Part shown: positions 1 through 64,000 of the stretch, in pieces | Numbering within the stretch: the stretch's first letter is position 1 | How the letters are laid out: each line of letters begins with the position of its first letter | DNA from: Dehalococcoidales bacterium | GTDB lineage: Bacteria > Chloroflexota > Dehalococcoidia > Dehalococcoidales > BS750m-G39 | Direction of reading: 5' to 3' | NCBI GenBank assembly: GCA_034419075.1 | Contig: DAOULR010000022.1 | Coordinates: 2,598 to 66,597, forward strand | Length of the DNA stretch: 64,000 nt | Notes under the pieces: generated by a model | Databases searched by the model: none | What the model was told of the DNA's origin: nothing | The model's input: the letters and a program-made list of their open reading frames with translations, nothing else | Program-made: the position numbers and the translations under genes

Positions 1-1
1 C

Positions 2-502
2 GTATCCATGAAGCCCCATTACTGGACCGGCCTTCTTCTGGTAATTCTGGCGACTGCTACCGTATATTTTATAACCAGGTCCAGAATCGGGCTGGCTCTC
101 AGGGCTCTTGGGGAAGACGAGACGTCAGCCGCCTCACACGGAATTCATATCTTGCCGTACAAGGTCTTAGCTTTTGCCATCGGGTCTTTTATAATGGGGA
201 TTTGCGGCAGCCTGTATGTTTACTACCTGTTTTCTGTCCTACCTTGGTCCGTAATGCACCTTAACTGGCTATTTATCCCTATTCTTATATGCCTACTAGG
301 GGGCAATGGGACGATTTTTGGCCCTATCATAGGCTCTTTTATTGTAGCGGCGCTTTTTAGCTATGCAGACATTTATGTAGGGGAATACGCACCCATGCTA
401 TCAGGTGCACTTATTATCATCGTTATGAAGTACATGCCCACAGGCGTCATCGGGCTTGGGGACAGGAAACTGTTTCGTATTAGAGGTAGAGATGAAGGTT
501 AA
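2..502 (+). CDS. Branched-chain amino acid ABC transporter permease (LivM-like), C-terminal part; 5' end outside window
   Basis: Frame open from window edge to stop at 500-502. Polytopic hydrophobic sequence with LLGGNGTIFGPIIGSF segment typical of LivH/LivM permeases. Confidence 0.6.
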   Translation, partial: VSMKPHYWTGLLLVILATATVYFITRSRIGLALRALGEDETSAASHGIHILPYKVLAFAIGSFIMGICGSLYVYYLFSVLPWSVMHLNWLFIPILICLLGGNGTIFGPIIGSFIVAALFSYADIYVGEYAPMLSGALIIIVMKYMPTGVIGLGDRKLFRIRGRDEG

Positions 503-550
503 ACACTAGCCAACCAAAAACCCGTTAATAGGTTAAGGAGGTAAAGAAAC

Positions 551-1183
551 ATGGCTAAAGATCTGGTTAGCACATTAGCTGATTTAAAAGAAGAAGAGGT
601 TCTTAAGATTGTTAAACACAGGCTGGGGGCTGGTGAAGAGCCACTCAAGATCCTGGAAGACGCCAGAAAAGGTATGGAAATCGTGGGTAAGCGCTTTGCC
701 GATAGCGAATATTTCATACCCGACCTGCTCTATTCCGGGGAGATATTGAAGGCAATAACCGAGCTGGTCAAGCCCAGGTTAAACCAGGCAGCCGAGAGCA
801 AGAAACTGGGTAAGGTTGTTTTTGGTACGGTGGCTGGTGATATACACGATATCGGCAAGGACATCGTTGTCTTCATGCTAGATGTTAACGGCTTCGAGGT
901 TTACGACCTCGGCGTGGATGTGCCGGCACAGAAGTTCGTTGATAAGATAAAGGAAACCAATGCCTCTATTGTTGGCCTGAGCGGGTTCCTGTCGTTGGCC
1001 TTTGATTCGATGAAGGATACCGTAGAAGCCATAAAAGCCGCCAGCTTAAGAGACAAGGTAAAGATAATGATAGGCGGTGGTCAGATAACCGATAAGATAA
1101 ATAAGTACACCGGCGCCGATGCCCATGGCAAGGATGCCATGACCGGCGTTACCCTAGCCAAAAAATGGGTTGGGGCCAAGTAA
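551..1183 (+). CDS. Corrinoid (B12)-binding protein, methyltransferase cognate type
   Basis: 210 aa. DxHxxG B12-binding motif (GDIHDIGKDIV) after an N-terminal helical cap. aggagg SD upstream. Confidence 0.85.
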   Translation: MAKDLVSTLADLKEEEVLKIVKHRLGAGEEPLKILEDARKGMEIVGKRFADSEYFIPDLLYSGEILKAITELVKPRLNQAAESKKLGKVVFGTVAGDIHDIGKDIVVFMLDVNGFEVYDLGVDVPAQKFVDKIKETNASIVGLSGFLSLAFDSMKDTVEAIKAASLRDKVKIMIGGGQITDKINKYTGADAHGKDAMTGVTLAKKWVGAK

Positions 1184-1215
1184 TAATCCTCTAGAATTTT
1201 GCAGGAGGTAATAAA

Positions 1216-2553
1216 ATGGTAAAACAATGGGAAGAGATGACACCAGATGAAAAGCAGGAGGTGATGTTTCAAAAGTGGCTTTCGCCGGAGGGCGTGGAAT
1301 TTAAAAGCCCCGAAGCCGAGAAGGCGTACAAGGAAAGGGTAACCAGGATAAAAGATGCTGTACAACTCAAGAAAAAGCCGGATAGGGTGCCGGTCTTTCC
1401 ATTCGTTGGCTTTTTCGCCGCTTTTAATGCCGGGATGACCGCTGAAGAAGCGATGTATGACTTCGACAAGTTCTCCGAAGCAGCGAAGAGATATGTCTTG
1501 GACTTTGAACCGGATGCCCACGCCAGCTTATTTGTCCAGGGTCCGGGAAAGGTCTTTGATATTCTTGATTATAAATTATACGGCTGGCCCGGCCACGGGG
1601 TTTCCCCCAATCATGGCTACCAGTGCCTTGAAGCGGAATACATGAAGGCCGATGAATATGATGACCTCATTCAGGACCCTTCATATTTCTTTAACAGCAT
1701 CTACTTCCCGCGTATATTTGGAAAGCTGGAGCCCTTTAAGATGCTCGCTCCACTCACCGGCGTACTCGAGCTGCCATTCACCGGCCCGGTTCTCTATCCC
1801 TACGGTCTGCCCGAAGTTCAAGCCGCCTATAAGGCCCTCCTGGAAGCAGGCAGTGAATCCCTGAAATGGGTAGGATATCTCCTTGCCTACGAGAAGGGAA
1901 TGGCCGAATCAGGATTTCCCCTTTTCTACGGCTGGTTTACCAAGACACCTTTTGATGTCATTGGCGACACCCTCAGGGGCACTAGGGGGATAATGCTGGA
2001 TATGTACCGGCAACCTGATAAGCTCCTCCAAGCCTTGGAGGCAATAACCCCTTTAACGATTAAGCTGGGGGTAACCATGGCAAAGACGAACGGAAGGCCT
2101 TTAGTGTTAATACCGCTACATAAAGGTGCCGACGGCTTTATGTCCGATGAGCAGTTTAAGACCTTCTATTGGCCTACCTTTAGAAAGATGCTCATGGGCA
2201 TAATTGATGAGGGATGCGTACCATTTCTTTATGTTGAGGGGAGCTATAACTCGCGTCTGGAAATTATCAAGGATGTACCGAGAGGTAAGACGATATGGTC
2301 ATTCGACACGACAGATATGGCCAAAGCGAAGAAAATACTAGGTGATGTGGCCTGCATCGGCGGCAACATGCCAGTCTCACTATTGACCATAGGCACACCA
2401 CAAGAAGTGAAAGACTACACCAAGAAACTCATAGATACTGCTGGCAAAGACGGCGGTTATATAATGGTCAGTGGGGTGGTAATTGATGAGGCGAAGCCGG
2501 AAAACCTCAAGGCTATGATTGACGCCACCAAGGAATACGGCGTCTATAAATAG
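1216..2553 (+). CDS. Uroporphyrinogen-decarboxylase (URO-D/MtaA-CmuA) family protein, probable corrinoid-dependent methyltransferase
   Basis: 445 aa. Starts 32 nt after the corrinoid protein gene with a ggagg SD. Family call rests on overall resemblance and context only. Confidence 0.55.
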   Translation: MVKQWEEMTPDEKQEVMFQKWLSPEGVEFKSPEAEKAYKERVTRIKDAVQLKKKPDRVPVFPFVGFFAAFNAGMTAEEAMYDFDKFSEAAKRYVLDFEPDAHASLFVQGPGKVFDILDYKLYGWPGHGVSPNHGYQCLEAEYMKADEYDDLIQDPSYFFNSIYFPRIFGKLEPFKMLAPLTGVLELPFTGPVLYPYGLPEVQAAYKALLEAGSESLKWVGYLLAYEKGMAESGFPLFYGWFTKTPFDVIGDTLRGTRGIMLDMYRQPDKLLQALEAITPLTIKLGVTMAKTNGRPLVLIPLHKGADGFMSDEQFKTFYWPTFRKMLMGIIDEGCVPFLYVEGSYNSRLEIIKDVPRGKTIWSFDTTDMAKAKKILGDVACIGGNMPVSLLTIGTPQEVKDYTKKLIDTAGKDGGYIMVSGVVIDEAKPENLKAMIDATKEYGVYK

Positions 2554-2772
2554 ATGATTAATGGGCTAGTAAGAACCTGGGGATTCAGCCCGGATGTGTG
2601 GCCGACCGGTTCGGCTTCATTGAGGAAAATTCCTTGATAGTATAAGCCGTTTTTTCAATCGTAATAGTCATTTTTCAGCCTCGACTTATTTTCTTAACTA
2701 AACCTCTTGACTTAATACTCTAAGTTTTAAACTTCAATAAGGAAAATGATTCTTTAAAGGAGCCGGAGGAGA

Positions 2773-3147
2773 ATGACATTGAAAATAATCAACATGGAAA
2801 ATCTCGAAGTCGGGGATGTAACGGAGGTGCCTTTATTCACCGGGGGAAAGGTGTATACCCAGTCTGTACTTGAAGAAGATTTCGGTACAGGGAAAATTCA
2901 GATTGTTAACGTAAAATTCGCACCCGGCGCCCGCAATAAGTTCCATACACATTCCAGGGCGCAGATCCTGTACGTTACTGAAGGCAAGGGAATTATCGCC
3001 ACCAGGGATAAGCAACAAATAGTTGAACCAGGGACGACTATCTTCATCCCCGCAGGCGAGGAGCACTGGCACGGAGCATCAAACGACTCCTCTTTCGCCC
3101 ACCTTTCAATAATTGGAACGCCCCAGGAATTCAAGATAGTGGAATAA
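2773..3147 (+). CDS. Cupin domain protein
   Basis: 124 aa. Two cupin motifs (GARNKFHTH... and GTTIFIPAGEEHWHGASN). Confidence 0.75.
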   Translation: MTLKIINMENLEVGDVTEVPLFTGGKVYTQSVLEEDFGTGKIQIVNVKFAPGARNKFHTHSRAQILYVTEGKGIIATRDKQQIVEPGTTIFIPAGEEHWHGASNDSSFAHLSIIGTPQEFKIVE

Positions 3148-3280
3148 AGATCGATTCGAGCCAGTAAAACTCGAGGAGAAACAAAATCATAAAAGCGCTG
3201 GAGTTGTATCTTCCAGAGTTGATTTGTTCAAAAGAGACTAAGCATTGCATTAAAAGATTCCCACATGGAGGTAGTATAAG

Positions 3281-3400
3281 ATGGCAAACGAGATAGGCAA
3301 GAAGTACAGGTGTACCAAGTGCGGCTCAGAATTCATTGTTACCAGGGGAGGTGACGGCACCATTCACTGCTGTGGCCAACCCTTGGAAATGAGGAAGTAG
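3281..3400 (+). CDS. Desulforedoxin-like small metal-binding protein (39 aa)
   Basis: Not in ORF track (<60 aa). Translation MANEIGKKYRCTKCGSEFIVTRGGDGTIHCCGQPLEMRK has the CxxCG...CCG pattern and spacing of desulforedoxin. GGAGG 8 nt upstream. Confidence 0.7.
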   Translation: MANEIGKKYRCTKCGSEFIVTRGGDGTIHCCGQPLEMRK

Positions 3401-3431
3401 GACCAACTATTGGGCAGGAGGTGTTACTCAA

Positions 3432-3575
3432 GTGGCAAGTCAATTGGGTAAAAGGTACCGCTGCCTTAAGTGCGGTACTGAAATACTATGTACTAAAGCC
3501 GGCGAAGGCAAGCTGACCTGCTGCGGTCAGGAAATGGAAGTCCAGGAACCTAGACCTATTCCCTCTTCAGATTAA
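3432..3575 (+). CDS. Desulforedoxin-like small metal-binding protein (47 aa), tandem paralog
   Basis: Not in ORF track. GTG start after AGGAGG. Translation ..KRYRCLKCGTEILCTKAGEGKLTCCGQEMEV.. has the same CxxCG...CCG pattern. Confidence 0.65.
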   Translation: MASQLGKRYRCLKCGTEILCTKAGEGKLTCCGQEMEVQEPRPIPSSD

Positions 3576-3604
3576 AAAACGAAGATTGAAAAGGGAGTGA
3601 AAAG

Positions 3605-5173
3605 ATGGTTATAACCGAGTTTCTTGACCTTTCCGCCCTGCTCGTCCCCGAGAGGACGGTCATCGCCTTTGAGGGCAGGCGCTACAGCTACGCCCAGCTT
3701 AGGGAGAGGGTAAACCGCCTGGCCGATTCGCTAAATAAAATAGGCCTGGAAAAGGGAGACCGGGCAGCCATCCTGGAGGTCAACTGCAATGAATATGTGG
3801 AGGCCTGTTTTGGGGTGGTGAAGGCGGGTGGTATCTTTGTGCCCTTAAACTTCCGCATCAGGGAGGACGAGCTGATATATCTGGTCAATAAAGCCGAGCC
3901 CAAAATTCTCTTCGTCGGCAGCCGCTACGCTGATATGGTAAATAGCGTCTGTTCTAAACTGTCCTCGGTGGAGCATTTGGTTATCATCGGGGGCAAGCAT
4001 GAGGAAATATCAAGCTATGATGAGCTTATTGCCTCCGGTTCGGCGGAAGACAAGACCTTTGCCGAGCTAAAAGATGAGGATGTGGCCATGCTTATCTTCA
4101 CTGCCGGGACTACTGGCTTCCCCAAGGGAGTTCCCCAGGACCACAATGCCTACAGCACCTATGTACTGACCAATGTTGACCCCCCCGATATGGAGGCGCC
4201 GCCGGAAACCAACGTTCTGGTAATGCCCCTCTACCACGTGGCCGGGATGCAGGCACTGATGGCGGCTATCTATGGGGGCCGGACTATTGCTTTGATGCGG
4301 CAGTTTGACGAAAAAGAGTGGTTCGAGACAGTGCAGCGGGAGAAGGCCACCCGGGTGATGGTGGTGCCGACCATGCTCAAGCGCATCGTGGACTACCCCG
4401 ACTTGGCTAAATACGACTTCTCCAGCGTGCGGGTAATAACCTATGGCGCCGCCGCCTGTCCCTACGAGGTTTTAAAGAAGACTATTGAGCGCTTTCCGGG
4501 GCGGGCGCTGATAAACGCCTTCGGCGGGACGGAGACCTCTTCCACCATAGCCGCCCTGAGGGCCGAAGACCAGGTAATCACTGGGAAAGAGACCGAGGCG
4601 GGGAGAGAGAAGAAGCTAAAGCGTCTGGCGACTTCTATCGGCTTGCCAATGGATGACGTTGAAATCCAGGTCAGGGATGAAAAAGGCCAGGAATTGCCCC
4701 CTGAGCAGCTAGGGGAAATCGTGGTGCGGGGGCCGAGGATAATGAAGGGCTACTGGAAGGATGAGGAGAGGACGGAGAAGGCCTTTACCGCCGACGGCTG
4801 GTACCGCACCGGAGACATGGGCTATAAGGACGAGGAGGGTTATATCTACCTTGCCGGACGGGGTGACGACGTTATCGTTCGGGGTGGTGAGAACATCGGC
4901 CCCGACGAGGTGGAGAGCGTCCTCTCCACCCACCCCAAAATTGAGGAGGCGGCCGTAATCGGAGTCAAGGATGTGGAATGGGGCCAGCAAGTGCGGGCTG
5001 TGGTCCGGCTCAAAGAAGGACAGACCGCCAGTGAGCAGGAGATAATTGATTTCTGCCGTACCCACCTGGCCAGCTTCAAGCGGCCTACCTCGGTGGTTTT
5101 TATTACCGGGGAGTTGCCTAAGACTGCCACCGGCAAAACCCTGCGGCGCGAGCTGCGCGAGAAGTACGGGTAG
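3605..5173 (+). CDS. AMP-dependent acyl-CoA synthetase/ligase
   Basis: 522 aa. AMP-binding motifs FTAGTTGFPKGV, GWYRTGDMG, RGGENIGPDEVE and C-terminal GKTLRREL. Confidence 0.85.
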   Translation: MVITEFLDLSALLVPERTVIAFEGRRYSYAQLRERVNRLADSLNKIGLEKGDRAAILEVNCNEYVEACFGVVKAGGIFVPLNFRIREDELIYLVNKAEPKILFVGSRYADMVNSVCSKLSSVEHLVIIGGKHEEISSYDELIASGSAEDKTFAELKDEDVAMLIFTAGTTGFPKGVPQDHNAYSTYVLTNVDPPDMEAPPETNVLVMPLYHVAGMQALMAAIYGGRTIALMRQFDEKEWFETVQREKATRVMVVPTMLKRIVDYPDLAKYDFSSVRVITYGAAACPYEVLKKTIERFPGRALINAFGGTETSSTIAALRAEDQVITGKETEAGREKKLKRLATSIGLPMDDVEIQVRDEKGQELPPEQLGEIVVRGPRIMKGYWKDEERTEKAFTADGWYRTGDMGYKDEEGYIYLAGRGDDVIVRGGENIGPDEVESVLSTHPKIEEAAVIGVKDVEWGQQVRAVVRLKEGQTASEQEIIDFCRTHLASFKRPTSVVFITGELPKTATGKTLRRELREKYG

Positions 5174-5309
5174 GCTTAAATTTTGTTCGGGCAGGCGACG
5201 GAGCTCAAAGACCACCGGGTTTTGGGCATCGGGGTAGGCAACGGTGGTTAATTCTAGGAAGGAGCGGCTTCACCAAAGTCCAATAAATGGAAGTATGACG
5301 TCTGAATAG

Positions 5310-5543
5310 AGAACTGAAATCCGGAGCTTTGTAAGAGAGGTCAGGGTAACCGGTGACGAAGCGACCCTGACTTACTCAATGCCTCTCCTACCGGAAAAAG
5401 TGGCTATTGAAAAAGAGAGAGTTCTACCTACCGTACAGTATGGTGGGCCTTGGTTGACAGTTCCCGAACTTTTCTTCGAGAAAAAACAACTGATTCCAGC
5501 TCTACAGCAGCTGATTTTGTCCTATAGTAGACCCACTGGTTAA
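5310..5543 (+). pseudogene. 3'-terminal remnant of a serine-recombinase-type gene (no start codon, about 77 codons)
   Basis: Open frame after TAG at 5307-5309. Translation ..FVREVRVTGDEATLTYSMPLLPEK..ERVLPTVQYGGPW.. parallels the C-terminus of the intact recombinase at 52880-54391 (..LYVKEGKVTKVELNSPF..SESVLSGGRYRT). Both share the TGGTGGGC string at the GG codons. Confidence 0.45.
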
Positions 5544-5575
5544 CTTTAGTCCATCTAAAGCATTTAGTCAACAAC
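5439..5575. repeat. 137-bp direct repeat, copy A (left of Pho regulon)
   Basis: Hand alignment with 13083-13219: no indels, 19 mismatches, first 47 nt identical. Confidence 0.9.
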
Positions 5576-5675
5576 AAAAGATGGATTGTTTAAGTCACTT
5601 TGTGGCGGATTGTTATATTGCTTATCTCGACATTTGATAGACCGCGTCTTTGGCTTTATACTATCATTAGAGCTA

Positions 5676-6359
5676 ATGGCCAAAATTCTGATTGTCGAAG
5701 ACGACCGCAACCTGCTGGACACCCTCAAATACAATCTGCGTAAAGAGGGCTACAGCGTAGTCACGGCTGTTGACGGCGCCGAGGCTCTTGATGTCGCCCG
5801 CCGGGAGAAGCCCGACCTCATCGTCCTCGACGTGATGCTCCCCAAGCTGAGCGGCTTCGAGGTCTGCCGCATCCTGCGGAAGGAGATGACCGTCCCCATC
5901 CTGATGCTTACCGCCAAGGACGAGGAAGTCGACAAGATAGTCGGGCTGGAGATTGGCGCCGATGATTATATGACCAAGCCCTTCAGTATGCGGGAGCTGC
6001 TGGCCCGCTTAAGTGCCATGCTGCGCCGGGCCGACATGGCGGTCCCGCCAGCTGAGGCAGAGTCCCTTAAGGTCGGCGAGCTGGAGATTGACGTTGCCCG
6101 TCACCAGGCTTTCCTCCGGGGCCAGCCCCTGGAGCTCAGCCCCAAAGAATTCGAGCTGCTCCTCTTCCTAGCCCGAAACAAGGGGTTTGTCTTCAACCGC
6201 GAACAGCTCTTGGATAAGGTTTGGGGCTATGACTACGCTGGTGAGACGCGGACGGTGGACGTCCATATACGGTGGCTGAGACAGAAAATCGAAACCGACC
6301 CCGCCAAACCCCGGTACCTGCTTACGGTGAGGGGGGCGGGTTACAAGCTGGAAGGCTAA
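5676..6359 (+). CDS. phoB: OmpR-family response regulator, phosphate regulon (PhoB/PhoP-like)
   Basis: Start moved to ATG 5676 ([10 protein letters not shown]). Receiver domain plus winged-helix output. Abuts the kinase gene and the pst operon. Confidence 0.85.
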
Positions 6360-6360
6360 T

Positions 6361-8097
6361 ATGTTCCGTAGCATTCAATGGCGCCTTACCTTTTTCTTCG
6401 TTCTACTCATCGTGGTCAGTATGGGCGCTCTCGGCGTCTATCTGGTCAGCTCTACCCGCAACTCCCAGCTCGACAGCCTGCGCTCTCAATTGGAGAACGA
6501 AGCCAAAATCACCGCCGAGGCCAGCCTGCCTGGATTTCTCGGTCAGGATGAAGACGCCGACCTTGACGCTCTGGCTAAGAGGCTGGGAGAAGAGATTGAC
6601 GCCCGTGTCACTATCATTGCGGTGGACGGGGTGGTGTTGGGCGATTCCGAGGAGGACCCCGCTTTCATGGAAAACCACGCCAACCGCCCCGAAGTCATTG
6701 ACGCCCTGGCGACGGGCGTTGGCGAGAGCACTCGCTACAGCGTTACCCTGGGGCAAGAGATGATGTATCTGGCCGTGCCCATCTCCTACCAGGGCGAAAT
6801 CTTGGGCATAGCCCGCGTCTCGCTGGCGCTGACCACTGTGGAAAGCCTGGCCCACCGGGTGACGTTGAGCATTATCATCGCCATGGCGATAGCCGCCGTG
6901 CTGGTCATTCTGGCCGCCTGGATTATCGCCCGCATCACCACCGGGCCGATAAGGGATCTTACCGCCGCCTCAAAAAGAATCGGCTCCGGGGAGCTGGGGC
7001 GGAAGATAACCATAGCCGCCAAGGACGAGGTGGGGGAACTGGCCCACGCCTTCAACGAAATGTCGGCCAGGCTTAAGGAATCGGTGGAGGAAATCTCCAA
7101 AGACAGGGCCAGGCTGGCTACCATCCTGGACAACATGGCCGACGGCGTCATTATGACCGACACCGAGGGCAATGTCTCGCTGGCTAACCAGACGGCGGAG
7201 AAGCTTTTTAGGGTTAAGGAAGTAGAGAATAAGCCGCTCATCGAGGCGGTGCGTGACCACGAGGTCGACGAGTTACTGAGGCTTTGCCTGAAAACAGGCC
7301 AGACGCAGGCCGTTAACTACGAGTCGGGCACGTCGAAACGCTACCTGCGGGCTATCGCTATCCCCATCGCTCATAGCGGCGTCCTTCTCCTCTTCCAGGA
7401 CCTCACCGAGCTTATAAAGCTGCAGACGACCCGGCGCGAGCTTATCGGCAACATATCCCACGAGCTCAGAACGCCCCTGGCCGGTATCAAGGCCATGGTG
7501 GAAACACTGAGCGGCGGCGCTGTCGACGATAAAAAGGCAGCCCGCGACTTCCTTACCCGCATTGACGGCGAGGTGGAGCGTTTGACGCAGCTAGTGAGCG
7601 AGCTGACCGAGCTTTCCCGCATCGAGACGGGTAAAGCCGAGCTGAGGTTGGAACTGGTGAACCTGAACCAGCTAGCAGAGGAGGTTATCAGCCAGCTCAG
7701 CCCTCAGGCGGAGAGACAGAAGCTGACCCTAGGGAAAAAACTCGCCGCCAGGCTGCCCAAGGTCAACGCCGACCGGGCCCGGGTGCGTCAGGTAATCACC
7801 AACCTGGTGCACAACGCCATCAAGTTCACCCCCGAGGAAGGGAAGATAACCATTACCACCAGGGCGCTGGAAGGCACCGTCGGCGTTGACATCGCCGACA
7901 CCGGCATCGGCATCCCCGAAGCCGACCTGCCCCATGTCTTCGAGCGCTTCTATAAGGGGGACAGGGCCCGCTCGGGGGCGGGCACGGGCATGGGGCTGGC
8001 TATCGCCAAGCATGTCGTCGAGGCTCACGGCGGCAGAATTTGGGTGGAGAGCGAGGAGGGGAGGGGCTCTACCTTCAGCTTTAGCCTGCCGCTCTAA
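6361..8097 (+). CDS. phoR: Phosphate-sensing histidine kinase (PhoR-like)
   Basis: 578 aa. TM segments, HAMP/PAS-like region, H-box ISHELRTPL, HATPase G-boxes ([14 protein letters not shown]). Confidence 0.85.
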
Positions 8098-8191
8098 AAT
8101 TTTAACCAAAATTTAACAAGGCCTTAAACCGTCCTTAAAGTCCAGCCGCTAGACTGGTAATGGATGAATAGGACAACAGGTTTAAGGCTTT

Positions 8192-8659
8192 TTGTTAGTA
8201 AAGGAGGTGAAAGAAAGATTGAAGAAACTGACACTGGCACTGGTTGCCCACGACGCCAAGAAAGAGGCTATGGTGCGGCTGGTGAAGGCGCACCGGGAAG
8301 AGCTTTCGGGGCTGGAGCTTACGGCTACCCGAAGCACCGGCCGTCTCATCCAGGAGAGGACGGGGCTGAAGGTGCGGTTGCTGGAGAGCGGCTCTATGGG
8401 CGGCGACCAGCAGGTCGGCGCTCTGGTGGCTAACGAGACCATCAAGGCGGTGATTTTCCTGCGCGACCCGCTTACGGCGCACCCCCATGAACCGGACGTA
8501 TCGGCACTGTTGCGGGTCTGTGATGTGCACAACGTGCCCCTGGCCACCAACCTGACCACCGCCGAAGCCGTTCTTCACCTTATCGCCGAGCACTCCGAAG
8601 CCTTAGGCGAAAACAAAGCGGCAAGTCATATTGAAAAAATGACCGCCGCTAGAATATAG
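8192..8659 (+). CDS. mgsA: Methylglyoxal synthase
   Basis: LALVAHDAKK...GGDQQVGALV...FLRDPLTAHPHEPDVSALLRVCDVHNVPLATN matches the MGS-like domain. Start codon uncertain. Confidence 0.8.
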   Translation: MLVKEVKERLKKLTLALVAHDAKKEAMVRLVKAHREELSGLELTATRSTGRLIQERTGLKVRLLESGSMGGDQQVGALVANETIKAVIFLRDPLTAHPHEPDVSALLRVCDVHNVPLATNLTTAEAVLHLIAEHSEALGENKAASHIEKMTAARI

Positions 8660-8689
8660 ATTTCAGGATAATCAAAAGGAGGAAACAAT

Positions 8690-9598
8690 TTGTTTAGCAA
8701 GCCAGTCAAAAAGTGGTTCGTGTTACCGCTAGCGCTGGTGATGGTAGCTGCTATCGCCATGACCGGCTGCAATGGTAATAACGATTCGGGAAACGGGGAC
8801 GGGCTTTCAGGTTCGTTCAACATCGTCGGCTCCAACACGGTGGAGCCGCTGAGCGCGATCTGGGCGGAGGAATTTATGGCCATGCACCCCGGCGTGAGCA
8901 TCGCCGTCAGCGGGCCCGGCTCCGGGGTGGGCATTGCCTATCTGATTGACGGTACCACCGACATCGCTCAGGCATCGCGGCAGATAAAATCGGCCGAGAT
9001 TGAGGCGGCTCAGGCCAACGGGATAAACCCCTACGAAATCCAGGTCGCCACCGACGCCCTGTCCGTGATAGTGCACCCCTCTAATCCGGTTTCCGAGCTG
9101 ACCATAGCCCAGATTTCGGCTATCTTCACCAACCAGATAACCAACTGGAGCGAGGTCGGCGGCAACGACGCTGAAATCGTGGTCATCTCTCGCGACACCA
9201 ACTCGGGCACCCACGTCTTCTTCAAGGAGCACGTGGTGCAGATGGCGGGCCTGTCCACCGAGGATACCAGCCTTGAGTATGGCCCCGACGTGCTCTTCCT
9301 CCCCTCCACCAAGCAGGGGGTTGACGAAGTGGCTCAAAATCCCAACGCTATCTTCTATCCGGGGCTGGGCTACCTGACCGATGAGGTGAGGCCGCTGGCC
9401 ATCAAGCGGACGGCCAGTGACGCGGGCGTTCTGCCCAGCGTGCAAACTGCTTTAGACGGCACGTACCCCATCGCCCGACCATTGCTCTTCTACACCGACG
9501 GTGTACCCACTGGCGCCATCAAGGCTTTCATTGACTACTGCCTATCCGCCGAGGGTCAGGCCAAGGTAACCGAAGTCGGCTACGTACCGCTACAATAG
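8690..9598 (+). CDS. pstS: Phosphate ABC transporter substrate-binding protein
   Basis: 302 aa. Signal peptide with Cys (MTGCNG). GSGVG and RDTNSGT phosphate-binding motifs. Alternative (TTG) start. Confidence 0.85.
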   Translation: MFSKPVKKWFVLPLALVMVAAIAMTGCNGNNDSGNGDGLSGSFNIVGSNTVEPLSAIWAEEFMAMHPGVSIAVSGPGSGVGIAYLIDGTTDIAQASRQIKSAEIEAAQANGINPYEIQVATDALSVIVHPSNPVSELTIAQISAIFTNQITNWSEVGGNDAEIVVISRDTNSGTHVFFKEHVVQMAGLSTEDTSLEYGPDVLFLPSTKQGVDEVAQNPNAIFYPGLGYLTDEVRPLAIKRTASDAGVLPSVQTALDGTYPIARPLLFYTDGVPTGAIKAFIDYCLSAEGQAKVTEVGYVPLQ

Positions 9599-9641
9599 AA
9601 AACCCTATTTGAAATAAATAGGCGAAAGGAAAACTTGCCCC

Positions 9642-10574
9642 ATGCTGCAGCGGGGAACCATCGCCGAGGTTGACCTTGGAAAAGGTCTCCGGCGGCGGTG
9701 GCGTTTAGGTGAAAGGTTTATCGAGGGCTGGGTCTTTCTGACCGGCCTGCTGGCTATCGTCGTCCTCTTGGGCATCATCGCCCTCCTGCTCAAAGAGGGG
9801 CTGCCCGTTTTCTTTTACACGCCTCCCTGGGAGTTCTTCTTCGGTACCCAGTGGTACCCCGTCTCTGAGCCGCCCACCTTCGGCATCATGCCCTTCTTCG
9901 TTTCCACGCTCTGGATTACCCTAGTCGCCACCGCCATCTCGGTGCCCGTCGGCGTTGCCGTCGCCGCCTACCTGGCCGAGGTTGCTCCCGACAGAATAAG
10001 GGAGACGGTCAAGCCCATAATTGAGATACTGGCCGGCTTTCCCTCGGTGGTGATGGGCTTTTTGGGGCTAATGCTGCTCTCGCCGCTGGTGCAGAGCGCC
10101 TTTAACCTTAATACCGGCCTTTGCGGACTGACGGCGGGCATTATGCTCTCGCTGATGAGCCTGCCCATCATTATCAGCGTCTCCGAGGACGCCCTGCGGG
10201 CGGTACCCGACGAGTTCCGCCAGGCTTCCTACGCCCTGGGCGCCACCCGCTGGGAAACCATCAGGCACGTCTCCATCCCGGCGGCGCTTTCCGGAATCAC
10301 GGCGGCGGTTATGCTGGGGGTGGGGCGCGCCATCGGCGAGACGATGACGGTGCTCATGGTGGCCGGCGGCGCCCTGGCCGTACCCGTCTCTCCCACCGAG
10401 CCCATGATGCCGATGACGGCGGCTATCGCCTCCGGTATCGGTAACGCCGTGCGCGGCGGCCTGCAGTACCGGGCGCTTTTTGCCATCGGTCTGATTCTAT
10501 TCATTCTCACCCTGGGGGTTAATATCGTCGCCGACCGCGTCTTAGAGCGCCAGAAGAGGAAGTTCGCCCGATGA
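9642..10574 (+). CDS. pstC: Phosphate ABC transporter permease PstC
   Basis: 310 aa polytopic protein. EAA-type loop (ALGATRWETIRHVSIP). Confidence 0.85.
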   Translation: MLQRGTIAEVDLGKGLRRRWRLGERFIEGWVFLTGLLAIVVLLGIIALLLKEGLPVFFYTPPWEFFFGTQWYPVSEPPTFGIMPFFVSTLWITLVATAISVPVGVAVAAYLAEVAPDRIRETVKPIIEILAGFPSVVMGFLGLMLLSPLVQSAFNLNTGLCGLTAGIMLSLMSLPIIISVSEDALRAVPDEFRQASYALGATRWETIRHVSIPAALSGITAAVMLGVGRAIGETMTVLMVAGGALAVPVSPTEPMMPMTAAIASGIGNAVRGGLQYRALFAIGLILFILTLGVNIVADRVLERQKRKFAR

Positions 10575-11443
10575 GCATGAGAGCGGGAAGCATAGCCAGG
10601 CGACAGACATCACAGCGGGCCGCTTTCGGATTGCTGACGGCGGTCACGGCTATCGTGGTCATCGTCGTGCTGTCCATAATCGTAATCATGATTATCAGCG
10701 GCGGCGAAGCCATCAGCTGGGATTTCCTCACCCAGGCGCCGTCGCAGGCGGGGAAGGCGGGTGGCATCTTCCCAGCCATCGTCGGCACCTTCTACCTTAT
10801 GCTGGGCACGATAATCTTCGCCCTGCCCATAGGGGTGATGGCGGGGATATACCTCACCGAGTACGCCCGCGATAACTGGCTGACCCGTCTCATCAACCTG
10901 GCTATAGTCAACCTGGCCGGGGTGCCCAGCATCGTCTACGGCCTTTTCGGGCTGGGCATATTCGTCCTCGCCTTCAATTTCGGCATCTCGCTGCTTTCGG
11001 CTAGCCTGACCCTGGCCTGCCAGGCGCTGGCCATGACCATAACCACCTCAAGGGAAGCGATTTTATCCGTACCCAAGGAATACCGCGAGGGCAGCCTGGC
11101 CAGCGGCGCCACTAAATGGCAGACGGTCAGGCACATCGTCCTGCCTCAGGCTAGCCCTGGCATAATTACTGGGGCGGTTCTGGCCATGAGCCGCGCCGCG
11201 GGGGAAACGGCGCCGATACTGGTGGTGGGGGCGGCCTTTCTCCTGCCCGCGCTGCCTCATTCTCCCTTCGACCAGTTCATGGCGCTGCCCTATCATTTGT
11301 ACACGGTAGCGGCTCACGTCCCTGGCATTCCCGACAGCACAATGTGGGGTGTAGCCCTGGTGCTGATGGCGGTAGTCCTGTCCTTTAATATCCTGGCCAC
11401 CATCATCAGGCTGCGCGCCCGACAGCGGAGGTACAGCTCGTGA
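10571..11443 (+). CDS. pstA: Phosphate ABC transporter permease PstA
   Basis: 290 aa. [18 protein letters not shown] loop. 4-nt overlap with pstC. Confidence 0.85.
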
Positions 11444-12258
11444 ATATGAAATTAAGCACAGATTTGGTGGGCGAAGCGCCCGCATGCAAAAAGACCAGGT
11501 TGGGCGTCAGCCAGCTCAACCTCTTCTACGGCGATTTTCAGGCGCTGCGCAATATCACCCTGGATATACCCGAGTGCGCCATCACCGCCATCATCGGGCC
11601 TTCGGGGTGCGGCAAGTCTTCCTTTCTGCGCGTTTTCAACAGGATGAACGACCTCATCACTGGGGCCAGGGTGGAAGGGCGCATCGAGCTTGACGGCATC
11701 GATATCTACGCTAAAGATATTGACGTGGTCGAGCTGCGCAAGAGGGTAGGCATGGTCTTCCAGAAGCCCAACCCCTTCCCCATGTCCGTGTTCGAGAATG
11801 TGGCTTACGGCCCCCGACGGCATGGCCGCCATAACCGCGGCGAGCTTGAGGAAATCGTAGAAAAGAGTCTGCGGCAGGCAGCGCTGTGGGAGGAGGTCAA
11901 GGATAAGCTGGGGCAGTCGGCGCTGGCTCTGTCGGGAGGGCAGCAGCAAAGGCTCTGTATCGCCCGCGTATTAGCCGTTGGGCCTGAGGTCATCCTGATG
12001 GACGAGCCCTGCAGCGCCCTCGACCCTGTAGCCACCCTAAAAATCGAAGACCTGATGAGAAGCCTGGCCGATAACTACACCATCATCATCGTTACCCATA
12101 ATATGCAGCAGGCGGCACGGGTATCGGATATGGCCGCCTTCCTGATGATGAAGAAGGATAGAGCTGGCGTGCTGGTAGAATACGGCGCTACTTCCGATAT
12201 ATTTACCAACCCCAAGGATAAGCGTACCGAGGACTATATCACGGGGCGGTTCGGATAA
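11440..12258 (+). CDS. pstB: Phosphate ABC transporter ATP-binding protein PstB
   Basis: Walker [10 protein letters not shown], signature LSGGQQQRL, Walker B ILMDEP. Confidence 0.9.
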
Positions 12259-12277
12259 AAGCCAAGGAGGTGCCACA

Positions 12278-12946
12278 ATGGAGATAAGAACGACCTTCCA
12301 CAAGAAACTGAGGGAAATCCAGGACGACGTCCTGGCCATGGGGAGCATGGCCGAAAAGGCGGCGGCGGCTTCGGTCAAAGCCCTCAAGGAGAGGGACGTA
12401 GCTAAAGCCCGGCAGGTAGTTGCCGACGACCCTAAAATAAACAGGAAGCGCTTCGACATCGAGGAGAAGTGCGTCCAGCTTATCGCCACCCAGCAACCTA
12501 TGGCCAGCGACCTGCGCGCCATCATCTGCGTCCTCAATATCATCACCGACATCGAGCGCATCGGTGACCACGCCGAGGGTATCGCCAAGATTGTGGTTAT
12601 GATTGGTGACGAGCCACCGCTGAAACCGCTTATCGACATACCGCGCATGGCGGAAAAGGTAAACGACATGCTGCACCACAGCCTGGACGCCCTGATTAAC
12701 CGCGACGCCGCTGCCGCCCGCAAGATTGCCGCCGAGGACGACGAGGTCGACCAGCTCTACGACCAGGTCTTCCGCGAGCTGCTGACCTTCATGGCCGAAG
12801 ACCCGAAGACCATTACCCGCGCCACCCGCCTCATCTGGGTGGCGCACAACCTGGAGCGCAGCGCCGACCGCGTGACCAATATCTGCGAGCGGGTGGTCTA
12901 TATGGTGACGGGGAAGATGGAGGAGATAGGAGCCTCAAAGTACTAG
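12278..12946 (+). CDS. phoU: Phosphate uptake regulator PhoU
   Basis: 222 aa. Duplicated PhoU helical repeats with the E(R)IGDH / ERSADR motifs. Confidence 0.9.
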   Translation: MEIRTTFHKKLREIQDDVLAMGSMAEKAAAASVKALKERDVAKARQVVADDPKINRKRFDIEEKCVQLIATQQPMASDLRAIICVLNIITDIERIGDHAEGIAKIVVMIGDEPPLKPLIDIPRMAEKVNDMLHHSLDALINRDAAAARKIAAEDDEVDQLYDQVFRELLTFMAEDPKTITRATRLIWVAHNLERSADRVTNICERVVYMVTGKMEEIGASKY

Positions 12947-13082
12947 TCTGAAGAATGAGTTGCTCGTAAACTAGAATTAGTTTACTATCGGGTAATTAAA
13001 ATACCAACCAACAAGTAAGAATTACAGATTTTCAGACAAACAGAATACCTAATTAGCTTGGCAATTGGGTAATATTATTACC

Positions 13083-13219
13083 TATGGTGGGCCTTGGTTG
13101 ACAGTTCCCGAACTTTTCTTCGAGAAAAAGCAACTGGTTCCAGCTTTGCAGCAGCTGCTTTTGTCCTGTCAAAAACCCACTACTTAACTTTAATTCATCT
13201 GAAGAATTTCGTCAATGAC
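13083..13219. repeat. 137-bp direct repeat, copy B (right of Pho regulon)
   Basis: See copy A. Retains the same reading frame and the same TAA position as copy A. Confidence 0.9.
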
Positions 13220-13295
13220 AGGAGGAGGCGAGAGAAAACTCCTTTACCAAAGAACAGCTACTGACTTATAATGATGCCCGGAGGGATGGAGAGTA

Positions 13296-14852
13296 TTGGT
13301 GAAGCGGATAGCGGGAATCATTCTTATCCTTACTCTACTTTTATTACTAGGGGTGAGCTGTGATGGGAGTGAGTCTGAGCTCCCTTCTATTCCCGACACC
13401 ACGACCCCTGATACCACGGCTCCCGACACTACGGCACCCTCAATCACAAATGTCTCGGCAGAGAGTATTACCGAATTTACTGCCACCATCAGCTGGACAA
13501 CTGATGAGCCGGCCACCAGCCAGGTGGAGTACGGCACAACCACTGCTTATGGCCTGACTACTCCTTTAGACAGTGAATTGGTTACAAGCCATAGTATTAG
13601 CCTAACAGGGCTTGACCCGGGCAGCACTCATCACTTCATTGCGAAATCAGAAGACCTCGCTGGGAACGAAGCGATCTCAGACGACTATACCTTTATTACC
13701 ATTACAGGCGTGCTTGACCAGCTTGTGGTTCATTTCATTGATGTGGGCCAGGGCGATGCTATTCTAATCGACTACGGCACCAATGAAATGTTGATTGACG
13801 GCGGGAGATGGGGAGACTGTGCCGCCTATGTGCCGAGCTACATTGACGGCGCCCTGGAAGTGATGGTGGCCACTCACCCGGATGCGGACCATATAGGAGG
13901 TCTTGATGATATACTAGATATTTTCGACGTAGAGAATATATGGCTTAACGGAGACACAGCTTCCACTCAGACCTACACTGACTTCATGGCCAAAGTAAAT
14001 GCTGAGGGTGCACAGGTGCATCAGGCACAAAGAGGAGAGCAGATTAGCCTCGGCGACTTGACATTTGACGTTCTGTATCCCACGCTACCCTTGGGCTCCG
14101 ACAAAAATGAGAACTCTATAGTGCTGGAACTGGCCTTTGGCCAGATCGATTTCTTATTCACCGGCGATGTTGAAAGCGGTGGAGAAGCTAGTATGCTGGC
14201 AGCCGGTCTAATTGACGACATCGACATCCTGAAGGTGAGTCACCACGGCTCTAAGTACTGCTCAACCGCGAATTTTCTTGCCGCTGCACAGCCTGAAATA
14301 GCCATCTATTCTGCCGGAGCGAATAATACCTATGGGCATCCGGCTCCTGAGACGATCACGCGCTTATGCGATATTGGGGCAATCATCTATGGGACTGATG
14401 TCCATGGAACCATTGTGGTGACGACCAATGGAACAACTTACGATGTATATCCATCGAACGACGTGCCCCCGGTAGATTGCTCAATTTCGAGCGATATTAC
14501 TCATGACCCCACCATCAATGTTGGTAATAATGTGCAGATCACCAACATCTTCTATGACGGCCTCGTTTACCGCACAGAGTCCGATGAATATGTAGAGATC
14601 ACAAACCTCGGAAGCGAACCTCAGGACTTGGCTGGTTGGGTTTTAAAAGATATATCTGATGATGGTCCCTCATTTACCTTTCCCTCTTATGTCTTAGACC
14701 CGGGTGAAAAGACACGGGTTTACACGAATGAAATTCATGAAGGCTGCTTTAGTTTTGAGTATGGTCAAGCGATTTGGCAAAATGATCCCCCTCATGATGT
14801 CGCCGCACTATTTAATGAACATGGCATAGAAGTATCCAGAATGAGCTACTAG
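13296..14852 (+). CDS. Secreted FN3 / ComEC-type metallo-beta-lactamase / lamin-tail-domain protein (possible extracellular nuclease)
   Basis: 518 aa. Signal peptide, PDTT(T/A) repeat linker, FN3-like segment. MBL motifs DVGQGDAILI, HPDADHIGG, SHHGS. C-terminal LTD-like VEITNLGSEPQDLAGWVLKD. Confidence 0.7.
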   Translation: MVKRIAGIILILTLLLLLGVSCDGSESELPSIPDTTTPDTTAPDTTAPSITNVSAESITEFTATISWTTDEPATSQVEYGTTTAYGLTTPLDSELVTSHSISLTGLDPGSTHHFIAKSEDLAGNEAISDDYTFITITGVLDQLVVHFIDVGQGDAILIDYGTNEMLIDGGRWGDCAAYVPSYIDGALEVMVATHPDADHIGGLDDILDIFDVENIWLNGDTASTQTYTDFMAKVNAEGAQVHQAQRGEQISLGDLTFDVLYPTLPLGSDKNENSIVLELAFGQIDFLFTGDVESGGEASMLAAGLIDDIDILKVSHHGSKYCSTANFLAAAQPEIAIYSAGANNTYGHPAPETITRLCDIGAIIYGTDVHGTIVVTTNGTTYDVYPSNDVPPVDCSISSDITHDPTINVGNNVQITNIFYDGLVYRTESDEYVEITNLGSEPQDLAGWVLKDISDDGPSFTFPSYVLDPGEKTRVYTNEIHEGCFSFEYGQAIWQNDPPHDVAALFNEHGIEVSRMSY

Positions 14853-15054
14853 AAAACTCAATGCGGACTTTGCCTACCCGTTGACACCTCTCAGACTGCT
14901 GCCCTATTATTATCGAGAAGGCGCTGCCTTTTACAGCGGATTTTGCCTTGCCATTTGGCGAATTGTCCACTAAAGGTGGCGCCTTCGATTTCGGAAACAA
15001 AACCTGCAAAAAATGAGACTTGAAAAACCCGTGGAGGAATAATCCGTTGAGTTT

Positions 15055-15255
15055 TTAAGCTCCGAAACATTTGTCAAAGAGCGGGATAAATGTTGCCAAC
15101 CATAGAACACACGAAAAGCTAAAGAAAATCCAAGCAATAACTTTGAGACTGCTTCCAACTTCAGGAATGGTAATTAGCGTTAACCAGAAAGCAAAAAACA
15201 GAGTCCCCCATGAAAAAGGATTGAAGGTTAGTCTAGGCCTAATTGAGGTAACCAT
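15055..15255 (-). CDS. Small two-TM membrane protein (66 aa), hypothetical
   Basis: GGAGG 7 nt upstream of the ATG. Two clear hydrophobic helices. Same strand as, and downstream of, the ATP-grasp operon. Confidence 0.35.
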   Translation of the reverse strand: MVTSIRPRLTFNPFSWGTLFFAFWLTLITIPEVGSSLKVIAWIFFSFSCVLWLATFIPLFDKCFGA

Positions 15256-15324
15256 ATATAACCTCCATCTTTCTTAGTACTGAAGTCAAAATGGGGTATA
15301 AAAGACCGGCCAACATAACATACG

Positions 15325-15942
15325 CTATAAAACACTCACTGCGAATAGGACAAACATAATACCGAGTGATATTACGGCATAGAAAATACTGCGATAGGCG
15401 GAATACACATAATTATTACGAATAATATTTAGATACACATTTAATTCGGTATATAATGCTATCTTTTCGATCTTATCTTTTTCTGGTAATCGCATTTGTT
15501 TTGGAAACAACTGGTATACTTTATTTTTACTCCCCAATACTTCAAAAGACATGTAGCCCGCCATGATGAAGTAGCACAACGAGATAACACCAAAAGCAAT
15601 AACCCATGATTGTAACGGACTCACACTTAACTCTTCACTTACAAGTAAAGAACCTCCTAACCCGGTCATTAAAGAAACAGCAATTGTTAACCCGACTACA
15701 CTTATTCGTGCCTTACTTTCCAACGCTTTCATTTGTTCGACGGATTTATCATAGAATTCCTGGACTTCCCCAATTGTCAAGACATCCGATCCAGCCATAT
15801 ACCCAAATTTCATCTTTTGGTCTCCCAACAATTGCATCTTTTTCTCTACGAGATCATTCGCATGTCTGCAATTGAGAATTGGAAATAGGAAACAAGAAGT
15901 CATGAACACCATATTCCATGCCGATTTGATAAAGCTAGGCAT
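15325..15942 (-). CDS. Membrane protein (205 aa, 3-4 TM), hypothetical; translationally coupled to the ATP-grasp gene
   Basis: ATG overlaps the ATP-grasp stop by 8 nt. Hydrophobic helices at approximately residues 90-115, 120-150 and 180-205. Confidence 0.6.
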   Translation of the reverse strand: MPSFIKSAWNMVFMTSCFLFPILNCRHANDLVEKKMQLLGDQKMKFGYMAGSDVLTIGEVQEFYDKSVEQMKALESKARISVVGLTIAVSLMTGLGGSLLVSEELSVSPLQSWVIAFGVISLCYFIMAGYMSFEVLGSKNKVYQLFPKQMRLPEKDKIEKIALYTELNVYLNIIRNNYVYSAYRSIFYAVISLGIMFVLFAVSVL

Positions 15943-16915
15943 TTCCTAGCTCCAATAGATTACATAGTGTTTCGTGTAAAGGAATTCCGGCCGCATGGAC
16001 TAGCCAACCCCATTCTCCAGTAGGATTTATCTCAAGAAAATATATTTTATCGTCTGATTCTATCAAGTCGACAGCTCCGAAGGTTAATCCTAACGAATGT
16101 ACTAGGTTCACACATGCCTGAGATACTTCTTCAGGCAACGTGCATTCAATGAATTGGACCCCTTCTTTAATTCTTCTCCAGTCCCCTTCAACACCACTAC
16201 CATTTAATAGTATCTTTACAGGGAATATTGAATCTCCTATAACAGTAACCCTAATATCGGTCTTTGGGCGAAGATAATCCTGAATGATAACTGGCGCTAT
16301 CGACAATTCTGCAAGTTCCAGTTCGCTTCCTTTGACCACATTTGAATATACAAAGGCTTCCTTATCTTCAATCCTCAATACAGCTGTATCTATCGACTTG
16401 ATGATGTAAACTGAATCACTCTTGATATTCTCAGGGCATCTATTCGCTACAAGGGTCCTCGGTAATTGAAAACCAGCATTTTTGGCGTATTTTAGTTGTA
16501 GCAGCTTGTTTTCTGCTTTGAATGTAGCTATTGGATTATTGATCCATAGCGGATTTTCAAAGATTGCCAGGTTTCGGATAAAGGCAGCCCATTGTGTACG
16601 ATACAATTGTGTTTCTTCGGAAATATCAGGTTGATAAATGTCCCTCAGGTATATTGGAGCACGAAAATATATAGCTTTCAGATTCGGTTCTGAAAGGAAG
16701 AATCTCATATTGCTTTGTTCAATAAGTAGAGTTACGGAATCTATATCAAATGTCATCGAACATTCCGCAAACTTATCTCTATTAATCCTGAGGTAGTTTT
16801 GTTTTCGCTCACTGAGTTCAACGGTTATGTAGTCTGTGGTGTAATCTAGTGTGTCAGAAATAATTAATATCTCGGGCTCATTCACCTTTTCGATCTTCCC
16901 CTGTCTCAACATCAC
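15935..16915 (-). CDS. ATP-grasp peptide ligase, MdnC/MvdD (graspetide maturase)-like
   Basis: 326 aa. N-terminal ILIISDTLDYTTDY, KLLQLKYAKNAGFQLPRTL, DWRR, and C-terminal GLTFGAVDLI..IYFLEINPTGEWGWL closely follow my recollection of the microviridin ligase pattern. True start may be 16912 or GTG 16885. Confidence 0.8.
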   Translation of the reverse strand: MMLRQGKIEKVNEPEILIISDTLDYTTDYITVELSERKQNYLRINRDKFAECSMTFDIDSVTLLIEQSNMRFFLSEPNLKAIYFRAPIYLRDIYQPDISEETQLYRTQWAAFIRNLAIFENPLWINNPIATFKAENKLLQLKYAKNAGFQLPRTLVANRCPENIKSDSVYIIKSIDTAVLRIEDKEAFVYSNVVKGSELELAELSIAPVIIQDYLRPKTDIRVTVIGDSIFPVKILLNGSGVEGDWRRIKEGVQFIECTLPEEVSQACVNLVHSLGLTFGAVDLIESDDKIYFLEINPTGEWGWLVHAAGIPLHETLCNLLELGNA

Positions 16916-17084
16916 ATTTTTTCGTTTCCAGCTTAGGGTGGTCTTTTAATGTAACTAGTGGCTGTGCGTTTTTGTCAGAGACCCAAAATCCTTTATCGGT
17001 ATCGAAGGTGCATCCAAATGGAGGCGTTGGATCCTTAGGCAGAGGGTATATGTAAGCTTTCTCTAGGAGTAAATGATTATTCAT
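16878..17084 (-). CDS. 68-aa peptide, candidate ATP-grasp substrate (graspetide precursor or C-terminal-Glu carrier)
   Basis: GGGAGG SD. Sits immediately upstream of, and overlaps, the ligase gene. C-terminal KLETKKCDVETGEDRKGE is rich in Thr/Lys and Asp/Glu. Confidence 0.55.
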   Translation of the reverse strand: MNNHLLLEKAYIYPLPKDPTPPFGCTFDTDKGFWVSDKNAQPLVTLKDHPKLETKKCDVETGEDRKGE

Positions 17085-17146
17085 AATTCACCTCCCGGCA
17101 AATTTATAAAAATAATGATCGTCTCTCGTATTTTAACACTAATTCT

Positions 17147-17174
17147 ATTATAGTAGAACAAATGATAAATACAA
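17147..17174 (-). promoter_or_regulatory. Putative sigma70-type promoter of the peptide/ATP-grasp operon
   Basis: Minus strand reads TTGTAT-16 nt-TATAAT, about 60 nt upstream of ATG 17084, inside a 149-nt AT-rich gap. Confidence 0.35.
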
Positions 17175-17233
17175 CAAAGTGACGATTTGCGCACTCACAA
17201 CAGCAGTTAGCAACCATTGTAATGATAGACTTT

Positions 17234-18028
17234 CTACTCGAGTTCACTTTGACTTCGTATTTTCTTCATAATTGACCGTCGCCCCAAGTAAAAATTGGTA
17301 GCACTGCTGTCAGCATTCCGAGCTTTCTCAAGCACTTCTTGAATTTTTTGTTGGTCGGCTCCTTCCTTTTCCAGTCTATACGCCTCATGTAAGTAGGGCA
17401 GAGCCGGGCTCAATTCATCTGGAAAGGGAGTTTTAATTGAATCTTCGAATACTCTCTGCCAATCATGACGGGCGTAAGATCTGGTAACTTCACCGCCTTG
17501 TCGGTAATTAACTACGTCTCTGGAGGATTGTAGTCGCCTCCCTGCAGGTGAGCTAGGCCTATCTGAAGGTACTTCAACTGATTGTTCCAGAGTTGTGTTT
17601 TCTAGTTCCCCTTTTCCTTCAATTACCCAACCACTCGGAACATAATCGGGCGGTATTTGGTATGCCTCGTCAGAGATGCGAACCCACAACACCCTCGATA
17701 TTTTAAATGTTCTCTGCGCACTTCGATAGTGACAATAGGCATCAAAATATTCGCTCCCGAGACCGTAAATGTTGATATCCCTCACTTTTATCGCTGGTTC
17801 CCCAGGCATTGGGTTGCCAGTTTCATACTCCATCGTTACACGAAGCTTTCTTGTGTATCCTAATCGGAGTAACTCAATTGTTTTGCTCTTTGTAACCTGA
17901 GCTTTGCCGGAGAATTCGGCAGTAGTCAGGTGACGAGATGCGTTTTGAGAAGGTCTTCTTCTTTGACTAAGCCAAATCACTAGAGTTACGAGGGCAACTA
18001 ATAGAATGACAATCCAACCCATTTCCAA
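17234..18028 (-). CDS. Membrane-anchored WYL-like domain protein
   Basis: N-terminal TM helix (GWIVILLVALVTLVIWL). Core ..VRDINIYGLGSEYFDAYCHYRSAQRTFKISRVLWVRI.. resembles the WYL domain (aromatic-x-L...RxFrxxRI). Likely ATG start at 18022. Confidence 0.6.
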   Translation of the reverse strand: MEMGWIVILLVALVTLVIWLSQRRRPSQNASRHLTTAEFSGKAQVTKSKTIELLRLGYTRKLRVTMEYETGNPMPGEPAIKVRDINIYGLGSEYFDAYCHYRSAQRTFKISRVLWVRISDEAYQIPPDYVPSGWVIEGKGELENTTLEQSVEVPSDRPSSPAGRRLQSSRDVVNYRQGGEVTRSYARHDWQRVFEDSIKTPFPDELSPALPYLHEAYRLEKEGADQQKIQEVLEKARNADSSATNFYLGRRSIMKKIRSQSELE

Positions 18029-18042
18029 TTATCTCCATTGCC

Positions 18043-21000
18043 TCAAAGAGGGCGAGTGTACCGACATTGGTTCTCTGTGTCCTTGTATCCAGAGCACCCT
18101 AAAAATACTCCTCTTCGGCCCCACCTAATTTCCATCTCTCTTCCGCATTTCGGACAAATCGTAGCATCTGGAATTAGAGCTTGTTTAAGGTCTTCTCGCT
18201 TCACATTTGCAGTTGAATTACACCTTTCACACTTGTAGAATGGCCCAAATCTCCCTCGTGGTATAACCTTCATTTTATGGCCACAATTGCTGCACAATCT
18301 TGAGGGAACCTTGCTCGGATTGATAGCTGGGGATAAACTGTCACCAGCCTCCCCCGGCATTTGCAGCCCACACTCATCCATGACCTGTTTGGTGAAATCT
18401 TCATTCTCCAGACGAAACATAAGTTCCTGCGTGTTCTTGTGCGAGAGCGCGTTTAGGCTGCCGAACCAGACCAGTCGGCCATCTACGACTATCACCTTCT
18501 GGTGCATTGAGGATCGCTGAATTACTTTGGCTCCAATCTGTTCAAGGTAGTTGAGCATTTTCTGGATTTCGCCATGGTCTGCGGTCCCTTGTTGATGAGG
18601 CGGGCGTGTTACTAATTCCACATTGATGCCTTTCTCCACCTTTGCTCTGAGTAAATCAACATATGTGCTGAGGCGATTCTTTGTGATAAATGGGCTCATA
18701 ATAATGATATATCGCCCGGAATTTTCCAAATCGTATCGGAGCCCAGAATGAAAATCATCCTCTGTCCAAAACGAACTAACCGCGCTGCTCTTTTCTTTTA
18801 AAGGCCAGAGTGTTTCCCGTGCTTGCCGTACCGCTTGGTCAGCGTAACCTGGCACCAGTTGGTCAGCCGCAAATGTTGGAAGTGGGGTAGATTCATCGAA
18901 TAGCACCTTGCTTAGTGACCACTCCCTATTTAATCGGGATTGTAGAAATGACAGGTTAGCAATGATAGCCAGCTTCTTTTTAGCTCGGCTGCAAGCAACA
19001 TTGATTAGACGTGCACCTGCTGAATCATCGACGTCTTCGGAATCTATCTTACCTTTAAGGAGCTTACCTATACGAAGACCTGTGCTATCTACGAGGTCGC
19101 ATATTATTAGTTCACGTTCACTACCTTGGAAACGGTGGACATTTGAGACCGTTACTTTATCTTTCAGTAATGAATCAATTTCTACCAAGGCCTTTATTAG
19201 ACGTGTCTGGGCTTTGTAAGGCGTTATTATTCCGATATCGGTGAAATTTCGAATCGCACTTTGGCATAGTTTTACTGCCAGAACAGCGTGGTAAAGATTA
19301 AATCTCGAATAACTACTGGTCCAGCTGCACCACGGGTCTATTGCAGATGTATCATACACACCAACACATGTGCCAGGACAGGGTTGGTATGATCTTACTC
19401 TAGGTTCCCCAGAAATGCCGTCTCGTAACTTGTCATTATAGAAAACGCTACTCACTATGGCTCTTATCTCTGGCTGCATCCTATATTGAGTTCTTAGCAT
19501 TACCATCGGGGAGTTCCCCATCTGCTCAAGTTCCGATTCTTTATCTATGCCTGCAGCCACATATATATCTCTACGCAACCACTCTTTAACTCTGCTATCA
19601 TCGCTCAAGGCTATAGGTGCCAATTGGCGGAAGTCGCCAGCAATGGTGATAGACCTCGTGGCCAAACTACACACCCAGTAGAGTGCCGGTATCCCGGCCA
19701 TACTGGCCTCGTCACAAACAATGGTGTCAAATTGCCTACCATATACCTCGTTCATGGTGCATGTTCTGGCAAGCGTAGTTGCTATTAACACCGCCTCATC
19801 TATTATCTGCTGCCTCATTTCTTCGATTTGCCACTCCAACTCAGTTATTTGGGTACGCAAATCTTCAATTTTTGCCCGTATGCCGGCAATCTCGCCTTCG
19901 AGAGTATCAGGTAATAAGGATTCCTGCTTTAGCTTACCCTCAATTTCGTTTACTTCAACGCGAAGTCTATTCAGTTTGCTTGTTGATTCCTTGAGATTTC
20001 CCTCCACTTTAGATTTTTGTTCAATCAACTCATTACGTTTTACCGCTAGATTGGAAATAGAGTATTCTATTCTGCTAATCGACATTCCTCTAAGGAACCT
20101 CGCGATACCTGACATCGCCTTTGTTTTCTGAAGACGGTTTTCTTCCTGCTCAAACTTCCCCGTTACACCAGATATCTTATCTCGTAAAGCCTCTATGGAA
20201 CTTTCCAACTCAGTATGAGAAGCCTCTTCTTGAGCAATTAGCTTTTTCGATGCTTCCCATTTCTCCAGTTGGCTTCTGAGTGCCTGTAATGTCGTAAGTC
20301 TGGTCTCCGTGTCGGTCAATTGCGCACGTAACTCAGAAAGTTGCTCTCTTAAAGGCCCACTCTTTCGCTCCGTGATTTTATCAAGATTGAGATTATCATC
20401 ATCTCCAATTTCTGAGATTTGAGGCGTGCCGAGCCTTAGGATACGCCCTTCTCGATAATGTTCGGTTTCCTGCAGCGGCTTCAAACAAGCTATCAGTGCC
20501 TGATCGATGGCAACGTTGGTATTAGCAGTGAGCAAAACACTCCGTCCGCACTGTATCATGCTTGCTACAGCAACTCCTACAGTGGTAGTCTTTCCAGTGC
20601 CTGGAGGACCCCATATATAACAAATCTCGCTCCCCAGGGCTTGTCGAATGGCTTTTTGCTGGTCTTCATTTAGTTTACCCCATTGCTCTTGTAGGTTTTG
20701 CCCTGGAATGAAAGACTCATTGATTTGGTATTGGAATTGTTTGCGTCTCAAGCATTTTTCGGCGATTATACAAGAAGCATCCTGTAAGGTATCAAGGCGT
20801 TCCGACAAACGTTCGAGAAGGTAATATGGCTGTGCTAGTATACGAGCTGACGGGACATACTCTCCCAGATCACTTTCTATCGCAACTAATATCTGGTTTC
20901 CTGAAACTCCAACAATATGGCCAGATGCGTCTGAGCTCGCTGTACGTACTAATACCGGAGTTTCATCAAAGGCGCCTGATAGAGTTGGGTCATCTAAGAT

Positions 21001-21135
21001 GAAGCTATATACGTATAGCGGTCCCCTTACCTCGACAAGCCTCCCGGCACGTACATCCCACCTAGCGGCGCCCTTTTTCTTCTGTTCCTCTATTTCAACT
21101 GCAAGGGCGTTTTTAAATTCGTTGATTATGCTCAA
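18043..21135 (-). CDS. SF1 (Upf1/DNA2-like) helicase with coiled-coil insert, C-terminal PLD-family nuclease domain and two topoisomerase-type Zn ribbons
   Basis: 1030 aa. Walker A GPPGTGKTT, DEASM, ~200-aa heptad-rich insert, HQKVIVVD...GSLN (HxK-x4-D PLD motif), CxxC...CxxC ribbons at the C-terminus. Confidence 0.85.
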   Translation of the reverse strand: MSIINEFKNALAVEIEEQKKKGAARWDVRAGRLVEVRGPLYVYSFILDDPTLSGAFDETPVLVRTASSDASGHIVGVSGNQILVAIESDLGEYVPSARILAQPYYLLERLSERLDTLQDASCIIAEKCLRRKQFQYQINESFIPGQNLQEQWGKLNEDQQKAIRQALGSEICYIWGPPGTGKTTTVGVAVASMIQCGRSVLLTANTNVAIDQALIACLKPLQETEHYREGRILRLGTPQISEIGDDDNLNLDKITERKSGPLREQLSELRAQLTDTETRLTTLQALRSQLEKWEASKKLIAQEEASHTELESSIEALRDKISGVTGKFEQEENRLQKTKAMSGIARFLRGMSISRIEYSISNLAVKRNELIEQKSKVEGNLKESTSKLNRLRVEVNEIEGKLKQESLLPDTLEGEIAGIRAKIEDLRTQITELEWQIEEMRQQIIDEAVLIATTLARTCTMNEVYGRQFDTIVCDEASMAGIPALYWVCSLATRSITIAGDFRQLAPIALSDDSRVKEWLRRDIYVAAGIDKESELEQMGNSPMVMLRTQYRMQPEIRAIVSSVFYNDKLRDGISGEPRVRSYQPCPGTCVGVYDTSAIDPWCSWTSSYSRFNLYHAVLAVKLCQSAIRNFTDIGIITPYKAQTRLIKALVEIDSLLKDKVTVSNVHRFQGSERELIICDLVDSTGLRIGKLLKGKIDSEDVDDSAGARLINVACSRAKKKLAIIANLSFLQSRLNREWSLSKVLFDESTPLPTFAADQLVPGYADQAVRQARETLWPLKEKSSAVSSFWTEDDFHSGLRYDLENSGRYIIIMSPFITKNRLSTYVDLLRAKVEKGINVELVTRPPHQQGTADHGEIQKMLNYLEQIGAKVIQRSSMHQKVIVVDGRLVWFGSLNALSHKNTQELMFRLENEDFTKQVMDECGLQMPGEAGDSLSPAINPSKVPSRLCSNCGHKMKVIPRGRFGPFYKCERCNSTANVKREDLKQALIPDATICPKCGREMEIRWGRRGVFLGCSGYKDTENQCRYTRPL

Positions 21136-21141
21136 TGCTGA

Positions 21142-24100
21142 TTACTCCACCGGCCACCCCGGTATCAATTCGTCAATCTCCGTCATCAACCGGATGGTCT
21201 CCTTAAGCGCTACAATGACCTTCTGATAGTGTGCAGAGTCATCGTAGGTCAATATCCTGCCCTTGCGGTCTTTGAGCCATTTCTGAGCAACTTGGTAGCC
21301 GCCGACGTGGAAATCCCAAACTTCTGCCGGCACACCTTCGAAGTACTGTGACTTGTTGATATTGACACGCCGGTTGTTGTCATCGTAGCTTACCTTTTCA
21401 ACCTCGTCGGAGCCGGTGACAGGATAGCGCGTGATGGGCTCACCCAGCGCAGGCGATTCCATGAGGTGCAGGGCTACCAGCTCGGCGCCCTTTGCCGCCA
21501 GCGCCTTGAACAGTTTTTTATCCGAGGTGAGCGGCAAGCGCGGGAAGTCTATCTTTAGAAACTCTGCATACCGGCTGCGGTAGGTAGGCGAGTGGAAGAC
21601 GGCGTAGGCGTAGTTGAAGATATCTTCCGGGCCAAAGGTTTCCTTAAGGTCTCCCCGGCCATCTTCAACAAATTTCAACCCCAGCTTCTCTTGAACAGCC
21701 TTGATGAACTCCGGGTTTAGATTGGGACGGCGTTTACCGCCTTCAAACTGCATCTCGCCTTTGGTGGAGTAAAGGTATAGTGGAAAGAGATAATCTTGCC
21801 CCTTGTTACCGAGATAAAAGGTACCGTGACAATTAGGATGTTCAGAGACCCCGAAATACGAATATTCTCCGCCAACTGTCTGTCGCATGGTGATTAATCC
21901 AAGGTTTTCTCTATTAATAAAATGGGACATTATTTCTGAGCGTGGTCGCCCGAGAAATCCGCTGCTTTTGCCTGTAAAATACGTCCAGCGGAAATCGAAG
22001 GGTCGGTACAAAATAGGGACGACACTCTCTTGCTTAATACCAAAATTCTGGAGATCCCTTTTTGCACTATTGATAGTCCAACCTGAAGTGTCGGGACCGA
22101 GATCAAAGTGCTCACGCGCATCTTCACTATCAAGGTCTGAAAATTTCTTTACCACCTTCAGCATTGTGTCGGCATCATCTTGTATTGCTAACTTATCTTT
22201 TTTCGTTTGAATACCAGAACTATATTGGATGAATACCTTGTTGATTACCGGATAGTAATTATATTCATCGTGAGTTGTGTCATCCATAGGGCAGAAGTAG
22301 AAATATGGCGAATTAACGTTAAGAGCTTCCCATTCGGTGGATTGAATAGAATTTGACTCAAGATACTCATATTTTTCTTCTTTGGGCCCAAACAATTCAT
22401 AATATTTAACACTACAGTCTTTTTCGGATGCTCCGACACTATCGGTTTTCACCATCAATATTATTGTGACTCCCTGTTGGATTGCGAAAACATTTTCATC
22501 AGTGACGTCAGCGGGTACTGATCTAGATGCCATAGTACTTCCATGTAAATTAAGTATATAAATCGAATTAAACGTGTTATACAATGAATATCGCATAACC
22601 CTGCTTGCTATCCCGTCAAGGAAGGAATTATTAATAATAAATCCTATAATACCCTTCCCAGTTTTTTCTATACGCCAATCTGCAAATCTGAGGAATTTCC
22701 ATTCTTCTCTATTGAGGTCGAACTTCTTTTCAGTCAAACCTTCTTTATATTTTTCCAAGAGATCCATAATCCACGCGCCTTCAAAAATGGAGCTTGAATA
22801 CGGCGGGTTGCCCAGTACCACCATTATCGGCTCATCTTTCTTAATCCGGGCGGCGGCGTTGGATTCCTCGGTTATCCACTGGGCAAACAGAGTTTCGGAG
22901 TGCTTGATTGCCTCCTCTAGCGTGTTGGTAAGATAAATACCCAGGCGCTGGTCGCTCTGGAACTCGTAGCCCGTCTCCTGCAGCAAGAGCCCGAGCTTGA
23001 GGTGAGCCACGGCGTAAGGTGCCATAAGCAGCTCGAAGCCGAAGATGCGGGGCAGTAGCTTCTTGGCCACATAGTTATTCCACATCCCTTCCTGACCCGT
23101 GAAAGACTGACGAATCTCGTTAACTACCATGTACAGGAAGGTGGCCGTACCCACCGCCGGGTCAAGGATGAGCGCCTTATCATCAGCCAGCCCTTGCGGT
23201 TTGTTGAAGCGGGTCTTCAGTAGGTGGTCGATTGAGCGGACAATGTAGCTGACTACCGGCTCCGGCGTGTAGTAAACGCCGCGCATCTCCCGTACCTTGG
23301 AGTCATAAGCAGTCAGGAAGGTCTCGTAGAAATGCACCACCGGGTCTTCCTTGCCGCTGTGCTTGCCGAAGTCTTTAAGAACCGCCTCCATATTCGCCTG
23401 GTCTAATACCTGTGCTAGGTCGTCGACCAGCCAGGCGATGCGGTCATCAAGGTCAGGTCCGGCGATGTTATTGAAAAGCTTGCGCAGGAACGGGTTTGTC
23501 TTCGGCAGGAGATAGGCGGCATTCTGGCGGGTAAAGTTCTTTTCCTCCGGGTGCGTGCACCGGGCGGCAAACAGGCCGTAGACGATGGTCTGAGCATACA
23601 TGTCGGCAAACTGCCCTGCAGAGAGGTCGGGAATTAGGTTATCGCGAAATGCCGCTAGCTGCACATGGAGATTACCACTTTTCGGCTCTTTCTCAAAGGC
23701 GTTGACGATAAGCTCTCTAATCATGTGTGCCAGGCGAGCCATTCGTAGCGCCAGTTCTTTCGGTGTGCCAACAGCCTCGGCTTTGTGAGCGAGAAAATTA
23801 CCAAGCAGCTCGACAACTGACTGAGCTCCATTGCTGTCGCGCTTGACTTTGCCATCTTTAGTTAGCGTGCCCAAACGTGCCGAAAATCGACGTTTGCCGT
23901 CTACATACCAGCGGAATTCGAGGTAATCAGTCAAGATGAGGTTGGTGAGCGGAGCAAGGTAACGCTTGAATCTTTCCCCGTCCGGCCCTTTCCCGCGCTC
24001 AATATCGTCCAGGCTCTTACCAACATCCTTGGCCTCTATATAGCCAACTTTAAGAGCACCCTTGGTAACCAGAAAGTCAGGGGCACCACATGCAATTCGT

Positions 24101-24267
24101 CGAGGCTCGTTGGTGGCGGTGATTCCCTCAGCCAGACTCTCCACCAGAGCTTCCAGCGCAGAGCGGTGGGTATGCTCGGTAGAATCGCCGGTGGCGAGTT
24201 TCCTCTCAATGGAATGTATGTAGTTTTGCACTAGCTTCACGTTATTTGTTATTTCTTCTCGGTTCAT
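21142..24267 (-). CDS. Type IIG-like restriction-modification enzyme (PD-ExK nuclease + gamma-class N6-adenine methyltransferase + C-terminal specificity region)
   Basis: 1041 aa. N-terminal GAPDF..x12..GYIEAKD (PD...ExK), motif I LDPAVGTATFL, motif IV GNPPY. The C-terminal VWDFHVGGYQVAQKWLKDRKGR block is known from type ISP/YeeA-like enzymes. Confidence 0.8.
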   Translation of the reverse strand: MNREEITNNVKLVQNYIHSIERKLATGDSTEHTHRSALEALVESLAEGITATNEPRRIACGAPDFLVTKGALKVGYIEAKDVGKSLDDIERGKGPDGERFKRYLAPLTNLILTDYLEFRWYVDGKRRFSARLGTLTKDGKVKRDSNGAQSVVELLGNFLAHKAEAVGTPKELALRMARLAHMIRELIVNAFEKEPKSGNLHVQLAAFRDNLIPDLSAGQFADMYAQTIVYGLFAARCTHPEEKNFTRQNAAYLLPKTNPFLRKLFNNIAGPDLDDRIAWLVDDLAQVLDQANMEAVLKDFGKHSGKEDPVVHFYETFLTAYDSKVREMRGVYYTPEPVVSYIVRSIDHLLKTRFNKPQGLADDKALILDPAVGTATFLYMVVNEIRQSFTGQEGMWNNYVAKKLLPRIFGFELLMAPYAVAHLKLGLLLQETGYEFQSDQRLGIYLTNTLEEAIKHSETLFAQWITEESNAAARIKKDEPIMVVLGNPPYSSSIFEGAWIMDLLEKYKEGLTEKKFDLNREEWKFLRFADWRIEKTGKGIIGFIINNSFLDGIASRVMRYSLYNTFNSIYILNLHGSTMASRSVPADVTDENVFAIQQGVTIILMVKTDSVGASEKDCSVKYYELFGPKEEKYEYLESNSIQSTEWEALNVNSPYFYFCPMDDTTHDEYNYYPVINKVFIQYSSGIQTKKDKLAIQDDADTMLKVVKKFSDLDSEDAREHFDLGPDTSGWTINSAKRDLQNFGIKQESVVPILYRPFDFRWTYFTGKSSGFLGRPRSEIMSHFINRENLGLITMRQTVGGEYSYFGVSEHPNCHGTFYLGNKGQDYLFPLYLYSTKGEMQFEGGKRRPNLNPEFIKAVQEKLGLKFVEDGRGDLKETFGPEDIFNYAYAVFHSPTYRSRYAEFLKIDFPRLPLTSDKKLFKALAAKGAELVALHLMESPALGEPITRYPVTGSDEVEKVSYDDNNRRVNINKSQYFEGVPAEVWDFHVGGYQVAQKWLKDRKGRILTYDDSAHYQKVIVALKETIRLMTEIDELIPGWPVE

Positions 24268-24272
24268 ATAGA

Positions 24273-24713
24273 CTACTCACTAATACCTAAAATAGCGGCC
24301 GCTTTTTCTATGAACCTCTCCGCTGAAGCAATAACCGCCTTCGCTCCAGATTGAGAAAAATTAGCTTCGTAATCGGCCGCTTCACGAAGATTCATGGCAT
24401 TTAGGAAGTCACGAACTGACTGGGCTTCCATTGTGCCCTCGTCTACAAATAGCGCTCCCAAAGCTACCGCCAGACAGTAATGGCTCTTCTCGCGGTATCC
24501 CTGAGAATAAACAAGTGCTCTGGCGGCATGGAACATGGCATAGTAGGCTTGTATAGTCGACCACTTATAGCGTCCATTTTCATAGCCTGCTTTTGCATCC
24601 GACAGGTCACTTCTGGCTACTGACAACTCCTTCTTAACCAGGTTTTTACCCCTGGCGAAGGAAACTATCTTCTTATTCTCAAGACACTGCTTAAACTCTC
24701 GATTCACTGGCAA
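24273..24713 (-). CDS. HEPN domain protein (toxin-like partner of MNT)
   Basis: 146 aa helical protein. Overlaps the upstream nucleotidyltransferase gene by 23 nt, the classic MNT-HEPN arrangement. Confidence 0.7.
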   Translation of the reverse strand: MPVNREFKQCLENKKIVSFARGKNLVKKELSVARSDLSDAKAGYENGRYKWSTIQAYYAMFHAARALVYSQGYREKSHYCLAVALGALFVDEGTMEAQSVRDFLNAMNLREAADYEANFSQSGAKAVIASAERFIEKAAAILGISE

Positions 24714-25257
24714 CTCTTTCCCATAGCACGATGCCGCGTTCGACTTCTTCCATGAAAGCCCGTTCTGATTCCTCCCCCTCTAACAGCTCGACAGGCGTCT
24801 TAATTACTGATTGAATATGAATATCCTCGTATCCCCTCGGGAATTTGAACTTACTAATAGTATTTGACACGCTTTCCCTGTGGTTCGATACCACGAATAA
24901 ATCGAGATCACTCTCAGAGGTATCTGTCCCTAAGGCACAGCTGCCGTATAACACTATGCGGTTTGATATCTTCTTTAGCTCTTCTACCAATGGTTCAATA
25001 AGCATGAGGTTTATCATTTTCTTTAACTCGATGACAGCAGAAGCCGAGGAATCAATCGAATAGAAAAACATCTTGCCTTCCCGGCGGCGGGTGACAGCAC
25101 CGGTCGAATAAAGCTCATTCAGCGTCCGGTTTGCTGATCCTGAAGATATTCCAAGCTTACGAACCAATTCTCGTTCATAGAATTCTTGGTCTGAGAATTT
25201 CGCCAGCAGGCCCAGCACTTTCTGGTTGCTTGTAGCGATTAGATGTGGTTTCAACAT
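24691..25257 (-). CDS. Minimal nucleotidyltransferase (MNT) with N-terminal winged-helix domain
   Basis: 188 aa. LYGSCALGTDTSESDLDLFVV matches GSxxxGxxxxxSDxDL. Confidence 0.8.
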   Translation of the reverse strand: MLKPHLIATSNQKVLGLLAKFSDQEFYERELVRKLGISSGSANRTLNELYSTGAVTRRREGKMFFYSIDSSASAVIELKKMINLMLIEPLVEELKKISNRIVLYGSCALGTDTSESDLDLFVVSNHRESVSNTISKFKFPRGYEDIHIQSVIKTPVELLEGEESERAFMEEVERGIVLWERVASESRV

Positions 25258-25543
25258 GTGCCATTTGCTCCAAATATTGAGTATATGCTCATTGTAGTGA
25301 GCAATAGAAGGAAAGTCAAGACCCTGTATAGGATTATGGCAATGGCTTACTTATTGCACAAAACTGACTTTTGTTCAATCTCGCCGCGTTCAATAGAAAA
25401 TCATAAAATGGTATATCAAGAACGCACTAAATTATCGAACCTTTAACCTAGGGGAAATGAATCATAAAAGCTATAGTAGAGCCTACCCCCCGAGAGGTTT
25501 TACACTATCTGGAATCGCGTCGAGTTACTCTTGGAAGTGCCGT

Positions 25544-25600
25544 AATTCTTGATACTTTCTTGACCATCCCAACCAATTTCTTGACACCTCTTTGACTTCC
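25544..25600 (-). promoter_or_regulatory. Operator copy 1 (four TCAAGRA half-sites, spacing 11/21/11) upstream of usp
   Basis: Reverse complement GGAAGTCAAAGAGGTGTCAAGAAATTGGTTGGGATGGTCAAGAAAGTATCAAGAATT aligns with copies 2 and 3. Sits 130 nt from ATG 25730. Confidence 0.7.
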
Positions 25601-25729
25601 ATGAAGATAAAATCAGAAGGTGATATTCATAAATCCCCTGAACTGTCTGACCATACGGCTAGGCTGTTCCTAGGAGAACTGACTGGAGAAGAAAGGTCTA
25701 TGGCCGTAAATCTGTAGAAAGCGAGTAGA

Positions 25730-26200
25730 ATGCTAGAGAAAATTCTTGTATGTTTGGACGGTTCCGAGTTAGCCGAGGCGATTCTACCCCTAGTGACAGA
25801 TTTAGCTAAACGGCTCGGTAGCGAGATTGTGCTCCTTAGGGTGCTTGTTAAGCCGACTTGGCTTTCTGGTTTGGGAGAGACTGTAATTGAGCCTAAGCAA
25901 TCTACCGACATGTCAGAACAAGAGGTCAATATAGATGCATACTTGGAACGCGTGGCCAGGCTATTATGGGAAAAAGGATTGGATGTTGAATGCGAGACTA
26001 TAGAAGGCCCAATCGGTGAGTCCATCGTTACCTATGCCAAAACGAACGAAGTAAGCCTGATTGCTCTCGCAACTCACGGTCACGGTAGACTTAAAAAACT
26101 CGCCCTAGGTAGTATAACTGATTTTGTACTTAGAAAGTCCGGGATCCCTGTCATTTCGATTAGTCCGGTTAGTACGTCAGTCAGACATCCAACAGTCTAA
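25730..26200 (+). CDS. Universal stress protein (UspA family)
   Basis: 156 aa. ILVCLDGSELAE...ALATHGHGRLKKLALGSITDFVLRKSGIPV. Confidence 0.85.
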   Translation: MLEKILVCLDGSELAEAILPLVTDLAKRLGSEIVLLRVLVKPTWLSGLGETVIEPKQSTDMSEQEVNIDAYLERVARLLWEKGLDVECETIEGPIGESIVTYAKTNEVSLIALATHGHGRLKKLALGSITDFVLRKSGIPVISISPVSTSVRHPTV

Positions 26201-26212
26201 AGTGTCAAAGAA

Positions 26213-27697
26213 TTATTGCTTAACACTCCTCTCTCGGACTTTTTTCGGTAAGTGGGTTAGTGGCAAATTCCTCCAGCGCCGATAGGCAAAATATACTACT
26301 ATTCCTATGGCCATCCAGACGATCCCGACCCAACGGCTAAAAGGCTGAGTGAACACTACTACTACCCATATTCCAGATGTAGCAAGCAGACCAAGGATAG
26401 CAGTCAGCGGTAGCTCTCGGCCTTTGATAGCAATATTTAAGCCGAGTTTAAATGGGCGGGATAGCTCTGGTTTTTTGACTCTTAGCCCTAAGATTGAAGC
26501 ATGCGCCAAGGCGAAACATAGTAAAGAGCCGAAGACGTAGAGTGCACCCAGATCAGTGAAAAAGTCGGGGTTAAAGAAACCAGGCGATAACATGAATATA
26601 GCTACGAGGCAAAACAGGATAATAGCCACGTAAGGGGTTCTAAACCGATGGTGGATACGCCCGAAAGTTTCTGGCAGTTGACCATGCCTAGACAAGTTGA
26701 ACGCGAGTCGGGATATGCCCAGAAGCCCGGCATTCGTAGCTGTTAGCAGGATAGTCGCCGCGAGAATTGCAACCAGAGGGGAAAATATTGATTGTAACAT
26801 TGGGGATGGCAGATTAGCGGCTATACCAGCTACCGGGTCTCTTGCCCATCCATTGACCGGGTCGCCCAAGACCTGAGGAGTCATCGCTGACAGGGCGACA
26901 ATGGAAATGCCGGCAAATAAGACAAGAACCGCCACAATCATGAATATATAAGCCCTCGGTATTCTTTTGGCTGGCCGTCGGGTTTCTTCAGCCAACTGAG
27001 ATACGGTTTCCACACCGGTGAAACATAACGCGGCAATAGCGATGCCAAAAACCAAGTTCTCAGTGGTCGGCCAGTTGCCCTGACCGAACATATGCTCAAA
27101 TAGGATCGCCGGGTTTGGTCTCAGTATTAACAGAACGCCCAGAGTTACCAGCGTAAGTTGCGTAAGGATATCCACGGCAATGAAGAATATGTTCATCCCA
27201 GAAGATTCCCTCACTCCAATGACATTAATGAACATGAGAAACAAGATGATTCCCATGGAAACAGCGGCGTTGACGACGGGTTCGCTCATGATGGGCCAGA
27301 AGTAGGCAAGATATGGGGGGATGGTATAAGCCGATATTGCCATTGTGACAATGTAGCTCAGCATTAGTCCCCAACCAGCGATAAAGCCAGCTAGGTCATT
27401 AAGTCCATGCCGGGCGAAGCTGGCCGAACCACCGGCCTCCGGTATCATAGCACCTCCCTCAGCATAGGTAAGGGCATTGAAGATGTATATAATACCAGCC
27501 AGTGCCAGTACAATGGGCGTTGCGCCGAGGGCCACTATGGCTACGATACCCAGTGCATAGTAAATAGACGAGCCGACGTCTCCATATCCGGCACTGAACA
27601 GGGCAGGGATGCCGAGCACACGCTTGAGGTGGAATGTTTTTATTCGGCGTGGTCTAAATATTCTATCGCCTGGTTTTGGTTTCCAGTTGTCCTGCAT
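26213..27697 (-). CDS. APC-family amino acid/polyamine permease
   Basis: 494 aa, ~12 TM. N-terminal GYGDVGSSIYYALG-type motif. Confidence 0.8.
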   Translation of the reverse strand: MQDNWKPKPGDRIFRPRRIKTFHLKRVLGIPALFSAGYGDVGSSIYYALGIVAIVALGATPIVLALAGIIYIFNALTYAEGGAMIPEAGGSASFARHGLNDLAGFIAGWGLMLSYIVTMAISAYTIPPYLAYFWPIMSEPVVNAAVSMGIILFLMFINVIGVRESSGMNIFFIAVDILTQLTLVTLGVLLILRPNPAILFEHMFGQGNWPTTENLVFGIAIAALCFTGVETVSQLAEETRRPAKRIPRAYIFMIVAVLVLFAGISIVALSAMTPQVLGDPVNGWARDPVAGIAANLPSPMLQSIFSPLVAILAATILLTATNAGLLGISRLAFNLSRHGQLPETFGRIHHRFRTPYVAIILFCLVAIFMLSPGFFNPDFFTDLGALYVFGSLLCFALAHASILGLRVKKPELSRPFKLGLNIAIKGRELPLTAILGLLATSGIWVVVVFTQPFSRWVGIVWMAIGIVVYFAYRRWRNLPLTHLPKKVRERSVKQ

Positions 27698-27802
27698 GTC
27701 TCTTATTTGGTGCAGCGGATGGTTCTGTCGCAGACGCTATCATATCTAGTCAATCCTCTAGCGACAGTCTGCTCCTATGAGCATCTCTATGCTAGCTTCA
27801 TA

Positions 27803-27858
27803 AAGGTCAAGGAGGTGTCAAGAAAGAGGTTTTGTCTGTCAAGAAGTTATCAAGAACC
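27803..27858 (+). promoter_or_regulatory. Operator copy 2 upstream of the permease gene
   Basis: AAGGTCAAGGAGGTGTCAAGAAAGAGGTTTTGTCTGTCAAGAAGTTATCAAGAACC. Sits 106 nt from ATG 27697. Confidence 0.7.
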
Positions 27859-27920
27859 ATGAATGAGATCGTGAGTTATTGGAGTGATGCTTCTTATATG
27901 AGGGATTATGGGCGATCACA

Positions 27921-28628
27921 CTATTCGCTGATCTTCAGCCGATATCCCACCCCGGGCTCGGTAATGATTAAACGTGGGCGAGCTGGGTCCGGTTCAATCT
28001 TGCGACGTAAGTTGCTGATGTTTACGTGCAGCATATGAAGTTCATCACCATACTCAGCTCCCCAAACTTCACGTAGCAGGTAACGGTGAGTCAGTACCTT
28101 TCCGGCGTGAGTTACCAGCACCCGAAGTAGCCCATACTCATTGGGTGTTAGTTGCACCTCGTTATCTGAGACAGTAACCAGCCTTCGTGATAGGTCAACT
28201 TTCAGGCTTCCGATGGTGAAGATTGGCTCAGGGGTTAGTTGAGCAGCACGGCGTAACGCGGCACGAAGACGGGCTAGTAGCTCGCCCACGCTGAAGGGCT
28301 TGGTCAGGTAATCATCTGCCCCAGCATCAAGCGCCGCTATTTTATTGTTTTCTGCGCCTCGGACCGATAGTATGATTATTGGTATTTGTGTCCACTCTCG
28401 GAGTAGTCGTGTCACCTCAACCCCATCAATGTCGGGCAGCCCCAGGTCCAGAATTACAATATCCGGTTTGTCTTCGACAACACTTGACAGCGCATCCTTG
28501 CCCGAGGCTGCCTCTAGTACCATGTATGCCTGAGATATGAGCGTAACACGCAAGAATCGCCGGATAGAGTCTTCATCATCAACAACTAAGACCTTCATAT
28601 TACTCATCGCGTTTCTCCGTAGTGTCAA
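27921..28628 (-). CDS. OmpR-family response regulator, KdpE-like
   Basis: 235 aa. Receiver domain plus winged-helix output. Overlaps the kinase stop. Alternative start at 28607. Confidence 0.85.
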   Translation of the reverse strand: MTLRRNAMSNMKVLVVDDEDSIRRFLRVTLISQAYMVLEAASGKDALSSVVEDKPDIVILDLGLPDIDGVEVTRLLREWTQIPIIILSVRGAENNKIAALDAGADDYLTKPFSVGELLARLRAALRRAAQLTPEPIFTIGSLKVDLSRRLVTVSDNEVQLTPNEYGLLRVLVTHAGKVLTHRYLLREVWGAEYGDELHMLHVNISNLRRKIEPDPARPRLIITEPGVGYRLKISE

Positions 28629-30189
28629 GACCAGACTCGCCTATCGGTAACGTGAGCCTGATGATAGTACCACCGCTCGGATTATTCTCGGCTTCGATGT
28701 GACCGCCATGAGTTTCGACGATGCCCTTGCTGATGGATAATCCTAGTCCTGTCCCTGCTACGTTATCCGGACGCTTTATGCGATAGAACTTGTCAAAAAC
28801 GTGTGGTAAATCGTGCGGGGGAATACCAATTCCGTGATCAGCTATTTCGATATGCACTTCCTGGGCAACCTGTCGTCCTTTAATCTCAATCGGTGAGTCT
28901 AGTGGTGAGTATTTCATCGCGTTGTCCAGAATGTTGGCCAATGTCTGTACGATAAGGCCAAAATCTACCGAAATAAAGGATATCTCTGTGGGTATGTCCA
29001 TTTTAATTGAACGGGCACTAGCGCGAGTTCCAAGCTGCTCTAAAGCTGCTCCCACCAGGTCCTGTACTTCGGATGGTTGTCTGGATAGCGATAGAGCCCC
29101 AGCTGTAATTCTGGACTCGTCAAGCAGGTTGGTAATAAGATGGCTCAATCTGTCGGCTTCCTCCCGGGCAACCTGTATCAGGTTTTTCTTGGCGGTGTCA
29201 TCTAGACCCATCCCCTCTTCCTGTAGACTGCTCAGGGTACCGATAATGGACACTAAAGGTGTACGTAGGTCATGGGAAATCGCATTGAGAAGGGCGGTCT
29301 GCAGTTTCTCGGTAGCCTTTAACACCTGTGCCTCATGCAACTCGTCAGCCAACTGGATGCCTTCGATAGCCACTGCAACCAAATCAGAATAGGCTCTTAA
29401 GAGCCGCTGTTGCTCTATGGTCAAATCACCTGCGTTGCTAGTCGCTCTCAGTGCCATTACTCCTACGGCTCCCCTCACTGTAATCAGAGGCAGATAGCAT
29501 ACTTTTATATCGGACTTTGTATCAATTCCATACCCCGTTTTTTCTTGGTGCTGAAAAGACCAGATTGCTAAGGCGTATTCATTATCATCAATTGTAACGT
29601 CGCTATCGGTGCTATGTACTTCAAGTTTCCCTGGATTTTTAGTATTGGGAAGGAAGATTATGACTTCGCGTCCCAGTGCTTCTTTTATTCTCTTAGCTAT
29701 AGCCTTGATATAAGACTCAAGGTCACCAGAGATAGCCAGATCTCGCCCCAAAGCATAGAGGGTAGCCGTTTCTCGTTCGCGGAGCCTTGCTGCCTCAGTC
29801 TGCTGACGGATCCGTGAAGTTAAGTAGCTGATGGTTATGCCAACTAATAGTAATGCTATAAAGGTGAGAAAATACTGCGTGTCATCCACGGCAAAGGTAA
29901 AATAAGGGGTAATAAAGAAAAAATCAAAAGCCAGTACCCCCAGAATGGATACCAGAATGGATGGGCCTAGACCTCCGATAACAGCCGAGACCGTAACACA
30001 TAGTAGATAGATCATAATTATATTGGTCGGAGCGAAGAACGTATGAACCAATTGACCTAGAGCGGTGGCCAGTAATACCAGTCCCAAGCCTATAAGATAA
30101 CCCCGCCACTTAGAGGCCTCTCTAAGCAATATTCCCCCTTGATCCGCAAGTTTTTTATCAGGCTTGGGGCGGGTTTCTTGTAATGCCAT
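28600..30189 (-). CDS. Sensor histidine kinase, KdpD C-terminal-half type (DUF4118 membrane domain-GAF-like-HisKA-HATPase); lacks the KdpD N-terminal and Usp domains
   Basis: 529 aa. DUF4118-like 4-TM block (..AFDFFFITPYFTF..), H-box ISHDLRTPL, G-boxes DHGIGI and GTGLGLSI. Confidence 0.8.
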   Translation of the reverse strand: MALQETRPKPDKKLADQGGILLREASKWRGYLIGLGLVLLATALGQLVHTFFAPTNIIMIYLLCVTVSAVIGGLGPSILVSILGVLAFDFFFITPYFTFAVDDTQYFLTFIALLLVGITISYLTSRIRQQTEAARLRERETATLYALGRDLAISGDLESYIKAIAKRIKEALGREVIIFLPNTKNPGKLEVHSTDSDVTIDDNEYALAIWSFQHQEKTGYGIDTKSDIKVCYLPLITVRGAVGVMALRATSNAGDLTIEQQRLLRAYSDLVAVAIEGIQLADELHEAQVLKATEKLQTALLNAISHDLRTPLVSIIGTLSSLQEEGMGLDDTAKKNLIQVAREEADRLSHLITNLLDESRITAGALSLSRQPSEVQDLVGAALEQLGTRASARSIKMDIPTEISFISVDFGLIVQTLANILDNAMKYSPLDSPIEIKGRQVAQEVHIEIADHGIGIPPHDLPHVFDKFYRIKRPDNVAGTGLGLSISKGIVETHGGHIEAENNPSGGTIIRLTLPIGESGLDTTEKRDE

Positions 30190-30329
30190 GTAATTAATCT
30201 CCGAATCACATTCTATACTTTGTTTTATACTAAGTCTATTTCGGGCGGCAGGTAAGGTTGAAGATATAGAAGCTCGTATTAAAATCTCTCGTACAATAGA
30301 CTTTAACTATTTACTAATGTAGCAAGAGG

Positions 30330-30385
30330 AAGGTCAAGGAGGTATCAAGAAAGTCTTCTTGTCGGTCAAGAAAGTATCAAGAATT
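30330..30385 (+). promoter_or_regulatory. Operator copy 3 upstream of the kinase-regulator operon
   Basis: AAGGTCAAGGAGGTATCAAGAAAGTCTTCTTGTCGGTCAAGAAAGTATCAAGAATT. Sits 141 nt from ATG 30189. Confidence 0.7.
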
Positions 30386-30486
30386 AATACTTGATTCTAG
30401 CTACAAGTGGAGGCTAAGATAATTTAACAAAAACTCAGATTGTTGAGCCCGACTGCACAAGATAATGGTTCGTGCAGCACCGGAGA

Positions 30487-30524
30487 TTAAAAAAGAGGGC
30501 CGAGAATTCTCTCGACCCTCTTTA
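30487..30524 (-). terminator. Hairpin terminator after the last gene of the element (possibly bidirectional)
   Basis: AGAGGGCCGAGA-attc-TCTCGACCCTCT stem flanked by an A-run (T-run on the minus strand). Confidence 0.6.
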
Positions 30525-30536
30525 GCTTTAACGATG

Positions 30537-31022
30537 TTAGAACTCGAACAACGCCGGCTGCTCCGCTTTTCTCTTAGTTGCCTCCTCCTCTTTCTCCTGC
30601 CTTCTCTCGGCCTTCTCCCTCTCCAGCCTGGCCTGGGTTCTCTTACGATAGAGCCATTCCTTCAGCCGATTCAGTTCTGCCAGCTGGTAATCATTGATTG
30701 AGTCCACGACGATATCGCCGGGCATCTCACTCTTACCCCACCGGCGACAGGTCTTGGTGGCGATGTGGAGGTAGATTTGGGTCCAGTCGCTGTCTATTGG
30801 CTGTGCCAGAGAGACAGTCATAAGGTAGGCGCAGACTTCGGCGTCGGTGCCGGCAATCTCCTCACCCCTGATTGCCCTGATGTTTATCTCCAGCCTCTCC
30901 AAGGTGACGGCCGTTTTAAGCCACTCGGGCAGAGTGTCTCCCCAACCCCCGGGGAAAACGATGATGGGATCGGTCAGGCACCCCACCAGCTCGGAGATGC
31001 CCTGTTCCATAGTCTTATTCAA
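30537..31022 (-). CDS. Hypothetical protein (161 aa) with charged C-terminal helix
   Basis: ORF track. Last gene of the minus-strand block. No family recognised. Confidence 0.5.
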   Translation of the reverse strand: MNKTMEQGISELVGCLTDPIIVFPGGWGDTLPEWLKTAVTLERLEINIRAIRGEEIAGTDAEVCAYLMTVSLAQPIDSDWTQIYLHIATKTCRRWGKSEMPGDIVVDSINDYQLAELNRLKEWLYRKRTQARLEREKAERRQEKEEEATKRKAEQPALFEF

Positions 31023-31087
31023 TTGTCCTTCTCACCTCCCTTTTAGTCTGATTTTGGGCATAGTAACCCTTTCAATCCTTTGCAGCC

Positions 31088-31384
31088 TTAAATCATCGAC
31101 TGCTGGCTGCCGTACTCCATGACCTTGCGCTCCTCCTCCAACGCTTCCTTGGGTATGAGGTTGCGGATGCGCTCGACGTAGCCCTTCATGTAGGTGTTGA
31201 AGCTATCCACTTTGGAGGCCATAGTGGCCGCGGGCTGGTCGATATACCCCGGCAGATGGGGTATTCGCTTAAGCTCCTCGGCTTTCTCACGGATTAGCCA
31301 CAGAGTCGGCCTGATGGAACTCATAAGCTCCTCGACCTCATCGGCATTACGGCTCACGCTGACCGTGCTCCACTTTATAGGCAC
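31088..31384 (-). CDS. Hypothetical protein (98 aa)
   Basis: ORF track. Co-directional. No family recognised. Confidence 0.45.
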   Translation of the reverse strand: MPIKWSTVSVSRNADEVEELMSSIRPTLWLIREKAEELKRIPHLPGYIDQPAATMASKVDSFNTYMKGYVERIRNLIPKEALEEERKVMEYGSQQSMI

Positions 31385-31433
31385 AAAATCACCTCCTTTC
31401 TGGGCATAGTTGCCCGTCCGATTCCGTCCTTGT

Positions 31434-31643
31434 TTAGTTAGCCGAGGGCGACATCATCCGTTTCATCATGGCGTCGAGAGCCTGCTTGACCAGCCACTCG
31501 CCCAGGCACTTCTCGTCGCACCAGGCTCCCAGCGTTAGCGGGACTTGCTGGCGCTCGTCGGTCAGCACCATAGCATCACGCTTCATGAAGTTGTCCTCAG
31601 GCAGCTCCTGGTTACAGTTGAGACAGTGAAGCTCCTCCATCAC
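31434..31643 (-). CDS. Hypothetical small protein (69 aa) with CxxC
   Basis: ORF track. GGAGG upstream. CLNC...C..C cysteines. Confidence 0.4.
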   Translation of the reverse strand: MMEELHCLNCNQELPEDNFMKRDAMVLTDERQQVPLTLGAWCDEKCLGEWLVKQALDAMMKRMMSPSAN

Positions 31644-31811
31644 TCGACCTCCTTTCCAGGTATTTCTTGGCTCTGGCCACAGAGAGGTAATCAGGGCACT
31701 TCTGGGAGCACCGGTGGCTGTGCCCCTTAAGACACCCCCTACAGAGCCAGTAGCACTTTCGCCTGTTGGGGCGACGGTAATTCAAATTCACCCCCTTCCA
31801 GCCACAAAAGA

Positions 31812-31882
31812 GGGGGTATCACTCCCACGCTTGGGGAGCGATACCCCCTTAAAAAAGCAAAAAAGCGGGGTCTCCCCCGCCT
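31812..31882 (-). terminator. Two tandem hairpin terminators downstream of the clamp gene
   Basis: Minus strand has GCGGGGGAGACCCCGC followed by TTTTTTGCTTTTTT. It then has the GGGGGTATCGCTCCCC/GGGAGTGATACCCCC hairpin followed by TCTTTTG. Confidence 0.55.
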
Positions 31883-31917
31883 TTCTGCGTGGCTCTTTTG
31901 TTTGGGCTGTAAGCGTT

Positions 31918-33126
31918 CTATTTGGCTTTAACTGGCTGTTTGGCTCGTCTAGGCTTTGCTTTAGGCTTCTCGGCTACTGGCTCGGTAGCCTCTGGCTGAC
32001 TCTCGGCTGGCTCGGTGGCAACCTCGGCTTTGGCTTGTTCGGCTTTAGCCTTTACCTCTGCCTGCGCCTCTGGCGTCAGCATCGGCATTACCACCAGTTG
32101 ATAGCCGTCAACGGTAAAGAGCAGTGGCGATACGCCGTTGGTGAGCTTAAGCTCCACCATACCCCCACAAGCCTTGAGGGCGTCGGCAAGATACTTGCCG
32201 TCCACCCTTATTCTGACCGTCTCACCGAGGGTGTCGGCTGCTAGCTCGGCTTGACCCTTATCATCGGGGTTAGCCATCACCAGCCTGCCTTCGCCAGCGG
32301 TGAGGTCAATCGGGTAGGCTTTGCTGTCGGATATGGCTTTGAGCGAGCTAACCGCCTTGATTGCCTCTACCGTGTCAAAGTGAACGAAGGTGCTAAACTC
32401 GGTAGGTATCAGCTTCTCATAGTCGGGGAAGTTACCCTCAAGGCTAGCCCACTTGTAGCGGATTAGCTCGGTGTCTATGGTGAGCGTCTTGATGTCCTCA
32501 CCGTCAAAGCTAACCCTCGCCCGCTTGGCTCTCCGCAGGGCATTGGCTATGCCCTGAAGCTCGTCACGGCTTATCAGAGCTTGCCCCTCTCCATCCTCGT
32601 AGTCAAGGCTTGTTACCGCCAGCCTGAAGCCGTCGGCACTGACCAGAGTCAATTTACCGTCTTTAGCCACCAAGCTGACACAAGCTAAAACAGGTCTATC
32701 GTCATCGGTGGCGGTAAACGGCAATACCCTTGACAGCGCCTCTGATAGCTCTAGGCTGCCGATGTTGGGCTTGACCGAGTTGTTGGGGCTGACCCTGACC
32801 TCGCAGAGGCTCATCGGCGTCTTATCGCCAATCCATTCGCTATCGGCAAGTTGGCTGGTATTAGCTCCGCAGATTACCTTAAGCCTCTTGTGTCCGTTAG
32901 CCTGCGACCCGCTAGCACTACCGTTAGACGGTATCACCTTGACGATGTTACTACCGCCCAAAGCCTTAAGGTATCCGAGTAAGCCTTTGCGCCCTATGGT
33001 CAAGTCCATAAGCATTACCCTTTCGGCTAACGCTCTGGACAGAGCGCCTACCAGCACAGCCTTGTGAGCGACAAAGCCGTCGCCTGAACGCTTGCCCACG
33101 ATATTAAGTTGTTCTATTTTAATCAC
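31918..33126 (-). CDS. DNA polymerase III beta (DnaN)-like sliding clamp with Ala/Glu/Lys-rich C-terminal tail
   Basis: 402 aa. TDDDRPVLACVSLVAKDGKLTLVSADGFRLAV, GNFPDYEKLIP and YQLVVMPM match clamp domain II/III landmarks. The last ~50 aa are low-complexity. Confidence 0.7.
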   Translation of the reverse strand: MIKIEQLNIVGKRSGDGFVAHKAVLVGALSRALAERVMLMDLTIGRKGLLGYLKALGGSNIVKVIPSNGSASGSQANGHKRLKVICGANTSQLADSEWIGDKTPMSLCEVRVSPNNSVKPNIGSLELSEALSRVLPFTATDDDRPVLACVSLVAKDGKLTLVSADGFRLAVTSLDYEDGEGQALISRDELQGIANALRRAKRARVSFDGEDIKTLTIDTELIRYKWASLEGNFPDYEKLIPTEFSTFVHFDTVEAIKAVSSLKAISDSKAYPIDLTAGEGRLVMANPDDKGQAELAADTLGETVRIRVDGKYLADALKACGGMVELKLTNGVSPLLFTVDGYQLVVMPMLTPEAQAEVKAKAEQAKAEVATEPAESQPEATEPVAEKPKAKPRRAKQPVKAK

Positions 33127-33257
33127 CCCTTTGGCTATCCGATAGTGGGCAAGGCTATCGGCTTCGCCTAGTAGTAAGCTACCGTCTAGCTGCGACTCGC
33201 TAGCCTAAACGGTGCTTCCACTATATACAGGGCATCGGGAAGGTCAAAACCTTTCAC

Positions 33258-33716
33258 TTAAAATAACTCTTTTTGCTCTCTTTGCCTAAATCGGCAAAGG
33301 TAAATCATATCGGCATTGGTTAGCGGTATCCCCTTGAGCCTCTTACCCGCTATGACTATCAGCCTCATCGGGCAACCGAGTAAAAAGGTTCTGGCATCCA
33401 GCCAAGCGTCAAGGTCAATCGCCTTATCATCGGATAGAGTGTCTATCAGTTCAACGCCATCCCCATCGTTTAGCTCGGTATTTAGGCTCAAGATGGTCAA
33501 CAGCCTCTTTTGCTGTCGCCAATACTTCTGGCACTCGTAAGAGGCTACCCGCAGCATAGCTACATCGGACAATTGACCGCCACCGTTGTTATCTTTGGCT
33601 GTTTGGGCTTGGGCAAGGCTCAATACAATGGTATGATTTAAGTCCTCCGTGTCCTGCGCCTTCGCCTTGTATTGAAACCTGTCGGCTACTGCTATATACT
33701 TGCTCCAGTCTAGCAT
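33258..33716 (-). CDS. Hypothetical protein (152 aa), possible HTH at C-terminus
   Basis: ORF track. No confident family. Confidence 0.45.
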   Translation of the reverse strand: MLDWSKYIAVADRFQYKAKAQDTEDLNHTIVLSLAQAQTAKDNNGGGQLSDVAMLRVASYECQKYWRQQKRLLTILSLNTELNDGDGVELIDTLSDDKAIDLDAWLDARTFLLGCPMRLIVIAGKRLKGIPLTNADMIYLCRFRQREQKELF

Positions 33717-33999
33717 TGTGGTTCACCCCGCTTTGTTAGACTTGCCCTAGCTCGGCTAATCACTGGCTAGGGCATTTTGTTTGGGGCAAGCGTTCAGGTT
33801 GGGCTTTATTCGGTTGTTAAGGTTCAATTGCTTTAGCTTGATTATTGAACAAAAAGGTATAAAGTGAAATCAGTAAAAGCAATTGCATTATTCCCTCCCC
33901 CGAGGCGGAACCAGGGTTTTAGAGAAAAAGTAACTCTAAAGGCGGTTAAGGGGAAGACGAAGAGATATTGCTTGGAGGACTGGGCAGAAAGTCTCCCGG

Positions 34000-34566
34000 C
34001 TACCGTTTGCTGTAGTACTGGTGATGCCGGTTTTTCTCTTTGAAATATTCCTTGTCGAACTTGGGGTACAGCGTGCGGACAGGGTTGGATATCTCGGCCG
34101 GAGTCGCCTTCCAGCCGGCTTCGGTGAGGCGGTAGAACACCCGGGACGGGGCCGGCGGGTAATCGTCCTGGAGCCCCGAAGGCTCGGTTTTGCCGGTTTC
34201 CTCGAGCCAGCCGAGGCGCTTAAGGTGGCCGACGTAGCGGGTAAAGCTGGAATACCTCATGCGGGTGAACTTGTAGGGAATCCGACTGAAGTAATACTCC
34301 AGGCGCTCGGCGTATTCCTCCTCGGTGAATGAGCCGCGGCCTTTCTTAATGCGCTTTTCCTCTTCTCTCTCCACGGCGTCCCGGGCAAAGGCGCGTAATA
34401 AAGCAGACTTATATTCCGCCAGGATATCCACCATCGGCGCTCCCTCTTCGGGGTCTATGCGTTTGCGGCCCTCGGGGGCATTTCCCTTGAGGAACTCGAT
34501 GATAAACCAGGCGCAGCCAAACGGCCGAAGGAAACCGCCTTGCTCCGGTTTGATTGCTACTGCCAT
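34000..34566 (-). CDS. Hypothetical protein (188 aa) with winged-helix-like segment
   Basis: VFYRLTEAGWKA resembles the wing of PadR/MarR-type wHTH domains. Confidence 0.5.
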   Translation of the reverse strand: MAVAIKPEQGGFLRPFGCAWFIIEFLKGNAPEGRKRIDPEEGAPMVDILAEYKSALLRAFARDAVEREEEKRIKKGRGSFTEEEYAERLEYYFSRIPYKFTRMRYSSFTRYVGHLKRLGWLEETGKTEPSGLQDDYPPAPSRVFYRLTEAGWKATPAEISNPVRTLYPKFDKEYFKEKNRHHQYYSKR

Positions 34567-34721
34567 TCCACTACCTCATCGAACACGACCAGCGTAAAGG
34601 CTATCAGCATGGCGCCCATCACCGTGCCGGTGAGTTGCTGGGCGTACCATACGAGCTCCTCACCGGTGACCTTCCTGTCCTCTAAAACTTTTAGAGTAGG
34701 TAGGACAAAACCTGTAACCAC
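34557..34721 (-). CDS. Small membrane protein (54 aa), hypothetical
   Basis: Not in ORF track. GTG start overlaps the upstream stop by 1 nt. Its stop lies 8 nt inside the next gene. Has a TM helix (GAMLIAFTLVVF). Confidence 0.4.
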   Translation of the reverse strand: MVTGFVLPTLKVLEDRKVTGEELVWYAQQLTGTVMGAMLIAFTLVVFDEVVEWQ

Positions 34722-35242
34722 TATTCTGCCGTTCCTTTTCCGGTATCTTTGGCAGGAGCTTTTTCGCCTCCAGCTAATGCGGCAAGACCGCCGGCAACCC
34801 CTGCCACAACGGGGACTATTATCCCCGCCGTTACTAAAGCATTTACTACCGTCGGGCTTAGGGCTGATGGCATCTCGCCCTGTATTAGCACGTCGTCTCC
34901 GTCCTCTATCCCTTCTGCCTCGCCGGCGGTAACCTCGAGGAAGTATCGGGCTCCGGGGCTCGAAGTGTGGTCGAATATTACCTCCCTCTCGTTGGGCTGC
35001 ACCTGGTGCATCACGCCGACGACGCCCGCGGAGCTGCTGATGAAGATGATATCCAGGGCAAAGAGCATGCGGGACATATTGATTTGAACATGCCCCTGGT
35101 CGACGCCCATATCAAAGAGAATCCCGGTGCCGCTGGGAATACCAGATATCCCGCTGAGCCCCTGCGCCAGCTCGGCGTAGGTACTAGCCACCCCTACAAA
35201 CCATTGTCTATCTTTTACGGTTACGACTGCTTGTCCCGGCAT
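34721..35242 (-). CDS. DUF192-like protein with C-terminal hydrophobic/Gly-Ala tail
   Basis: GILFDM...MLFALDIIFISS...ARYFLEVTAGEAEGIEDGDDV follows the DUF192 pattern. Confidence 0.55.
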   Translation of the reverse strand: MPGQAVVTVKDRQWFVGVASTYAELAQGLSGISGIPSGTGILFDMGVDQGHVQINMSRMLFALDIIFISSSAGVVGVMHQVQPNEREVIFDHTSSPGARYFLEVTAGEAEGIEDGDDVLIQGEMPSALSPTVVNALVTAGIIVPVVAGVAGGLAALAGGEKAPAKDTGKGTAE

Positions 35243-35260
35243 ATTCTTTCCACACCTTGC

Positions 35261-35944
35261 TCATTCTTCCAGTATTTTCTGGAGCCACTCTCTGTGCTCC
35301 TTGCCGGATATTTTCCTGTATTTAGCCGTGGTGTTGAAGGAAGCGTGCCCCAGGTGCTCCTGCAGGAGCCTCAGGCCGTCACCGGAGTCGTCCTTCTTGA
35401 CCGCCATAATGGCGAAGGCGTCTCTCAACTTGTGAGGGCTGACATTATGGGCTCTGCCGGTTTCGGGGTTTACCAGCTTCCCCAAGCCCGCCCTCCGAGC
35501 GCATTCCTTCACTATCTGCCAAGCCCTGTGTCTATTGATGCCGAAGATGAGCCGTTTGCCGTTATGGGACACGGGCCCGCCACGGTCGATGTAGCTCTTG
35601 AACATATCCAGGGTGCCGTCGTCCACAGGCAGGGTTCTGACTCTGCGGTGCTGCCCCTCCGTAGCCACCGTTTTCTCCACCTTCACGCCGCAAGCTGGGC
35701 AGAACCGGGCCGTCTTGCTCAACCTGGCGCCGCAGTCGGGACAGGAAAGGTTAAGCCTCACCTTGAGGTGCTCGATGGTTACCGTGCCCTGCTCAAAGTC
35801 GATATCGCCCACGGCAATGCCGAGGGCCTCCGATATACGACAGCCCAGGTGGGCCAGCAGCCTGATAAGCAGCTTGTCGCGGAGGTATTCCCCTGCCTCT
35901 TCAAGCCGCTCCACTTCCTCCGGCTCAAGATACGTCTTGATCAC
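35261..35944 (-). CDS. Compact tyrosine recombinase (catalytic domain only) with an inserted Zn ribbon
   Basis: 227 aa. Catalytic landmarks GCRISE (R), HKLRDAF (HxxR), HLGHAS (H), TAKY (Y). Insert is CPDCGARLSKTARFCPACG. Confidence 0.8.
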   Translation of the reverse strand: MIKTYLEPEEVERLEEAGEYLRDKLLIRLLAHLGCRISEALGIAVGDIDFEQGTVTIEHLKVRLNLSCPDCGARLSKTARFCPACGVKVEKTVATEGQHRRVRTLPVDDGTLDMFKSYIDRGGPVSHNGKRLIFGINRHRAWQIVKECARRAGLGKLVNPETGRAHNVSPHKLRDAFAIMAVKKDDSGDGLRLLQEHLGHASFNTTAKYRKISGKEHREWLQKILEE

Positions 35945-36768
35945 TCTCTCACCCCGTAGTCGGTTATGGCGAAACTGCTCAACGTCGGCAGCACGGTAAA
36001 GCTTCCCATTATGCCGTCAACCTCCACCTGGTAGTTCCCGGCTTGCTGGGGAGTGAAGTAGAGGTAATAGCCTTCATATTGGCCAGGCATCCGGGTTACC
36101 GTCCTCGCGTCGATTATCTCTCCGTTGACAGTACACGTTACCGCCATAGATCCGGTTATTTCCCCCCTGTTGGCGACGATGATTAATATTTCGACGGGTT
36201 GGCCGACTCTGACCTCGGCGGGTTGAATCTGAACGCCGCTTATAAATAGATCCGGTGCCGGCGGCGGTGCCTCAACGACGTCTATGGTCAATCCTATATC
36301 CAAACCCTGCCACAGCCAGCGCAGTTCCCACTGTCCAGTACCCGGCATCGTCGGGTCCGGCACCCACTCTATGAGAACGCAGGAAGTTCTGATGGCGTAG
36401 GTTCCGAGAGGCAGATAAATATAGTGTGGCGGGGGACCGGTTACGCCGAAAGTGCGTATCGATGCCCCCACTTCGTAGAAGCCAGCCGGCTGGTCCCTGA
36501 CGCTGACGGCGTCGGCATAGGCGTCGCTGCCGATCCAGCTGTGGAACTGGTAGTACCTGCTGTCGGGGACGTATCCCCTGGCATCGAAGGGAGCGGCGTT
36601 ATGGCTGGACGACCGGCTTTGAAGCACGTAGGATTGGGGCAGGTAAGCCGAAACCAGGTAAGGCTTCCCGGGGTGCCTCGATTCCATATGAGCGATAAGC
36701 GACTCCTCCGTACCAAAGGTAGCACCGCAGTACGCGCAGGGGACTAGGATAGCTCCGTCCGACACCAT
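35941..36768 (-). CDS. C2H2 zinc-finger protein with C-terminal CARDB/Ig-like domain (275 aa)
   Basis: ATG overlaps the protease stop (TGATG). CAYCGATFGTEESLIAHMESRH is C-x2-C-x12-H-x4-H. C-terminal GQPVEILIIVANRGEITGSMAVTCTV. Upstream part of the 684-aa track ORF rejected. Confidence 0.65.
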   Translation of the reverse strand: MVSDGAILVPCAYCGATFGTEESLIAHMESRHPGKPYLVSAYLPQSYVLQSRSSSHNAAPFDARGYVPDSRYYQFHSWIGSDAYADAVSVRDQPAGFYEVGASIRTFGVTGPPPHYIYLPLGTYAIRTSCVLIEWVPDPTMPGTGQWELRWLWQGLDIGLTIDVVEAPPPAPDLFISGVQIQPAEVRVGQPVEILIIVANRGEITGSMAVTCTVNGEIIDARTVTRMPGQYEGYYLYFTPQQAGNYQVEVDGIMGSFTVLPTLSSFAITDYGVRE

Positions 36769-38048
36769 CAAACCCCCTTTATCATCATGCCCATCATCCC
36801 CACCACCATCACCATGGGCACCATAGTCTCCATCATCCCGGTGATTGGCGTCGTCGTCTTGACCAGCCTGTTCACCATTACTCCCACTGCCGGCAGCCCG
36901 TACCCGTAACTGTTGTCCTTGGCCACCTGAACCCCTTCCGGTTTCACGCAGTAGGCATAGGCGTACGGCATCCAGTCGTAATATGTAATCCTGACCTCCT
37001 GGCCGTAGACCCTCCTCGCCAGGTCCCAGAGCAGGCCGTCGACGCCGACAAGTATCGGCGCGGAGAAGGATGTACCCGACTTGACTTCGTAGTCGCTGTC
37101 GCCCTTGTGGCTGGCGAGCTCGATGGACTCGGCCCAGCAGACGAAATCGGGCTTGGTAGCTCCCTCGACGGTAGGGCCGCGGGAACTCTCCTCCCAGACC
37201 GTGAACTCCCAGGTCTTGATGCCGCCCACCGCCACCACCTTGGGCTCGCACGCCGGACACATCAGCGTGGTAAGCTTCGGCCCCTGGTTTCCCGCGGCGG
37301 CGATGATCTGGAGTCCGTATTGCTCGACCGCGGTTCGGCAGGCCACTCTCATCGGGTTGTCGAGGTCTCCGTCGTCCTCGCCGCCTACGCTGACGTTTAT
37401 GGTGTTGGGGTACATGGGGTCGGTGGCGGGAAGCCCCTGCTGGTTCGCCTGCTCGACCAGGCTGCACACCCGGTCGATGGCCTCCACCAGCATCTCGTCG
37501 GTGCCCTCGCCGCTGTCGTTGATGACCTTGAGGTTCATCAGGGATGCGCCGGGGGCTACTCCCGACCTCTGGCCGAACTCTCCGGCTATGACGTAGGCTA
37601 CACCCGTCCCGTGACCGAACACGTCGGTCGTGCTCTCCGATTCGGAGAAGTTGGCCCGGTAAACCACCTTGCCCTCCAGCGCCTCGTGAGTCTCCCTGAT
37701 GCCGCTGTCGCAGACCGCTACCGTGAGTCCTGTGCCGATAAGAGGCGGGGAATATGCCTGGCGCAACTCGTTGAATGTGTCGTAGAGGTTGAGACTGCTT
37801 ACGATGTCTTCGAGCTGCAGCGGCAGAGCGGGATTGGGGGCAGGGGCGAGCCTCTCCGTCGCCACCCTTTGAACCGGCTTCAGCTTGAGACCGGCGACGG
37901 AGGACAGCCTTTTCGCCTGCTCCTCGTCGAGGTCGCAGAATAGCTGCTTCGCCGCAGGCAGCGGTTTGATGTTCTTGGCCCCCACCCCCCTGCATTCCCG
38001 CTCCACCTGGTCTAAGGCAAGTTCCTTGGGGATTATTGCGTATCTCAT
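36768..38048 (-). CDS. Subtilisin-like (S8) serine protease with Met-rich hydrophobic C-terminal tail
   Basis: Catalytic triad contexts VAVCDSGI, HGTGVAYV, SGTSFSAP. Tail is GMMETMVPMVMVVGMMGMMIKGV. Confidence 0.85.
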   Translation of the reverse strand: MRYAIIPKELALDQVERECRGVGAKNIKPLPAAKQLFCDLDEEQAKRLSSVAGLKLKPVQRVATERLAPAPNPALPLQLEDIVSSLNLYDTFNELRQAYSPPLIGTGLTVAVCDSGIRETHEALEGKVVYRANFSESESTTDVFGHGTGVAYVIAGEFGQRSGVAPGASLMNLKVINDSGEGTDEMLVEAIDRVCSLVEQANQQGLPATDPMYPNTINVSVGGEDDGDLDNPMRVACRTAVEQYGLQIIAAAGNQGPKLTTLMCPACEPKVVAVGGIKTWEFTVWEESSRGPTVEGATKPDFVCWAESIELASHKGDSDYEVKSGTSFSAPILVGVDGLLWDLARRVYGQEVRITYYDWMPYAYAYCVKPEGVQVAKDNSYGYGLPAVGVMVNRLVKTTTPITGMMETMVPMVMVVGMMGMMIKGV

Positions 38049-38099
38049 TGGCCTTCTCCTCGCTCTCTTATCCCGGCCCAGGTTCTCCTGACACGCCCT

Positions 38100-38816
38100 T
38101 TACGCCGGATAGGTCAGCTGAACAGTGTAGGTTACCTTGAGCTGGCCGGTGTTGGGGACGGTTACAGTCGAAGACAGCTTGTCTCTAGCCATCAGAATAT
38201 ACATGGACGTGCTGTGAACAGTATTTCTAGCGGTTAAGCCAACTTCGTTAACATCTATGCTTCCCCCGCTGTTGTTGTTGAAATAACGAACCAGCTCGTC
38301 TTTCATAACCCTTGTTGCTGCTGTCCAAGTTACCTTATGTGTTTCGGCTGTAGCGTAGTTTAGTTCTCCTGCACCTGCTCCGTCGTTAATCAGCGTCTCC
38401 ATAACATAGTCGTCAAGGCTTTCCACGGTTGTTCCGCTACCGACTTGAATTCCTCTGGCATCGTCGCCACCACCGGCGATGTAACCATAAGTGGTGGGAA
38501 TGTCGTCCAAATCAGAGTCGCATATTCCAATACAGTGGTCATATCCGTAGATATTACCGTTTGTTTGCCTTAGGTTTAGATAACCATCGCCCCAATTTGG
38601 AGAGGGATCGTCTCCATTTTTAGTGGCTAGTTGACAAAACAATATGTTGTAAGCGTTTCTAACCCAGCTATGGCTTCTTTGTATATGAGTTTTAATTATC
38701 CCTCCGTCTTTATCCAGGACTTCCAGTTTCCAAAGAGCTTCTGGTATCGGGATATGCAAACGCTTTCCCATTTCTCTCAATCTGGCATATTCTCTTTCTT
38801 CGGCTGGGTTTAACAT
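38100..38816 (-). CDS. Hypothetical structural-module protein (238 aa)
   Basis: ORF track. GGAGG SD. No family recognised. Confidence 0.5.
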   Translation of the reverse strand: MLNPAEEREYARLREMGKRLHIPIPEALWKLEVLDKDGGIIKTHIQRSHSWVRNAYNILFCQLATKNGDDPSPNWGDGYLNLRQTNGNIYGYDHCIGICDSDLDDIPTTYGYIAGGGDDARGIQVGSGTTVESLDDYVMETLINDGAGAGELNYATAETHKVTWTAATRVMKDELVRYFNNNSGGSIDVNEVGLTARNTVHSTSMYILMARDKLSSTVTVPNTGQLKVTYTVQLTYPA

Positions 38817-38829
38817 TTTTACCTCCTTT

Positions 38830-39702
38830 TCACCATTTCCCTATCCAAGCCTGTGTTCCCAATGGTTGGGTGGTTACCGAGCTATAACTTGTTACCCTAC
38901 CTCTAATCCAATACAGCGTTGCGCCATCAACATCATGGTTTGCCCAATCATCGGGCCGGTTAAATTTGACGCTGTTCATGCCGGATGCCCTAAATCCGTT
39001 GCTGGTATCATGCACCCCTGGTAAAGCCGCCCAGGAGCTTCCATTCCAGTACTCCCAGGTTATAGTCCATGTACCGGCTCCGGCGGTGCCAATATTTAGG
39101 TTCAACCAATCCCACACCGAGGCATAGCCGAAGTAATAGGCGTCGTTTACCGCCGGCGTAGCCGGCAGCAGGGTCACATCGTTCGCATCAGCGTTGTTAA
39201 CCTCGGTGGTTTCATCGGTATACGTAGGTCCGCTGTGGTCATAAGCCCTGGCTCCGGCGACGGCATTCCCTCCGACCTGAGCGACTAATGCTTGGCTCAC
39301 GGCAGGCATGGGAACACTGAGCGTGTTCCCGGCTGCATGACCGCCGCCGGAGTGGTCTTCGACAACGGCCACGCCTACAGTTGGCGTGGGGATCTGCAGG
39401 GTTGGCAGGGCGATCATCCTGTTAACGGCGCCGGTTAAATAGGCGACTATGTCCTGGATGTCCATCCATTCCGGCATCAGAGCGCCCGTGTTTCGCATGT
39501 GGAGGAAGTTGTAGCCGACGCCGTACTCCCCTGCCAGCTTCTCCAGAACGTCCAGCCCCCGGTAGGCGATGTCGCCCTCGACCATACCGGCCACTATCGC
39601 CTTAAGGTTACGGATCTCCCTGGCCTGCCAGTTCTTGTCGGCGTCTATCTCGATTTCCGACAGCTTCGATATTCCTATTCCCGCCTTGGTCAGCCAGCTC
39701 AT
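38830..39702 (-). CDS. Hypothetical structural-module protein (290 aa)
   Basis: ORF track. Beta-rich C-terminal domain (..WTITWEYWNGSSWAALPG..). Confidence 0.5.
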   Translation of the reverse strand: MSWLTKAGIGISKLSEIEIDADKNWQAREIRNLKAIVAGMVEGDIAYRGLDVLEKLAGEYGVGYNFLHMRNTGALMPEWMDIQDIVAYLTGAVNRMIALPTLQIPTPTVGVAVVEDHSGGGHAAGNTLSVPMPAVSQALVAQVGGNAVAGARAYDHSGPTYTDETTEVNNADANDVTLLPATPAVNDAYYFGYASVWDWLNLNIGTAGAGTWTITWEYWNGSSWAALPGVHDTSNGFRASGMNSVKFNRPDDWANHDVDGATLYWIRGRVTSYSSVTTQPLGTQAWIGKW

Positions 39703-40178
39703 TCAAGCCTCCTCCATATGGCCTTATAGGGCACATCCACATTGGTATCAACTCCGTTGTCGGAGTGCATCTCCAGCCGTACCGGCTCATTGGCGCCGAA
39801 GTTCCCGTTGACCACCATCACCCCGTCGGGGTCGGCTCCCTTGGTAAACGCCTGGTTGTAAATCTCCTCCTCCGCGCCGGTCACATTCGTATAGGCTCTA
39901 ATGGTTACACCGGCACCGCCGGCGCAGTTCCTGATAGAGATAATGACGCACAGTACCTCTATTCTCCCCTCGGCCGGGATGGTCAGCACGTCAGCCCCCG
40001 GCTTGCCGCTGGACGCCGTTCCGCCGTTGAGATTCAGCCCTACAGCGGCGCCCTCGTCCTCTTCGGCTTCGACAAAGCGCAACAGCTTCTCGAAGAAGCC
40101 CGGGTAGTGCTCATCCAGGTAGATCGCTATCTCGGGCTTTATCTTCTGCTTGTATAGTTGGCCTGCGCTTCCGCTCAT
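39699..40178 (-). CDS. Hypothetical protein (159 aa)
   Basis: ORF track. 4-nt overlaps on both sides. Confidence 0.5.
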   Translation of the reverse strand: MSGSAGQLYKQKIKPEIAIYLDEHYPGFFEKLLRFVEAEEDEGAAVGLNLNGGTASSGKPGADVLTIPAEGRIEVLCVIISIRNCAGGAGVTIRAYTNVTGAEEEIYNQAFTKGADPDGVMVVNGNFGANEPVRLEMHSDNGVDTNVDVPYKAIWRRLE

Positions 40179-40666
40179 TCGGCTGCCCTCGTCATCATCG
40201 TTCCGATCATCATTACCATCATGAACATCATCAGCACGTTCATGATGTCACCCGTGTCGGAGGAGGTGGTCGGTATGCCCGGCAGCACGGGCAGGTTGGC
40301 GGTGCCAGCGCTTGTCAGTGCGGTGGAGACCGAGTCGGTAATTTCGTTCGTCTCCCTCTCGTAGAGGCTGATGGTCAAGGCGGCATCGGTATAGTCGAGC
40401 ACCAGAGCGCCGGGCAGGCTGACCACGTTGTTGGCCTCGACGGAAAACCAGGCCGCCTCGTCGACCTTTATCGGAAACTCGCTGACCACCTCGTCGTTCC
40501 TGGTGAGACGGGCCATCATCATGTACTCGCGGTCGACGCCGGTGGGGTTGGCCACGTAGATGCGACAGTGTATCTCGCTCCCGGCGACATAGGTCATCGA
40601 CGGAGACAGGTTCCAGAAGATGTCGCCGTATTCGCCGACCAGTTCCGCTTGCTGCGCTTCGATCAC
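40175..40666 (-). CDS. Ig/CARDB-like protein with Met-rich C-terminal module (163 aa)
   Basis: Tail is DIMNVLMMFMMVMMIGTMMTRAAE. Beta-rich body. Confidence 0.6.
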   Translation of the reverse strand: MIEAQQAELVGEYGDIFWNLSPSMTYVAGSEIHCRIYVANPTGVDREYMMMARLTRNDEVVSEFPIKVDEAAWFSVEANNVVSLPGALVLDYTDAALTISLYERETNEITDSVSTALTSAGTANLPVLPGIPTTSSDTGDIMNVLMMFMMVMMIGTMMTRAAE

Positions 40667-40671
40667 GCCCC

Positions 40672-41091
40672 CTAGACCTCCTCCATCATCGGCATCATCA
40701 TTCCCATCATCATTACCATCATGAGCATGGGTAGCATGTCCATAATGCCGGCCGACATACCGCTAATCACCACCGCATCGGGTATGGTCACCTCGTTGCC
40801 GTCGACCTCGACCTTCATCCAGTATGTGCCGTCGCTTTTACCGGACGCGGGTATGACTATCTCGGTAGTTCCCGACCAGGTTTTGGGGGTGAGGGTAGCC
40901 TCCAGACTGATTTCTTTGAAGCTCTCTATATCGCGGCCCACCCCCAGGCCGAGAGACGCCCAGAGAGTTACCGTGGCGCCCTGCGAGACGGTGTATTTGA
41001 AACTGACCTCAATCACCAGGGTATCGCCCGGTGCTAAAGGTATCAGCTTGCCGGCCGCCAGCACTGTCAGGTCGGTTATATTAGCCCCCAT
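40672..41091 (-). CDS. Ig/CARDB-like protein with Met-rich C-terminal module (139 aa)
   Basis: LAPGDTLVIEVSFKYTV core. Tail is GIMDMLPMLMMVMMMGMMMPMMEEV (13 Met in the last 25 residues). Confidence 0.6.
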   Translation of the reverse strand: MGANITDLTVLAAGKLIPLAPGDTLVIEVSFKYTVSQGATVTLWASLGLGVGRDIESFKEISLEATLTPKTWSGTTEIVIPASGKSDGTYWMKVEVDGNEVTIPDAVVISGMSAGIMDMLPMLMMVMMMGMMMPMMEEV

Positions 41092-41094
41092 TAG

Positions 41095-41640
41095 CTACTC
41101 CTTCTTGTAGTAGTCGACCACGGTAAACTCCGAGAAATCTACCTCCAGGCCGACGATATTCAGAGCCCCCAGGTACCTCAGGCCAAGCTCCTCGCCCCCG
41201 CCGGACACCTTGCACTCGATATCGTCCCAATCGCTCACCGTATTTGTCGGGAGGACGATGTCGAGGTTGCCCGTGTATAGCGTGGGAGTGGTGGTCTGGG
41301 GAAGGCTCCGGCTCCTGCTCTTGCTGACCTTCTCGTCGTAAATGTGGGTGACCGAGCCGTAGACGCCTACCGAGGCGTACTCGATAACGGTTACCGCCGG
41401 CCCGCTGTATCTGTAGCTGTACTCAATCCTCAGAGTATCGCCCGGCGCGATATCCACCGTCTTGGGCGCGGTCTCGCTGGCTATTGATAGCGGAACGAGC
41501 AGGCCAGCGGTGTGTATGTACCACTGCTTGACCGAGGCGTCGTAATAGTAGTACTCCCCGGTGTTGGGATCGCGATACCATCCCGTCTGGTACTGCGACG
41601 GGGTGATAACCCCCAGGTCCAGCTGCAATGTTTTCACCAT
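41095..41640 (-). CDS. Ig/CARDB-like paralog (181 aa)
   Basis: IAPGDTLRIEYSYRYSG core parallels the 40672-41091 product. Confidence 0.55.
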   Translation of the reverse strand: MVKTLQLDLGVITPSQYQTGWYRDPNTGEYYYYDASVKQWYIHTAGLLVPLSIASETAPKTVDIAPGDTLRIEYSYRYSGPAVTVIEYASVGVYGSVTHIYDEKVSKSRSRSLPQTTTPTLYTGNLDIVLPTNTVSDWDDIECKVSGGGEELGLRYLGALNIVGLEVDFSEFTVVDYYKKE

Positions 41641-41643
41641 CTC

Positions 41644-42030
41644 CTACCTCCTGCTGTAGTTTGATATTTCGAACTGGCTGAACTCCGGCACCAGTTCAGC
41701 CACGTCGATGTCCTTCGTTTTCTCGTCGTCAAAATGCCAGGCGCCGTCGCTGCCGTACCAGTAGCTGTAGGCGTGTATGGTCACGTCGCTGTCCGGCATG
41801 GTGAAGTGCCCGTAAAAGGTATGGGTCGCCCCGGCGGCAACATTGGCCTGATAGCTCGGGTAGTCGATGGTCGGCCAGGGCGTAACCCCGTACTCGAGAG
41901 CCCCTCCCGCCATGATGCCGATGGAGGCTGAGTAGGTGTTTTTTATCCTGACCTCTATGTCGACCCTCTGGCCGGCAACAGCGCCGCTCGGAGCGACTAT
42001 TCCCACAATTTCGGTATACTTGCCCGCCAT
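41644..42030 (-). CDS. Ig/CARDB-like paralog (128 aa)
   Basis: AVAGQRVDIEVRIKNTYS core. Confidence 0.55.
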   Translation of the reverse strand: MAGKYTEIVGIVAPSGAVAGQRVDIEVRIKNTYSASIGIMAGGALEYGVTPWPTIDYPSYQANVAAGATHTFYGHFTMPDSDVTIHAYSYWYGSDGAWHFDDEKTKDIDVAELVPEFSQFEISNYSRR

Positions 42031-42218
42031 CAGCTGCCTCCTATCAGCGGTATCTCGACCTTCTCTCCCTTCCAGGCCTTCTTGGCTACCGAGAACGCCC
42101 AGGACAGGAGGGCTATCAGGATAGCGATGTCGATCATCACCGCGACAAGTTCTGGCCAGAACACGGGCTGGACCTGACCCGCCGCCACCGAAGTCTGGGG
42201 TTGAACGCCGCTTGTCAT
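42030..42218 (-). CDS. Small single-TM protein (62 aa)
   Basis: ORF track. TM helix LVAVMIDIAILIALLSWAF. Overlaps both neighbouring genes. Confidence 0.45.
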   Translation of the reverse strand: MTSGVQPQTSVAAGQVQPVFWPELVAVMIDIAILIALLSWAFSVAKKAWKGEKVEIPLIGGS

Positions 42219-42673
42219 TTCTTCTCCGTAGCTCCGGACATGAACTTCATCATGAGCACCATCACGCCCACCATGACCATCATGTTAATCATGGCTTTAA
42301 TATCCTCGGGGAGAATCCACCAGACAAAGGCCCCGATCAGCACCGGCAAGACTATGAGGACCAGCATGCCGATTATTACCGACATCCAGGCGAACCCCTT
42401 GACCCAGCAAAGGTAAACCGTGGGCTGGCTGGAATCGGCGTAGGCGACCTGACTGTAGCCCGGCCAGGGCGGCACGCCCGCCTGATCGAGCTTCTGGTTG
42501 AGCTCGGCAATTACCTCGGCCGAGGGGAAGTCCGCAAAGTTGAGCTGCATCAGCATCAGCGTCCCCTCGGCTGCGCCCTCTTCGAGCGGGCTGATACTAT
42601 GCAGCCCGTCCAGGGTATCGGATGTACCCAGGAGATACGCCTTGTAACCGTATGGCACCATTTTCCCCTCCAT
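42215..42673 (-). CDS. Membrane protein with Met-rich C-terminal module (152 aa)
   Basis: TM helix plus tail AMINMMVMVGVMVLMMKFMSGATEKK. Confidence 0.55.
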   Translation of the reverse strand: MEGKMVPYGYKAYLLGTSDTLDGLHSISPLEEGAAEGTLMLMQLNFADFPSAEVIAELNQKLDQAGVPPWPGYSQVAYADSSQPTVYLCWVKGFAWMSVIIGMLVLIVLPVLIGAFVWWILPEDIKAMINMMVMVGVMVLMMKFMSGATEKK

Positions 42674-42874
42674 AGCGATGAAGGGCTTGCCAGCTGGTAT
42701 TCCCGCATGGCAAGCCCTTCTCTATAGCTACCGTCTGATTGATAGCCGTTTCAGGCAGCAATCCGCCTGCACGAGATGCTGTATCGCTTCCCGGTCCCTA
42801 GCATGACCGGGCCTTATTCCGGCCCTCCGCATCGGCGGGTTGCCCCCTGGCTATCGAGCCCCGATGCGGGAACC

Positions 42875-43669
42875 TTAGCTGACGAGTAGCTTGCCCGCGC
42901 GGCCCCAGACGCGAAGGTAGGCATCGACCGCAGCGCCGGCTACGGCGGCGGTGGCCACGGTTACCACCAGGGTAAGCTTGTCGCCGCCGACCAATCTCAG
43001 CTCGTTGTTGAGCTCATCGGCCTCTCTGAAGTCCCGCATGACCTCCTGAAGCTGCTGCTCTACGGTGGAGGTGACGTCGCCGCTGGTCTGGTCTATGTTG
43101 GTGATCTTCTGATACAGACCGGCCACAAGCAGCTTGTGGTCATAGATGGCGCCGGCCGCAATCTCGGCCTGGGTGGCGGCCAGCCCTCCCCCGGATACCT
43201 TCGCCCCCCCGGTGGTGAGATACTGCTTGGCGCTGCCGTCGTAGTAGAGCTTGTCGGCATCATCGACCTTGGGGAACGAGGATACCCTGAAGTTGACGGA
43301 GATGTCGCCGGCGGTCAGGCCGCTCGCCTGGGGAATCTGGATCTTGTGGCCGCAGAGATACCAGACCTCGCCAGCCGGTACCTCGATCTCGCCGCTTTTG
43401 GACTGGCCGACGGCCGTGCCGATGGGAACCGTAACCTTGACCTCGCCGTTCCTGGTGTCGACTATGTCGTTAGTCCACTGCTTCTCGGCCAGGATCAGGG
43501 GCTGGACGACGGCCAGGTCCAGGTTCCAGAACCTCGCCTCGCCCTTGTAGTAGCCGATGGGCAGGATGCCGAGTGAGCCGCGGTATCTGCGTTCGGTAGC
43601 CAGCAGCGGCGTAATCGAGGCGAGCTGCTGCGGGGTAATGCTCTTGTCTTTTATCCTTCTCTGGCTCAT
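42875..43669 (-). CDS. Hypothetical protein (264 aa), candidate major structural protein
   Basis: ORF track. Largest soluble beta-rich protein at the head of the module. No fold recognised by eye. Confidence 0.5.
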   Translation of the reverse strand: MSQRRIKDKSITPQQLASITPLLATERRYRGSLGILPIGYYKGEARFWNLDLAVVQPLILAEKQWTNDIVDTRNGEVKVTVPIGTAVGQSKSGEIEVPAGEVWYLCGHKIQIPQASGLTAGDISVNFRVSSFPKVDDADKLYYDGSAKQYLTTGGAKVSGGGLAATQAEIAAGAIYDHKLLVAGLYQKITNIDQTSGDVTSTVEQQLQEVMRDFREADELNNELRLVGGDKLTLVVTVATAAVAGAAVDAYLRVWGRAGKLLVS

Positions 43670-43687
43670 TCCATACCTTCCTTTCGA

Positions 43688-43816
43688 TTAAACCTTCTCG
43701 GTTGCTTTACCCATCATCTTCATCATCATGACCACTATCATCACCATGATGAGCATGTTCATGATGGAGTTGATGTCGAGGCCGTTTTGTTGTCCGGTAA
43801 TAAGCCCTGTAGTCAT
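43688..43816 (-). CDS. 42-aa Met-rich mini-protein
   Basis: Not in ORF track. GAGGAGG SD. Translation MTTGLITGQQNGLDINSIMNMLIMVMIVVMMMKMMGKATEKV. Confidence 0.55.
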   Translation of the reverse strand: MTTGLITGQQNGLDINSIMNMLIMVMIVVMMMKMMGKATEKV

Positions 43817-43849
43817 CTGCTATACCTCCTCTAGTTTTGTCGCCCCGGC

Positions 43850-44047
43850 CTAGATTTTCTCGGTCGCCGACGTCATCATCTTCATCATCATGACGACCAC
43901 CATCAGCATGATCATCATGTTCATGATTGAGTTGATGTCGAGCTGGGTCGTTGTGGTGGTGGCCGGGAGCGTTCCCGCCTGCAACGCGACGGTAGGTGCC
44001 TGTTGACCCGTGACCGGCACCGAGCCTGCTTGCTGTACTCTAGTCAT
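43850..44047 (-). CDS. 65-aa Met-rich mini-protein (paralog of the 42-aa ORF)
   Basis: Internal ATG 44047 preceded by AGGAGGGA and overlapping the upstream stop (ATGA). Ends ..QLDINSIMNMMIMLMVVVMMMKMMTSATEKI. Confidence 0.55.
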   Translation of the reverse strand: MTRVQQAGSVPVTGQQAPTVALQAGTLPATTTTTQLDINSIMNMMIMLMVVVMMMKMMTSATEKI

Positions 44048-44301
44048 AGTTCCCTCCTGTGTCTGTAGACTTCTACCAGTCTCTTTGCCTCCCTCTCCAC
44101 GCAGGCTACGTCGTTCTCCGGACAGAAAGCCTCCGCCCGGTTCACCGCCCATAGCCCGTACCTCTCGATCAGCGGTTGCTTCGCCTCCCAGGGAATAGAG
44201 TGGTGACCGATTGCCCTGCTTGCCACAACTGCCACCCCAGTTATCATGAAGGCCGATAGCGCCAGGTTAACGACATACTCAAGCTGCTGAGAGACAGGCA
44301 T
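44044..44301 (-). CDS. Small membrane protein (85 aa), hypothetical
   Basis: ORF track. One TM helix (LALSAFMITGVAVVA). Confidence 0.45.
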   Translation of the reverse strand: MPVSQQLEYVVNLALSAFMITGVAVVASRAIGHHSIPWEAKQPLIERYGLWAVNRAEAFCPENDVACVEREAKRLVEVYRHRREL

Positions 44302-44316
44302 AGAAACAGAGGCGGC

Positions 44317-44529
44317 CTATTTATAGGCTGCCTTCATGTTTTCGTAGCACTTTTCGAACAGGTCACTGGCCGCCTTGGTCATCAGGTCCTTCCAGGCCTT
44401 GACCGGCGCCGAGCCCTCGTCTACCTTGACACCGAGGTACTCTGAGAGCTTGCCGGTCATCTTGGTGACGGCTAGCGGGCTGGTGACGCTGTTGATGAAC
44501 TTCTCCTTGGCTGATGCCTTTGTCGCCAT
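44317..44529 (-). CDS. 70-aa Lys-rich helical protein, first gene of the late module
   Basis: Internal ATG 44529 preceded by GGGAGG. The upstream extension in the ORF track covers hairpin sequence. Confidence 0.5.
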   Translation of the reverse strand: MATKASAKEKFINSVTSPLAVTKMTGKLSEYLGVKVDEGSAPVKAWKDLMTKAASDLFEKCYENMKAAYK

Positions 44530-44613
44530 GTTGCAAACCTCCCAATTTCGTTTTCTCGGGCTTTGGCCGGGCAGGGTGGCGCCCGGCTTCTGTCCCCTGG
44601 GAGTTGCAACCCC

Positions 44614-44672
44614 GGCCGAAAGGAAAAGGGACGTTGCCTCCAACCTTACCGCCGAAGGTTGCAACGTCCCTT
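44614..44672 (-). other. Long compound hairpin in the leader of the late module (terminator or attenuator)
   Basis: AAGGGACGTTGC..AACCTT..AAGGTT..GCAACGTCCCTT (12-bp outer and 6-bp inner stems), followed on the minus strand by TTTTCCTTTC. Confidence 0.5.
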
Positions 44673-44690
44673 TGGTTAGCCTCGGAGCTG

Positions 44691-44746
44691 CCGATAAAAG
44701 AAAGTAAGCCCTGTGAGCCGACTTTCATCGGCAAACTCACAGGGCT
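44691..44746 (-). terminator. Rho-independent terminator
   Basis: AGCCCTGTGAG...CTCACAGGGCT stem followed on the minus strand by TTACTTTCTTTTAT. Confidence 0.6.
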
Positions 44747-44779
44747 ACATATTTAGGCTACATCAGGCATCGGCCTTTG

Positions 44780-44992
44780 TCAAGACTTGTAGGCTGCCTG
44801 AATGTGCTCGCCGTAGCGCAAAATCCCTTCCTGGAGTCGCACCGGCAGCGCCAGGAACCTCCTCACCCGGGCCGCCTCGGCCCGTCTCTCCTCGCCGGGT
44901 GCATCGCTCGCGGGAACGGCCGGCGGCACGCCGGTCAAGGCCTCGATAACCCTGGCGGCTTCGGCCACGCGGGACGCGCCTGCAGCCGCCAC
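44780..44992 (-). CDS. Hypothetical protein (70 aa)
   Basis: ORF track. Abuts the upstream gene. Confidence 0.4.
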   Translation of the reverse strand: MAAAGASRVAEAARVIEALTGVPPAVPASDAPGEERRAEAARVRRFLALPVRLQEGILRYGEHIQAAYKS

Positions 44993-45234
44993 TAGGTCCT
45001 CTCGCCTTCCATGTTGAATAGCTGGTAGAGCATCTGCGTTACGCTGGTCACGATCCCCTCCTGCAACTGGGGTACGAGCTTGGCTGCCTCCGGGTCGTCC
45101 GTCTTGAGGGTGACTTCCACGAGGTTATCTCCGGTGTGGATTACGTAGCCGATCTTTTTCGTCAGCGCCTGCATGCTCGCCAGCTGCTCCCGCTGCTGCG
45201 GGGTGGCAAACGCCATTGGATTGAATACCATCAT
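44992..45234 (-). CDS. Hypothetical protein (80 aa)
   Basis: ORF track. 4-nt overlap with the upstream gene. Confidence 0.45.
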   Translation of the reverse strand: MMVFNPMAFATPQQREQLASMQALTKKIGYVIHTGDNLVEVTLKTDDPEAAKLVPQLQEGIVTSVTQMLYQLFNMEGERT

Positions 45235-45971
45235 TCACCTCCTTGTTCTCGTTTATCAACTAAACCCGGTGTGGGGCCGACCTTTCCGCCGAACAGTTGC
45301 CCGGTAATCTGGTTGATAACCGTCTCCATCGTCCTGGCGATAAGGCCCTTCATCGGGTCTTTAGCCTGGGCGATGTCCGGCTTCTGCTGCTGCATCTGGT
45401 TGAATTTCTCCTCCATCCAGCCTACGGCCTGCCCGCCGACCTCGGCGGCCGCCCGGGTGGCTATCTCTACGTTCGACTCCTTGGCCCGCTGCGCCGCGGC
45501 GTCCATGTCTTCCCTGGCCTTCTCCATGATATCGAGGATGGGCTTCATCGCCTTCGCCTGGGCCTCGGCCTGGCCTTTCATTATCTCGACGTCGCTCATT
45601 ACCGCCATCTGGGCTGCCCGGTAGAGCATGAAGCCTTTCAGCATCCAGGTGCCGGCATCGCCGTCGGAGAGCAGGTAGCCCTCCAGTATCGCCTCGGGGG
45701 AGATGACCTCCTGCCCGCCGCCAGCCTTGAGCACCATCGGCAGCTTCGGCATTTCCACCCCCTCATCCCCCGGCTTGCCCTTGGGGGCTATCCTTTTTTT
45801 CGCTACCTGTCTTACCGTGGAGTGGGCGTATCCCCACTCCTTCTCTATCTGCACCGGGGTGTAGCCCTCGTCGAGCAGCTTCTCTATCCTCTTTCGCTGG
45901 GTGTCCTCGCCCACCGGCTCGACGTCAGCCTTAGTGGTCGGTTTCTCCTGTCCCTTTTTCCTGGCTGCCAT
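45231..45971 (-). CDS. HTH-containing protein (246 aa), function unknown
   Basis: N-terminal LLDEGYTPVQIEKEWGYAHSTVRQV helix-turn-helix. Helical C-terminal region. Confidence 0.5.
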   Translation of the reverse strand: MAARKKGQEKPTTKADVEPVGEDTQRKRIEKLLDEGYTPVQIEKEWGYAHSTVRQVAKKRIAPKGKPGDEGVEMPKLPMVLKAGGGQEVISPEAILEGYLLSDGDAGTWMLKGFMLYRAAQMAVMSDVEIMKGQAEAQAKAMKPILDIMEKAREDMDAAAQRAKESNVEIATRAAAEVGGQAVGWMEEKFNQMQQQKPDIAQAKDPMKGLIARTMETVINQITGQLFGGKVGPTPGLVDKREQGGE

Positions 45972-45983
45972 AATCTCACTCTG

Positions 45984-46036
45984 CCCAAATAAATAAGCCC
46001 TGCGAGCCGACTTTCGTCGGCGGGCTCGCAGGGCTT
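45984..46036 (-). terminator. Rho-independent terminator (sequence-related to 44691-44746)
   Basis: AAGCCCTGCGAGCC...GGCTCGCAGGGCTT stem followed on the minus strand by ATTTATTT. Confidence 0.6.
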
Positions 46037-46165
46037 TTCTTCAAAATACCACCCCGCGTCGTAGCTGTCAATAGAAAAGGTCGTATCTCACCCCAAACTC
46101 GGGTCGCACCTGTAGCTACGATCCGCCCAGCTACGACCTCCCGCCGACCAAACCCAACTATAGCG

Positions 46166-47092
46166 TCAAGGGATACCCCCTCCCCCCTCCGGCAACAACA
46201 GCTCAATCGCCCTCTGGACGCCCAGGTCGGGGGCGAGCCGGGCTACCCTCACGGCGTCCCTGACATCCTGTGACCGGCCGTCGAGCCGCTCGGCTATCTC
46301 CTCGGCGACCGGAGGCGGGAGCCCTTCCCGGCGAACCAGCACGCCCCTCACCACGGTCCTGAACTCGTCCCTGCCGTAGGCGCCGAGCCTCCGGATGGCG
46401 AAGCGCGACCTGAGCTCCGGGGAGAGCCTGTCCTCGACGTTGGTGGCGGCCACGACCTTCAGCTCCAGGCTGGTATTGAGTTCCCGCCCCTTCTTCGCCC
46501 TGACCATGCGCCCGCCCTCCATGATGCTGAGGAGGGCCGCGGTATCGGCGGCGTTCACCTTGTCCAGCTCGTCCACCAGCAGTACCTCCGGCCGCCTCTC
46601 CGCTACCAGGTCCCACAGCCCCGCCTTCGATATCGCCGAGCCGACCAGCCAGACCGTCTTCTCCCCGCCGGCTCTCTCGATATCCCATAGGAACAGGGTC
46701 TTGGCCAGCGCCGGCGGGCCGGTCAGCAGCACGTGAACCGCCTTTTCCGCCAGCAGGCAGGCCCTGAGCAGCTCCTTTACGTCGTCATGGCCGATAATAT
46801 CCTGGAAGATGTCCTCGGGAACCCCTAGTTTTCGATTCTGCTTCGTCTCAGCACGGTTGGGCGCGCCGTCGAGGAGCACGGCCCGGGCCTCGGGTGTCAG
46901 CCTGTAACCGTGGTACGAGTTGGACTCGTAGACGTCCTCGACGAGCCCCTCCATCCGCAGCTTCGTCAAGGCGCCCGGCCACACCCCGACGTCGCGGGAG
47001 CGCCAGCCCAGCTTGGCGGGCAGGCTCTCCGGGTCGAAGCCGTCCTCGGCCTCGGCTATGCGGCGGAGCAGCTCGACGTCGGTTTCTTTCAC
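46166..47092 (-). CDS. AAA+ ATPase with N-terminal winged-helix-like domain and deviant Walker A
   Basis: 308 aa. Walker A GPPALAKT (Ala where Gly is canonical), Walker B LLVDELD, sensor-1 VVAATN. Confidence 0.75.
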   Translation of the reverse strand: MKETDVELLRRIAEAEDGFDPESLPAKLGWRSRDVGVWPGALTKLRMEGLVEDVYESNSYHGYRLTPEARAVLLDGAPNRAETKQNRKLGVPEDIFQDIIGHDDVKELLRACLLAEKAVHVLLTGPPALAKTLFLWDIERAGGEKTVWLVGSAISKAGLWDLVAERRPEVLLVDELDKVNAADTAALLSIMEGGRMVRAKKGRELNTSLELKVVAATNVEDRLSPELRSRFAIRRLGAYGRDEFRTVVRGVLVRREGLPPPVAEEIAERLDGRSQDVRDAVRVARLAPDLGVQRAIELLLPEGGGGIP

Positions 47093-47463
47093 TGTAATCC
47101 CCTTTGCCTCTTGATCATCTCGTAGGCGGCCAGCACTATCTGCAGCAGGAAGCCGGTACCCGGCGTGCCCGACTTGTCCGGGTGGAGCCTGTTCACCAGC
47201 TCCCGGTACCGCTCCTTCAGCTCATCGTCGGAGGCGGACTTGTCCAGCCCCAGAATCTGATAGGGGTCGAATAACGGTTGCTGCCCCGCCAGCCCGGGCA
47301 GACGGGAAAAATCCACCCCCATCTGCCTCATAAGATCCATGAGCTTCGCCGGGTCCAGGGCGCCTCTCAGGAAGCCGTCCGTCCAGCCACGTATCTCTTC
47401 CTGGAAGACCCTCATCCACCGGCGGCAGATCCTTGCCAGGAGTTCCCTGCTGTTGGCTGTCAT
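47089..47463 (-). CDS. J-domain (DnaJ-like) protein
   Basis: DPYQILGLDKSASDDELKERYRELVNRLHPDK, with the HPD tripeptide. Confidence 0.75.
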   Translation of the reverse strand: MTANSRELLARICRRWMRVFQEEIRGWTDGFLRGALDPAKLMDLMRQMGVDFSRLPGLAGQQPLFDPYQILGLDKSASDDELKERYRELVNRLHPDKSGTPGTGFLLQIVLAAYEMIKRQRGLQ

Positions 47464-47466
47464 GCC

Positions 47467-47730
47467 TTACCTCCAATCGTTGTCGAAGTCCTTGCAGCCG
47501 CGGCACGGCGCCACCAGCCGGGCCACCCGCACCACCCCGTTGTAGGTGAGCCGGCGCCTGTGCCGGTCATATTCGGCCGTCATCGGGTGTCCCTTCCGGC
47601 AGCGCACGTATATTCCCTCGTCGGGCGCCAGGCAGTGGCGGCAGTTCCTGGTGCTCACCTCGCCGGTGGGCCACGGCTTAACGACCGCGAACCGCTTCGG
47701 CGGCTTTCTCAACTTGGTTTCTACTGTCAT
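47467..47730 (-). CDS. Small Cys-rich (Zn-ribbon-like) protein (87 aa)
   Basis: CRHC...CRKGH...CRGC. Confidence 0.45.
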   Translation of the reverse strand: MTVETKLRKPPKRFAVVKPWPTGEVSTRNCRHCLAPDEGIYVRCRKGHPMTAEYDRHRRRLTYNGVVRVARLVAPCRGCKDFDNDWR

Positions 47731-48128
47731 CCCGTTGCTCCTTCTCTTTCCCGCTTCTCAACGCCGGTGACCGTGGCCCCGGCCAGCTTCTTGGCCTCGT
47801 GAATCAGCTTCAAGGTGCTGTCGTCAACCTCGAGGAGATACTCCAGCTCCTGCTCGAGATACGTGGGATAGCCGGCGGGAAAGCCGCCGACGAGCTCGTC
47901 TCTCAGGACGACTACCACCTCGTCGCCCAGGGCGCGGCAACGCCAGAGGCACCAGCCCCTTGTTGCCAGCAGCTCGCTTGTGCTAGCCTTCTCCTGCGCC
48001 CGGCGCAGCTCCTCCTCAAGCCCGGCCAGCTCCTCTTCCCACGAGTCAGTAGCCATCCCCTTCGCCCTGGCCAGGGCTATGGCCCTCCTGCCCCTCTCTA
48101 TGCGCGAGTTAATGTCCCGACTCTTCAC
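47727..48128 (-). CDS. Hypothetical protein (~133 aa)
   Basis: GTG 48128 chosen. The longer track ORF (to 48419) overlaps the primase-helicase gene in another frame. Confidence 0.4.
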   Translation of the reverse strand: MKSRDINSRIERGRRAIALARAKGMATDSWEEELAGLEEELRRAQEKASTSELLATRGWCLWRCRALGDEVVVVLRDELVGGFPAGYPTYLEQELEYLLEVDDSTLKLIHEAKKLAGATVTGVEKREREGATG

Positions 48129-50325
48129 TTGCCACCTCGTCGAGAAAGTCGTCCCAGGGGTCTTTTGCTTCCCTATCCCCGGGAAGTCCGTCATTACCGT
48201 CACAACCGCCACCGCCAGATATGGAGCCAGCTTGTGACGGTTTTTCCGGGCTCTCCAAACCGTCACCCTCTTCCCTGTCTGGCAGTGACAGTAATGACGG
48301 TTGTGACGGTTTCTCCTGGGATAGAGGGGTTTGCGCCAGCCCGTAAAGAGAGGCCAGCTGCCTGACCCGGTTCTCGTCCCAGCGGATAAACCTCGACTTC
48401 GAGGTCCGCTCCTTTCCAAAACCCAGCTTCTTGGTCATCCAGCCCACCTTCTCCGAGGTCAGCGCCGGGGCGTCGTTATCCATCTCATTGACCTTGTCGG
48501 TTATATTCCTTATGGTGAGCTCGGCGCCCTCGCCGTGCAGCTCGATAATGGCCGCCAGCACCCTGCCCAAGGCGCTCTCGCGGCGCCTTGAGAAAAGCGT
48601 CTCCTGGAGCCGGTGGATGAAGGCGCTGAGGCTCTCGGCCATGGCCCGGTCGCCGTTGACCATCGCCTTGAGCGGAATCAGGATCTCCTGCAGCCTGGGC
48701 TGGAGGTTCGGCTCGAGAAGGTCGTTGCCGAAGGTCCTGCCCTTGAGCTTGAGCAGGTTGGCCAGCCTGAAGGTGAGCAGCTTCGAGCGCAGCTGTTTGA
48801 CCTCGGTGTCAAACGACGGCGGCAGCACCCTGGGGATGTCCGGCCTGGTCAAGGGCATCATCTCGGCGGTGAGGCACCGGCTCTCCAGGGCTTCGTCCTT
48901 GAAGGTGGAGCGCGTGGCGATGAGCTTGGGGCCGAAGACCTGGTAGCCGTGGGGGTACCACTTGCCGTCCTCCTTGTCCGACCTTAGCACGGGGAAGTTG
49001 GGGCGGTAGCCGTTGTTCAGTATCTTGACCATCTCTACCCAGGCCGAGGAGTCCTTGAAGTCGGCCTCGTCGAGGACCAGCGTCCCCTGGAACTTGTCCA
49101 GGATGCGGAAGATGGGAGACGGGGTAGTTGCCCCCGAGGCGAAGATGGGTCGAAAGCAAACTCTTCCCACGACGTCCAGAAACCTGGTCTTGCCGGAGCC
49201 CCAGTCGCCGATGACCCTCAGGTAGGGAATGGAGGGGGCAAACTCGTAGACCCAGGTCAGCAGCACGTACAGGGCGGCGATGTCCTCGAAATCGGCAGGG
49301 AGCTCAATATACTGGTGGATGAAAGCCTTGGCCTCACCGAACAGGGTGGCCTGGGAGTCGTAGGGCGCGGCGGTGGCGGCGAAATGCACCACCTGGCCCA
49401 CCAGGGGGTCGCCTGTTGGTATATAGGTAACCCTGCCGGTCTGGTACTGAAGCACCTTCCTCACCGACCCGCCCACCAGCACGATGAATGACCGTTCCCC
49501 GGCGTCGCTCACTATCATCTCGCCCACAGTTCCGTCAGGAAGAATAAAGCCCGATACGCTCCGCTCAATGGTCCGGCTCTCCTCGCCGTCAAGCTCCCCC
49601 GCCAGCTGCCGGGCGTCCTCCAAGGAATGCTCCAGGAGGTAATCGTCGATGCCCACCTTCCGGTCGCCCGGCTGGGGAAGACGAATCGCCAGGACGTTCG
49701 CCTCTCTGCGCCGGAGGTGCTCTGCAATGCGTCCGAGAGCTTTCCTGACCGGCTCCTTGGTGACGACATCCGAGTCGAAGGAAAGGTAAACGACGCGCTC
49801 CTTGAGGGCGATGTAGTCCCAGTCGGCAAGCAGGGTAACGCCGCCGAGCTCGTTTTTACCCTTGAACCCCCAGACGCCGGTGAGAGAAACGGAGCAGGCC
49901 CCGTGCGACGCCAGAGAGTCTGCCTTCTTGCTGCCCTCGGTCACCCACAGCGGAACTCTCGGGTCGCTGAGCATCTTCCGGCAGCGTGGAGGGCAGTCAA
50001 GCCTGTTGGCCGAACCCCTGGGAGACTCGTATTTCACCGGCCTGCCCCTGGCGTCAACCCGGGGATTATCGGGCCGGTATTGATAGCCAGCCTCCTTGCC
50101 GTCAACTCCCCAGAGAGGAATGAGGATGCCCGGGGTGCGCTGCTGCGCCGGGGTAAAGCCCAGCTCCTTGATCTCAGCTTTGCCCAGGAGACTCCGGTAA
50201 CCCCGCTCCCTGATCGCGTCGGCGCTTACGCCGCTTCCCTCCTGAAGGTGCCTCATGTGGCTTTCCAGGAGCTCAGGGATATCCTTTGAGAAAACATGGC
50301 CGGCTTCCTTTGACTCGGTGCTCAT
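48109..50325 (-). CDS. Primase-helicase-like replication protein (Toprim/DUF3854-like N-terminus + P-loop NTPase)
   Basis: 738 aa. PLWVTEGSKKADSL acidic Toprim-like segment, Walker A GDWGSGKT, Walker B LVLDEAD. Confidence 0.7.
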   Translation of the reverse strand: MSTESKEAGHVFSKDIPELLESHMRHLQEGSGVSADAIRERGYRSLLGKAEIKELGFTPAQQRTPGILIPLWGVDGKEAGYQYRPDNPRVDARGRPVKYESPRGSANRLDCPPRCRKMLSDPRVPLWVTEGSKKADSLASHGACSVSLTGVWGFKGKNELGGVTLLADWDYIALKERVVYLSFDSDVVTKEPVRKALGRIAEHLRRREANVLAIRLPQPGDRKVGIDDYLLEHSLEDARQLAGELDGEESRTIERSVSGFILPDGTVGEMIVSDAGERSFIVLVGGSVRKVLQYQTGRVTYIPTGDPLVGQVVHFAATAAPYDSQATLFGEAKAFIHQYIELPADFEDIAALYVLLTWVYEFAPSIPYLRVIGDWGSGKTRFLDVVGRVCFRPIFASGATTPSPIFRILDKFQGTLVLDEADFKDSSAWVEMVKILNNGYRPNFPVLRSDKEDGKWYPHGYQVFGPKLIATRSTFKDEALESRCLTAEMMPLTRPDIPRVLPPSFDTEVKQLRSKLLTFRLANLLKLKGRTFGNDLLEPNLQPRLQEILIPLKAMVNGDRAMAESLSAFIHRLQETLFSRRRESALGRVLAAIIELHGEGAELTIRNITDKVNEMDNDAPALTSEKVGWMTKKLGFGKERTSKSRFIRWDENRVRQLASLYGLAQTPLSQEKPSQPSLLSLPDREEGDGLESPEKPSQAGSISGGGGCDGNDGLPGDREAKDPWDDFLDEVASEESGH

Positions 50326-50357
50326 TGCTCTCCTGATGTCGTCGAATCAGGGACGGC

Positions 50358-51338
50358 CTACGTGCTCGAGGAGTAGCGCTCCACAGCCCTCAGAAAATGA
50401 GCCAGCTGCTCGGCAGTCAGGTTGGCCGGCGGCGATACCGACTCAAAGTCCTTGAGCCTGACGCTGATGCGATAGTTTCTCTCGAACCAGTCGGATATCT
50501 GCCAGTCCTGAACGTTGAGATGCCAGACCCTGGTCTTCGCCGTGTCCCACAGTCGGGCCAGCTCCTCGTCCTGGGGCGAAGACTGGCCTGTTTCGCCCTC
50601 CGCCAGTGTCTCCTCGGGGAAAAGGTCGTCCGGCGCCTCGCTGTCGGGCGGCGGCAGGATTAAGGCTTTCGCCGGCGGTATCTGGGCGTACCTCTGTATT
50701 TCAGACAGGGAATAGGGACAGGTCAGGCTGAGGACGTAAACCTTTTTCCTTCTGCCGTCGGGCTGAACTTCCTTCTCGACCAGCTTCAGCGAAAGCGGTA
50801 TCATTGATACCCGCTGGCAAATGCTCTTTATCAGCGCCAGCTCCGAGTTAACGCTCAACATCGAGTGGTAAGAGGTCGTGTCGAGCTGGTAAACGCCAAA
50901 GCCCGGGCAGTCGGGTATGAGAAACTGCAGGTTCATCACCCTCCGGCACTGCCCCCGCCGGTGGTAAGCGCAGCTATCCGGGCTGCAAACGATCTCTCTT
51001 AACTCGGTCGCCGCCGCATCCATGGCGGCTATCTCGCCCGTCTTGACGTCGACCCTGGCCACCGCCGTCTCGCCGTCGCCGCGGCAAATCAGGACCCGCG
51101 TTGCCGAGTAGCACCGGAGATACTGGCTGGCCCATTGCTCGCTGTCCTCGGTAGGAAACATGATCCGCAGCTCTTTCGGCTTTTCCCCGAAGACCTTCCT
51201 GACCTCCTGGGGGCAGACAAAATAGTCGGTCGGCGTGGGGTAGCTCACCCCGCCGTCGGCGCTTTTCTTCACTCCCAACCTTATCCTGCCCAGCCGAGGC
51301 AGCCTGACAATTTCAGATATTCCCTTTATCGGCGACAT
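50358..51338 (-). CDS. Hypothetical early protein (326 aa)
   Basis: ATG 51338 preceded by AAGGAGG. No family recognised. Confidence 0.5.
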   Translation of the reverse strand: MSPIKGISEIVRLPRLGRIRLGVKKSADGGVSYPTPTDYFVCPQEVRKVFGEKPKELRIMFPTEDSEQWASQYLRCYSATRVLICRGDGETAVARVDVKTGEIAAMDAAATELREIVCSPDSCAYHRRGQCRRVMNLQFLIPDCPGFGVYQLDTTSYHSMLSVNSELALIKSICQRVSMIPLSLKLVEKEVQPDGRRKKVYVLSLTCPYSLSEIQRYAQIPPAKALILPPPDSEAPDDLFPEETLAEGETGQSSPQDEELARLWDTAKTRVWHLNVQDWQISDWFERNYRISVRLKDFESVSPPANLTAEQLAHFLRAVERYSSST

Positions 51339-51542
51339 GCGAACCTCCTTCTGTATCCACCATGCACGGGCTTTTATGGTCGCCCAGCAACCCTTCCCTA
51401 CGACCGATGGTGACCGCCAGATCAAGGAGAGTGCGGAGCCTCTGCTCCACTACCCTCGGCTTACGCTCCGATGACGTATGAATCTCAACCTGATCCGCCT
51501 GACTTATCACCATGACCATAAAGATCCCCTATCGTATTCCTG

Positions 51543-51755
51543 TTACTGCTGATGCTGAACGGTATGGTTGTTATCGGATATGAAATAATGCCGGGCCACC
51601 GCTCTCCTCACCAGGGTGCTGATGTCGGTCCTCTCCAGCTCGGCTATCCTCTCCAGTTCGTCATAGTCCTCCTGGGAAAAGAGCACCCGGAGGGACACCT
51701 TGTTCTTGCCAACCACGCTCGGTCTACCTTTGCTCATCTCATCCTCCAGCGGCAT
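51543..51755 (-). CDS. Ribbon-helix-helix (CopG/Arc-like) protein, Cro-position regulator
   Basis: KVSLRVLFSQEDYDELERIAELERTDISTLVRRAVARHY. Divergent from the repressor gene. Confidence 0.7.
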   Translation of the reverse strand: MPLEDEMSKGRPSVVGKNKVSLRVLFSQEDYDELERIAELERTDISTLVRRAVARHYFISDNNHTVQHQQ

Positions 51756-51766
51756 AAATCGTAATA

Positions 51767-51795
51767 ATATTACTATGGTTATATAATGCTGTCAA
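51767..51795 (-). promoter_or_regulatory. Leftward consensus promoter (TTGACA-17-TAATAT) with overlapping GTAATAATATTAC operator
   Basis: The minus strand reads cTTGACAgcattatataaccatagTAATATtattac. Confidence 0.6.
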
Positions 51796-51888
51796 GAGGC
51801 TTTTGTCGTCATTATATTACCTAAATACCCGCTGTTTTATGCCTGATATTGCTCTAAACGACGGCTGTGACACGGCGACAGGAGGGGC

Positions 51889-51920
51889 TTGACAACCTGC
51901 AATAATGGTAGTAATATTAC
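51889..51920 (+). promoter_or_regulatory. Rightward consensus promoter (TTGACA-17-TAATAT) with overlapping palindromic GTAATATTAC operator
   Basis: TTGACA at 51889-51894, TAATAT at 51912-51917, palindrome at 51911-51920. Confidence 0.6.
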
Positions 51921-51953
51921 CATATATTACTAATTTCATATGGGAGAAAAATC

Positions 51954-52370
51954 ATGCCTATTGCTTTGGCACAACTGATCAGGGAGGCGCGAGCACGTCT
52001 CGGCCCCATGACTCAAGGAGAGCTGGGCAAGCTGGCCGGGACCAGCCTCGAGAACATCACCGCCATAGAGAACGGGCGTAACCGGCAGCCAAAACCGGAG
52101 CTCATCGCCGGCCTGTCACGCGCCCTGAACCTGAGGATTGAAGACATATACGCGTCCATCACCGGTAACCTGAACCGGTTCCCCTGGGACAGGGTGAGCG
52201 ACCTCGACCTGAAAGACGCCGAGCTGGAGCTCATGTTTCGCCAGGTCGATAGCCTGCTGGAAGGCGAGGCCAGGGATCGGGTTAAAGCGTTCATACGTTT
52301 CACCCTTGATGAAGAGAGGCGGAAACTGGCAAAGGAGAAGGAAGCGCAGGAACGAGACAAACCGACGTGA
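51954..52370 (+). CDS. XRE/cI-like HTH repressor
   Basis: MTQGELGKLAGTSLENITAIENGRNRQP helix-turn-helix. First gene of the lysogeny module. Confidence 0.8.
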   Translation: MPIALAQLIREARARLGPMTQGELGKLAGTSLENITAIENGRNRQPKPELIAGLSRALNLRIEDIYASITGNLNRFPWDRVSDLDLKDAELELMFRQVDSLLEGEARDRVKAFIRFTLDEERRKLAKEKEAQERDKPT

Positions 52371-52392
52371 CTTTGTTTATGAGGAGCGAGCT

Positions 52393-52878
52393 ATGGTCAG
52401 TATGGCGGTTAAGAAGGCGGAGGAGCTGCACCGCAGGCATCCGGGAATCACCTTCCCCCTGGACATGGAATCGGTAGCTACCACCGAGGGTTGCGAGTTG
52501 GTGACCTGGCCCTTCCTCAGGCCGGTCAAAGAGGTAAAGCGGGGGCGCTGGATCGGCCTGGCCGAGGGACTGGAAGATAGAGAGCGCCGCCATCTGATCG
52601 CCCACGCCCTCGCGCATCACCTCTTGCACCGCGGGAACCAGCTCGCCTTCCACGAGCTGCAAAGGATAAACCTTTACAAGCAGGAAAGAGAGGCCGAGGA
52701 GTGCGCCGCCCACATCCTGATGCCGGAGTCAGAGCTGGCTAGGCTCGGCCGTATAACTACCTGGGAAATGTCGGATTACTTCGGGATCCCCGAGGAGCTG
52801 GCGAGGAAAAGGGTAAGCGATTTCGCTACCGACGAAGAGCGGGTACGCTGGGAAAAGTTGAGTCTTTGGGAGGACTAA
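52393..52878 (+). CDS. ImmA/IrrE-like protein with altered metal motif (HALAH instead of HExxH)
   Basis: ATG 52393 after GAGGAG. RRHLIAHALAHHLLH aligns to the M78 peptidase xxAHElgHxxlH. Confidence 0.65.
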   Translation: MVSMAVKKAEELHRRHPGITFPLDMESVATTEGCELVTWPFLRPVKEVKRGRWIGLAEGLEDRERRHLIAHALAHHLLHRGNQLAFHELQRINLYKQEREAEECAAHILMPESELARLGRITTWEMSDYFGIPEELARKRVSDFATDEERVRWEKLSLWED

Positions 52879-52879
52879 G

Positions 52880-54391
52880 ATGGTCAAGGAACTAGAAAAC
52901 AGACCGGCAAGGTGCTGCATCTACGCCCGGGTCTCAACCGATGAACAGGCCGAGCGGGACCTCTCAATCCCCTTTCAGCTGGAGAGGTGCCGCTACCATG
53001 CCCAGGGCAACAGCTGGGAAATCGTTGCCGAGTTCGTCGACGCCGGCGAAAGCGCCCGCACCGACAAGCGCCCCGAGTTTCAGAAGATGATCGCCTCGGC
53101 CAGGGCCAAAGACTTCGACGTTATTCTGGTGCACAAGTTCGACCGATTCGCCAGAAACGACTACGACTTCGTCGTCTACGAGAAAGAGCTGGAAGACTTG
53201 GGCATAACGGTGGAGAGCGTGAGCGAGCCCGGCGACGCTTCTACTCCAGCCGGCTATATCGGCCGACGGATGATGCAGGTCATCAGCACCTGGTACTCCA
53301 AGAACCTGGCCATCGAAGTGAAGAAGGGAATGCAGAAGGCCGTTGAAAACGGCGGCTGGCCCAAGAAAGCACCCTTCGGTTATTTGAACAAGCACGACAA
53401 GAACTCGGCGTGGGTCGAGGTCGACCCGAAGAACGGGCCGTTCGTCACCCAGGCTTTCCAAGAGATGGCTACCGGCCGCTGGACGCTCGAGGAGTGGGCG
53501 GACCAGGCCTATTCTTTAGGCTATACCAGCCGAAACGGTAACCGAGTAGTCAAACAGGCATGGAGCGCCATATTTCACAACCGGTTTTACCTTGGTGAGA
53601 CCTGGCTTAAAGACGGGGATACGCCCATCAAGGGGAAACACCAACCGCTGGTGGATGAAAATGTCTTTTTCCAGGTGCAGGACGTCCTGAGGCAGCACGA
53701 CAAGTATAAGCAACGCACCCAGCGCCACAAGTACCTGCTGCGCGGGCTGCTCTACTCCCTCGACGCCGACAGCTCGTGCTGGGCCGAGACGCACGTCAGA
53801 AAACGGATAAGCTACTACCGCACCCGCGCTAAAGCGGATGAGGGCCATGTGTTCTACAATACCAAGGACATTGAGGCACAGCTTCCCGACATCTTCAGAA
53901 GCGTGACCATTAGCCAGGATACCCGACAGCAATTGAGGCAGGAGCTGGCGGACTGGTTCGGGACTGAGGCTGGCAGTAACGAAGACCTGAAAAAAGCGGA
54001 GGCCCGGCTGACCAAGTTGGAAAAAATGGAGAAAAACCTCCAGCGGCTGGTTATCGAGGAGGAGATATCCTTTAAGGACTTCAAGGAACACCGGTCACGC
54101 ATCGAAGCGGAGAGGAGCCGACTGAGGAATACCGTAGACGCAATAAGGCAACGCCAGCATCTTGTCAAAGCTGATTTTGAGATAGCCCTTCAATTGGCCA
54201 CTGAGCTGGATTTCCTTTTTGACAAGGGTAACTTCGATGAGAGACGATTGCTCTGCGAAACGGTGCTCAAACGCCTGTATGTAAAAGAAGGCAAGGTTAC
54301 TAAGGTGGAGCTTAACTCGCCGTTCGCCCTTATCGCATCAAGGGCGGATGGTTCGGAATCTGTCTTGAGTGGTGGGCGGTACAGGACTTGA
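52880..54391 (+). CDS. Large serine recombinase (integrase)
   Basis: 503 aa. Resolvase catalytic N-terminus (CCIYARVSTDEQ), recombinase domain, coiled-coil C-terminal region. Its last codons contain a copy of the tRNA-Val 3' end. Confidence 0.9.
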   Translation: MVKELENRPARCCIYARVSTDEQAERDLSIPFQLERCRYHAQGNSWEIVAEFVDAGESARTDKRPEFQKMIASARAKDFDVILVHKFDRFARNDYDFVVYEKELEDLGITVESVSEPGDASTPAGYIGRRMMQVISTWYSKNLAIEVKKGMQKAVENGGWPKKAPFGYLNKHDKNSAWVEVDPKNGPFVTQAFQEMATGRWTLEEWADQAYSLGYTSRNGNRVVKQAWSAIFHNRFYLGETWLKDGDTPIKGKHQPLVDENVFFQVQDVLRQHDKYKQRTQRHKYLLRGLLYSLDADSSCWAETHVRKRISYYRTRAKADEGHVFYNTKDIEAQLPDIFRSVTISQDTRQQLRQELADWFGTEAGSNEDLKKAEARLTKLEKMEKNLQRLVIEEEISFKDFKEHRSRIEAERSRLRNTVDAIRQRQHLVKADFEIALQLATELDFLFDKGNFDERRLLCETVLKRLYVKEGKVTKVELNSPFALIASRADGSESVLSGGRYRT

Positions 54392-54393
54392 AC
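54369..54393. repeat. 25-nt duplicate of the tRNA-Val 3' end (att-like direct repeat) inside the integrase 3' end
   Basis: GTGGTGGGCGGTACAGGACTTGAAC recurs at 54446-54470 within the tRNA. Confidence 0.9.
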
Positions 54394-54446
54394 TTCTGGA
54401 GGTGCGGAGGGAGTAGGTGGTAGAAGTCAAGGCCGGGGAGGGGCGG

Positions 54447-54522
54447 TGGTGGGCGGTACAGGACTTGAACCTGTCACCTCTTGCGTGTGAAGCAAGCGCT
54501 CTAACCACTGAGCTAACCGCCC
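54447..54522 (-). tRNA. tRNA-Val (anticodon CAC), CCA encoded
   Basis: Hand-folded cloverleaf. Acceptor GGGCGGT/ACCGCCC, D arm GCTC-AGTGGTTA-GAGC, anticodon arm CTTGC-TTCACAC-GCAAG, variable AGGTG, T arm ACAGG-TTCAAGT-CCTGT, then A-CCA. 76 nt. Confidence 0.9.
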
Positions 54523-54610
54523 CGAACCTGTCTATTTTAACCCCAAAAATCGGCTTTGTAAACTTCAAATCCCAGCAGCCATCAGCTACGTGCGGCAAAT
54601 CCAAGTCTTC

Positions 54611-54670
54611 TGCATTCATATGCATAATTAGTGCATAGCTATTGCATACTTAATGCATTAATGGTATAAT
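54611..54670 (+). promoter_or_regulatory. Five phased TGCAT repeats followed by an extended -10 promoter (TGGTATAAT)
   Basis: TGCAT starts at 54611, 54621, 54632, 54643 and 54654 (spacing 10/11/11/11). TGGTATAAT at 54662-54670, 19 nt before ATG 54689. Confidence 0.5.
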
Positions 54671-54688
54671 ACCGAAACATATCTCTAT

Positions 54689-54901
54689 ATGAAGATGAAC
54701 GGAAACCTAGAGCAGCTCAGGAGAACGCGGGTCCTATCCCGCAAGGAGCTGTCGCGGCGCTCTGACGTTGACGAAAGCACCATCTATCGGGCGGAGCGCG
54801 GCCAGACCAAGCTCAGGCCGAGCACAGTCAGGAAACTGGCTCAGGCGCTCGGCGTACCCCCCGATCAGCTAATCAGTGAACAAGGGAGGTTCAGCCTGTG
54901 A
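54689..54901 (+). CDS. XRE-family HTH regulator (70 aa)
   Basis: LSRKELSRRSDVDESTIYRAERGQTKLRPSTVRKLAQALG. Confidence 0.75.
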   Translation: MKMNGNLEQLRRTRVLSRKELSRRSDVDESTIYRAERGQTKLRPSTVRKLAQALGVPPDQLISEQGRFSL

Positions 54902-55683
54902 CCATTACCTCGGAGATAAAACAAAGCACCCACCACCCCAAAGGGGCCGAAGTGAAGCTCTGCGTTATCTTTCCCGCCCGCAACGAGGCCGAAACTGTGG
55001 CCCGTTGCGTCAAAACCGCCCAGAAAAGCAGATACGAACCGGACATCCTGGTCATCGACGGCAACTCCTCGGACAAGACCAAGGCCAAGGCCAAGAGTGC
55101 CGGCGCCACCGTGGTCAAGCAGAGCCGTAACCTCTTCCCGGCTAAAGGCGTGGCCATGAAGGACGGGGTCAGGGAGGCATTAAGTCGGGGGGCGGACTAC
55201 ATCATGTTTCTCGACGCCGACATCGCCAACCTCACCACCAAATGGGTCGACCTTCTGGCCGAGTCGGTGATAGAAAAAGCCTGTGATATGTCCCGCGGCT
55301 ACTACCAGCGAGCCGACTATGATGGCGCCGTCACCAAGCTGGTGGCCAAACCGCTTTCCGGGGTCTTCTTCCCTGAGATTGCCCACTTCAACCAGCCCCT
55401 CTCCGGCGAAATATGCGCCACCGCCGAACTCTTCCAAGAACTCTCCAAAAGCCGGGATTGGCCCGATGGCTGGGGAGTAGACATATGGTTGCTCATCGAA
55501 TCGGCCATGAACGACTATCGTATCACCGAGGTCTACCTGGGAAACAAGGTACATACCTCCCGAAACGGCTACGAGAAAGACGTCAGCAGTCTGAGCAAGA
55601 TGGCGGAACAGGTCTCACTGACCACCTTCAAGGAGGCCATAAAATTCAAGCGAGTCGATAACCTCAAGAGGGTACACCTCTAA
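54898..55683 (+). CDS. Family 2 glycosyltransferase (glucosyl-3-phosphoglycerate synthase-like)
   Basis: 261 aa. VIFPARNEAETV and FLDADI (DxD) motifs. GTG start overlaps the XRE stop. Confidence 0.7.
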   Translation: MTITSEIKQSTHHPKGAEVKLCVIFPARNEAETVARCVKTAQKSRYEPDILVIDGNSSDKTKAKAKSAGATVVKQSRNLFPAKGVAMKDGVREALSRGADYIMFLDADIANLTTKWVDLLAESVIEKACDMSRGYYQRADYDGAVTKLVAKPLSGVFFPEIAHFNQPLSGEICATAELFQELSKSRDWPDGWGVDIWLLIESAMNDYRITEVYLGNKVHTSRNGYEKDVSSLSKMAEQVSLTTFKEAIKFKRVDNLKRVHL

Positions 55684-55771
55684 CCCGGGCTATACCCCCC
55701 GAACAGGCGATTGACAGTCAGTATAGCGAAGCCTATTATTAAAAAACTGGGTAAAGCCCCGGTTACTAAAA

Positions 55772-57424
55772 ATGAAAGTCAGCAGAATCAGCCGCATTCT
55801 GGCGTTGAGCGTTATCCTCGCCCTGCTCATACCCCTTCTCCCCACCCCAGTTCACGCCGCCGAATACCTTTTCGTTTCCCCCCGGGAAGGCAGAATCGGT
55901 GACCGTATTGAAATCAACGGCGCCGGTTTCAAAGAAGATGACAGCGTCTTTATCTATTTCTCCAGCCAGAAAGCCGAACTAGGCGATTTAATCGATACCG
56001 ATGTCACCGCCTACGAGCACCTATTTGTAGTCACTACCGATGAAGGCGGCAGTTTCGAGCGCGTTTACGCCTTCTTTCTACCCGATGCCCTCACCGACGG
56101 CGAAGACGTAGAAGACGTCCATGACGGTATTTACTACATCTACGCCGTTTACTTCCGCAGCTATCAGATAGTCGCCAGTGCCGTCTTGTTCGTTCTCGAC
56201 GGTGAAATCAGCCTAGACATCGAAGAGGGCGTCGTCGGCACCGAGGTCGAAATCAGCGGCGTAGGGCTCCGTCCCGAACAGTCAATCACCATCCAGTACG
56301 ATGAGGCCGACATCACTACATCGGGCGGCGACAGCCAGAGCGATAAAAACGGCGACTTCACCTGCACCATTGTCATTCCCGAAAGCTCGGCGGGCCGTCA
56401 TGTCATAACCGCCGTCGACGAAACAGGCAACACTCCTGATACCGAATTCACGGTAACACCCATGATAACCGTTGACCCCACCGAACAGCTAACCGGTAGC
56501 GAGGTACAGGTCATAGGCACGGGCTTTGCCGCGAGGGGAGATATAACCATCACTCTCGACGGCGAGGAGGTTACCACCACCCCCCTCCCCTTAAGTGCCA
56601 ACCACTACGGCAGCTTCGAGGGCAGCTTCCTGGTGCCTACCAGCGGTAGCTTCGGTGATAGGACAGTGGAAGCCCGTGATGATAGTTCTAACAAAGCCCA
56701 GGCGCAGCTGGCCATCCAGGGCGGTATAATGGTAAGTCCCACCACCAGCCTTACCTCCCCTGGCTACGCGGGAATGGAGCTTATCATCCGAGGTTCCGGT
56801 TTCAACATCGGCTCTACGGTCACCATAACCTACAGCGATAACGGCGAGGATACTCCGGTAACTACCGTCACCACCGATGACGGAGACTTTCGGGTGGAAT
56901 TCATCGTCCCTCCCAGCGCCGCCGGCAGCCATAATATAACCGCCGACGATGGCACCAGCACGGTAACCGCTATTTTTATTATGGAGGCAAAATCCCCACC
57001 CACCCCCATCCCGCTGTTACCGGAAGTCGCCGCCACCACGGGGGCAAGGGCACACTTCGACTGGACTGACGTTAGCGATGACAGTGGTATCAGCTATACC
57101 CTACAGGTCGCTGTTGATACCAACTTCAACGCCATCCTGCTGAACAGGGCAGGTCTGGAAACTTCAGAATACACGCTTACCGAGGAGGAAAAGCTGGCCT
57201 CATCTCAAGAAGACGCCCCCTACTATTGGAGGGTAAAAGCGGTCGACGGCGCCCTTAATGACAGCGGGTGGACATATCCACGGCTATTCTATATCGGCTT
57301 TTCTTGGTCAGCACTACCGGTCTGGGCGTGGTATGTCCTGGGGATTATCGTCGCCGCGGTGCTCGGCATACTCGGATATTGGCTATGGACAAAGAGGGCT
57401 AGAGGCAAAGCCAGGACCATCTGA
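55772..57424 (+). CDS. Cell-surface protein with four IPT/TIG-like repeats, FN3-like domain and C-terminal TM anchor
   Basis: Signal peptide. Repeated G(D/T/S)x(I/V)xIxGxGF blocks. C-terminal helix VLGIIVAAVLGILGYWLW followed by KRARGKAR. Confidence 0.7.
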   Translation: MKVSRISRILALSVILALLIPLLPTPVHAAEYLFVSPREGRIGDRIEINGAGFKEDDSVFIYFSSQKAELGDLIDTDVTAYEHLFVVTTDEGGSFERVYAFFLPDALTDGEDVEDVHDGIYYIYAVYFRSYQIVASAVLFVLDGEISLDIEEGVVGTEVEISGVGLRPEQSITIQYDEADITTSGGDSQSDKNGDFTCTIVIPESSAGRHVITAVDETGNTPDTEFTVTPMITVDPTEQLTGSEVQVIGTGFAARGDITITLDGEEVTTTPLPLSANHYGSFEGSFLVPTSGSFGDRTVEARDDSSNKAQAQLAIQGGIMVSPTTSLTSPGYAGMELIIRGSGFNIGSTVTITYSDNGEDTPVTTVTTDDGDFRVEFIVPPSAAGSHNITADDGTSTVTAIFIMEAKSPPTPIPLLPEVAATTGARAHFDWTDVSDDSGISYTLQVAVDTNFNAILLNRAGLETSEYTLTEEEKLASSQEDAPYYWRVKAVDGALNDSGWTYPRLFYIGFSWSALPVWAWYVLGIIVAAVLGILGYWLWTKRARGKARTI

Positions 57425-57433
57425 AGCGGGCGT

Positions 57434-57850
57434 CTACCCCGCCTTCAGTCTGACCTCGATCTGATCACCCTTTCCCGTCACCTCTTCGACAACAGGGATT
57501 CCTCTGAGGATATTAATCAAAGGTAGCGGCTCTTCAGCGGAGATGAAAACTCGGCTGCCCTCGCCCACCGCCCCACTCACCATCACCACCCTCAGGTCTT
57601 CGACCTTGAACAAAGCCTGCTTCAGGATATCCAGCTGAGCAAAACCCACCGGTGACGCTATATTCAGCACCACCATTCCCCGGTAAAGCCCGACGCCCTC
57701 CGCCGATTCAGTCGCCTTCTTCGCCTCAACCTTAGCCGGTTTGGCTTTCTCGGCCTTCTTCGGCTTCTCCTTGGTCGGTTTGGCTTTCTTCGCTTCTTTG
57801 GTCTTCAGCTTGGCACGCTTTTCGGCTTCCTTAGCCTTCTTCTCCTCCAT
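57434..57850 (-). CDS. Hypothetical protein with Lys/Ala/Glu-rich N-terminal tail (138 aa)
   Basis: ORF track. Histone-H1-like KAKEAEKRAKLK.. low-complexity region plus a small globular domain. Confidence 0.5.
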   Translation of the reverse strand: MEEKKAKEAEKRAKLKTKEAKKAKPTKEKPKKAEKAKPAKVEAKKATESAEGVGLYRGMVVLNIASPVGFAQLDILKQALFKVEDLRVVMVSGAVGEGSRVFISAEEPLPLINILRGIPVVEEVTGKGDQIEVRLKAG

Positions 57851-58079
57851 AGCCTGCCTCCTCGCCTCAAAATCATGGCTTTAGCCAGCGTCGATATCCC
57901 AATATAAGAGACGATTAAAAAACTTGTCAATCTAGGACTTTTTTCCTATGACTATTCGCTCCCCTAATTAACCCATTTGGGTGATTGTGGTATGTGGTAT
58001 GATAAGATATAGTAGTTGGTGTAAGGTTAAGGTAGTCTAGGAGAGGAAGAGGATATAACCTAAGGGAGGAGGCGAAATT

Positions 58080-58343
58080 ATGGCTAACTCTAGACGAATA
58101 GAGCCTATGCTGACGACAAGCGACGTTGCTCGTCTGCTCAACGTACACATAAACACCGTGAGACGCTGGAGCAACCAGGGAACGCTAAAGACCTACCGCA
58201 TCGGTGCCAGGGGTGACCGCCGGTTCCGACGGGAGGATATTGCTAGCTTTCTCTCACCAGAAGCGAGCGCCGCTGGAGGCAATGGGGAGAACACCGGAAA
58301 AGAGAGCCCCATAAATGGCAACAAAGTACTAGCTAACTACTAA
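58080..58343 (+). CDS. Excisionase/MerR-type HTH DNA-binding protein
   Basis: MLTTSDVARLLNVHINTVRRWSNQGTLKTYRIG..RRFRREDI. Confidence 0.75.
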   Translation: MANSRRIEPMLTTSDVARLLNVHINTVRRWSNQGTLKTYRIGARGDRRFRREDIASFLSPEASAAGGNGENTGKESPINGNKVLANY

Positions 58344-58374
58344 ATTCTAAGGCTTAAGAAGAGGAGGCGAGCGA

Positions 58375-59055
58375 GTGGATAAAACCAAGGTAATGGTCAT
58401 CGACGAGCAGGAGTTCTTTCGGGCTGGCGTGCGCCAGTTGCTTTCTCAGCAACCCGACCTGGATGTAGTTGAATACGACCCTTCCAAAGACCCGTTCGAG
58501 GCAATTGAGACCAGTCTCCCCGATGTCGCCCTACTGGGCTCCGACTTAGCCACCTTAAGCGGGCTGGAACTGGGCCGGAAAATCACCCGGCTTTACCCCA
58601 ATACCAAGGTAATAATGTTGAGCCCCAACCCCAATGACGAGGAGCTCTTCGAGATTATCAAGACCGCCGCCGTGGCCTGCCTCAACAAAAAGGCTTCGGC
58701 CGAAGAGCTGGTGAGCACCATACGCCGGGCCAAGAACGGTGAATACCCTATTAATGAGAGCCTGGGGCGTCCCACGGTGGCTAAACAGGTGCTAAAGCAG
58801 TTCCAGGACATAGCCTCGATAGGCAAGGCGATGGAAGCTGTAGCCGCACCCCTCACCAAAAGAGAGGCACAGATTCTGAACTACATTGCCCAGGGCAACT
58901 CCAACAAGCAAATCGCTTACATACTCGACATCAGCGAGCAGACCATCAAGAACCACGTCAGCTCCATACTGCGCAAACTGAACGCCAACGACCGTGCCCA
59001 TGCGGTTGCCCTGGCCATGCGCAACGGCTGGCTAATGGCCGAGGATAAATCGTAA
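58375..59055 (+). CDS. NarL/LuxR-family response regulator
   Basis: Receiver domain plus C-terminal LuxR HTH (LTKREAQILNYIAQGNSNKQIAYILDISEQTIKNHVSSILRKL). Confidence 0.8.
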   Translation: MDKTKVMVIDEQEFFRAGVRQLLSQQPDLDVVEYDPSKDPFEAIETSLPDVALLGSDLATLSGLELGRKITRLYPNTKVIMLSPNPNDEELFEIIKTAAVACLNKKASAEELVSTIRRAKNGEYPINESLGRPTVAKQVLKQFQDIASIGKAMEAVAAPLTKREAQILNYIAQGNSNKQIAYILDISEQTIKNHVSSILRKLNANDRAHAVALAMRNGWLMAEDKS

Positions 59056-59092
59056 ACTCCCCAGCCGTTCCTTTAGTTCAAGGGGGAACAAA

Positions 59093-60988
59093 ATGCGCCA
59101 ATCAACTATAAGCCCAACATTGAAGTCCCAGCTCAAAGCGTATCTGGAAAAGCAGGGATACGAAATAAACGAAGGAGCTAAACTCCCGGGAAAATCAGGG
59201 ATAGAACATGCCTTTGATATACTGGCCTACACCGAAACCAACGGGGCCAAGCGCTCCCTGGGCATAGACTTTATGGCAGGCGAAAAAGAGATAAGCCTGG
59301 AACAGGTTGTCGTCTTCGACAGCAAAGCCTACGAAACCGGCATTGACGATAAGGTCATCGTGGTATCGCCGGGAATCAGCGGCAAAGCGCAGAAATTCGC
59401 CCAGCAGCAGGGAATAAAGGTCGTCGATGGCACTCAAAAAGACTCGGTTAAGGCTGTGCTGACCAAGGAAGAGCCCGAGGCTACCCAAGCCAAGTCCGAT
59501 AAAAAAGCGCTGAGCCAGAACATTCAACCCGAAGCCATGCAGTTGATACCCGAGGTGATGGCGCGAAGGTATAACGCCATGCCCATGGCTATATCGGGCA
59601 AAACGCTGGAAGTAGCCATGGCCGACCCCACCGACATCTTTGCCCTCGAAGCCTTCACCGCCCTCTGCAAGATGAGGATTAAACCCGTAGCCGCCGACGC
59701 CACCGAAATCAGGGAAGCCATCGACTTCAACTACAAAGGCTACAGCGAGATTGAAAAACAGATTTCCCTGGTCACCATACCCAGTGATGTTACTGAGGAG
59801 AGGCTGGCCATTACCGCCGATACCGACGCCCCTCTGGCACAAGCCCTCAACCTCATCGTCGAAGAGGCGGTCAAAGCCCGCGCCTCCGATATTCACATCG
59901 AACCCGAAGAAGACAGACTAAGGGTGCGCTACCGCATCGACGGCACCCTTCAAGATATGATGTCCCTACCGCTTAACATACACCTGGCCCTCGTTTCCCG
60001 AATTAAAATCCTCTCCGAGCTGAATATTGCCGACCGCCACCGCCCCCAGGACGGACAGTTCACCGCCAAGGCCAAAGGGCGGGACATAGACATCAGGGTA
60101 GCCACCGCCCCCACCGTTCACGGCGAGATGGCCGAACTGCGACTCCTGGACAAATCGGTGGCCACGCTGGGACTATCCGAGCTCGGCATGCTACCCGACA
60201 GCCTAGAAAGGTACGAGAATATGCTCAAGGTTCCCTACGGCATGATTATAACCAGCGGCCCCACCGGCGCTGGTAAAACCACCACCATGTATGCTTCAAT
60301 CAACTCCCTTGACTGCCTGGAAAGGAACATTATTACTATTGAAGACCCCGCGGAATACCGCTTTAAGGATATCAACCAGATTCAGGTCAATCCCCAGGCC
60401 GGCATTACCTTTGCCACGGGACTACGGAGCATACTCCGTTTAGACCCCGACGTAATCATGGTCGGCGAGATACGCGATTCCGAAACCGCCAACATAGCCG
60501 TCCAGGCGGCGCTGACTGGCCACCTGATGCTATCATCACTCCATGCCAGCGACTCCACCGGTGTTCTCTCCCGGCTCACCGACCTGGGCATAGAGCCCTT
60601 CCTCATTGCCTCAGCCGTTATCGGCGTCGTCGCCCAGCGGATGGTGCGTCGCATCTGCCCCGACTGCGCCCACCATATCGAGGCTCCGGTGGTGGAACAG
60701 ATAGCCTACGCCAAAGAAACCGGCGAGAAAAAGACCGAGTTCCTCTACGGCACGGGCTGCAAGTCATGCGCCTACACCGGTTATCGGGGCCGAATCGGCA
60801 TCTTTGAGATTCTAACCATGAGCGATGAAATCAGGATGATGGTAGTCAACCGCGCCAGCAGCAGCCAGATTCGGGCTCAGGCGCTTAAAGAAGGCATGGT
60901 GACTATGATGAACGATGGCATGCGCAAAGTGAAGGCGGGAGTCACCACTCCCTCCGAGGTGCTGCGCAATGCTTACTCTACAGGCTAG
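59093..60988 (+). CDS. pilB: Type IV pilus/T2SS assembly ATPase (PilB/GspE) with an extra N-terminal domain
   Basis: 631 aa. GspE_N-like region, Walker A GPTGAGKTT, Asp/His boxes, tetracysteine CPDC...CKSC. The first ~110 aa look like a restriction-endonuclease-like fold. Confidence 0.85.
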   Translation: MRQSTISPTLKSQLKAYLEKQGYEINEGAKLPGKSGIEHAFDILAYTETNGAKRSLGIDFMAGEKEISLEQVVVFDSKAYETGIDDKVIVVSPGISGKAQKFAQQQGIKVVDGTQKDSVKAVLTKEEPEATQAKSDKKALSQNIQPEAMQLIPEVMARRYNAMPMAISGKTLEVAMADPTDIFALEAFTALCKMRIKPVAADATEIREAIDFNYKGYSEIEKQISLVTIPSDVTEERLAITADTDAPLAQALNLIVEEAVKARASDIHIEPEEDRLRVRYRIDGTLQDMMSLPLNIHLALVSRIKILSELNIADRHRPQDGQFTAKAKGRDIDIRVATAPTVHGEMAELRLLDKSVATLGLSELGMLPDSLERYENMLKVPYGMIITSGPTGAGKTTTMYASINSLDCLERNIITIEDPAEYRFKDINQIQVNPQAGITFATGLRSILRLDPDVIMVGEIRDSETANIAVQAALTGHLMLSSLHASDSTGVLSRLTDLGIEPFLIASAVIGVVAQRMVRRICPDCAHHIEAPVVEQIAYAKETGEKKTEFLYGTGCKSCAYTGYRGRIGIFEILTMSDEIRMMVVNRASSSQIRAQALKEGMVTMMNDGMRKVKAGVTTPSEVLRNAYSTG

Positions 60989-61002
60989 TGGGGAGATAAA
61001 AA

Positions 61003-62214
61003 ATGGAGTTTCAATATGTAGCCTATACTGAAGATAAAAGGCTGGTCAAAGGCAAAGTTTCGGCTAACAATGAAGAAGCCGCGCTCAACCTGCTCGGCTA
61101 CGGCGGCTACCAGACGGTCAGTCTCAAGGAAATAGTCCCCTTCTTCAACCTGCAGAAGATAATGGCCCGCTTCAGCCGGGTAAAGCCGAGAGAGATAATA
61201 ATGTTCTCCCGCCAGCTGGCCCTGCTCCTGGAATCGGGCACCGACATCGTCACCTCCCTGGAACTCCTACAAAGCCAGGTAACCAACCGCACCCTGCAGG
61301 TAACGCTGGGTGATGTCGCCGCCGATATCCGCGGGGGCAGCTCGCTATCAGCCGCCTTAAGCAAACACCCGCGGGCTTTCCCCGAACTATATGCCCGCAC
61401 CCTGGCCGCGGGCGAACAGGCGGGCAACCTGGAGATAGTGCTCCGGCAGATGGCCGACTACCTGGAGAGAAGCGCGACGACAGAGAAGAAGATTAAGAAC
61501 GCCCTCACCTACCCCGTCATCGTGGCTATTGTCGCTTTTATCGTCATCGCCGTGCTTGTTACCTTTGTCCTTCCCGCCTTTACCGGCCTCTACCGCACCC
61601 TTGGCGCCGACCTGCCGGCAACAACGCAAATGCTCATCTCTTTATCAGATTGGCTTATAGACTACGGCGTCTTTCTCCTGCTGGGGATAGTAGCCGTGGC
61701 TATCATCGGCTTCTTATATATAAGAACGCCCACCGGCAAATACCAGTTCGATAAGCTGATGTTAAGCGTGCCCGTAATCGGGCGGATTAACCTCTTAAGC
61801 CAGCTCGCGCGCTGTTGCCGCACCATAGCCCTGCTTTTTAAGGTCGGCTTACCTCTACCCGAGGTAATGTCGCAGGCTATCCACGGAACCAACAACAAGG
61901 TTCTCATTCAAGCTCTAACCGAGGTCCAGCAGGAACTTATCAGAGGCGAAGGCCTATCCAAACCGATGGCCAAGAGAAGCGTATTCCTACCCCTCATGGT
62001 ACAGATGACCAGCGTCGGCGAGGAAACCGGTCACCTTGACACCACGCTATCCACGGTGGCCCAGACCTATGAAGTTGAAGCCGACGACAGGACCAGCTCG
62101 GCGGTGGGGCTCATCCAGCCCGCCATAACCATTATCATCGGCGTCGTCATTGCCTTCATCGCCATATCAATGGTCTCAGCCATGTATTCCATCTACGGGC
62201 AGGTAGGTGCATAA
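61003..62214 (+). CDS. pilC: Type IV pilus/T2SS platform protein (PilC/GspF)
   Basis: 403 aa. Duplicated GspF domains with three TM segments. Confidence 0.85.
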   Translation: MEFQYVAYTEDKRLVKGKVSANNEEAALNLLGYGGYQTVSLKEIVPFFNLQKIMARFSRVKPREIIMFSRQLALLLESGTDIVTSLELLQSQVTNRTLQVTLGDVAADIRGGSSLSAALSKHPRAFPELYARTLAAGEQAGNLEIVLRQMADYLERSATTEKKIKNALTYPVIVAIVAFIVIAVLVTFVLPAFTGLYRTLGADLPATTQMLISLSDWLIDYGVFLLLGIVAVAIIGFLYIRTPTGKYQFDKLMLSVPVIGRINLLSQLARCCRTIALLFKVGLPLPEVMSQAIHGTNNKVLIQALTEVQQELIRGEGLSKPMAKRSVFLPLMVQMTSVGEETGHLDTTLSTVAQTYEVEADDRTSSAVGLIQPAITIIIGVVIAFIAISMVSAMYSIYGQVGA

Positions 62215-62679
62215 ATGAGAAGACTGAGAAAATTGCAAGGAAGCCAAAGAGGCTTCGGCCTAATCGAGGTCATAATAGCCCTAGCCTTGCTGGGCGTAGT
62301 CGGCATCGCCTTCCTGGGCGCACTGGCGACGGCATCCAGCGGCATTGCCGTATCCGACAAGAGGGCAACCGCCGAAAGTCTGGCCAGGAGCGAAATGGAA
62401 TACGCCAAGAGCCACTACTACAGCAGCGCCCCCTGGTCTTACGAAGTGCCCCTGCCTCCCGGCTGGCCCGAAGAGTCCCTGCCCGACTGGTGGGATACAG
62501 AAAACCCCCACACCCTCCCCGATGGCTATGAAAACTATACCGCCACCGTCGTGGCCAGCCGTCTCGACCCCGAGGGTGACGGCCTCGGCAACGACGATGG
62601 ACTGCAAAAGATAACCATAACCATAACCTTCCTTGAAGAGGGTACGGTAACCGTACTGGAGGGATATAAGACAGGCTGA
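62215..62679 (+). CDS. Prepilin-type N-terminal cleavage/methylation domain protein (pilin-like)
   Basis: QRG|FGLIEVIIALALLG class III signal with Glu at +5. Confidence 0.7.
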   Translation: MRRLRKLQGSQRGFGLIEVIIALALLGVVGIAFLGALATASSGIAVSDKRATAESLARSEMEYAKSHYYSSAPWSYEVPLPPGWPEESLPDWWDTENPHTLPDGYENYTATVVASRLDPEGDGLGNDDGLQKITITITFLEEGTVTVLEGYKTG

Positions 62680-63224
62680 TGATACAACGGCTGAAGAAAA
62701 TAATCAGAAACCAGGTGGGGCTAACCCTCATCGAGTTGATAATAGCTCTGGCTATCACCGGTATCGTCACGGGCGCCACCACCTATATTGTCTTCCAGGT
62801 GTTTGACGGAGAAGCCCGTTCCAACAATCATATGGACGCCATAAGCCGGGTGCAAAACGTGGGACGTGAGGTCAGCCGCGATGCGGGCATGGCTCAAATC
62901 GTGTCGCTCACCGATGATGAGGACGGCTTCCCCCTCACCCTAGTCTGGAGCGAGTGGGAGGACAATGATACCCACCAGGTCGTTTACACAATAGAAGACA
63001 ACAACCTCAAGCGAGTACACACCATTAACGGCAGTCCGAGTGAAACCTATACCTTCGAATACATTATCGGCAACGACCCCGATAGCGGGGCGCTGGTCAC
63101 CTATTGTGAACGCGATCCCGCCACCAACCAGCTTGTCTTCACCCTGACCGCCACCGCTGGATTCGGCTCGCAACGGATAAGCGAAACCAGGGTATACCAA
63201 ACTGCGCCCCGGCCCAGTATGTAA
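62679..63224 (+). CDS. Prepilin-type N-terminal cleavage/methylation domain protein (minor pilin-like)
   Basis: QVG|LTLIELIIALAITG class III signal with Glu at +5. Confidence 0.7.
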   Translation: MIQRLKKIIRNQVGLTLIELIIALAITGIVTGATTYIVFQVFDGEARSNNHMDAISRVQNVGREVSRDAGMAQIVSLTDDEDGFPLTLVWSEWEDNDTHQVVYTIEDNNLKRVHTINGSPSETYTFEYIIGNDPDSGALVTYCERDPATNQLVFTLTATAGFGSQRISETRVYQTAPRPSM

Positions 63225-63246
63225 TAGATAAACGGTAATGACCAAG

Positions 63247-64000
63247 ATGATTAAGAAACTGCTAAGAAAGCTAATAAGAACCGAGATAGGGCAGTCACTG
63301 CCGATGGTCCTTATCCTGATGGCGGTGGGCGGCCTTATCGTCGCCCCCCTCCTCTCCTATACCAGCTCGGGTCTTAAAGTCGGCAAAGCCTACGAGAAGA
63401 TGGCTGACGAATTCTATGCCGCCGACGCTGGCATTGAAGACGGCCTGTGGCAGATAAAATACAACAACCTCGACGAGCTGTTCACTAACTACGAACGCTA
63501 TAACTACAGCGCCGAATACGTATATCCCGTATCCTATCCCGTGGAGGTAAACGGCCTTGATGTCGACGTTACTATTGAGAACGTCTGGATTCCCAAGGAT
63601 ATATCCGCCCCCACCTCCGCCGCAGCTGAAGCCCTCATCGGGGCGGGCAAACTGATAATTGCCGGCGGCGTCTCCGCCGAGCTGACCCAGCAGGTCAAGA
63701 TATACTATTACAAAGAAGCGGGCGACCCTGACCTCTATGTCAACAAAATCGGAATATGGATGCCGCCCGGCATTAGCTATAATACGGAGGGCGAATGCAC
63801 CCTGGAAACCCACCTCGATGACGAGCTTGGCGTAACCTACACACGGCAGATCACCCCCCACCAGGGCGGTGAAGCCGTTGTCTGGACTCTCACCGAACCC
63901 GTCCTCTTTACCGACCTCCCTGGGGTCAGCATCGTGGACACCCCGATGACGTCTACCTTCACCTTCCTCTTTACTCTTGATGACCCCGAATCGGAGCGAG
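63247..64000 (+). CDS. Pilus-associated protein with N-terminal membrane anchor (PilX/TadG-like), 3' end outside window
   Basis: Not in ORF track because no stop is reached. I read the frame from ATG 63247 to the window end without a stop. N-terminal GQSLPMVLILMAVGGLIVAPLL. Confidence 0.5.
   Translation, partial: MIKKLLRKLIRTEIGQSLPMVLILMAVGGLIVAPLLSYTSSGLKVGKAYEKMADEFYAADAGIEDGLWQIKYNNLDELFTNYERYNYSAEYVYPVSYPVEVNGLDVDVTIENVWIPKDISAPTSAAAEALIGAGKLIIAGGVSAELTQQVKIYYYKEAGDPDLYVNKIGIWMPPGISYNTEGECTLETHLDDELGVTYTRQITPHQGGEAVVWTLTEPVLFTDLPGVSIVDTPMTSTFTFLFTLDDPESER

Follow-up and report, generated by a model that had tools for sequence, protein, structure and literature searches.

Integrase-tail repeats around the Pho operon of a Dehalococcoidales bacterium as probable remnants of recurrent integration at a hot spot in a tRNA gene

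Introduction

The closest precedent for the locus described here is provided by the arrays of ssrA-targeting genomic islands in Dehalococcoides, which belongs to the same bacterial class. In these tandem islands, the serine recombinase gene always overlaps the attachment site (att), and its stop codon is located in the neighboring island or in the target (McMurdie et al., 2011, PMC3146451). The authors considered that the gene might be whole only in the circular state, or beside an island with "the requisite 3' gene fragment" (PMC3146451). The 64-kb stretch of Dehalococcoidales DNA analyzed here (the window) shares with the ssrA islands a large serine recombinase at the target-proximal edge, which reads toward the target, and probably also tandem arrays bounded by short direct repeats of the target 3' end and the occurrence of islands without an integrase. 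The targets differ: ssrA with a 20-bp direct repeat in Dehalococcoides, tRNA-Val in the window, and other tRNAs for other members of the family. The ssrA module encodes DsiB, DsiA, a RecF-like protein, ParB, Mom, and an RNAP-domain protein, whereas an HTH-ImmA-integrase module with a Gp3-like recombination directionality factor (RDF) and a primase is present here. The ends of DsiB were described as divergent (PMC3146451), whereas the 3' fragment found here consists of 31–33 conserved codons under selection.

Systems of the phiC31, Bxb1, and SPbeta type resemble the integrase of the window in the presence of Resolvase and Recombinase domains, in a Gp3-like RDF gene approximately 1.5 kb upstream, and in the integration beside a short core that is common to the target. 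In the model large serine integrase systems of phages and ICEs, attP is generally located outside the integrase ORF, so the protein is unchanged by integration. An attP within a gene is known from SSV1-type archaeal integrases and from the integration-dependent immunity of mycobacteriophages, where the product is split or shortened upon integration, with altered properties. Both cases involve tyrosine recombinases, and the affected gene in the mycobacteriophages is that of the repressor. The att-in-gene arrangement is alike in the window, as judged from the sequence, whereas the recombinase is of the serine type.

Results and Discussion

The Pho operon of the window (plus strand, 5677–12946; Pfam) comprises phoB (5677–6359), phoR (6361–8097), an MGS-domain gene (8219–8659), pstS, pstC, pstA, pstB, and phoU (12278–12946). 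According to the initial annotation, this cluster is exactly bracketed by indel-free 137-bp direct repeats with 19 mismatches and 47 identical nucleotides, and our alignment confirmed both the extent and the position of the repeats. Positions 5439–5575 and 13083–13219 align without gaps, the perfect match covers the first 47 nt, and the first mismatch is found at repeat position 48. A 29-mer from the repeat occurs twice in the window, compared to zero occurrences expected from shuffled sequences, and no third copy was detected in the 64 kb with a profile of 16 family members. Three Dehalococcoidales MAGs contain one copy each. The repeated unit, hereafter X, has three parts: the 8-nt core TGGTGGGC, which is common to the tRNA-Val 3' end, approximately 31–33 protein-constrained codons without a start codon of their own, and approximately 45 nt with an outward promoter-like site. 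Copy A (X_A; plus strand, 5439–5590) is similar to the second copy up to 5576 and to family members in other genomes up to approximately 5590. The tail encoded by X was found in 548 protein clusters (E ≤ 1e-3) and is thus widespread in hundreds of contexts. Many unrelated sequences are located upstream of X, yet a tRNA-3'-end-like core always precedes it. The viral contigs scanned for X gave no match. In the Dehalococcoidales elements that target tRNAs by means of a serine integrase, X is the conserved module at the integrase-distal end.

Copy A is part of a start-less frame (5310–5543), as annotated initially, and proteins named "site-specific DNA recombinase" match this frame with fragments of their C-termini. 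Copy A continues, in frame, the remnant of a serine recombinase pseudogene of the "...EKEGVLPTVQYGG" family (plus strand, 5262–5440), whose homologs are annotated as site-specific recombinases. The remnant comprises the last approximately 60 codons, lacks the N-terminal part, and contains an in-frame stop codon at 5307–5309. The recombinase fragments P0007, P0001, and P0018 match it in tblastn with E-values of 4e-24 to 6e-35, and a match with an E-value of 4e-24 covers 5262–5459 across the stop codon, which supports the earlier view that one copy is fused to the dead 3' end of a serine recombinase gene. The core of copy A (plus strand, 5441–5448), the putative crossover region, is the reverse complement of the tRNA-Val 3' end GCCCACCA. 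It is followed by the detached integrase 3' gene fragment PWLTVPELFFEKKQLIPALQQLILSYSRPTG (plus strand, 5449–5543, stop codon 5541–5543), which was recognized by its translation and its period-3 conservation.

The same ending as in copy A is found in the full-length integrases P0308 (529 aa), P0325, P0364, and P0366. Together with a degenerate form in P0411, these are the five X tails among the 120 closest homologs of the intact integrase of the window. Other endings in this set are GGRY.T, the translation of the tRNA-Val antisense strand (14/120), and further tRNA-antisense-like tails (38/120); the tail of P0007 matches the antisense translation of the tRNA-Val in the window. Because full-length relatives of the intact integrase terminate in tRNA-antisense residues or else in the X tail, the integrase ORF runs across att, and X is the 3' end that became detached from it. 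The X tail is conserved across elements with different target tRNAs. The coding frame of X is open in all copies, whereas the other frames are not, and the entropies at codon positions 1, 2, and 3, taken from codons outside the search pattern, are 0.74, 0.24, and 1.04 (permutation p < 5e-5). The description of the repeat as the tail of a dead recombinase gene applies to the fusion at copy A, whereas X itself is a conserved module and encodes the normal C-terminal extension of this family of integrases. With regard to the proposed parallel between copy A and the C-terminus of the intact integrase, the direct similarity of the remnant to this C-terminus is weak (E-values of 1e-4 to 0.014), whereas close homologs of the intact integrase have the identical tail.

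Promoter-like sites were identified in consensus scans on the minus strand of X_A (TTGACT-17-TAAAGT, 5543–5571), pointing outward across the core, and of X_B, the second copy (TTGACG-17-TAAAGT, 13187–13215). About three quarters of the distinct X copies scanned contain such a site at the same offset, which is a candidate promoter. Together with the ACCA at the end of the minus strand of the element, its conservation would fit a gene for a small RNA or a regulatory repeat of the REP type, unrelated to recombinases and kept for its RNA or DNA structure, with a minus-strand transcript ending in ...CCCACCA. This interpretation is highly improbable and already largely refuted: Rfam and ARAGORN gave no match to X, compensatory changes were found in none of 27 predicted pairs, the variation is period-3 and of a synonymous type, the copy number is low, and full-length integrases have X as their C-terminus. 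A REP- or MITE-like dispersed repeat of high copy number was likewise rejected, given the low copy number (two in 64 kb, one per MAG), the coding-type constraint, and the linkage to recombinases by integrase fusion.

The string TGGTGGGC opens both repeats (5441 and 13085) and also a 25-nt stretch of the tRNA-Val 3' end that is present twice without a mismatch (plus strand, 54369–54470), at 54370 and 54447, in accordance with the earlier observation that the repeat begins with the string of the tRNA-derived att repeat. On the plus strand to the left of the integrase, it occurs only at 5441, at 13085, and within pstB. The tRNA-Val(CAC), the integration target, is located on the minus strand (54447–54522; ARAGORN, Rfam). 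The intact large serine integrase (plus strand, 52880–54391) contains the catalytic and the recombinase domain (Pfam Resolvase, PF00239, E = 1e-32; Recombinase, PF07508, E = 2e-7). As in the ssrA islands, the recombinase ORF overlaps att: the last codons, GGRYRT-stop (54374–54391), are encoded by the tRNA-Val 3'-end copy and represent the integrated form of the gene. Genes for an HTH protein (Xre-type) and an ImmA/IrrE peptidase are located directly upstream (plus strand, 51954–52878), and this three-gene module is also present in L029 and L031. The Gp3-like RDF gene (PF18897, E = 1e-48) is encoded on the minus strand (50358–51425). The ORFs near the integrase were assigned by Pfam to HTH, ImmA, Gp3-like RDF, DUF3854/primase, and AAA ATPase; the six-gene integration module of the ssrA islands was not found among them, nor was a tmRNA found in the window.

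The similarity between the X copies and tRNA-Val is limited to the 8-nt TGGTGGGC. Of the 16 nt before X (TGGTGGGCCTTGGTTG), the first 8 match tRNA-Val and the others do not. If the crossover occurred further right, the target would be another tRNA, absent from the window. Both copies would then be attL-type junctions at a tRNA with the 3' end ...CAACCAAGGCCCACCA, formed by a crossover in the T loop, the whole 16-mer would be tRNA-derived, and the array would not be connected to the integrase at 52880. The 16-mers before X are laid out in every subfamily as CCA, discriminator, 7-nt acceptor, and 5-nt T stem, and in L005 and L012, X occupies the expected place of the next tRNA in the array, both of which agree with such a target. 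However, Gln-type 16-mers are identical across unrelated contexts, and their similarity to the intact L001 tRNA-Gln ceases right after TGGCTGG, which suggests that positions 8–16 travel with X. In addition, the family of the copy A remnant is otherwise fused to tRNA-Val, and the window contains no such tRNA. A target other than tRNA-Val is quite unlikely on these grounds.

The two junctions differ in their left-hand sequence. X_A continues the frame of the recombinase remnant and corresponds to a junction of the attP or tandem-island type, whereas X_B (plus strand, 13083–13220) is an attL-type junction with the core at 13085–13092 and the integrase-tail codons extending to the stop codon at 13185–13187, so that, as noted before, frame and stop are retained in this copy at the same position. 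To the left of copy B, integrase sequence was not found; this flank (plus strand, 13049–13084) contains the hairpin GGTAATATTATTACC (13068–13082) and is similar to the sequence that natively follows tRNA-Gln, as observed in L001 and L008. The upstream flank of X in L008 is the native downstream flank of the intact tRNA-Gln in L001. The association of the repeats with recombinase and att sequences, anticipated when they were described as attL/attR-type scars, is supported. They are not a pair from one element: the same arm, the integrase-distal X, is located to the right of the core at both junctions, the integrase-side arm is missing from the right-hand junction, and a single island with an attL/attR pair around the Pho operon was rejected.

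The relative L013, with 88% nucleotide identity to the window from 13085 rightwards, contains at the same locus two X copies 2.8 kb apart, and its content differs. The junction of X_B to the MBL/LTD gene on its right is also present in L013. X_B combines the left flank of the first L013 copy, with which it shares the last approximately 20 nt of 13049–13084, with the body and the right flank of the second, indicating that an X-to-X rearrangement has occurred at this locus. In L013, this right flank is kept without a Pho operon on the left, where its sequence is unrelated to the window. For a block that ends at the intact integrase and tRNA-Val, copy B alone is plausible as the left end. We infer this pairing, and thereby an island block of approximately 41 kb (13085–54446), with caution, because the 13–54 kb region is compositionally mixed (46% G+C in the defense and two-component part, 58% in the replication and integration part) and X was not found at an internal boundary of it.

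The Pho operon is present with 78%–88% nucleotide identity in the relatives L018–L028, which lack X. Its conservation is limited to 5603/5631–12946, with similarity beginning in the native phoB upstream region (plus strand, 5603–5676; promoter-like TTGATA-17-TATACT at 5634–5662) at 5603 in L028 and at 5631 in the others. In L020, the order is pilus genes, tRNA-Val(CAC), 230 nt, and phoB; the operon is thus located directly 3' of tRNA-Val, and the pilus genes are those that flank the tRNA-Val of the window. The orientation of the operon relative to tRNA-Val is inverted compared with L020, which requires at least one further rearrangement. A relative with the left flank of the window, or one close enough to show an empty site, was not recovered.

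Alternatively, the region 5441–13084 could be an integrase-less, cis-mobilizable island in a tandem array, which carries Pho as horizontally acquired cargo and could still be moved with the help of a neighboring integrase. The core and X modules at both edges are in direct orientation, island-related sequence begins approximately 15–140 nt from the operon on each side, and integrase-less tandem islands are known in Dehalococcoides (PMC3146451). Both flanks of the operon differ in every relative examined and often contain mobile or defense genes (tyrosine integrase, DruA/NurA, methyltransferases), so that a degree of operon mobility is conceivable. Its G+C content (59%) exceeds that of the flanks; however, it is raised in the operon of all relatives as well. 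In a complete island, X at one end would be matched by the integrase-side arm at the opposite end, whereas the right end here is the tRNA-flank-like hairpin. Moreover, X was found near the operon in none of the relatives, and the operon of L020 adjoins an unoccupied tRNA-Val. Its identity to the operon of the window (79%–81%) is similar to that of the neighboring pilus genes (65%–77%), giving no sign of recent transfer. Pho as cargo of an island thus appears unlikely. Phosphate-acquisition genes are found in genomic islands of marine picocyanobacteria. These would be the analog if Pho were cargo, whereas a resident operon is favored here.

Because the relatives carry the Pho operon without X, and one of them beside tRNA-Val, the data support a tRNA hot spot at which integration recurred, and not the mobilized 7.6-kb Pho cassette of the initial annotation; its second suggestion, two integrations in succession at one site, is favored by the evidence. 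The repeats are probably end-pieces left by integrated mobile elements, and the Pho operon is probably resident. In the element that we infer, the integrase ORF up to "...GG" would be encoded beside the tRNA end, whereas its last approximately 31–33 codons (PWLTVPELFFEKKQLIPALQQLL..., stop) would be located just inside X at the opposite end, followed by the approximately 45 nt with the outward promoter-like site. Integration would proceed by a crossover in or near TGGTGGGC (tRNA ...GCCCACCA), after which the integrase would end in a few tRNA-antisense codons and its true tail would be stranded tens of kilobases away. The window would contain relics of at least two integration events, whose order is likewise deduced. 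Copy B (tRNA-flank-like hairpin, core, and X) would be the left junction of the block that terminates with RDF, HTH, ImmA, integrase, and tRNA-Val. Copy A, in which the 3' end of the dead integrase precedes the core and X, would be the junction between two tandem islands, both since deleted nearly completely. The Pho operon would be resident chromosomal DNA and an ancestral neighbor of tRNA-Val.

Across Dehalococcoidales, integration might physically split the serine integrase gene so that the X tail is rejoined only in the excised circle or beside another island, the protein differs between the integrated and the excised state, and the tail acts as a predicted built-in state sensor. We propose this tentatively, on the basis of sequence comparison. 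If true, attP x attB integration, for example, or stability could depend on the tail, and the outward X promoter could restore transcription downstream of the interrupted tRNA or, in the circle, give rise to an RNA antisense to int. The 2011 speculation on a requisite 3' gene fragment now has a concrete, testable sequence. In uncultured Dehalococcoidales, where the boundaries of serine-integrase islands are otherwise hard to call, the X tail further provides a simple sequence marker of their far ends.

The region from approximately 5 to 54 kb may be regarded as a plasticity zone associated with tRNA-Val, similar in kind to those of Dehalococcoides, which would explain why short-read assemblies of the species break exactly at the Pho operon. 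The contigs L015–L017 and L027 start or stop within X. The 137-bp direct repeat with its 47-nt perfect stretch around Pho is a potential substrate for deletion or amplification.

The two 25-nt copies of the tRNA-Val 3' end (54369–54393 and 54446–54470) are just 77 nt apart. The second copy and the 52-nt spacer that follow the intact integrase go beyond what the simple model explains; the spacer resembles the sequence upstream of X in P0001 and in the second copy of L013.

Repeat copies and their gene context

The two copies of the repeat, at 5439–5575 (copy A) and 13083–13219 (copy B), align over 137 nt without gaps and with 19 mismatches, and their first 47 nt are identical, as described in the initial annotation. 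A search of the window with a 29-mer of the repeat gave exactly two matches (0 expected by chance), and neither an nhmmer profile of 16 family members nor pattern searches revealed a third copy there, diverged ones included. The gene annotation confirmed that the copies bracket the Pho operon, which runs from phoB (5677–6359) through phoR, an MGS-domain gene, pstS, pstC, pstA and pstB to phoU (end at 12946). Ordinary metabolic genes are located left of copy A (an ABC permease, a corrinoid protein, a URO-D-type methyltransferase, a cupin and an AMP-binding enzyme), and a gene encoding a metallo-beta-lactamase/LTD protein lies right of copy B. The translation also bore out that the frame of copy A has no start codon and that copy B has the identical frame and stop position.

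Mobile elements probably integrated repeatedly at a tRNA hot spot in this locus and then decayed, the adjacent Pho operon being resident. The earlier view of the repeats as recombinase or att scars is upheld. The conserved 137-nt module, termed X, is fused to integrase sequence and preceded by a core resembling a tRNA end (8 nt at the start of each X, shared with the tRNA-Val 3′ end). The two copies do not form an attL/attR pair of a single Pho island, because X is the arm of both copies and is located to the right of the core in each. Successive integrations, the second possibility raised initially, are favored, with copy A as a tandem-type and copy B as a far-end junction. Copy A would then be composed of an integrase 3′ end, the core and the X of the next island, nearly all of both islands having been lost, and copy B would delimit an island block that still ends in the intact integrase at tRNA-Val.

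Nature and distribution of the X element

The 77-residue frame of copy A, used as a protein query, matched only short ORFs, which fell into two groups. ORFs of the first group have the left part of the frame ("...RRAFIRSFVREVRVTGDEAVLTYSMPLLPEKVAIEKEGVLPTVQYGG"), and those with a name are site-specific recombinases. They run on into RYRT, RYWT or RYKTRTCDPLRVKQVL, the antisense translation of a tRNA-Val gene; the tail of one of these sequences (P0007) matches 54463–54501 of the window. ORFs of the second group contain the right part only ("GGPWLTVPELFFEKKQLIPALQQLLVSY..PT"). As it follows all kinds of unrelated sequence in these ORFs, this right part is a separate conserved DNA element, X. In copy A, X continues the reading frame of a dead recombinase gene, of which the last ~60 codons, with an in-frame stop at 5307, remain (5262–5440, E = 4e-24 to 6e-35).

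An exact 21-base X pattern was found in three Dehalococcoidales MAGs, with one match each, and in 11 metagenome contigs. An exhaustive profile search detected the X tail in 548 protein clusters (E ≤ 1e-3), nearly all of which are ORFs of 40–150 residues that owe their annotation solely to the open X frame. X is widespread in the Dehalococcoidales with few copies per genome, two of them in this window, and is therefore not a high-copy dispersed REP-like repeat. Viral contigs were scanned with an exact X pattern and again with a degenerate one, and neither scan yielded excised or viral forms containing X.

X is always preceded by ~16 nt whose layout is that of a tRNA 3′ end in reverse complement. 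This 16-mer is TGGTGGGCCTTGGTTG in the window and in four of the compared sequences (L002, L007, L013, L014), the tRNA-Gln-like TGGCTGGCC... in six others (L004, L006, L008–L011), and takes other variant forms in L005 and L012, where it is located beside a tRNA-Trp array. The 16-mer might alternatively represent the 3′ end of a different tRNA, ending CAACCAAGGCCCACCA; this reading was rated lower, given that 16-mers of the Gln type travel together with X. In L008, the sequence left of the core is the native downstream flank of the intact tRNA-Gln gene in L001, including a GGTAAT-N3-ATTACC hairpin. With a native tRNA flank in front of core and X, this site is a junction of the attL type. The flank of copy B (13049–13084), which ends …GGTAATATTATTACCTA before X begins with CTTGGTTGACAGTTCCC…, bears the same kind of hairpin.

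This AT-rich hairpin was encountered once in the window (13068–13082) and also in L001 (3746–3766, 3818–3838), L008 (~555–575) and L013 (7768–7790). It recurs just downstream of tRNA genes and intergenically in these Dehalococcoidales and may be a lineage-specific terminator or processing signal.

Coding constraint and a promoter-like site

The plus frame of X is open in all copies, which does not hold for the other five frames. For the 13 X codons outside the search pattern, the column entropy amounts to 0.74/0.24/1.04 at codon positions 1/2/3 (permutation p < 5e-5), and the codon changes are mostly synonymous ones within Leu and within Ile, for example, CTA to TTG. Judged from this substitution pattern, X is protein-coding in the plus frame. 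Because it has no start codon of its own, it is translatable only where an ORF runs into it across the core and terminates in it. X as an RNA gene was rejected: neither copy gave a match with Rfam, at gathering or permissive thresholds, or with ARAGORN. In the minus-strand X transcript, none of the 27 predicted base pairs showed a compensatory change (RNAalifold).

Conservation extends ~45 nt past the X stop codon. A consensus scan of both window copies identified a sigma-70-like minus-strand site, TTGAC(T/G)-17-TAAAGT, at 5543–5571 and 13187–13215. Of the distinct X copies scanned, about three quarters have it at the same offset, with a variable spacer sequence; it is directed out of the element across the att core. 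In L005 and L012, the tRNA-Trp array is located downstream across the core. The site might restore transcription of genes downstream of an interrupted tRNA or, alternatively, might yield an antisense RNA to int in the circle.

The integrase reading frame crosses the attachment site

The C-termini of the 120 closest homologues of the intact integrase (52880–54391, plus strand; 62–100% identity), which include members from Dehalococcoides mccartyi, were compared. Five of them end in the X tail, four clearly (e.g., P0308, 529 aa, ending ...SESVLNGGPLWTVPELFFEKKQLIPALQQLLVSHPRPT) and one in degenerate form (P0411). Fourteen have a GGRY.T ending like that of the window integrase (GGRYRT before the stop codon; 3′ end …GAATCTGTCTTGAGTGGTGGGC), and 38 have other tRNA-antisense-like endings such as GGAEGIRTPDL.... 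In P0299 and P0235, fragments of integrases of this family are joined to X, and the loci of two X-tailed integrases contain an HTH-ImmA-Int module as in the window. The two types of C-terminus, X tail and tRNA antisense, imply that the integrase ORF crosses the attachment site. In the integrated state, the integrase would end in tRNA-derived codons; in the attP state or beside the X of another island, it would end in the X tail. The excised form of the integrase of the 41-kb block is predicted to read ...ESVLSGG followed by PWLTVPELFFEKKQLVPALQQLLLSCQKPTT and the stop codon.

The same geometry of a recombinase overlapping att is found in the ssrA islands of Dehalococcoides (McMurdie et al., 2011, PMC3146451), and the islands of the window belong with these known Dehalococcoidia tandem islands with an att-overlapping serine recombinase. 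For the ssrA islands, the authors suggested that the recombinase gene might be whole solely in the circular form or beside an island that supplies the missing 3′ fragment. X corresponds to such a 3′ fragment but belongs to a tRNA-targeting relative and shows direct evidence of selection. The more interesting by-product of the analysis is this integrase tail, which is conserved and under selection although its codons are at the far end of the element. Full-length X-tailed integrases are encoded in L029 (10001–11569), L030 and L031 (2137–3726), where each closes an HTH-ImmA-Int module, with large unrelated genes coming next. These loci are candidate intact tandem or attP-type junctions.

The island block at tRNA-Val

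On the plus strand left of the integrase, the core TGGTGGGC is confined to 5441, 13085 and a site inside pstB, which leaves copy B as the only plausible left junction of the 41-kb block. A tRNA-Val-type attL inside 13–54 kb was not detected by nhmmer or pattern searches. The part from 31.9 to 54.4 kb contains a sliding-clamp-like gene, a primase-like DUF3854 gene, an AAA ATPase, a Gp3-like recombination directionality factor (E = 1e-48), HTH, ImmA and the integrase; tRNA-Val(CAC) (54447–54522, minus strand) comes after the integrase. Structural phage genes were absent from 34–48 kb (PHROGs), and the block is therefore termed an integrative element and not a prophage. The part from 15 to 31 kb is of lower G+C content and includes a defense-type cluster (17234–25257) of a helicase (AAA_11/AAA_12) fused to a PLD nuclease and a Zn ribbon (18043–21135), a Type ISP restriction-modification enzyme (21142–24267) and a HEPN/nucleotidyltransferase pair (24273–25257), as well as a permease and a two-component system.

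The 3′ end of the integrase gene reproduces the tRNA-Val 3′ end exactly over 25 nt, and a 52-nt spacer separates this copy from the identical real tRNA end (54369–54470 in all). The spacer resembles the sequence just upstream of the second X of L013 (10640–10683) and a sequence inside an ORF (P0001). It is probably the stub of a further insertion, nearly all of which has been deleted.

Three further repeats were observed in the block. A 54-nt direct repeat (85% identity) rich in GTCAAGAA, at 27803–27856 and 30330–30383, brackets the genes of a DUF4118/GAF histidine kinase and an OmpR-type regulator (27921–30189) and may represent operator sites or another small rearrangement scar. An 86-nt CATCAT-rich repeat is present five times (62–84% identity) at 40176–43942 inside unannotated minus-strand ORFs of the integrative element, where it probably codes for a Met/Asp/His-rich peptide segment that recurs in small paralogous proteins. 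A 45-nt repeat forming a G+C-rich hairpin (AAGCCCTGTGAG...CTCACAGGGCT) is located at 44702–44746 and, 1.3 kb apart, at 45991–46035 of the same element and looks like a terminator.

Rearrangement between X copies in a relative

From 13085 into the metallo-beta-lactamase/LTD gene, the relative L013 matches the window at 88% identity. L013 contains X twice, and the 2.8-kb interval between its copies encodes a DUF1508/PRC protein and a LuxR-type regulator. Where the window has Pho, L013 has surface-protein genes and a tyrosine integrase upstream of its first copy. Copy B of the window combines the left flank of the first L013 copy with the body and right flank of the second. This mosaic implies that the two genomes differ by an X-to-X deletion or insertion. 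Such an event could also occur between copies A and B, whose first 47 nt are identical. Short-read contigs of the window species (L015–L017, L027) begin or end inside X.

The Pho operon in relatives

PhoR has many homologues in the Dehalococcoidia with 75–84% identity. The operon was compared with that of relatives for which flanking DNA was available, given as seven (L018–L021, L023–L026, L028). It is collinear in these relatives (78–88% nucleotide identity), and their similarity to the window starts at 5603 or 5631, in the phoB promoter region, and stops at the phoU stop codon. None of them has X at the Pho operon. The G+C content of the operon is 54–59% in all of them, usually above that of the flanks, and 59% in the window. 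Being common to all relatives, it is a property of the operon and not a sign of recent import. In L020, 230 nt separate the operon from an unoccupied tRNA-Val(CAC) upstream of it; beyond this tRNA, a Big/TIG-domain protein and type IV pilus genes are encoded as at 55.8–62.4 kb of the window. This arrangement indicates that the operon ancestrally neighbored the integration target and that the intervening 41 kb are inserted DNA.

That the operon was itself carried by an island, as in the 7.6-kb mobile cassette proposed initially, would fit its neighbors, which differ in every relative, but is improbable in view of the X-free operons of the relatives, the G+C content raised in all of them and the position beside an unoccupied tRNA-Val in L020. 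For a resident operon beside the tRNA hot spot, further rearrangement is required, because the operon is inverted relative to tRNA-Val between the window and L020 and its neighbors vary. Neither a single inversion nor an attP × attB inversion deriving the window from L020 gives two direct X copies.

The pilus/T2SS block, the TIG/Big-domain protein gene and tRNA-Val(CAC) are syntenic between L020 (1179–9080) and the window (54447–62420), inverted relative to Pho; a GT2 glycosyltransferase gene (54898–55683) between the tRNA and the TIG-domain gene is additional in the window. At the start of L028 (1–60), the closest relative with upstream sequence (85% nucleotide identity), an apparent minus-strand tRNA-like T-arm (GGTCGCCGGTTCAAATC) precedes the conserved phoB promoter region by ~80 nt; the contig breaks off at this point, and a tRNA fragment in the truncated sequence was not confirmed by Rfam. 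The MGS-domain (methylglyoxal synthase-like) gene at 8219–8659, between phoR and pstS, is absent from this position in L018 and L019 and present in L020, L021, L023 and L028, which makes this part of the operon variable within the lineage. In L020 and L021, it is accompanied by a low-molecular-weight phosphatase gene.

Follow-up and report, generated by a model that had tools for sequence, protein, structure and literature searches.

A defence-island gene cluster in a Dehalococcoidales bacterium, apparently built from two mobile blocks that carry three independent modules

Gene content and transcription signals

The window considered here is a stretch of 64,000 nucleotides from a Dehalococcoidales contig, and all five open reading frames of the cluster lie on its minus strand (Table 1). 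The initial annotation had described them as five packed defence-type genes, and the coordinates, domains and tiny gaps are all borne out. The MNT and HEPN genes overlap by 23 nt with a TTG start (17 nt with a GTG start), 5 nt separate the HEPN gene from the IIG gene, 6 nt separate the IIG gene from the helicase-PLD gene, and the last gene, TM-WYL, follows after 14 nt if its TTG start is used (18028-17234). The true TM-WYL start is likely the ATG at 18022, which makes the gap 20 nt, given its GGAG ribosome-binding site and the MGWIV with which its homologues, like the database gene call, start. The ribosome-binding site of the helicase-PLD gene sits within the final IIG codons, and selection for joint expression could be the reason for this and for the tight packing.

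Table 1. Features of the five-gene cluster in the window
Feature	Position	Strand	Basis
Sigma-70-like promoter: -35 TTGACT (25319-25314), 17-nt spacer, -10 TACAAT (25296-25291)	25291..25319	-	10/12 matches
Inverted repeat GCTCA-N6-TGAGC, overlapping the -10 hexamer	25287..25302	-	read from sequence
wHTH + minimal nucleotidyltransferase (MNT), 188 aa, predicted antitoxin	24691..25257	-	NTP_transf_2 3e-08; PADLOC PDC-M05A 1e-22
HEPN protein, 144-146 aa, predicted toxin	24273..24713	-	Pfam HEPN 2e-16; PADLOC PDC-M05B 2.5e-07
Single-chain Type IIG (MmeI/DrdV-like, 'IIL') restriction-modification (RM) enzyme, 1041 aa	21142..24267	-	domains, motifs, structural relatives
Low-GC segment within the IIG gene (aa 491-827)	21787..22797	-	GC 0.39 vs 0.53-0.54 either side
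Mokosh type II-like helicase-PLD protein, 1030 aa	18043..21135	-	AAA_11/AAA_12, PLDc_2, Zn_ribbon_Top1; PADLOC
Membrane-anchored WYL protein (TM-WYL), 262 aa from ATG 18022	17234..18022	-	hydropathy, AF2, Foldseek

Co-transcription of the five genes, which the initial annotation had proposed from their spacing, is plausible, since one promoter-like site lies upstream of the first gene (about 34 nt before the MNT start) and no terminator-like site was found on the minus strand within 25257-17234, and since the 5-6-nt gaps are too short to hold a promoter and the helicase block has lost whatever region lies upstream of it in its relatives. Intragenic promoter-like matches show no excess (17 found, 18.3 expected from shuffled sequence), and the 3' flank of TM-WYL folds no better than shuffles. 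The promoter is also present in a syntenic locus, L021, as TTGACT-17-TATAAT, together with both arms of the inverted repeat, which the MNT protein's wHTH domain probably uses as its operator.

The toxin-antitoxin pair and the restriction-modification enzyme

The first two genes resemble HEPN-MNT (type VII) toxin-antitoxin pairs and the PADLOC candidate PDC-M05, in which the two genes likewise overlap and whose A and B models are matched by the MNT and HEPN proteins, respectively. The GS...DxD motif of the nucleotidyltransferase is intact here too (GS-x9-SDLD at aa 105-119). There are also differences from the type VII pairs: the MNT protein has an additional N-terminal wHTH of the MarR/TrmB-like kind (aa 8-70), and the HEPN protein, of the PF05168 type, carries R72-x3-H76 and R108-x4-Y113 in place of the canonical Rx4-6H motif, which is not evident in it. 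With the NCBIfam MntA equivalog model the MNT protein scores 25.6, under the cut-off of 60.

The IIG enzyme has N6_Mtase and Type_ISP_C (6e-93) domains and scores 923 bits with the PADLOC REase_MTase_IIG model; its nearest solved structures are DrdV (7LO5, 9e-38), LlaBIII and LlaGI. Because a PD64...E78-A-K80 nuclease motif, DPAVGT (369-374), NPPY (487-490) and a C-terminal specificity domain (aa 678-1029) are all present, and because DrdV is the best solved relative, the protein is, as judged from its sequence, a complete and self-contained enzyme of the MmeI/DrdV type that brings its own nuclease motif. It shares with that type the ~1,040-aa single chain and the arrangement of N-terminal PD-ExK nuclease, gamma-class N6-adenine methyltransferase motifs (NPPY) and C-terminal specificity domain, and differs from it only in its specificity segment. 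The methyltransferase and Type_ISP_C specificity domain are common to the Type ISP enzymes LlaGI and LlaBIII as well, but the SF2 translocase domain of those enzymes is missing, the alignment starting at LlaBIII residue 835. The low-GC stretch is the sole part of the IIG gene that does not align with L021 at the DNA level, and it appears to be an exchanged specificity segment.

The helicase-nuclease and its membrane-anchored partner

The fourth gene encodes an N-terminal beta-barrel domain (24-101) and an SF1 helicase of the Upf1-like kind. This helicase contains the Walker A motif GPPGTGKT (176-183) and DEAS (475-478) and is interrupted by a ~190-aa coiled-coil insertion (260-447). Further along come a PLD nuclease, its HKD motif intact (H878-x-K880-x4-D885, with GSLN at 892-895), and C-terminal CxxC zinc ribbons (948-1029). 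Among the PADLOC families it scores highest with MkoA (1e-55), MkoC (1e-42) and MkoB (2e-11), and its best structural matches are Setx, Dna2, Upf1 and Ighmbp2. Type II Mokosh (MkoC; Millman et al. 2022) is defined by a single gene whose product has a Upf1-like helicase at its N terminus and a PLD domain at its C terminus; Mokosh depends on its ATP-binding site as well as on its PLD active site, and the type II protein has been described as a single-gene system and a monomer in vitro. By predicted domain architecture the window's protein fits type II Mokosh, with helicase and PLD domain in the same order in one polypeptide and with Walker A, DEAS and HxKx4D intact. It differs from that system in its topoisomerase-type zinc ribbons, coiled-coil insertion and beta-barrel, in its only partial coverage by the MkoC HMM, and in the conserved second gene, TM-WYL, that accompanies it.

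The TM-WYL protein begins with a transmembrane helix (aa 2-21; residues 1-19 have a Kyte-Doolittle value of 2.59), after which come an RRR patch, a disordered linker, a helix with a five-stranded WYL barrel (41-120) that contains the motifs YFDAYCHYR and RTFKISRV, a second disordered linker and a four-helix C-terminal domain (184-261). Pfam gives a weak match for the WYL domain (E 0.007), but structure confirms it, with an AF2 barrel at pLDDT >90 and best Foldseek matches to PafBC, BrxR, CapW and DriD. TM-WYL has in common with these regulators the Sm-like barrel fold, the RxFxxxR[IV] motif and genetic linkage to a defence gene. Unlike them it has no DNA-binding HTH, the position of which is taken by the transmembrane helix, and it therefore cannot be a classical transcription factor. 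Such an HTH-less, membrane-anchored WYL partner is absent from PADLOC, and no description of one was found in the literature searched, so that a partner of this kind for a Mokosh-like helicase-nuclease is apparently undescribed in these sources.

Comparison with related loci

The closest relative, L170, keeps the MNT, HEPN and IIG genes and aligns with the window over 24789-21142 at 88% nucleotide identity, and L021 aligns over 25375-22796 and 21787-21143. The DNA homology of both ends exactly at the IIG stop codon, after which the gene differs: a DUF5677 gene in L021, an unrelated 272-aa ORF in L170. L001 and L007, conversely, align with the window over 21108-17168 only, and only the window and the identical L011 showed all five genes together. 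The 81 loci that carry an IIG homologue (49-89% identity) contained neither helicase-PLD nor TM-WYL. Among them are 80 metagenomic loci (49-66% identity), 33 of which extend 3 kb or more downstream, short contigs restricting this sampling. In the other direction, no IIG homologue was found at helicase-PLD loci, in a set of 10 metagenomic loci that represent three distinct contexts, together with 68 genome loci, in 12 of which the match to the helicase-PLD relative extends to the PLD domain. The flanks of IIG homologues are heterogeneous, with DUF5677 in 6/68, PIN in 4/68 and transposases besides.

The helicase-PLD gene is followed directly by the partner gene in all ten informative distinct contexts (the window, L001, L003, L007, L160 and L165-L169), whose helicase-PLD genes are 26-86% identical to the window's; the partner sits 19-48 nt downstream, with overlap of the called genes in one locus. 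Related WYL domains also occur fused to Upf1-like helicase-endonuclease proteins, and one fusion, P0427, joins an N-terminal WYL domain to AAA_11/AAA_12, PLDc_2 and Zn_ribbon_Top1 and aligns end to end with the window's helicase-PLD protein (33% identity, E 3e-158). These genomic patterns support the reading of the two genes as a conserved functional pair whose products may interact physically. Several full-length helicase-PLD-Zn-ribbon relatives at ~30% identity lack a partner gene (L092-L096 and L118), so a partner is not needed in every case. Partners occur in TM-WYL-CTD, TM-WYL and TM-CTD forms, which makes the family modular; the N-terminal transmembrane helix is the only feature common to all of them, which weakens the case for WYL sensing as the essential role. 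Elsewhere the pair neighbours AbiEi/AbiEii, Mrr, integrase, phage capsid and terminase genes, and no methyltransferase adjoins it in the other contexts that have upstream sequence. In L160 it adjoins topA and dprA, and the helicase gene there is broken into two ORFs.

Origin and possible function of the cluster

We consider it probable (about 0.72) that the cluster is a defence-island operon built from two mobile blocks with three functionally independent modules. These modules would be the toxin-antitoxin pair, the self-contained RM enzyme and the Mokosh-like helicase-nuclease with its WYL partner, and they appear to have been joined recently. Block 1 (~25375-21142) would carry the toxin-antitoxin pair and the IIG enzyme with their own promoter and probable operator, and the IIG enzyme is predicted to methylate adenine in its own recognition site and to cut unmodified DNA with its N-terminal PD-ExK nuclease. 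Block 2 (21135 to ~17168), the two-gene unit, would in this lineage have been inserted immediately behind the IIG stop codon and hence be read through from the block 1 promoter. By analogy with Mokosh, its helicase-PLD enzyme may be an ATP-dependent effector that degrades nucleic acid, presumably against phage; the TM-WYL partner might regulate or localise this enzyme at the inner face of the membrane, and its WYL domain may sense a nucleic-acid ligand, likely single-stranded DNA or RNA, as the examples of DriD, CapW and PafBC suggest. The cluster as a whole is an ordinary defence-island juxtaposition, and its modest novelty lies in the two-gene variant of a known system.

The initial annotation had favoured a different view, in which all five genes form one composite system resembling DISARM or yeeABC-type loci, with IIG methylation marking self and the helicase-PLD nuclease destroying unmarked DNA. 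The 5-6-nt gaps, the single promoter and the lack of internal terminators are in keeping with this, DISARM also clusters an adenine methyltransferase, a helicase and a PLD domain, and the PLD domain here has a weak DrmC-like match (8e-11). That is the only DISARM match that PADLOC returns; it finds neither DrmA nor DrmB (DUF1998), and DISARM identity is ruled out. The helicase is moreover of the SF1 Upf1-like kind, the methyltransferase is one part of a complete RM enzyme that has its own PD-ExK motif, and the pair is found elsewhere with no methyltransferase beside it. Rare co-occurrence of IIG and helicase-PLD homologues had itself been named as an outcome that would speak against the proposal, and the two were together at none of the loci surveyed in either direction; L170, the nearest relative of block 1, lacks the helicase block. 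The comparative data thus already contradict a composite system, which we regard as extremely improbable, and the functional coupling that was suggested holds up for the helicase-PLD and TM-WYL genes (10/10 contexts, the P0427 fusion) and is not supported for the IIG and helicase-PLD genes. A less demanding possibility, which we entertain only tentatively, is that mechanistically independent modules were fused adaptively, with co-expression from the autoregulated toxin-antitoxin promoter giving layered or synergistic protection, the RM enzyme acting on dsDNA that lacks modification and the Mokosh-like module on ssDNA/RNA intermediates or on modified phages. The tight junction that retains a ribosome-binding site and the occupation of the post-IIG slot by three different cargo genes in three relatives would suit such a fusion, as would the finding that in E. 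coli Mokosh II and RM type IV co-occur and co-localise non-randomly and that defence systems can synergise (bioRxiv 10.1101/2022.08.21.504612). That pairing, however, concerns RM type IV and not type IIG, and an arrangement seen only in the window and L011 gives no sign of being maintained by selection.

Two further alternatives to the reading of block 2 as a Mokosh-like defence unit both seem unlikely to us. The pair could serve housekeeping or mobile-element DNA processing, e.g., of incoming or replicating ssDNA near the membrane, rather than immunity, as might be gathered from the topoisomerase-type zinc ribbons, from topA and dprA in L160 and from the regulation of DNA-damage responses by the WYL domains of PafBC and DriD; its patchy distribution and variable neighbours, its association with AbiE, Mrr, integrase and phage genes (and here with RM and toxin-antitoxin genes), best HMM matches that are all Mokosh components, and the split L160 helicase, which suggests dispensability, argue otherwise. 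Small transmembrane effectors are common among defence systems, and TM-WYL might be neither sensor nor anchor, acting instead in abortive infection as a membrane-damaging effector that the helicase-PLD protein switches on, in agreement with the transmembrane helix shared by the three partner forms. A single helix joined to soluble cytoplasmic domains, with a positive-inside RRR patch, nevertheless resembles an anchor and not a pore-former, the P0427 fusion has the WYL domain and no transmembrane helix, and the PLD nuclease, with its HKD motif intact, is already an effector.

Organization of the five-gene cluster

A six-frame ORF list of the window reproduces exactly the five minus-strand genes that the initial annotation described as one operon of defence-type genes, possibly functionally coupled, and its labels for them (in order of transcription MNT, HEPN, IIG, helicase-PLD and TM-WYL) are all borne out by Pfam and PADLOC domain scans. 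The tight spacing is likewise real, the junction sequences giving an overlap of 17 or 23 nt between MNT and HEPN and leaving 5, 6 and 14 nt at the next three junctions. The last of these gaps is almost certainly 20 nt, with the true start of the TM-WYL gene at ATG 18022, because GGAG lies 10 nt upstream of that codon and MGWIV opens all of the homologues and the database gene call. The cluster is headed by a promoter (TTGACT-17-TACAAT) whose -10 element is spanned by an inverted repeat, GCTCA-N6-TGAGC, that the wHTH of the MNT protein probably uses as its operator; promoter and repeat are both kept in L021, a locus from a relative of the first three genes. Internal promoters or terminators that would separate the genes did not exceed shuffled expectation: across the cluster, promoter-like matches within genes occur at the level of shuffled sequence, a scan of the minus strand found no terminator-like sites, and the 3' flank of the TM-WYL gene has no significant, terminator-like fold (z = -0.54).

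Features of the window and, in four relatives' loci, the position following the IIG stop codon
Feature	Coordinates	Strand	Evidence or content
Promoter (TTGACT-17-TACAAT)	25319-25291	-	
Promoter plus inverted repeat	25287-25319		
MNT, gene 1	25257-24691	-	winged-helix + minimal nucleotidyltransferase; PADLOC PDC-M05A 1e-22
HEPN, gene 2	24713-24273	-	Pfam HEPN 2e-16
IIG, gene 3	24267-21142	-	N6_Mtase + Type_ISP_C 6e-93; PADLOC REase_MTase_IIG 923 bits
IIG segment, aa 491-827	21787-22797	-	
Helicase-PLD, gene 4	21135-18043	-	AAA_11/AAA_12, PLDc_2, Zn_ribbon_Top1
TM-WYL, gene 5	18028-17234	-	hydrophobic N-terminal helix, weak WYL match
Candidate RiPP precursor, 68 aa	17084-16878	-	
ATP-grasp peptide maturase, MvdC/MvdD-like	16915-15935	-	TIGR04187 2e-46
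205-aa protein of RiPP cluster	15942-15325	-	no family match
518-aa protein	13296-14852	+	purple-acid-phosphatase-N + metallo-beta-lactamase + lamin-tail domains
738-aa DUF3854 protein	48109-50325	-	
tRNA-Val	54447-54522		
Slot after IIG stop, L021	4770-5588		DUF5677 gene
Slot after IIG stop, L040	7625-8443		
Slot after IIG stop, L017	8167-8847		
Slot after IIG stop, L170	3624-4439		272-aa ORF

The MNT-HEPN pair and the IIG enzyme

The overlapping MNT and HEPN genes resemble HEPN-MNT (type VII) toxin-antitoxin systems, the MNT protein carrying the nucleotidyltransferase catalytic motif GSCALGTDTSESDLD at aa 105-119, and the pair is kept in L021 and in L170, the closest relative. The window MNT differs from the type VII proteins in scoring 25.6 bits, under the NCBIfam MntA equivalog cut-off of 60, and a search of the HEPN protein for the Rx4-6H RNase motif returned only R72-x3-H76 and R108-x4-Y113.

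The best solved relatives of the IIG enzyme are DrdV (7LO5, 9e-38), LlaBIII and LlaGI. Its N-terminal P63-D64...E78-A-K80 aligns with the PD...ESK nuclease region of DrdV, its methyltransferase motifs are DPAVGT (369-374) and NPPY (487-490; N6_Mtase 2e-12, Pfam), and aa 678-1029 form a C-terminal target-recognition domain (the Type_ISP_C match), which places PD-(D/E)XK nuclease, N6-adenine methyltransferase and specificity domain on one chain in the manner of MmeI and DrdV. The Type ISP identity that the Pfam domain name would suggest was ruled out, Pfam finding no SF2 helicase-like translocase domain of the kind that Type ISP enzymes have between nuclease and methyltransferase, and the enzyme is therefore assigned to the MmeI/DrdV-type IIG ("IIL") group; the LlaBIII alignment spans only LlaBIII residues 835-1522. 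On these motifs it should be a complete, self-sufficient restriction-modification (RM) enzyme with no need of an external nuclease. One segment (aa 491-827), which begins right after the NPPY motif, has a GC content of 0.39 as compared to 0.53-0.54 on either side, is the sole part of the gene lacking a DNA-level alignment to L021, and looks like an exchanged specificity segment.

Two blocks joined at a recent junction

Comparison with relatives divides the cluster sharply at the 6-nt gap between the IIG and helicase-PLD genes. In L170, which shares 94%, 96.5% and 89% amino-acid identity with MNT, HEPN and IIG, respectively, and 88% nucleotide identity with the window, the DNA match ends at 21142, the final base of the IIG stop codon; in L021 the matches cover 25375-22796 and 21787-21143. 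From the other side, the DNA match of L001 and L007, two relatives of the helicase-PLD and TM-WYL genes, is limited to 21108-17168. These boundaries imply that the window joins a block consisting of promoter, MNT, HEPN and IIG to a second block, helicase-PLD plus TM-WYL, which here lacks an upstream region of its own. The join is seen only in the window and in the identical locus L011, and the 88%-identical relative that lacks it dates it as a recent splice.

Larger samples agree. Among 80 loci with IIG homologues of 49-66% identity from a metagenome scan, 33 of them extending 3 kb or more downstream, tblastn found neither helicase-PLD (0/80) nor TM-WYL (0/80). The Pfam families of IIG neighbours, counted over 68 upstream and 68 downstream positions, are mixed (DUF5677 6, PIN 4, then HEPN, ApeA, GmrSD and transposases), and AAA_11/12 or PLDc_2 are absent among the frequent ones. 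Upstream of the three closest helicase-PLD relatives on long contigs, with 86%, 70% and 62% identity, lie VWA, an unknown gene plus Mrr, and AbiEi/AbiEii, respectively, with no methyltransferase on any of the three contigs. An IIG homologue was found in 0 of 68 genome loci with helicase relatives, although most of these are helicase-only relatives and the match reaches the PLD domain in only 12, so that the helicase-side sample is smaller than the figure of 68 would suggest. The check on co-occurrence thus went against coupling of the two enzymes: both were present in 0 of 81 IIG loci and in no helicase-PLD locus that was examined.

Immediately behind the IIG stop codon there is a variable slot, filled in the window by the helicase block. 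DUF5677 is the commonest downstream neighbour of IIG homologues (6/68) and often overlaps the stop codon; L021 has such a gene, and L170 has an unrelated ORF. That ORF was considered as a further DUF5677 gene and rejected, having no BLASTP similarity to the one in L021 and no Pfam or PADLOC matches. Three relatives each have a different gene there, and the slot may be worth searching for further defence or accessory genes.

A Mokosh-like helicase-nuclease

Type II Mokosh, as described by Millman et al., is a single gene joining an N-terminal Upf1-like (COG1112) helicase to a C-terminal PLD nuclease, and its defence needs both active sites. The helicase-PLD protein fits this architecture. Its helicase domains match AAA_11 (3e-30) and AAA_12 (5e-31), with the best PDB sequence matches to Upf1/NAM7, Dna2 and Ighmbp2 and Foldseek matches to Setx, Dna2, Upf1 and Ighmbp2 (E 1e-27 to 1e-30), and PLDc_2 is matched at aa 803-920 (3e-11). 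In an alignment of 20 homologues the Walker A motif GPPGTGKT (176-183) and DEAS (475-478) are invariant, as are H878, K880 and D885 of an intact HxK(x4)D. The three top PADLOC families are MkoA (PDLC03920, 1.2e-55), MkoC (PDLC03924, 1.4e-42, in two stretches of which the best covers only aa 633-906) and MkoB (2e-11), the MkoA and MkoC matches being scored at the level of single profiles. An AF2 model (pLDDT 85.9) begins with a beta-barrel; a coiled coil of ~190 residues separates its two RecA domains, and the PLD domain is followed by zinc ribbons at the C-terminus. The same architecture is found in over 1,800 bacterial and archaeal homologues; relatives come mostly from Dehalococcoidia/Chloroflexota and Bathyarchaeia MAGs, and a tblastn search of plasmids turned up neither a full-length relative of the helicase-PLD protein nor a genuine one of TM-WYL.

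A probable membrane-anchored WYL partner

Mokosh type II is a stand-alone gene, whereas the helicase-PLD gene of the window has a conserved partner. In all ten informative contexts a gene of the TM-WYL family lies directly downstream of a helicase-PLD gene (the window, L001/2, L003-6, L007-10, L160-2, L165, L166, L167, L168 and L169), usually at a distance of 19-48 nt and in L166 with the called genes overlapping, and the helicase-PLD proteins so partnered range from 26% to 86% identity to that of the window. Loci L163/164 are uninformative, being cut 274 nt upstream, and relatives at ~30% identity without a partner also exist (L092-L096 and L118). The two functions are fused in P0427, a protein of 1169 aa recovered by a profile search with the TM-WYL family, in which a WYL domain that matches the profile of the family stands at the N-terminus, ahead of AAA_11/AAA_12, PLDc_2 and Zn_ribbon_Top1; it aligns end to end with the window helicase-PLD protein (33% identity, E 3e-158). 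This part of the coupling claim survives, the last two genes forming a conserved pair by synteny and one gene fusion, and the same two lines of evidence support as new the combination of a Mokosh-like helicase-nuclease and a putative dedicated WYL partner that lacks an HTH and is predicted to be anchored in the membrane. Upf1-like helicases with MTES_1575/DUF559 endonuclease domains likewise occur in fusion with related WYL domains. Makarova et al. (2014) reported WYL fusions to SF1 helicases in general terms; the literature searched yielded nothing on WYL with Mokosh or on a membrane-anchored WYL partner of a helicase-PLD protein.

The AF2 model of TM-WYL, built from 45 homologues, has a strongly hydrophobic TM helix (residues 3-21; Kyte-Doolittle 2.59), a first disordered linker, then a helix and a barrel of five strands (41-120, pLDDT >90, residues 60-120 included), a second disordered linker and a four-helix C-terminal domain (184-261). 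Its top Foldseek matches in the PDB are to WYL proteins alone, namely PafBC, BrxR, CapW and DriD (E 4e-05 to 1e-03, probability 1.0), and the typical signature YFDAYCHYR...RTFKISRV is present, so that the model identifies a genuine but unusual WYL protein. It shares the WYL beta-barrel with the BrxR, CapW and PafBC regulators, but in place of their N-terminal (w)HTH it has the TM helix and disordered linker; since Pfam finds no HTH, it should not be able to act in the manner of established WYL transcription factors. Among 1.84 billion representatives the family numbers only 25 clusters at E<=1e-30 and 96 at E<=1e-10, and it takes three forms, TM-WYL-CTD, TM-WYL and TM-CTD. PADLOC v2 has no model for this protein besides generic WYL.

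Proposed mode of action and alternatives

The three modules of the cluster have intact catalytic motifs (in the toxin-antitoxin pair, that of the nucleotidyltransferase), and a working model can be drawn for each. The wHTH-MNT protein would autoregulate the promoter from which all five genes are read, the IIG enzyme alone would restrict unmodified dsDNA, and the helicase-PLD protein would degrade phage nucleic acid in an ATP-dependent manner, with its partner regulating it or holding it at the membrane. Topoisomerase-type zinc ribbons bind ssDNA. Together with the ssDNA binding through WYL that the titles of PDB entries give for DriD, CapW and PafBC, and with a 2025 preprint in which a type II Mokosh gave protection against an ssDNA phage only, they suggest that the partner's WYL domain would sense a single-stranded nucleic-acid ligand. 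The existence of TM-CTD forms raises the prospect that the partner serves primarily as an anchor, to which WYL sensing was added. The boldest reading, tentative and with a probability of about 0.3, is that the helicase-PLD-Zn-ribbon protein and its anchored partner (a TM helix plus WYL and/or helical C-terminal domain) make up a distinct two-component, membrane-associated Mokosh-like branch, in which the HTH-less WYL domain detects phage single-stranded nucleic acid, e.g., at genome entry, and licenses or recruits the helicase-nuclease. If so, a WYL domain, otherwise known mainly from transcription factors, would be in post-translational use. A putative ligand-sensing WYL partner dedicated to one Mokosh clade, separate or fused, offers a testable handle on Mokosh, pointing to activation by a nucleic-acid ligand and to action at the membrane.

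The initial annotation had suggested a possible composite system in which IIG methylation marks self for the helicase-PLD nuclease. This is contradicted by the self-sufficiency predicted for the IIG enzyme, the lack of linkage between the modules elsewhere and the pairing of the last two genes with each other. A DISARM or yeeABC-type system was likewise rejected: DISARM has a core of DrmA helicase and DrmB (DUF1998), neither of which has a PADLOC match among 10 proteins of the region (there is only a DrmC-like match, 8e-11, on the PLD domain), and it keeps methyltransferase and nuclease/helicase as a conserved cassette, whereas the window's counterparts do not co-occur in the other loci examined. 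Independent systems may be co-expressed adaptively or act in synergy, Mokosh II being co-localised with RM type IV in E. coli (bioRxiv 10.1101/2022.08.21.504612), though the junction in question is seen in the window and L011 only. The helicase-PLD/TM-WYL pair is unlikely to have a housekeeping role, since it is patchily distributed and occurs among defence and mobile-element genes. In place of one coupled five-gene system, the comparisons argue for known system types that have come to lie side by side recently and by chance, within a variable region of low GC (0.47 as compared to 0.55-0.58 in the flanks), and a spacing of 5-6 nt with a promoter in common is by itself no proof that defence genes make one system.

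Other observations

Fusions of WYL domains near this family to Upf1-like helicase-nucleases (P0427, P0395, P0409, P0422 and P0380) take the forms WYL-helicase-PLD-Zn-ribbon, WYL-helicase-MTES_1575/DUF559 and the Hhe-like DUF4011-helicase-MTES_1575-WYL. The helicase-PLD gene that precedes the TM-WYL homologue in L160-L162 (~4998-7979), loci of a Dehalococcoidia lineage, is called as two ORFs of 620 and 309-319 aa, which may reflect a frameshift or a pseudogene, and adjoins integrase, topA and dprA. Directly downstream of the defence genes in the window is a graspetide-type RiPP cluster, and beyond it the 518-aa protein has PADLOC matches to LmuA and RTasMBL-type models (5e-19 and 7e-14). The DUF3854 protein lies in a high-GC stretch (0.57-0.66) within a block at 34-51 kb that has many ORFs without family matches and may be an integrated element. 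The tRNA-Val gene is the sole tRNA gene in the window.

Follow-up and report, generated by a model that had tools for sequence, protein, structure and literature searches.

Mokosh type II (MkoC, a COG1112-type helicase plus PLD), one of the described systems closest to the locus analysed here, combines helicase and PLD nuclease within a single polypeptide, a definition that reportedly goes back to Millman et al. 2022. No published mechanism for Mokosh was found in the literature searched. Other comparisons concern the WYL domain. The wHTH-WYL-WCX regulators BrxR, CapW, PafBC and DriD are tied to defence or DNA-damage loci, and conserved arginine residues of the WYL domain bind ssDNA in CapW and DriD (PMC11662680). 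WYL domains are also attached to bacterial PIF1 helicases (PIF1-WYL); in that of Thermotoga elfii, TePif1, the domain serves as an accessory module which binds ssDNA and links the ATPase to unwinding (10.1101/163188). A small WYL protein, WYL1, is encoded beside Cas13d, a nucleic-acid-targeting effector, and is an accessory protein and positive modulator of Cas13d (PMC5935466). Finally, in type III CRISPR defence loci, TM-CARF effectors, Cam1 among them, have an N-terminal transmembrane (TM) segment followed by a cytoplasmic sensor (PMC10808066). A 2014 survey of CARF and WYL domains mentions membrane-associated CARF proteins but not membrane-associated WYL proteins, and neither a membrane-anchored WYL protein nor a WYL partner of Mokosh was found described in the literature searched.

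The DNA analysed here, called the window below, is a stretch of 64,000 nucleotides from a Dehalococcoidales bacterium (GCA_034419075.1). On its minus strand it carries a small gene encoding a TM helix, a WYL domain and a C-terminal domain (CTD), preceded by a helicase-nuclease gene, referred to as the partner. The features discussed are the following.

17234..18022, minus strand: gene of the TM-WYL-CTD protein, 262 aa, with stop at 17234-17236 and start ATG at 18022-18020 (ORF list and translation)
17237..17467, minus strand: CTD, four helices, residues 186-262 (pLDDT 84-96 in the model)
17468..17617, minus strand: linker, residues 136-185, disordered, variable in length and poorly conserved (pLDDT 27-31, gap-rich alignment columns)
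17618..17902, minus strand: WYL domain, residues 41-135, made of a helix, a five-stranded barrel and a tail (Pfam, PADLOC, PDB-profile and Foldseek)
17960..18016, minus strand: N-terminal TM helix, residues 3-21, predicted N-out/C-in (Kyte-Doolittle, AF2, RRR after the helix)
18033..18036, minus strand: Shine-Dalgarno-like GGAG, 10 nt 5' of the ATG, within the 20 nt that separate the helicase stop from the start codon (seen in the sequence itself)
18043..21135, minus strand: partner gene, coding for a 1030 aa SF1 (Upf1/DNA2-like) helicase-PLD-zinc ribbon protein, Mokosh type II-like (Pfam and PADLOC)
21142..24267, minus strand: type IIG/ISP-like restriction-methyltransferase (Type_ISP_C 6e-93, PADLOC REase_MTase_IIG 5e-278)

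The open reading frame at 17234..18028 of the minus strand was present, with a translation opening L-E-M-G-W. The TTG listed as its start precedes by two codons the ATG at 18022, which is placed 20 nt past the stop of the helicase gene. A search of 5.8 billion proteins returned homologs in 87 clusters at 90% identity, namely P0001, which is identical to the 262 aa protein and begins MGWIV, and 86 others; about 70 of the homolog clusters open with M/V-G-W-I/V. As the MGWIV N-terminus is kept in homologs, the true start is the ATG at 18022 and the TM helix belongs to the protein. A start downstream of the helix, which the preliminary description of the locus had asked to be checked, is therefore not what was found.

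The same description had proposed a single N-terminal TM helix, and the evidence agrees. Residues 3 to 21 form the sole strongly hydrophobic stretch of the protein (Kyte-Doolittle 19-residue mean of 2.59 at residue 1), AF2 models a helix over the same residues, and an N-terminal TM segment was found in 80 of the 87 homolog clusters. The seven TM-less clusters start later: within the WYL domain, a little ahead of it or in the linker, or, for P0054, beyond the linker. Within the helix, G2, W3 and I9 are at least 90% conserved. No charged residue precedes the helix and QRRRP follows it directly, so that by the positive-inside rule the orientation is N-out/C-in with the remainder of the protein cytoplasmic, and the soluble part of the TM-WYL-CTD protein is predicted to sit at the cytoplasmic face of the membrane. 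A cleaved signal peptide was also considered. It appears unlikely, given an n-region devoid of positive charge, the RRR straight after the helix, and a cytoplasmic partner.

The identity of the WYL domain is weak for the window sequence alone and firm at the family level. The window protein matched Pfam PF13280 with E=0.0067 (16.8 bits, for a gathering cutoff of 21.8) and the PADLOC WYL model with 9.5e-6, and 40 of the 44 aligned family members matched Pfam WYL at E<=0.01 (best 2.3e-8). Upon searching the PDB, the 44-sequence family profile retrieved PafBC (6sj9, E=1.2e-4) and PafC (7p5x, E=2.6e-3). The window sequence EYFDAYCHYRSAQRTFKISRV was aligned to WYFEAYCHSKAGVRNFRLDRV of PafBC, the characteristic strands in the profile alignment being YFDAYCHYRSAQRTFKISRV versus YFEAYCHSKAGVRNFRLDRV. 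The window protein has the strands typical of WYL, with an aromatic triad W/Y-Y/F-x and, after it, R-x-F-[KR]-x-x-R-[IV]. Ten positions of the domain are invariant among the 44 sequences (Y66, T68, R81, Y86, G87, Y92, C97, R100, R104 and F106), and its tail carries a conserved Y-x-I-P-x-x-Y-x-P-x-x-W-V motif. The AF2 model (mean pLDDT 70.7, and 78-94 across the WYL domain) has a helix at residues 41-57 and strands at 60-67, 78-88, 92-97, 102-107 and 111-120, that is, an Sm/SH3-like barrel after a helix. All of the top 30 Foldseek matches to this model in the PDB were WYL proteins, CapW (7tb5, 1e-4) coming first, followed by PafBC, BrxR and DriD. The WYL-like core read from the sequence in the preliminary description was thus recovered by both profile and structure searches.

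The best structural and PDB-profile matches are therefore the wHTH-WYL-WCX regulators, which have the same WYL fold, and whose aromatic "WYL" strand and R-x-F...R-[IV] strand are common to the window protein. Outside the barrel the resemblance stops. Searches with Pfam, NCBIfam, PADLOC and Foldseek revealed no HTH in any part of the protein, as the preliminary description had also stated, and residues 1 to 40 consist of the TM helix and a disordered segment where the regulators carry their winged HTH. After the barrel, instead of a WCX domain, come the short conserved tail, the disordered linker and an unrelated four-helix domain. Because both flanking domains were tested for and are absent, the window protein lies outside the wHTH-WYL-WCX family.

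What had been described as a C-terminal helical region of about 110 aa turned out to be helical over about 75 aa only, in a four-helix domain, some 50 aa of the region being disordered (pLDDT<50). The positions of the CTD that are invariant include D187, A207, L211, A214, L217, A234, D238, A241, T242, Y245 and R248. Classification of this domain, which the preliminary description had called for, gave no family: Pfam, NCBIfam, PADLOC and PDB sequence searches returned no relatives, and a stand-alone AF2 model of the CTD (pLDDT 81) had no significant Foldseek match in the PDB (best E=0.71), the matches being only generic HAT/TPR-like hairpins. The CTD is a separable domain, which is seen alone, joined to a TM segment without a WYL domain, and fused to helicases.

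The partner was analysed in the same way. An N-terminal domain is followed by an SF1 helicase, into which a coiled coil of about 200 aa is inserted, and then by a PLD nuclease domain and by zinc ribbons of the Top1 type (Pfam AAA_11 3e-30, AAA_12 5e-31, PLDc_2 3e-11, Zn_ribbon_Top1 1e-8), and the motifs GPPGTGKT, DEAS and HQKVIVVD...GSLN (HxK(x)4D...GSxN) are intact. PADLOC matched it to MkoA (1e-55, over residues 149-744) and to MkoC (1e-42), the latter match being partial, with its best stretch at partner residues 633-906 (profile positions 859-1113), across the helicase-PLD junction. No Mokosh profile of PADLOC was seen over the N-terminal 150 residues or so, nor over the zinc-ribbon C-terminus. 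The presence of AAA_11/AAA_12 and PLD in one polypeptide fits what we take to be the type II architecture, and the partner is predicted to be a Mokosh type II-like helicase-nuclease. It differs from Mokosh type II by two Top1-type zinc ribbons and by the dedicated membrane-anchored WYL partner. A sub-threshold match of the partner to the NCBIfam entry "PLuB system helicase-like protein" was followed up as well, and abandoned when nothing relevant was found in the literature searched.

We then asked how constant this neighbourhood is. A tblastn search with the 1030 aa helicase against the fetched loci showed that practically every locus retaining upstream DNA has a helicase homolog as the gene immediately 5' of the small one. 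The gap between the helicase stop and the start of the small gene was 18 to 76 nt, mostly 19 to 22, in 44 loci, several of which are redundant. Pairing was observed with helicases 62-87% identical to that of the window, and also in a second helicase group only 29-33% identical to it (L001, L016, L025, L032, L039 and L048). It spans Dehalococcoidia, Terriglobia and Bathyarchaeia. Shortened forms of the small protein are paired too, TM+WYL in L006 and L048, TM+CTD in L009. In L056 the gene order is reversed, helicase and small gene still being adjacent, and in L012 the gene upstream carries at its end a nuclease motif of the DUF559/MTES_1575 type instead of PLD. The survey of helicase-PLD adjacency suggested in the preliminary description thus gave a clear answer, nearly all homologs following a helicase-PLD gene directly. 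The conserved unit is a two-gene pair, helicase-PLD plus TM-WYL. The architecture of the small protein, TM plus WYL with no HTH, and its linkage to a helicase-nuclease are solid, and unusual.

The reverse does not hold. The helicase-PLD-zinc-ribbon family counts more than 575 clusters, and five members picked without reference to the partner gene (P0285, P0250, P0306, P0280 and P0348) had no separate TM-WYL gene. Such partnerless homologs make the TM-WYL protein an accessory of sub-branches of this family, not a core component. Among 72,556 plasmids searched by tblastn with the helicase, no full-length helicase-PLD homolog was found; the best match, on a Nostoc plasmid, covered the N-terminal domain and helicase core only, with nothing across the PLD and zinc-ribbon part, and no sign of a TM-WYL gene was seen among its annotated neighbours.

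In the window, the type IIG restriction gene lies 6 nt upstream of the helicase gene. It was absent beside the pair in L001, L005, L006 and L014, and is therefore placed outside the conserved module. The ATP-grasp genes found downstream in the window were likewise absent from the other contexts of the pair. The small gene had been taken for the last of a defence operon. This stands for the conserved helicase and TM-WYL pair. In the window itself, the scan detected no terminator after the TM-WYL gene, co-directional genes follow 150 nt on, and promoter-like sites were not above chance. The pair lies in a low-GC stretch (41-48%, versus 55-61% in the flanks), consistent with an acquired defence island. 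Upstream on the same strand, an HTH-nucleotidyltransferase/HEPN pair is found together with the type IIG restriction enzyme.

The family of the small protein is small and metagenomic, with members in Dehalococcoidia, Terriglobia and Bathyarchaeia and all homologs coming from metagenomes. A profile search over 1.84 billion representatives gave 27 matches at E<=1e-30 and 534 at E<=1e-3, and 185,579 species genomes yielded only three loci (one Terriglobia, one Dehalococcoidia and one Bathyarchaeia MAG). No relative of either gene was found in the viral contigs searched, and thus there is no sign of a phage-borne module. Several forms were distinguished: TM+WYL+CTD (about 270 aa), TM+WYL (about 145-160 aa), TM+CTD (about 150-185 aa), and a subclade of about 190 aa in which a two-helix TM hairpin precedes the WYL domain, an arrangement that also places this domain in the cytoplasm. 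Soluble, stand-alone CTDs of 99 to 120 aa occur too, away from any helicase. As both WYL-less and CTD-less variants are found paired with the helicase, neither domain is indispensable to the pair, and the membrane anchor is the sole constant among the helicase-linked forms of the small gene. The family is rare, its members belonging only to uncultured lineages from sediments, and what is said below on function is inferred throughout.

Gene fusions provided a second line of evidence on the association with helicases. P0182 (1169 aa) combines an N-terminal WYL domain (Pfam 1e-7) with AAA_11/12, PLDc_2 and two Top1 zinc ribbons. It is 33% identical to residues 3-1030 of the window helicase (E=3e-158), and its WYL domain matches that of the window with E=1e-8. 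P0250 (1145 aa), which shares 36% identity with the window helicase along its entire length, is a helicase-PLD-zinc ribbon protein followed by a CTD at residues 1084-1143 (profile E=7e-13; BLASTP 37% identity, E=8e-12). Related combinations were found with other enzymes: WYL, SF1 helicase and MTES_1575/DUF559 nuclease in P0171, P0172 and P0178; a DUF4011-helicase-MTES_1575 (Hhe-like) protein with WYL at its C-terminus in P0149; UvrD_C plus CTD in P0137 and P0159. P0125 is a WYL domain with TM segments at the C-terminus. The nearest WYL domain outside the family belongs to P0113, which consists of a TM segment, a PIF1 helicase and WYL (31% identity over 121 aa, E=2e-20), and whose WYL tail, Y-x-I-P-x-x-Y-x-x-x-x-W-V, matches that of the window family. 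The likeness to PIF1-WYL helicases has its limits, as the WYL domain of the window is on a separate, membrane-anchored polypeptide and its helicase is Upf1/DNA2-like with a PLD nuclease.

By their domain composition, these fusions show a WYL subfamily and a CTD that probably work together with helicase-nucleases. Since the nearest WYL relatives sit on helicases (PIF1-WYL, Hhe-like helicase-WYL, WYL-helicase-PLD), the domain is best viewed as a putative helicase accessory module binding single-stranded nucleic acid. The ligand sensor of a BrxR/CapW-style regulator, the frame in which the preliminary description had placed it, is a poorer fit. A TM segment is absent from both P0182 and P0250. 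Joint action of WYL or CTD with a helicase would therefore not require the membrane. The anchor is an addition that comes with the split version, and its role is the weakest link of the explanation that we favour.

According to this explanation, which we consider about evenly balanced between right and wrong, the TM-WYL-CTD protein is a membrane-tethered accessory subunit of the adjacent Mokosh type II-like helicase-PLD nuclease and binds single-stranded nucleic acid. The single N-terminal helix would put the WYL domain and the CTD at the cytoplasmic face of the membrane; the WYL domain would bind ssDNA or ssRNA, as characterised WYL domains do; and the CTD, the WYL domain or both would dock onto the helicase-nuclease. 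The latter would thereby be held at the inner membrane surface, where substrate recognition or activation may take place, this surface being the entry site of phage nucleic acid, apart from the bulk of the chromosome. R81, R100 and R104 are invariant here and may be compared to the ssDNA-binding WYL arginines of CapW and DriD. The arginines of CapW that contact ssDNA flank the WYL triad (RWHVR), whereas the flanking residues in the window protein are E and A, so that the mode of binding may differ from that of CapW.

Known systems offer partial parallels to the accessory subunit that we propose. WYL1 of Cas13d, a soluble protein with an RHH domain, is likewise a small WYL protein encoded next to an effector acting on nucleic acids, but its partner is a HEPN RNase, and that of the window protein a helicase-PLD nuclease. 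ZorD of the Zorya system reportedly has helicase-nuclease activity. Zorya associates a membrane-embedded ZorAB complex with soluble ZorC and ZorD (PMC11946911), and it may by analogy be a precedent for membrane-linked nuclease defence. A bolder version of our proposal, which we put forward tentatively and hold to be more probably wrong than right, is that the pair forms a spatially restricted immune module: the WYL domain would recognise single-stranded nucleic acid of the invader upon entry or upon its first transcription or replication, and degradation would be confined to the entry site, sparing the chromosome.

The same parts could also operate with a regulation of opposite sign, the membrane protein sequestering or inhibiting the helicase-PLD nuclease until single-stranded nucleic acid or another infection cue, bound to the WYL domain, releases it or switches it on. 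The tight spacing of the two genes and their strict co-inheritance suit such a restraint well, and the existence of stand-alone helicase-nuclease homologs argues for a partner that modulates activity rather than enabling catalysis. There is also a precedent in Hachiman, in which HamB keeps the nuclease HamA in check as long as no DNA damage is sensed (PMC12278908). Release is however difficult to reconcile with proteins in which WYL or CTD is fused in cis to the helicase, and TM+CTD variants would have no sensor domain to trigger it. We regard this alternative as unlikely, with some chance of being correct.

Alternatively, the TM-WYL protein could itself kill or arrest the cell, a ligand on the WYL domain, possibly nucleic-acid fragments made by the helicase-PLD nuclease, leading to oligomerisation of the TM helices and to membrane depolarisation, as in abortive infection. 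An N-terminal TM segment with a cytoplasmic ligand-binding domain, within a defence locus, is indeed the layout of TM-CARF effectors such as Cam1 (PMC10808066), WYL and CARF were first grouped jointly as defence ligand sensors (PMC4012209), and the conservation of G2, W3 and I9 in the TM helix goes beyond the needs of a passive anchor. The differences from Cam1 are nevertheless numerous. The sensor is a WYL domain, not CARF or SAVED; TM+CTD variants that lack it keep their helicase partner; WYL and CTD are fused to helicases without any TM segment; and the protein has one TM helix and no extracytoplasmic segment. Moreover, the conserved neighbourhood holds no signal-generating enzyme: no cyclic-oligonucleotide synthase is nearby, and no cyclase or Cas10 was found around the pair in the window or in related loci with annotated neighbours. 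An effector of this kind is in our opinion quite improbable.

That the small protein is a membrane-tethered transcription factor released by proteolysis, as might be thought given that most characterised WYL proteins (BrxR, CapW, PafBC, DriD) are transcription factors, or simply the product of an unrelated neighbour gene, is hardly credible: the former was rejected, since neither profile nor fold searches turned up an HTH or any other domain that binds DNA, and, as regards the latter, adjacency kept across phyla and domains of life at about 30% helicase identity, together with the gene fusions, rules out a chance neighbourhood. For lack of a DNA-binding HTH, the accessory subunit that we favour would not regulate transcription.

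WYL domains have been studied almost only as sensors of soluble transcription factors, and a membrane-anchored family coupled to a helicase-nuclease represents a different use of the domain, as a localised accessory of an immune nuclease, probably acting in trans. A further outcome of the survey is the CTD, a helical domain that is associated with helicases and uncharacterised. The modules TM, WYL and CTD lend themselves to separate deletion, with the natural fusion and split variants as controls, which provides an entry into Mokosh-like systems. If the spatially restricted module exists as proposed, it would be the first role of a WYL domain as a membrane-localised nucleic-acid receptor instead of a transcription-factor ligand sensor, and the pair would constitute a previously unrecognised multi-component Mokosh-like defence common to bacteria and archaea.

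Between positions 14000 and 26000 of the window, GC content over the defence genes falls to 41-48%, compared with 55-61% in both flanks, a dip that would fit an island gained by horizontal transfer. Two features were recorded upstream of the helicase gene that is paired with the TM-WYL gene:

21142..24267, minus strand: type IIG/ISP-like restriction-methyltransferase, a single chain of 1041 aa
24273..25257, minus strand: HTH-nucleotidyltransferase (PADLOC, Pfam) and overlapping 146-aa ORF (by eye)

The restriction-methyltransferase matched Type_ISP_C (6e-93) and PADLOC REase_MTase_IIG (5e-278), and the helicase gene is found 6 nt downstream of it, a linkage peculiar to the window organism. The HTH-nucleotidyltransferase matched PADLOC PDC-M05A (1e-22) and Pfam NTP_transf_2; with the 146-aa ORF, it resembles an MNT/HEPN toxin-antitoxin or a candidate defence pair. 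This ORF, judged HEPN-like by eye, ends 6 nt short of the type IIG gene.

On the other side, 150 nt downstream of the TM-WYL gene and on the same strand, lies a possible graspetide-type RiPP cluster, made of three genes:

15325..17084, minus strand: whole possible cluster
16878..17084, minus strand: 68-aa ORF with C-terminus ...LETKKCDVETGEDRKGE, overlapping the start of the ATP-grasp gene
15935..16915, minus strand: ATP-grasp enzyme
within 15325..17084, minus strand: 205-aa membrane protein, after the ATP-grasp enzyme

Two models of ATP-grasp maturases for ribosomal peptides, TIGR04187 (2e-46) and MvdC (4e-42), matched the ATP-grasp enzyme with scores under their cutoffs, and the membrane protein matched no family. 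The possible cluster is not kept as a neighbour of the helicase/TM-WYL pairs of other organisms.

Other genes of the window were as follows:

13296..14852, plus strand: 518-aa protein with a purple-acid-phosphatase-N/fn3-like region, a metallo-beta-lactamase fold and a C-terminal lamin-tail domain
31918..33126, minus strand: sliding-clamp-like ORF (by eye)
35261..35944, minus strand: tyrosine-recombinase-like ORF (by eye)
35941..37995, minus strand: long, high-GC, Arg/Gly-rich ORF (by eye), seemingly spurious in part

PADLOC matched the 518-aa protein to MBL-type defence nucleases (LmuA-like, 5e-19). By eye, some ORFs of the 30500..38000 region (minus strand) looked phage- or integrative-element-like, namely the sliding-clamp-like and tyrosine-recombinase-like ORFs and small ones.

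Further observations concern other loci:

L055 4962..5324 and L057 2714..3013: four-helix C-terminal domain as a soluble, stand-alone protein (99-120 aa), lacking TM helix and WYL domain
L001/L002 6998..9979 and L014 2981..5979: helicase part and PLD-zinc-ribbon part as two successive gene calls

No helicase adjoins the stand-alone copies; the one in L055 adjoins a 463-aa ORF, DUF262/GmrSD-like by eye. The separate calls, from Dehalococcoidia and Terriglobia genomes, could reflect a natural split or a frameshift. Finally, the search of representative proteins returned P0113 (650 aa), a PIF1-family helicase with its own N-terminal TM helix, whose C-terminal WYL domain belongs to the same subfamily as that of the TM-WYL protein. 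P0113 is a second, independent instance of a membrane-anchored helicase-WYL combination.
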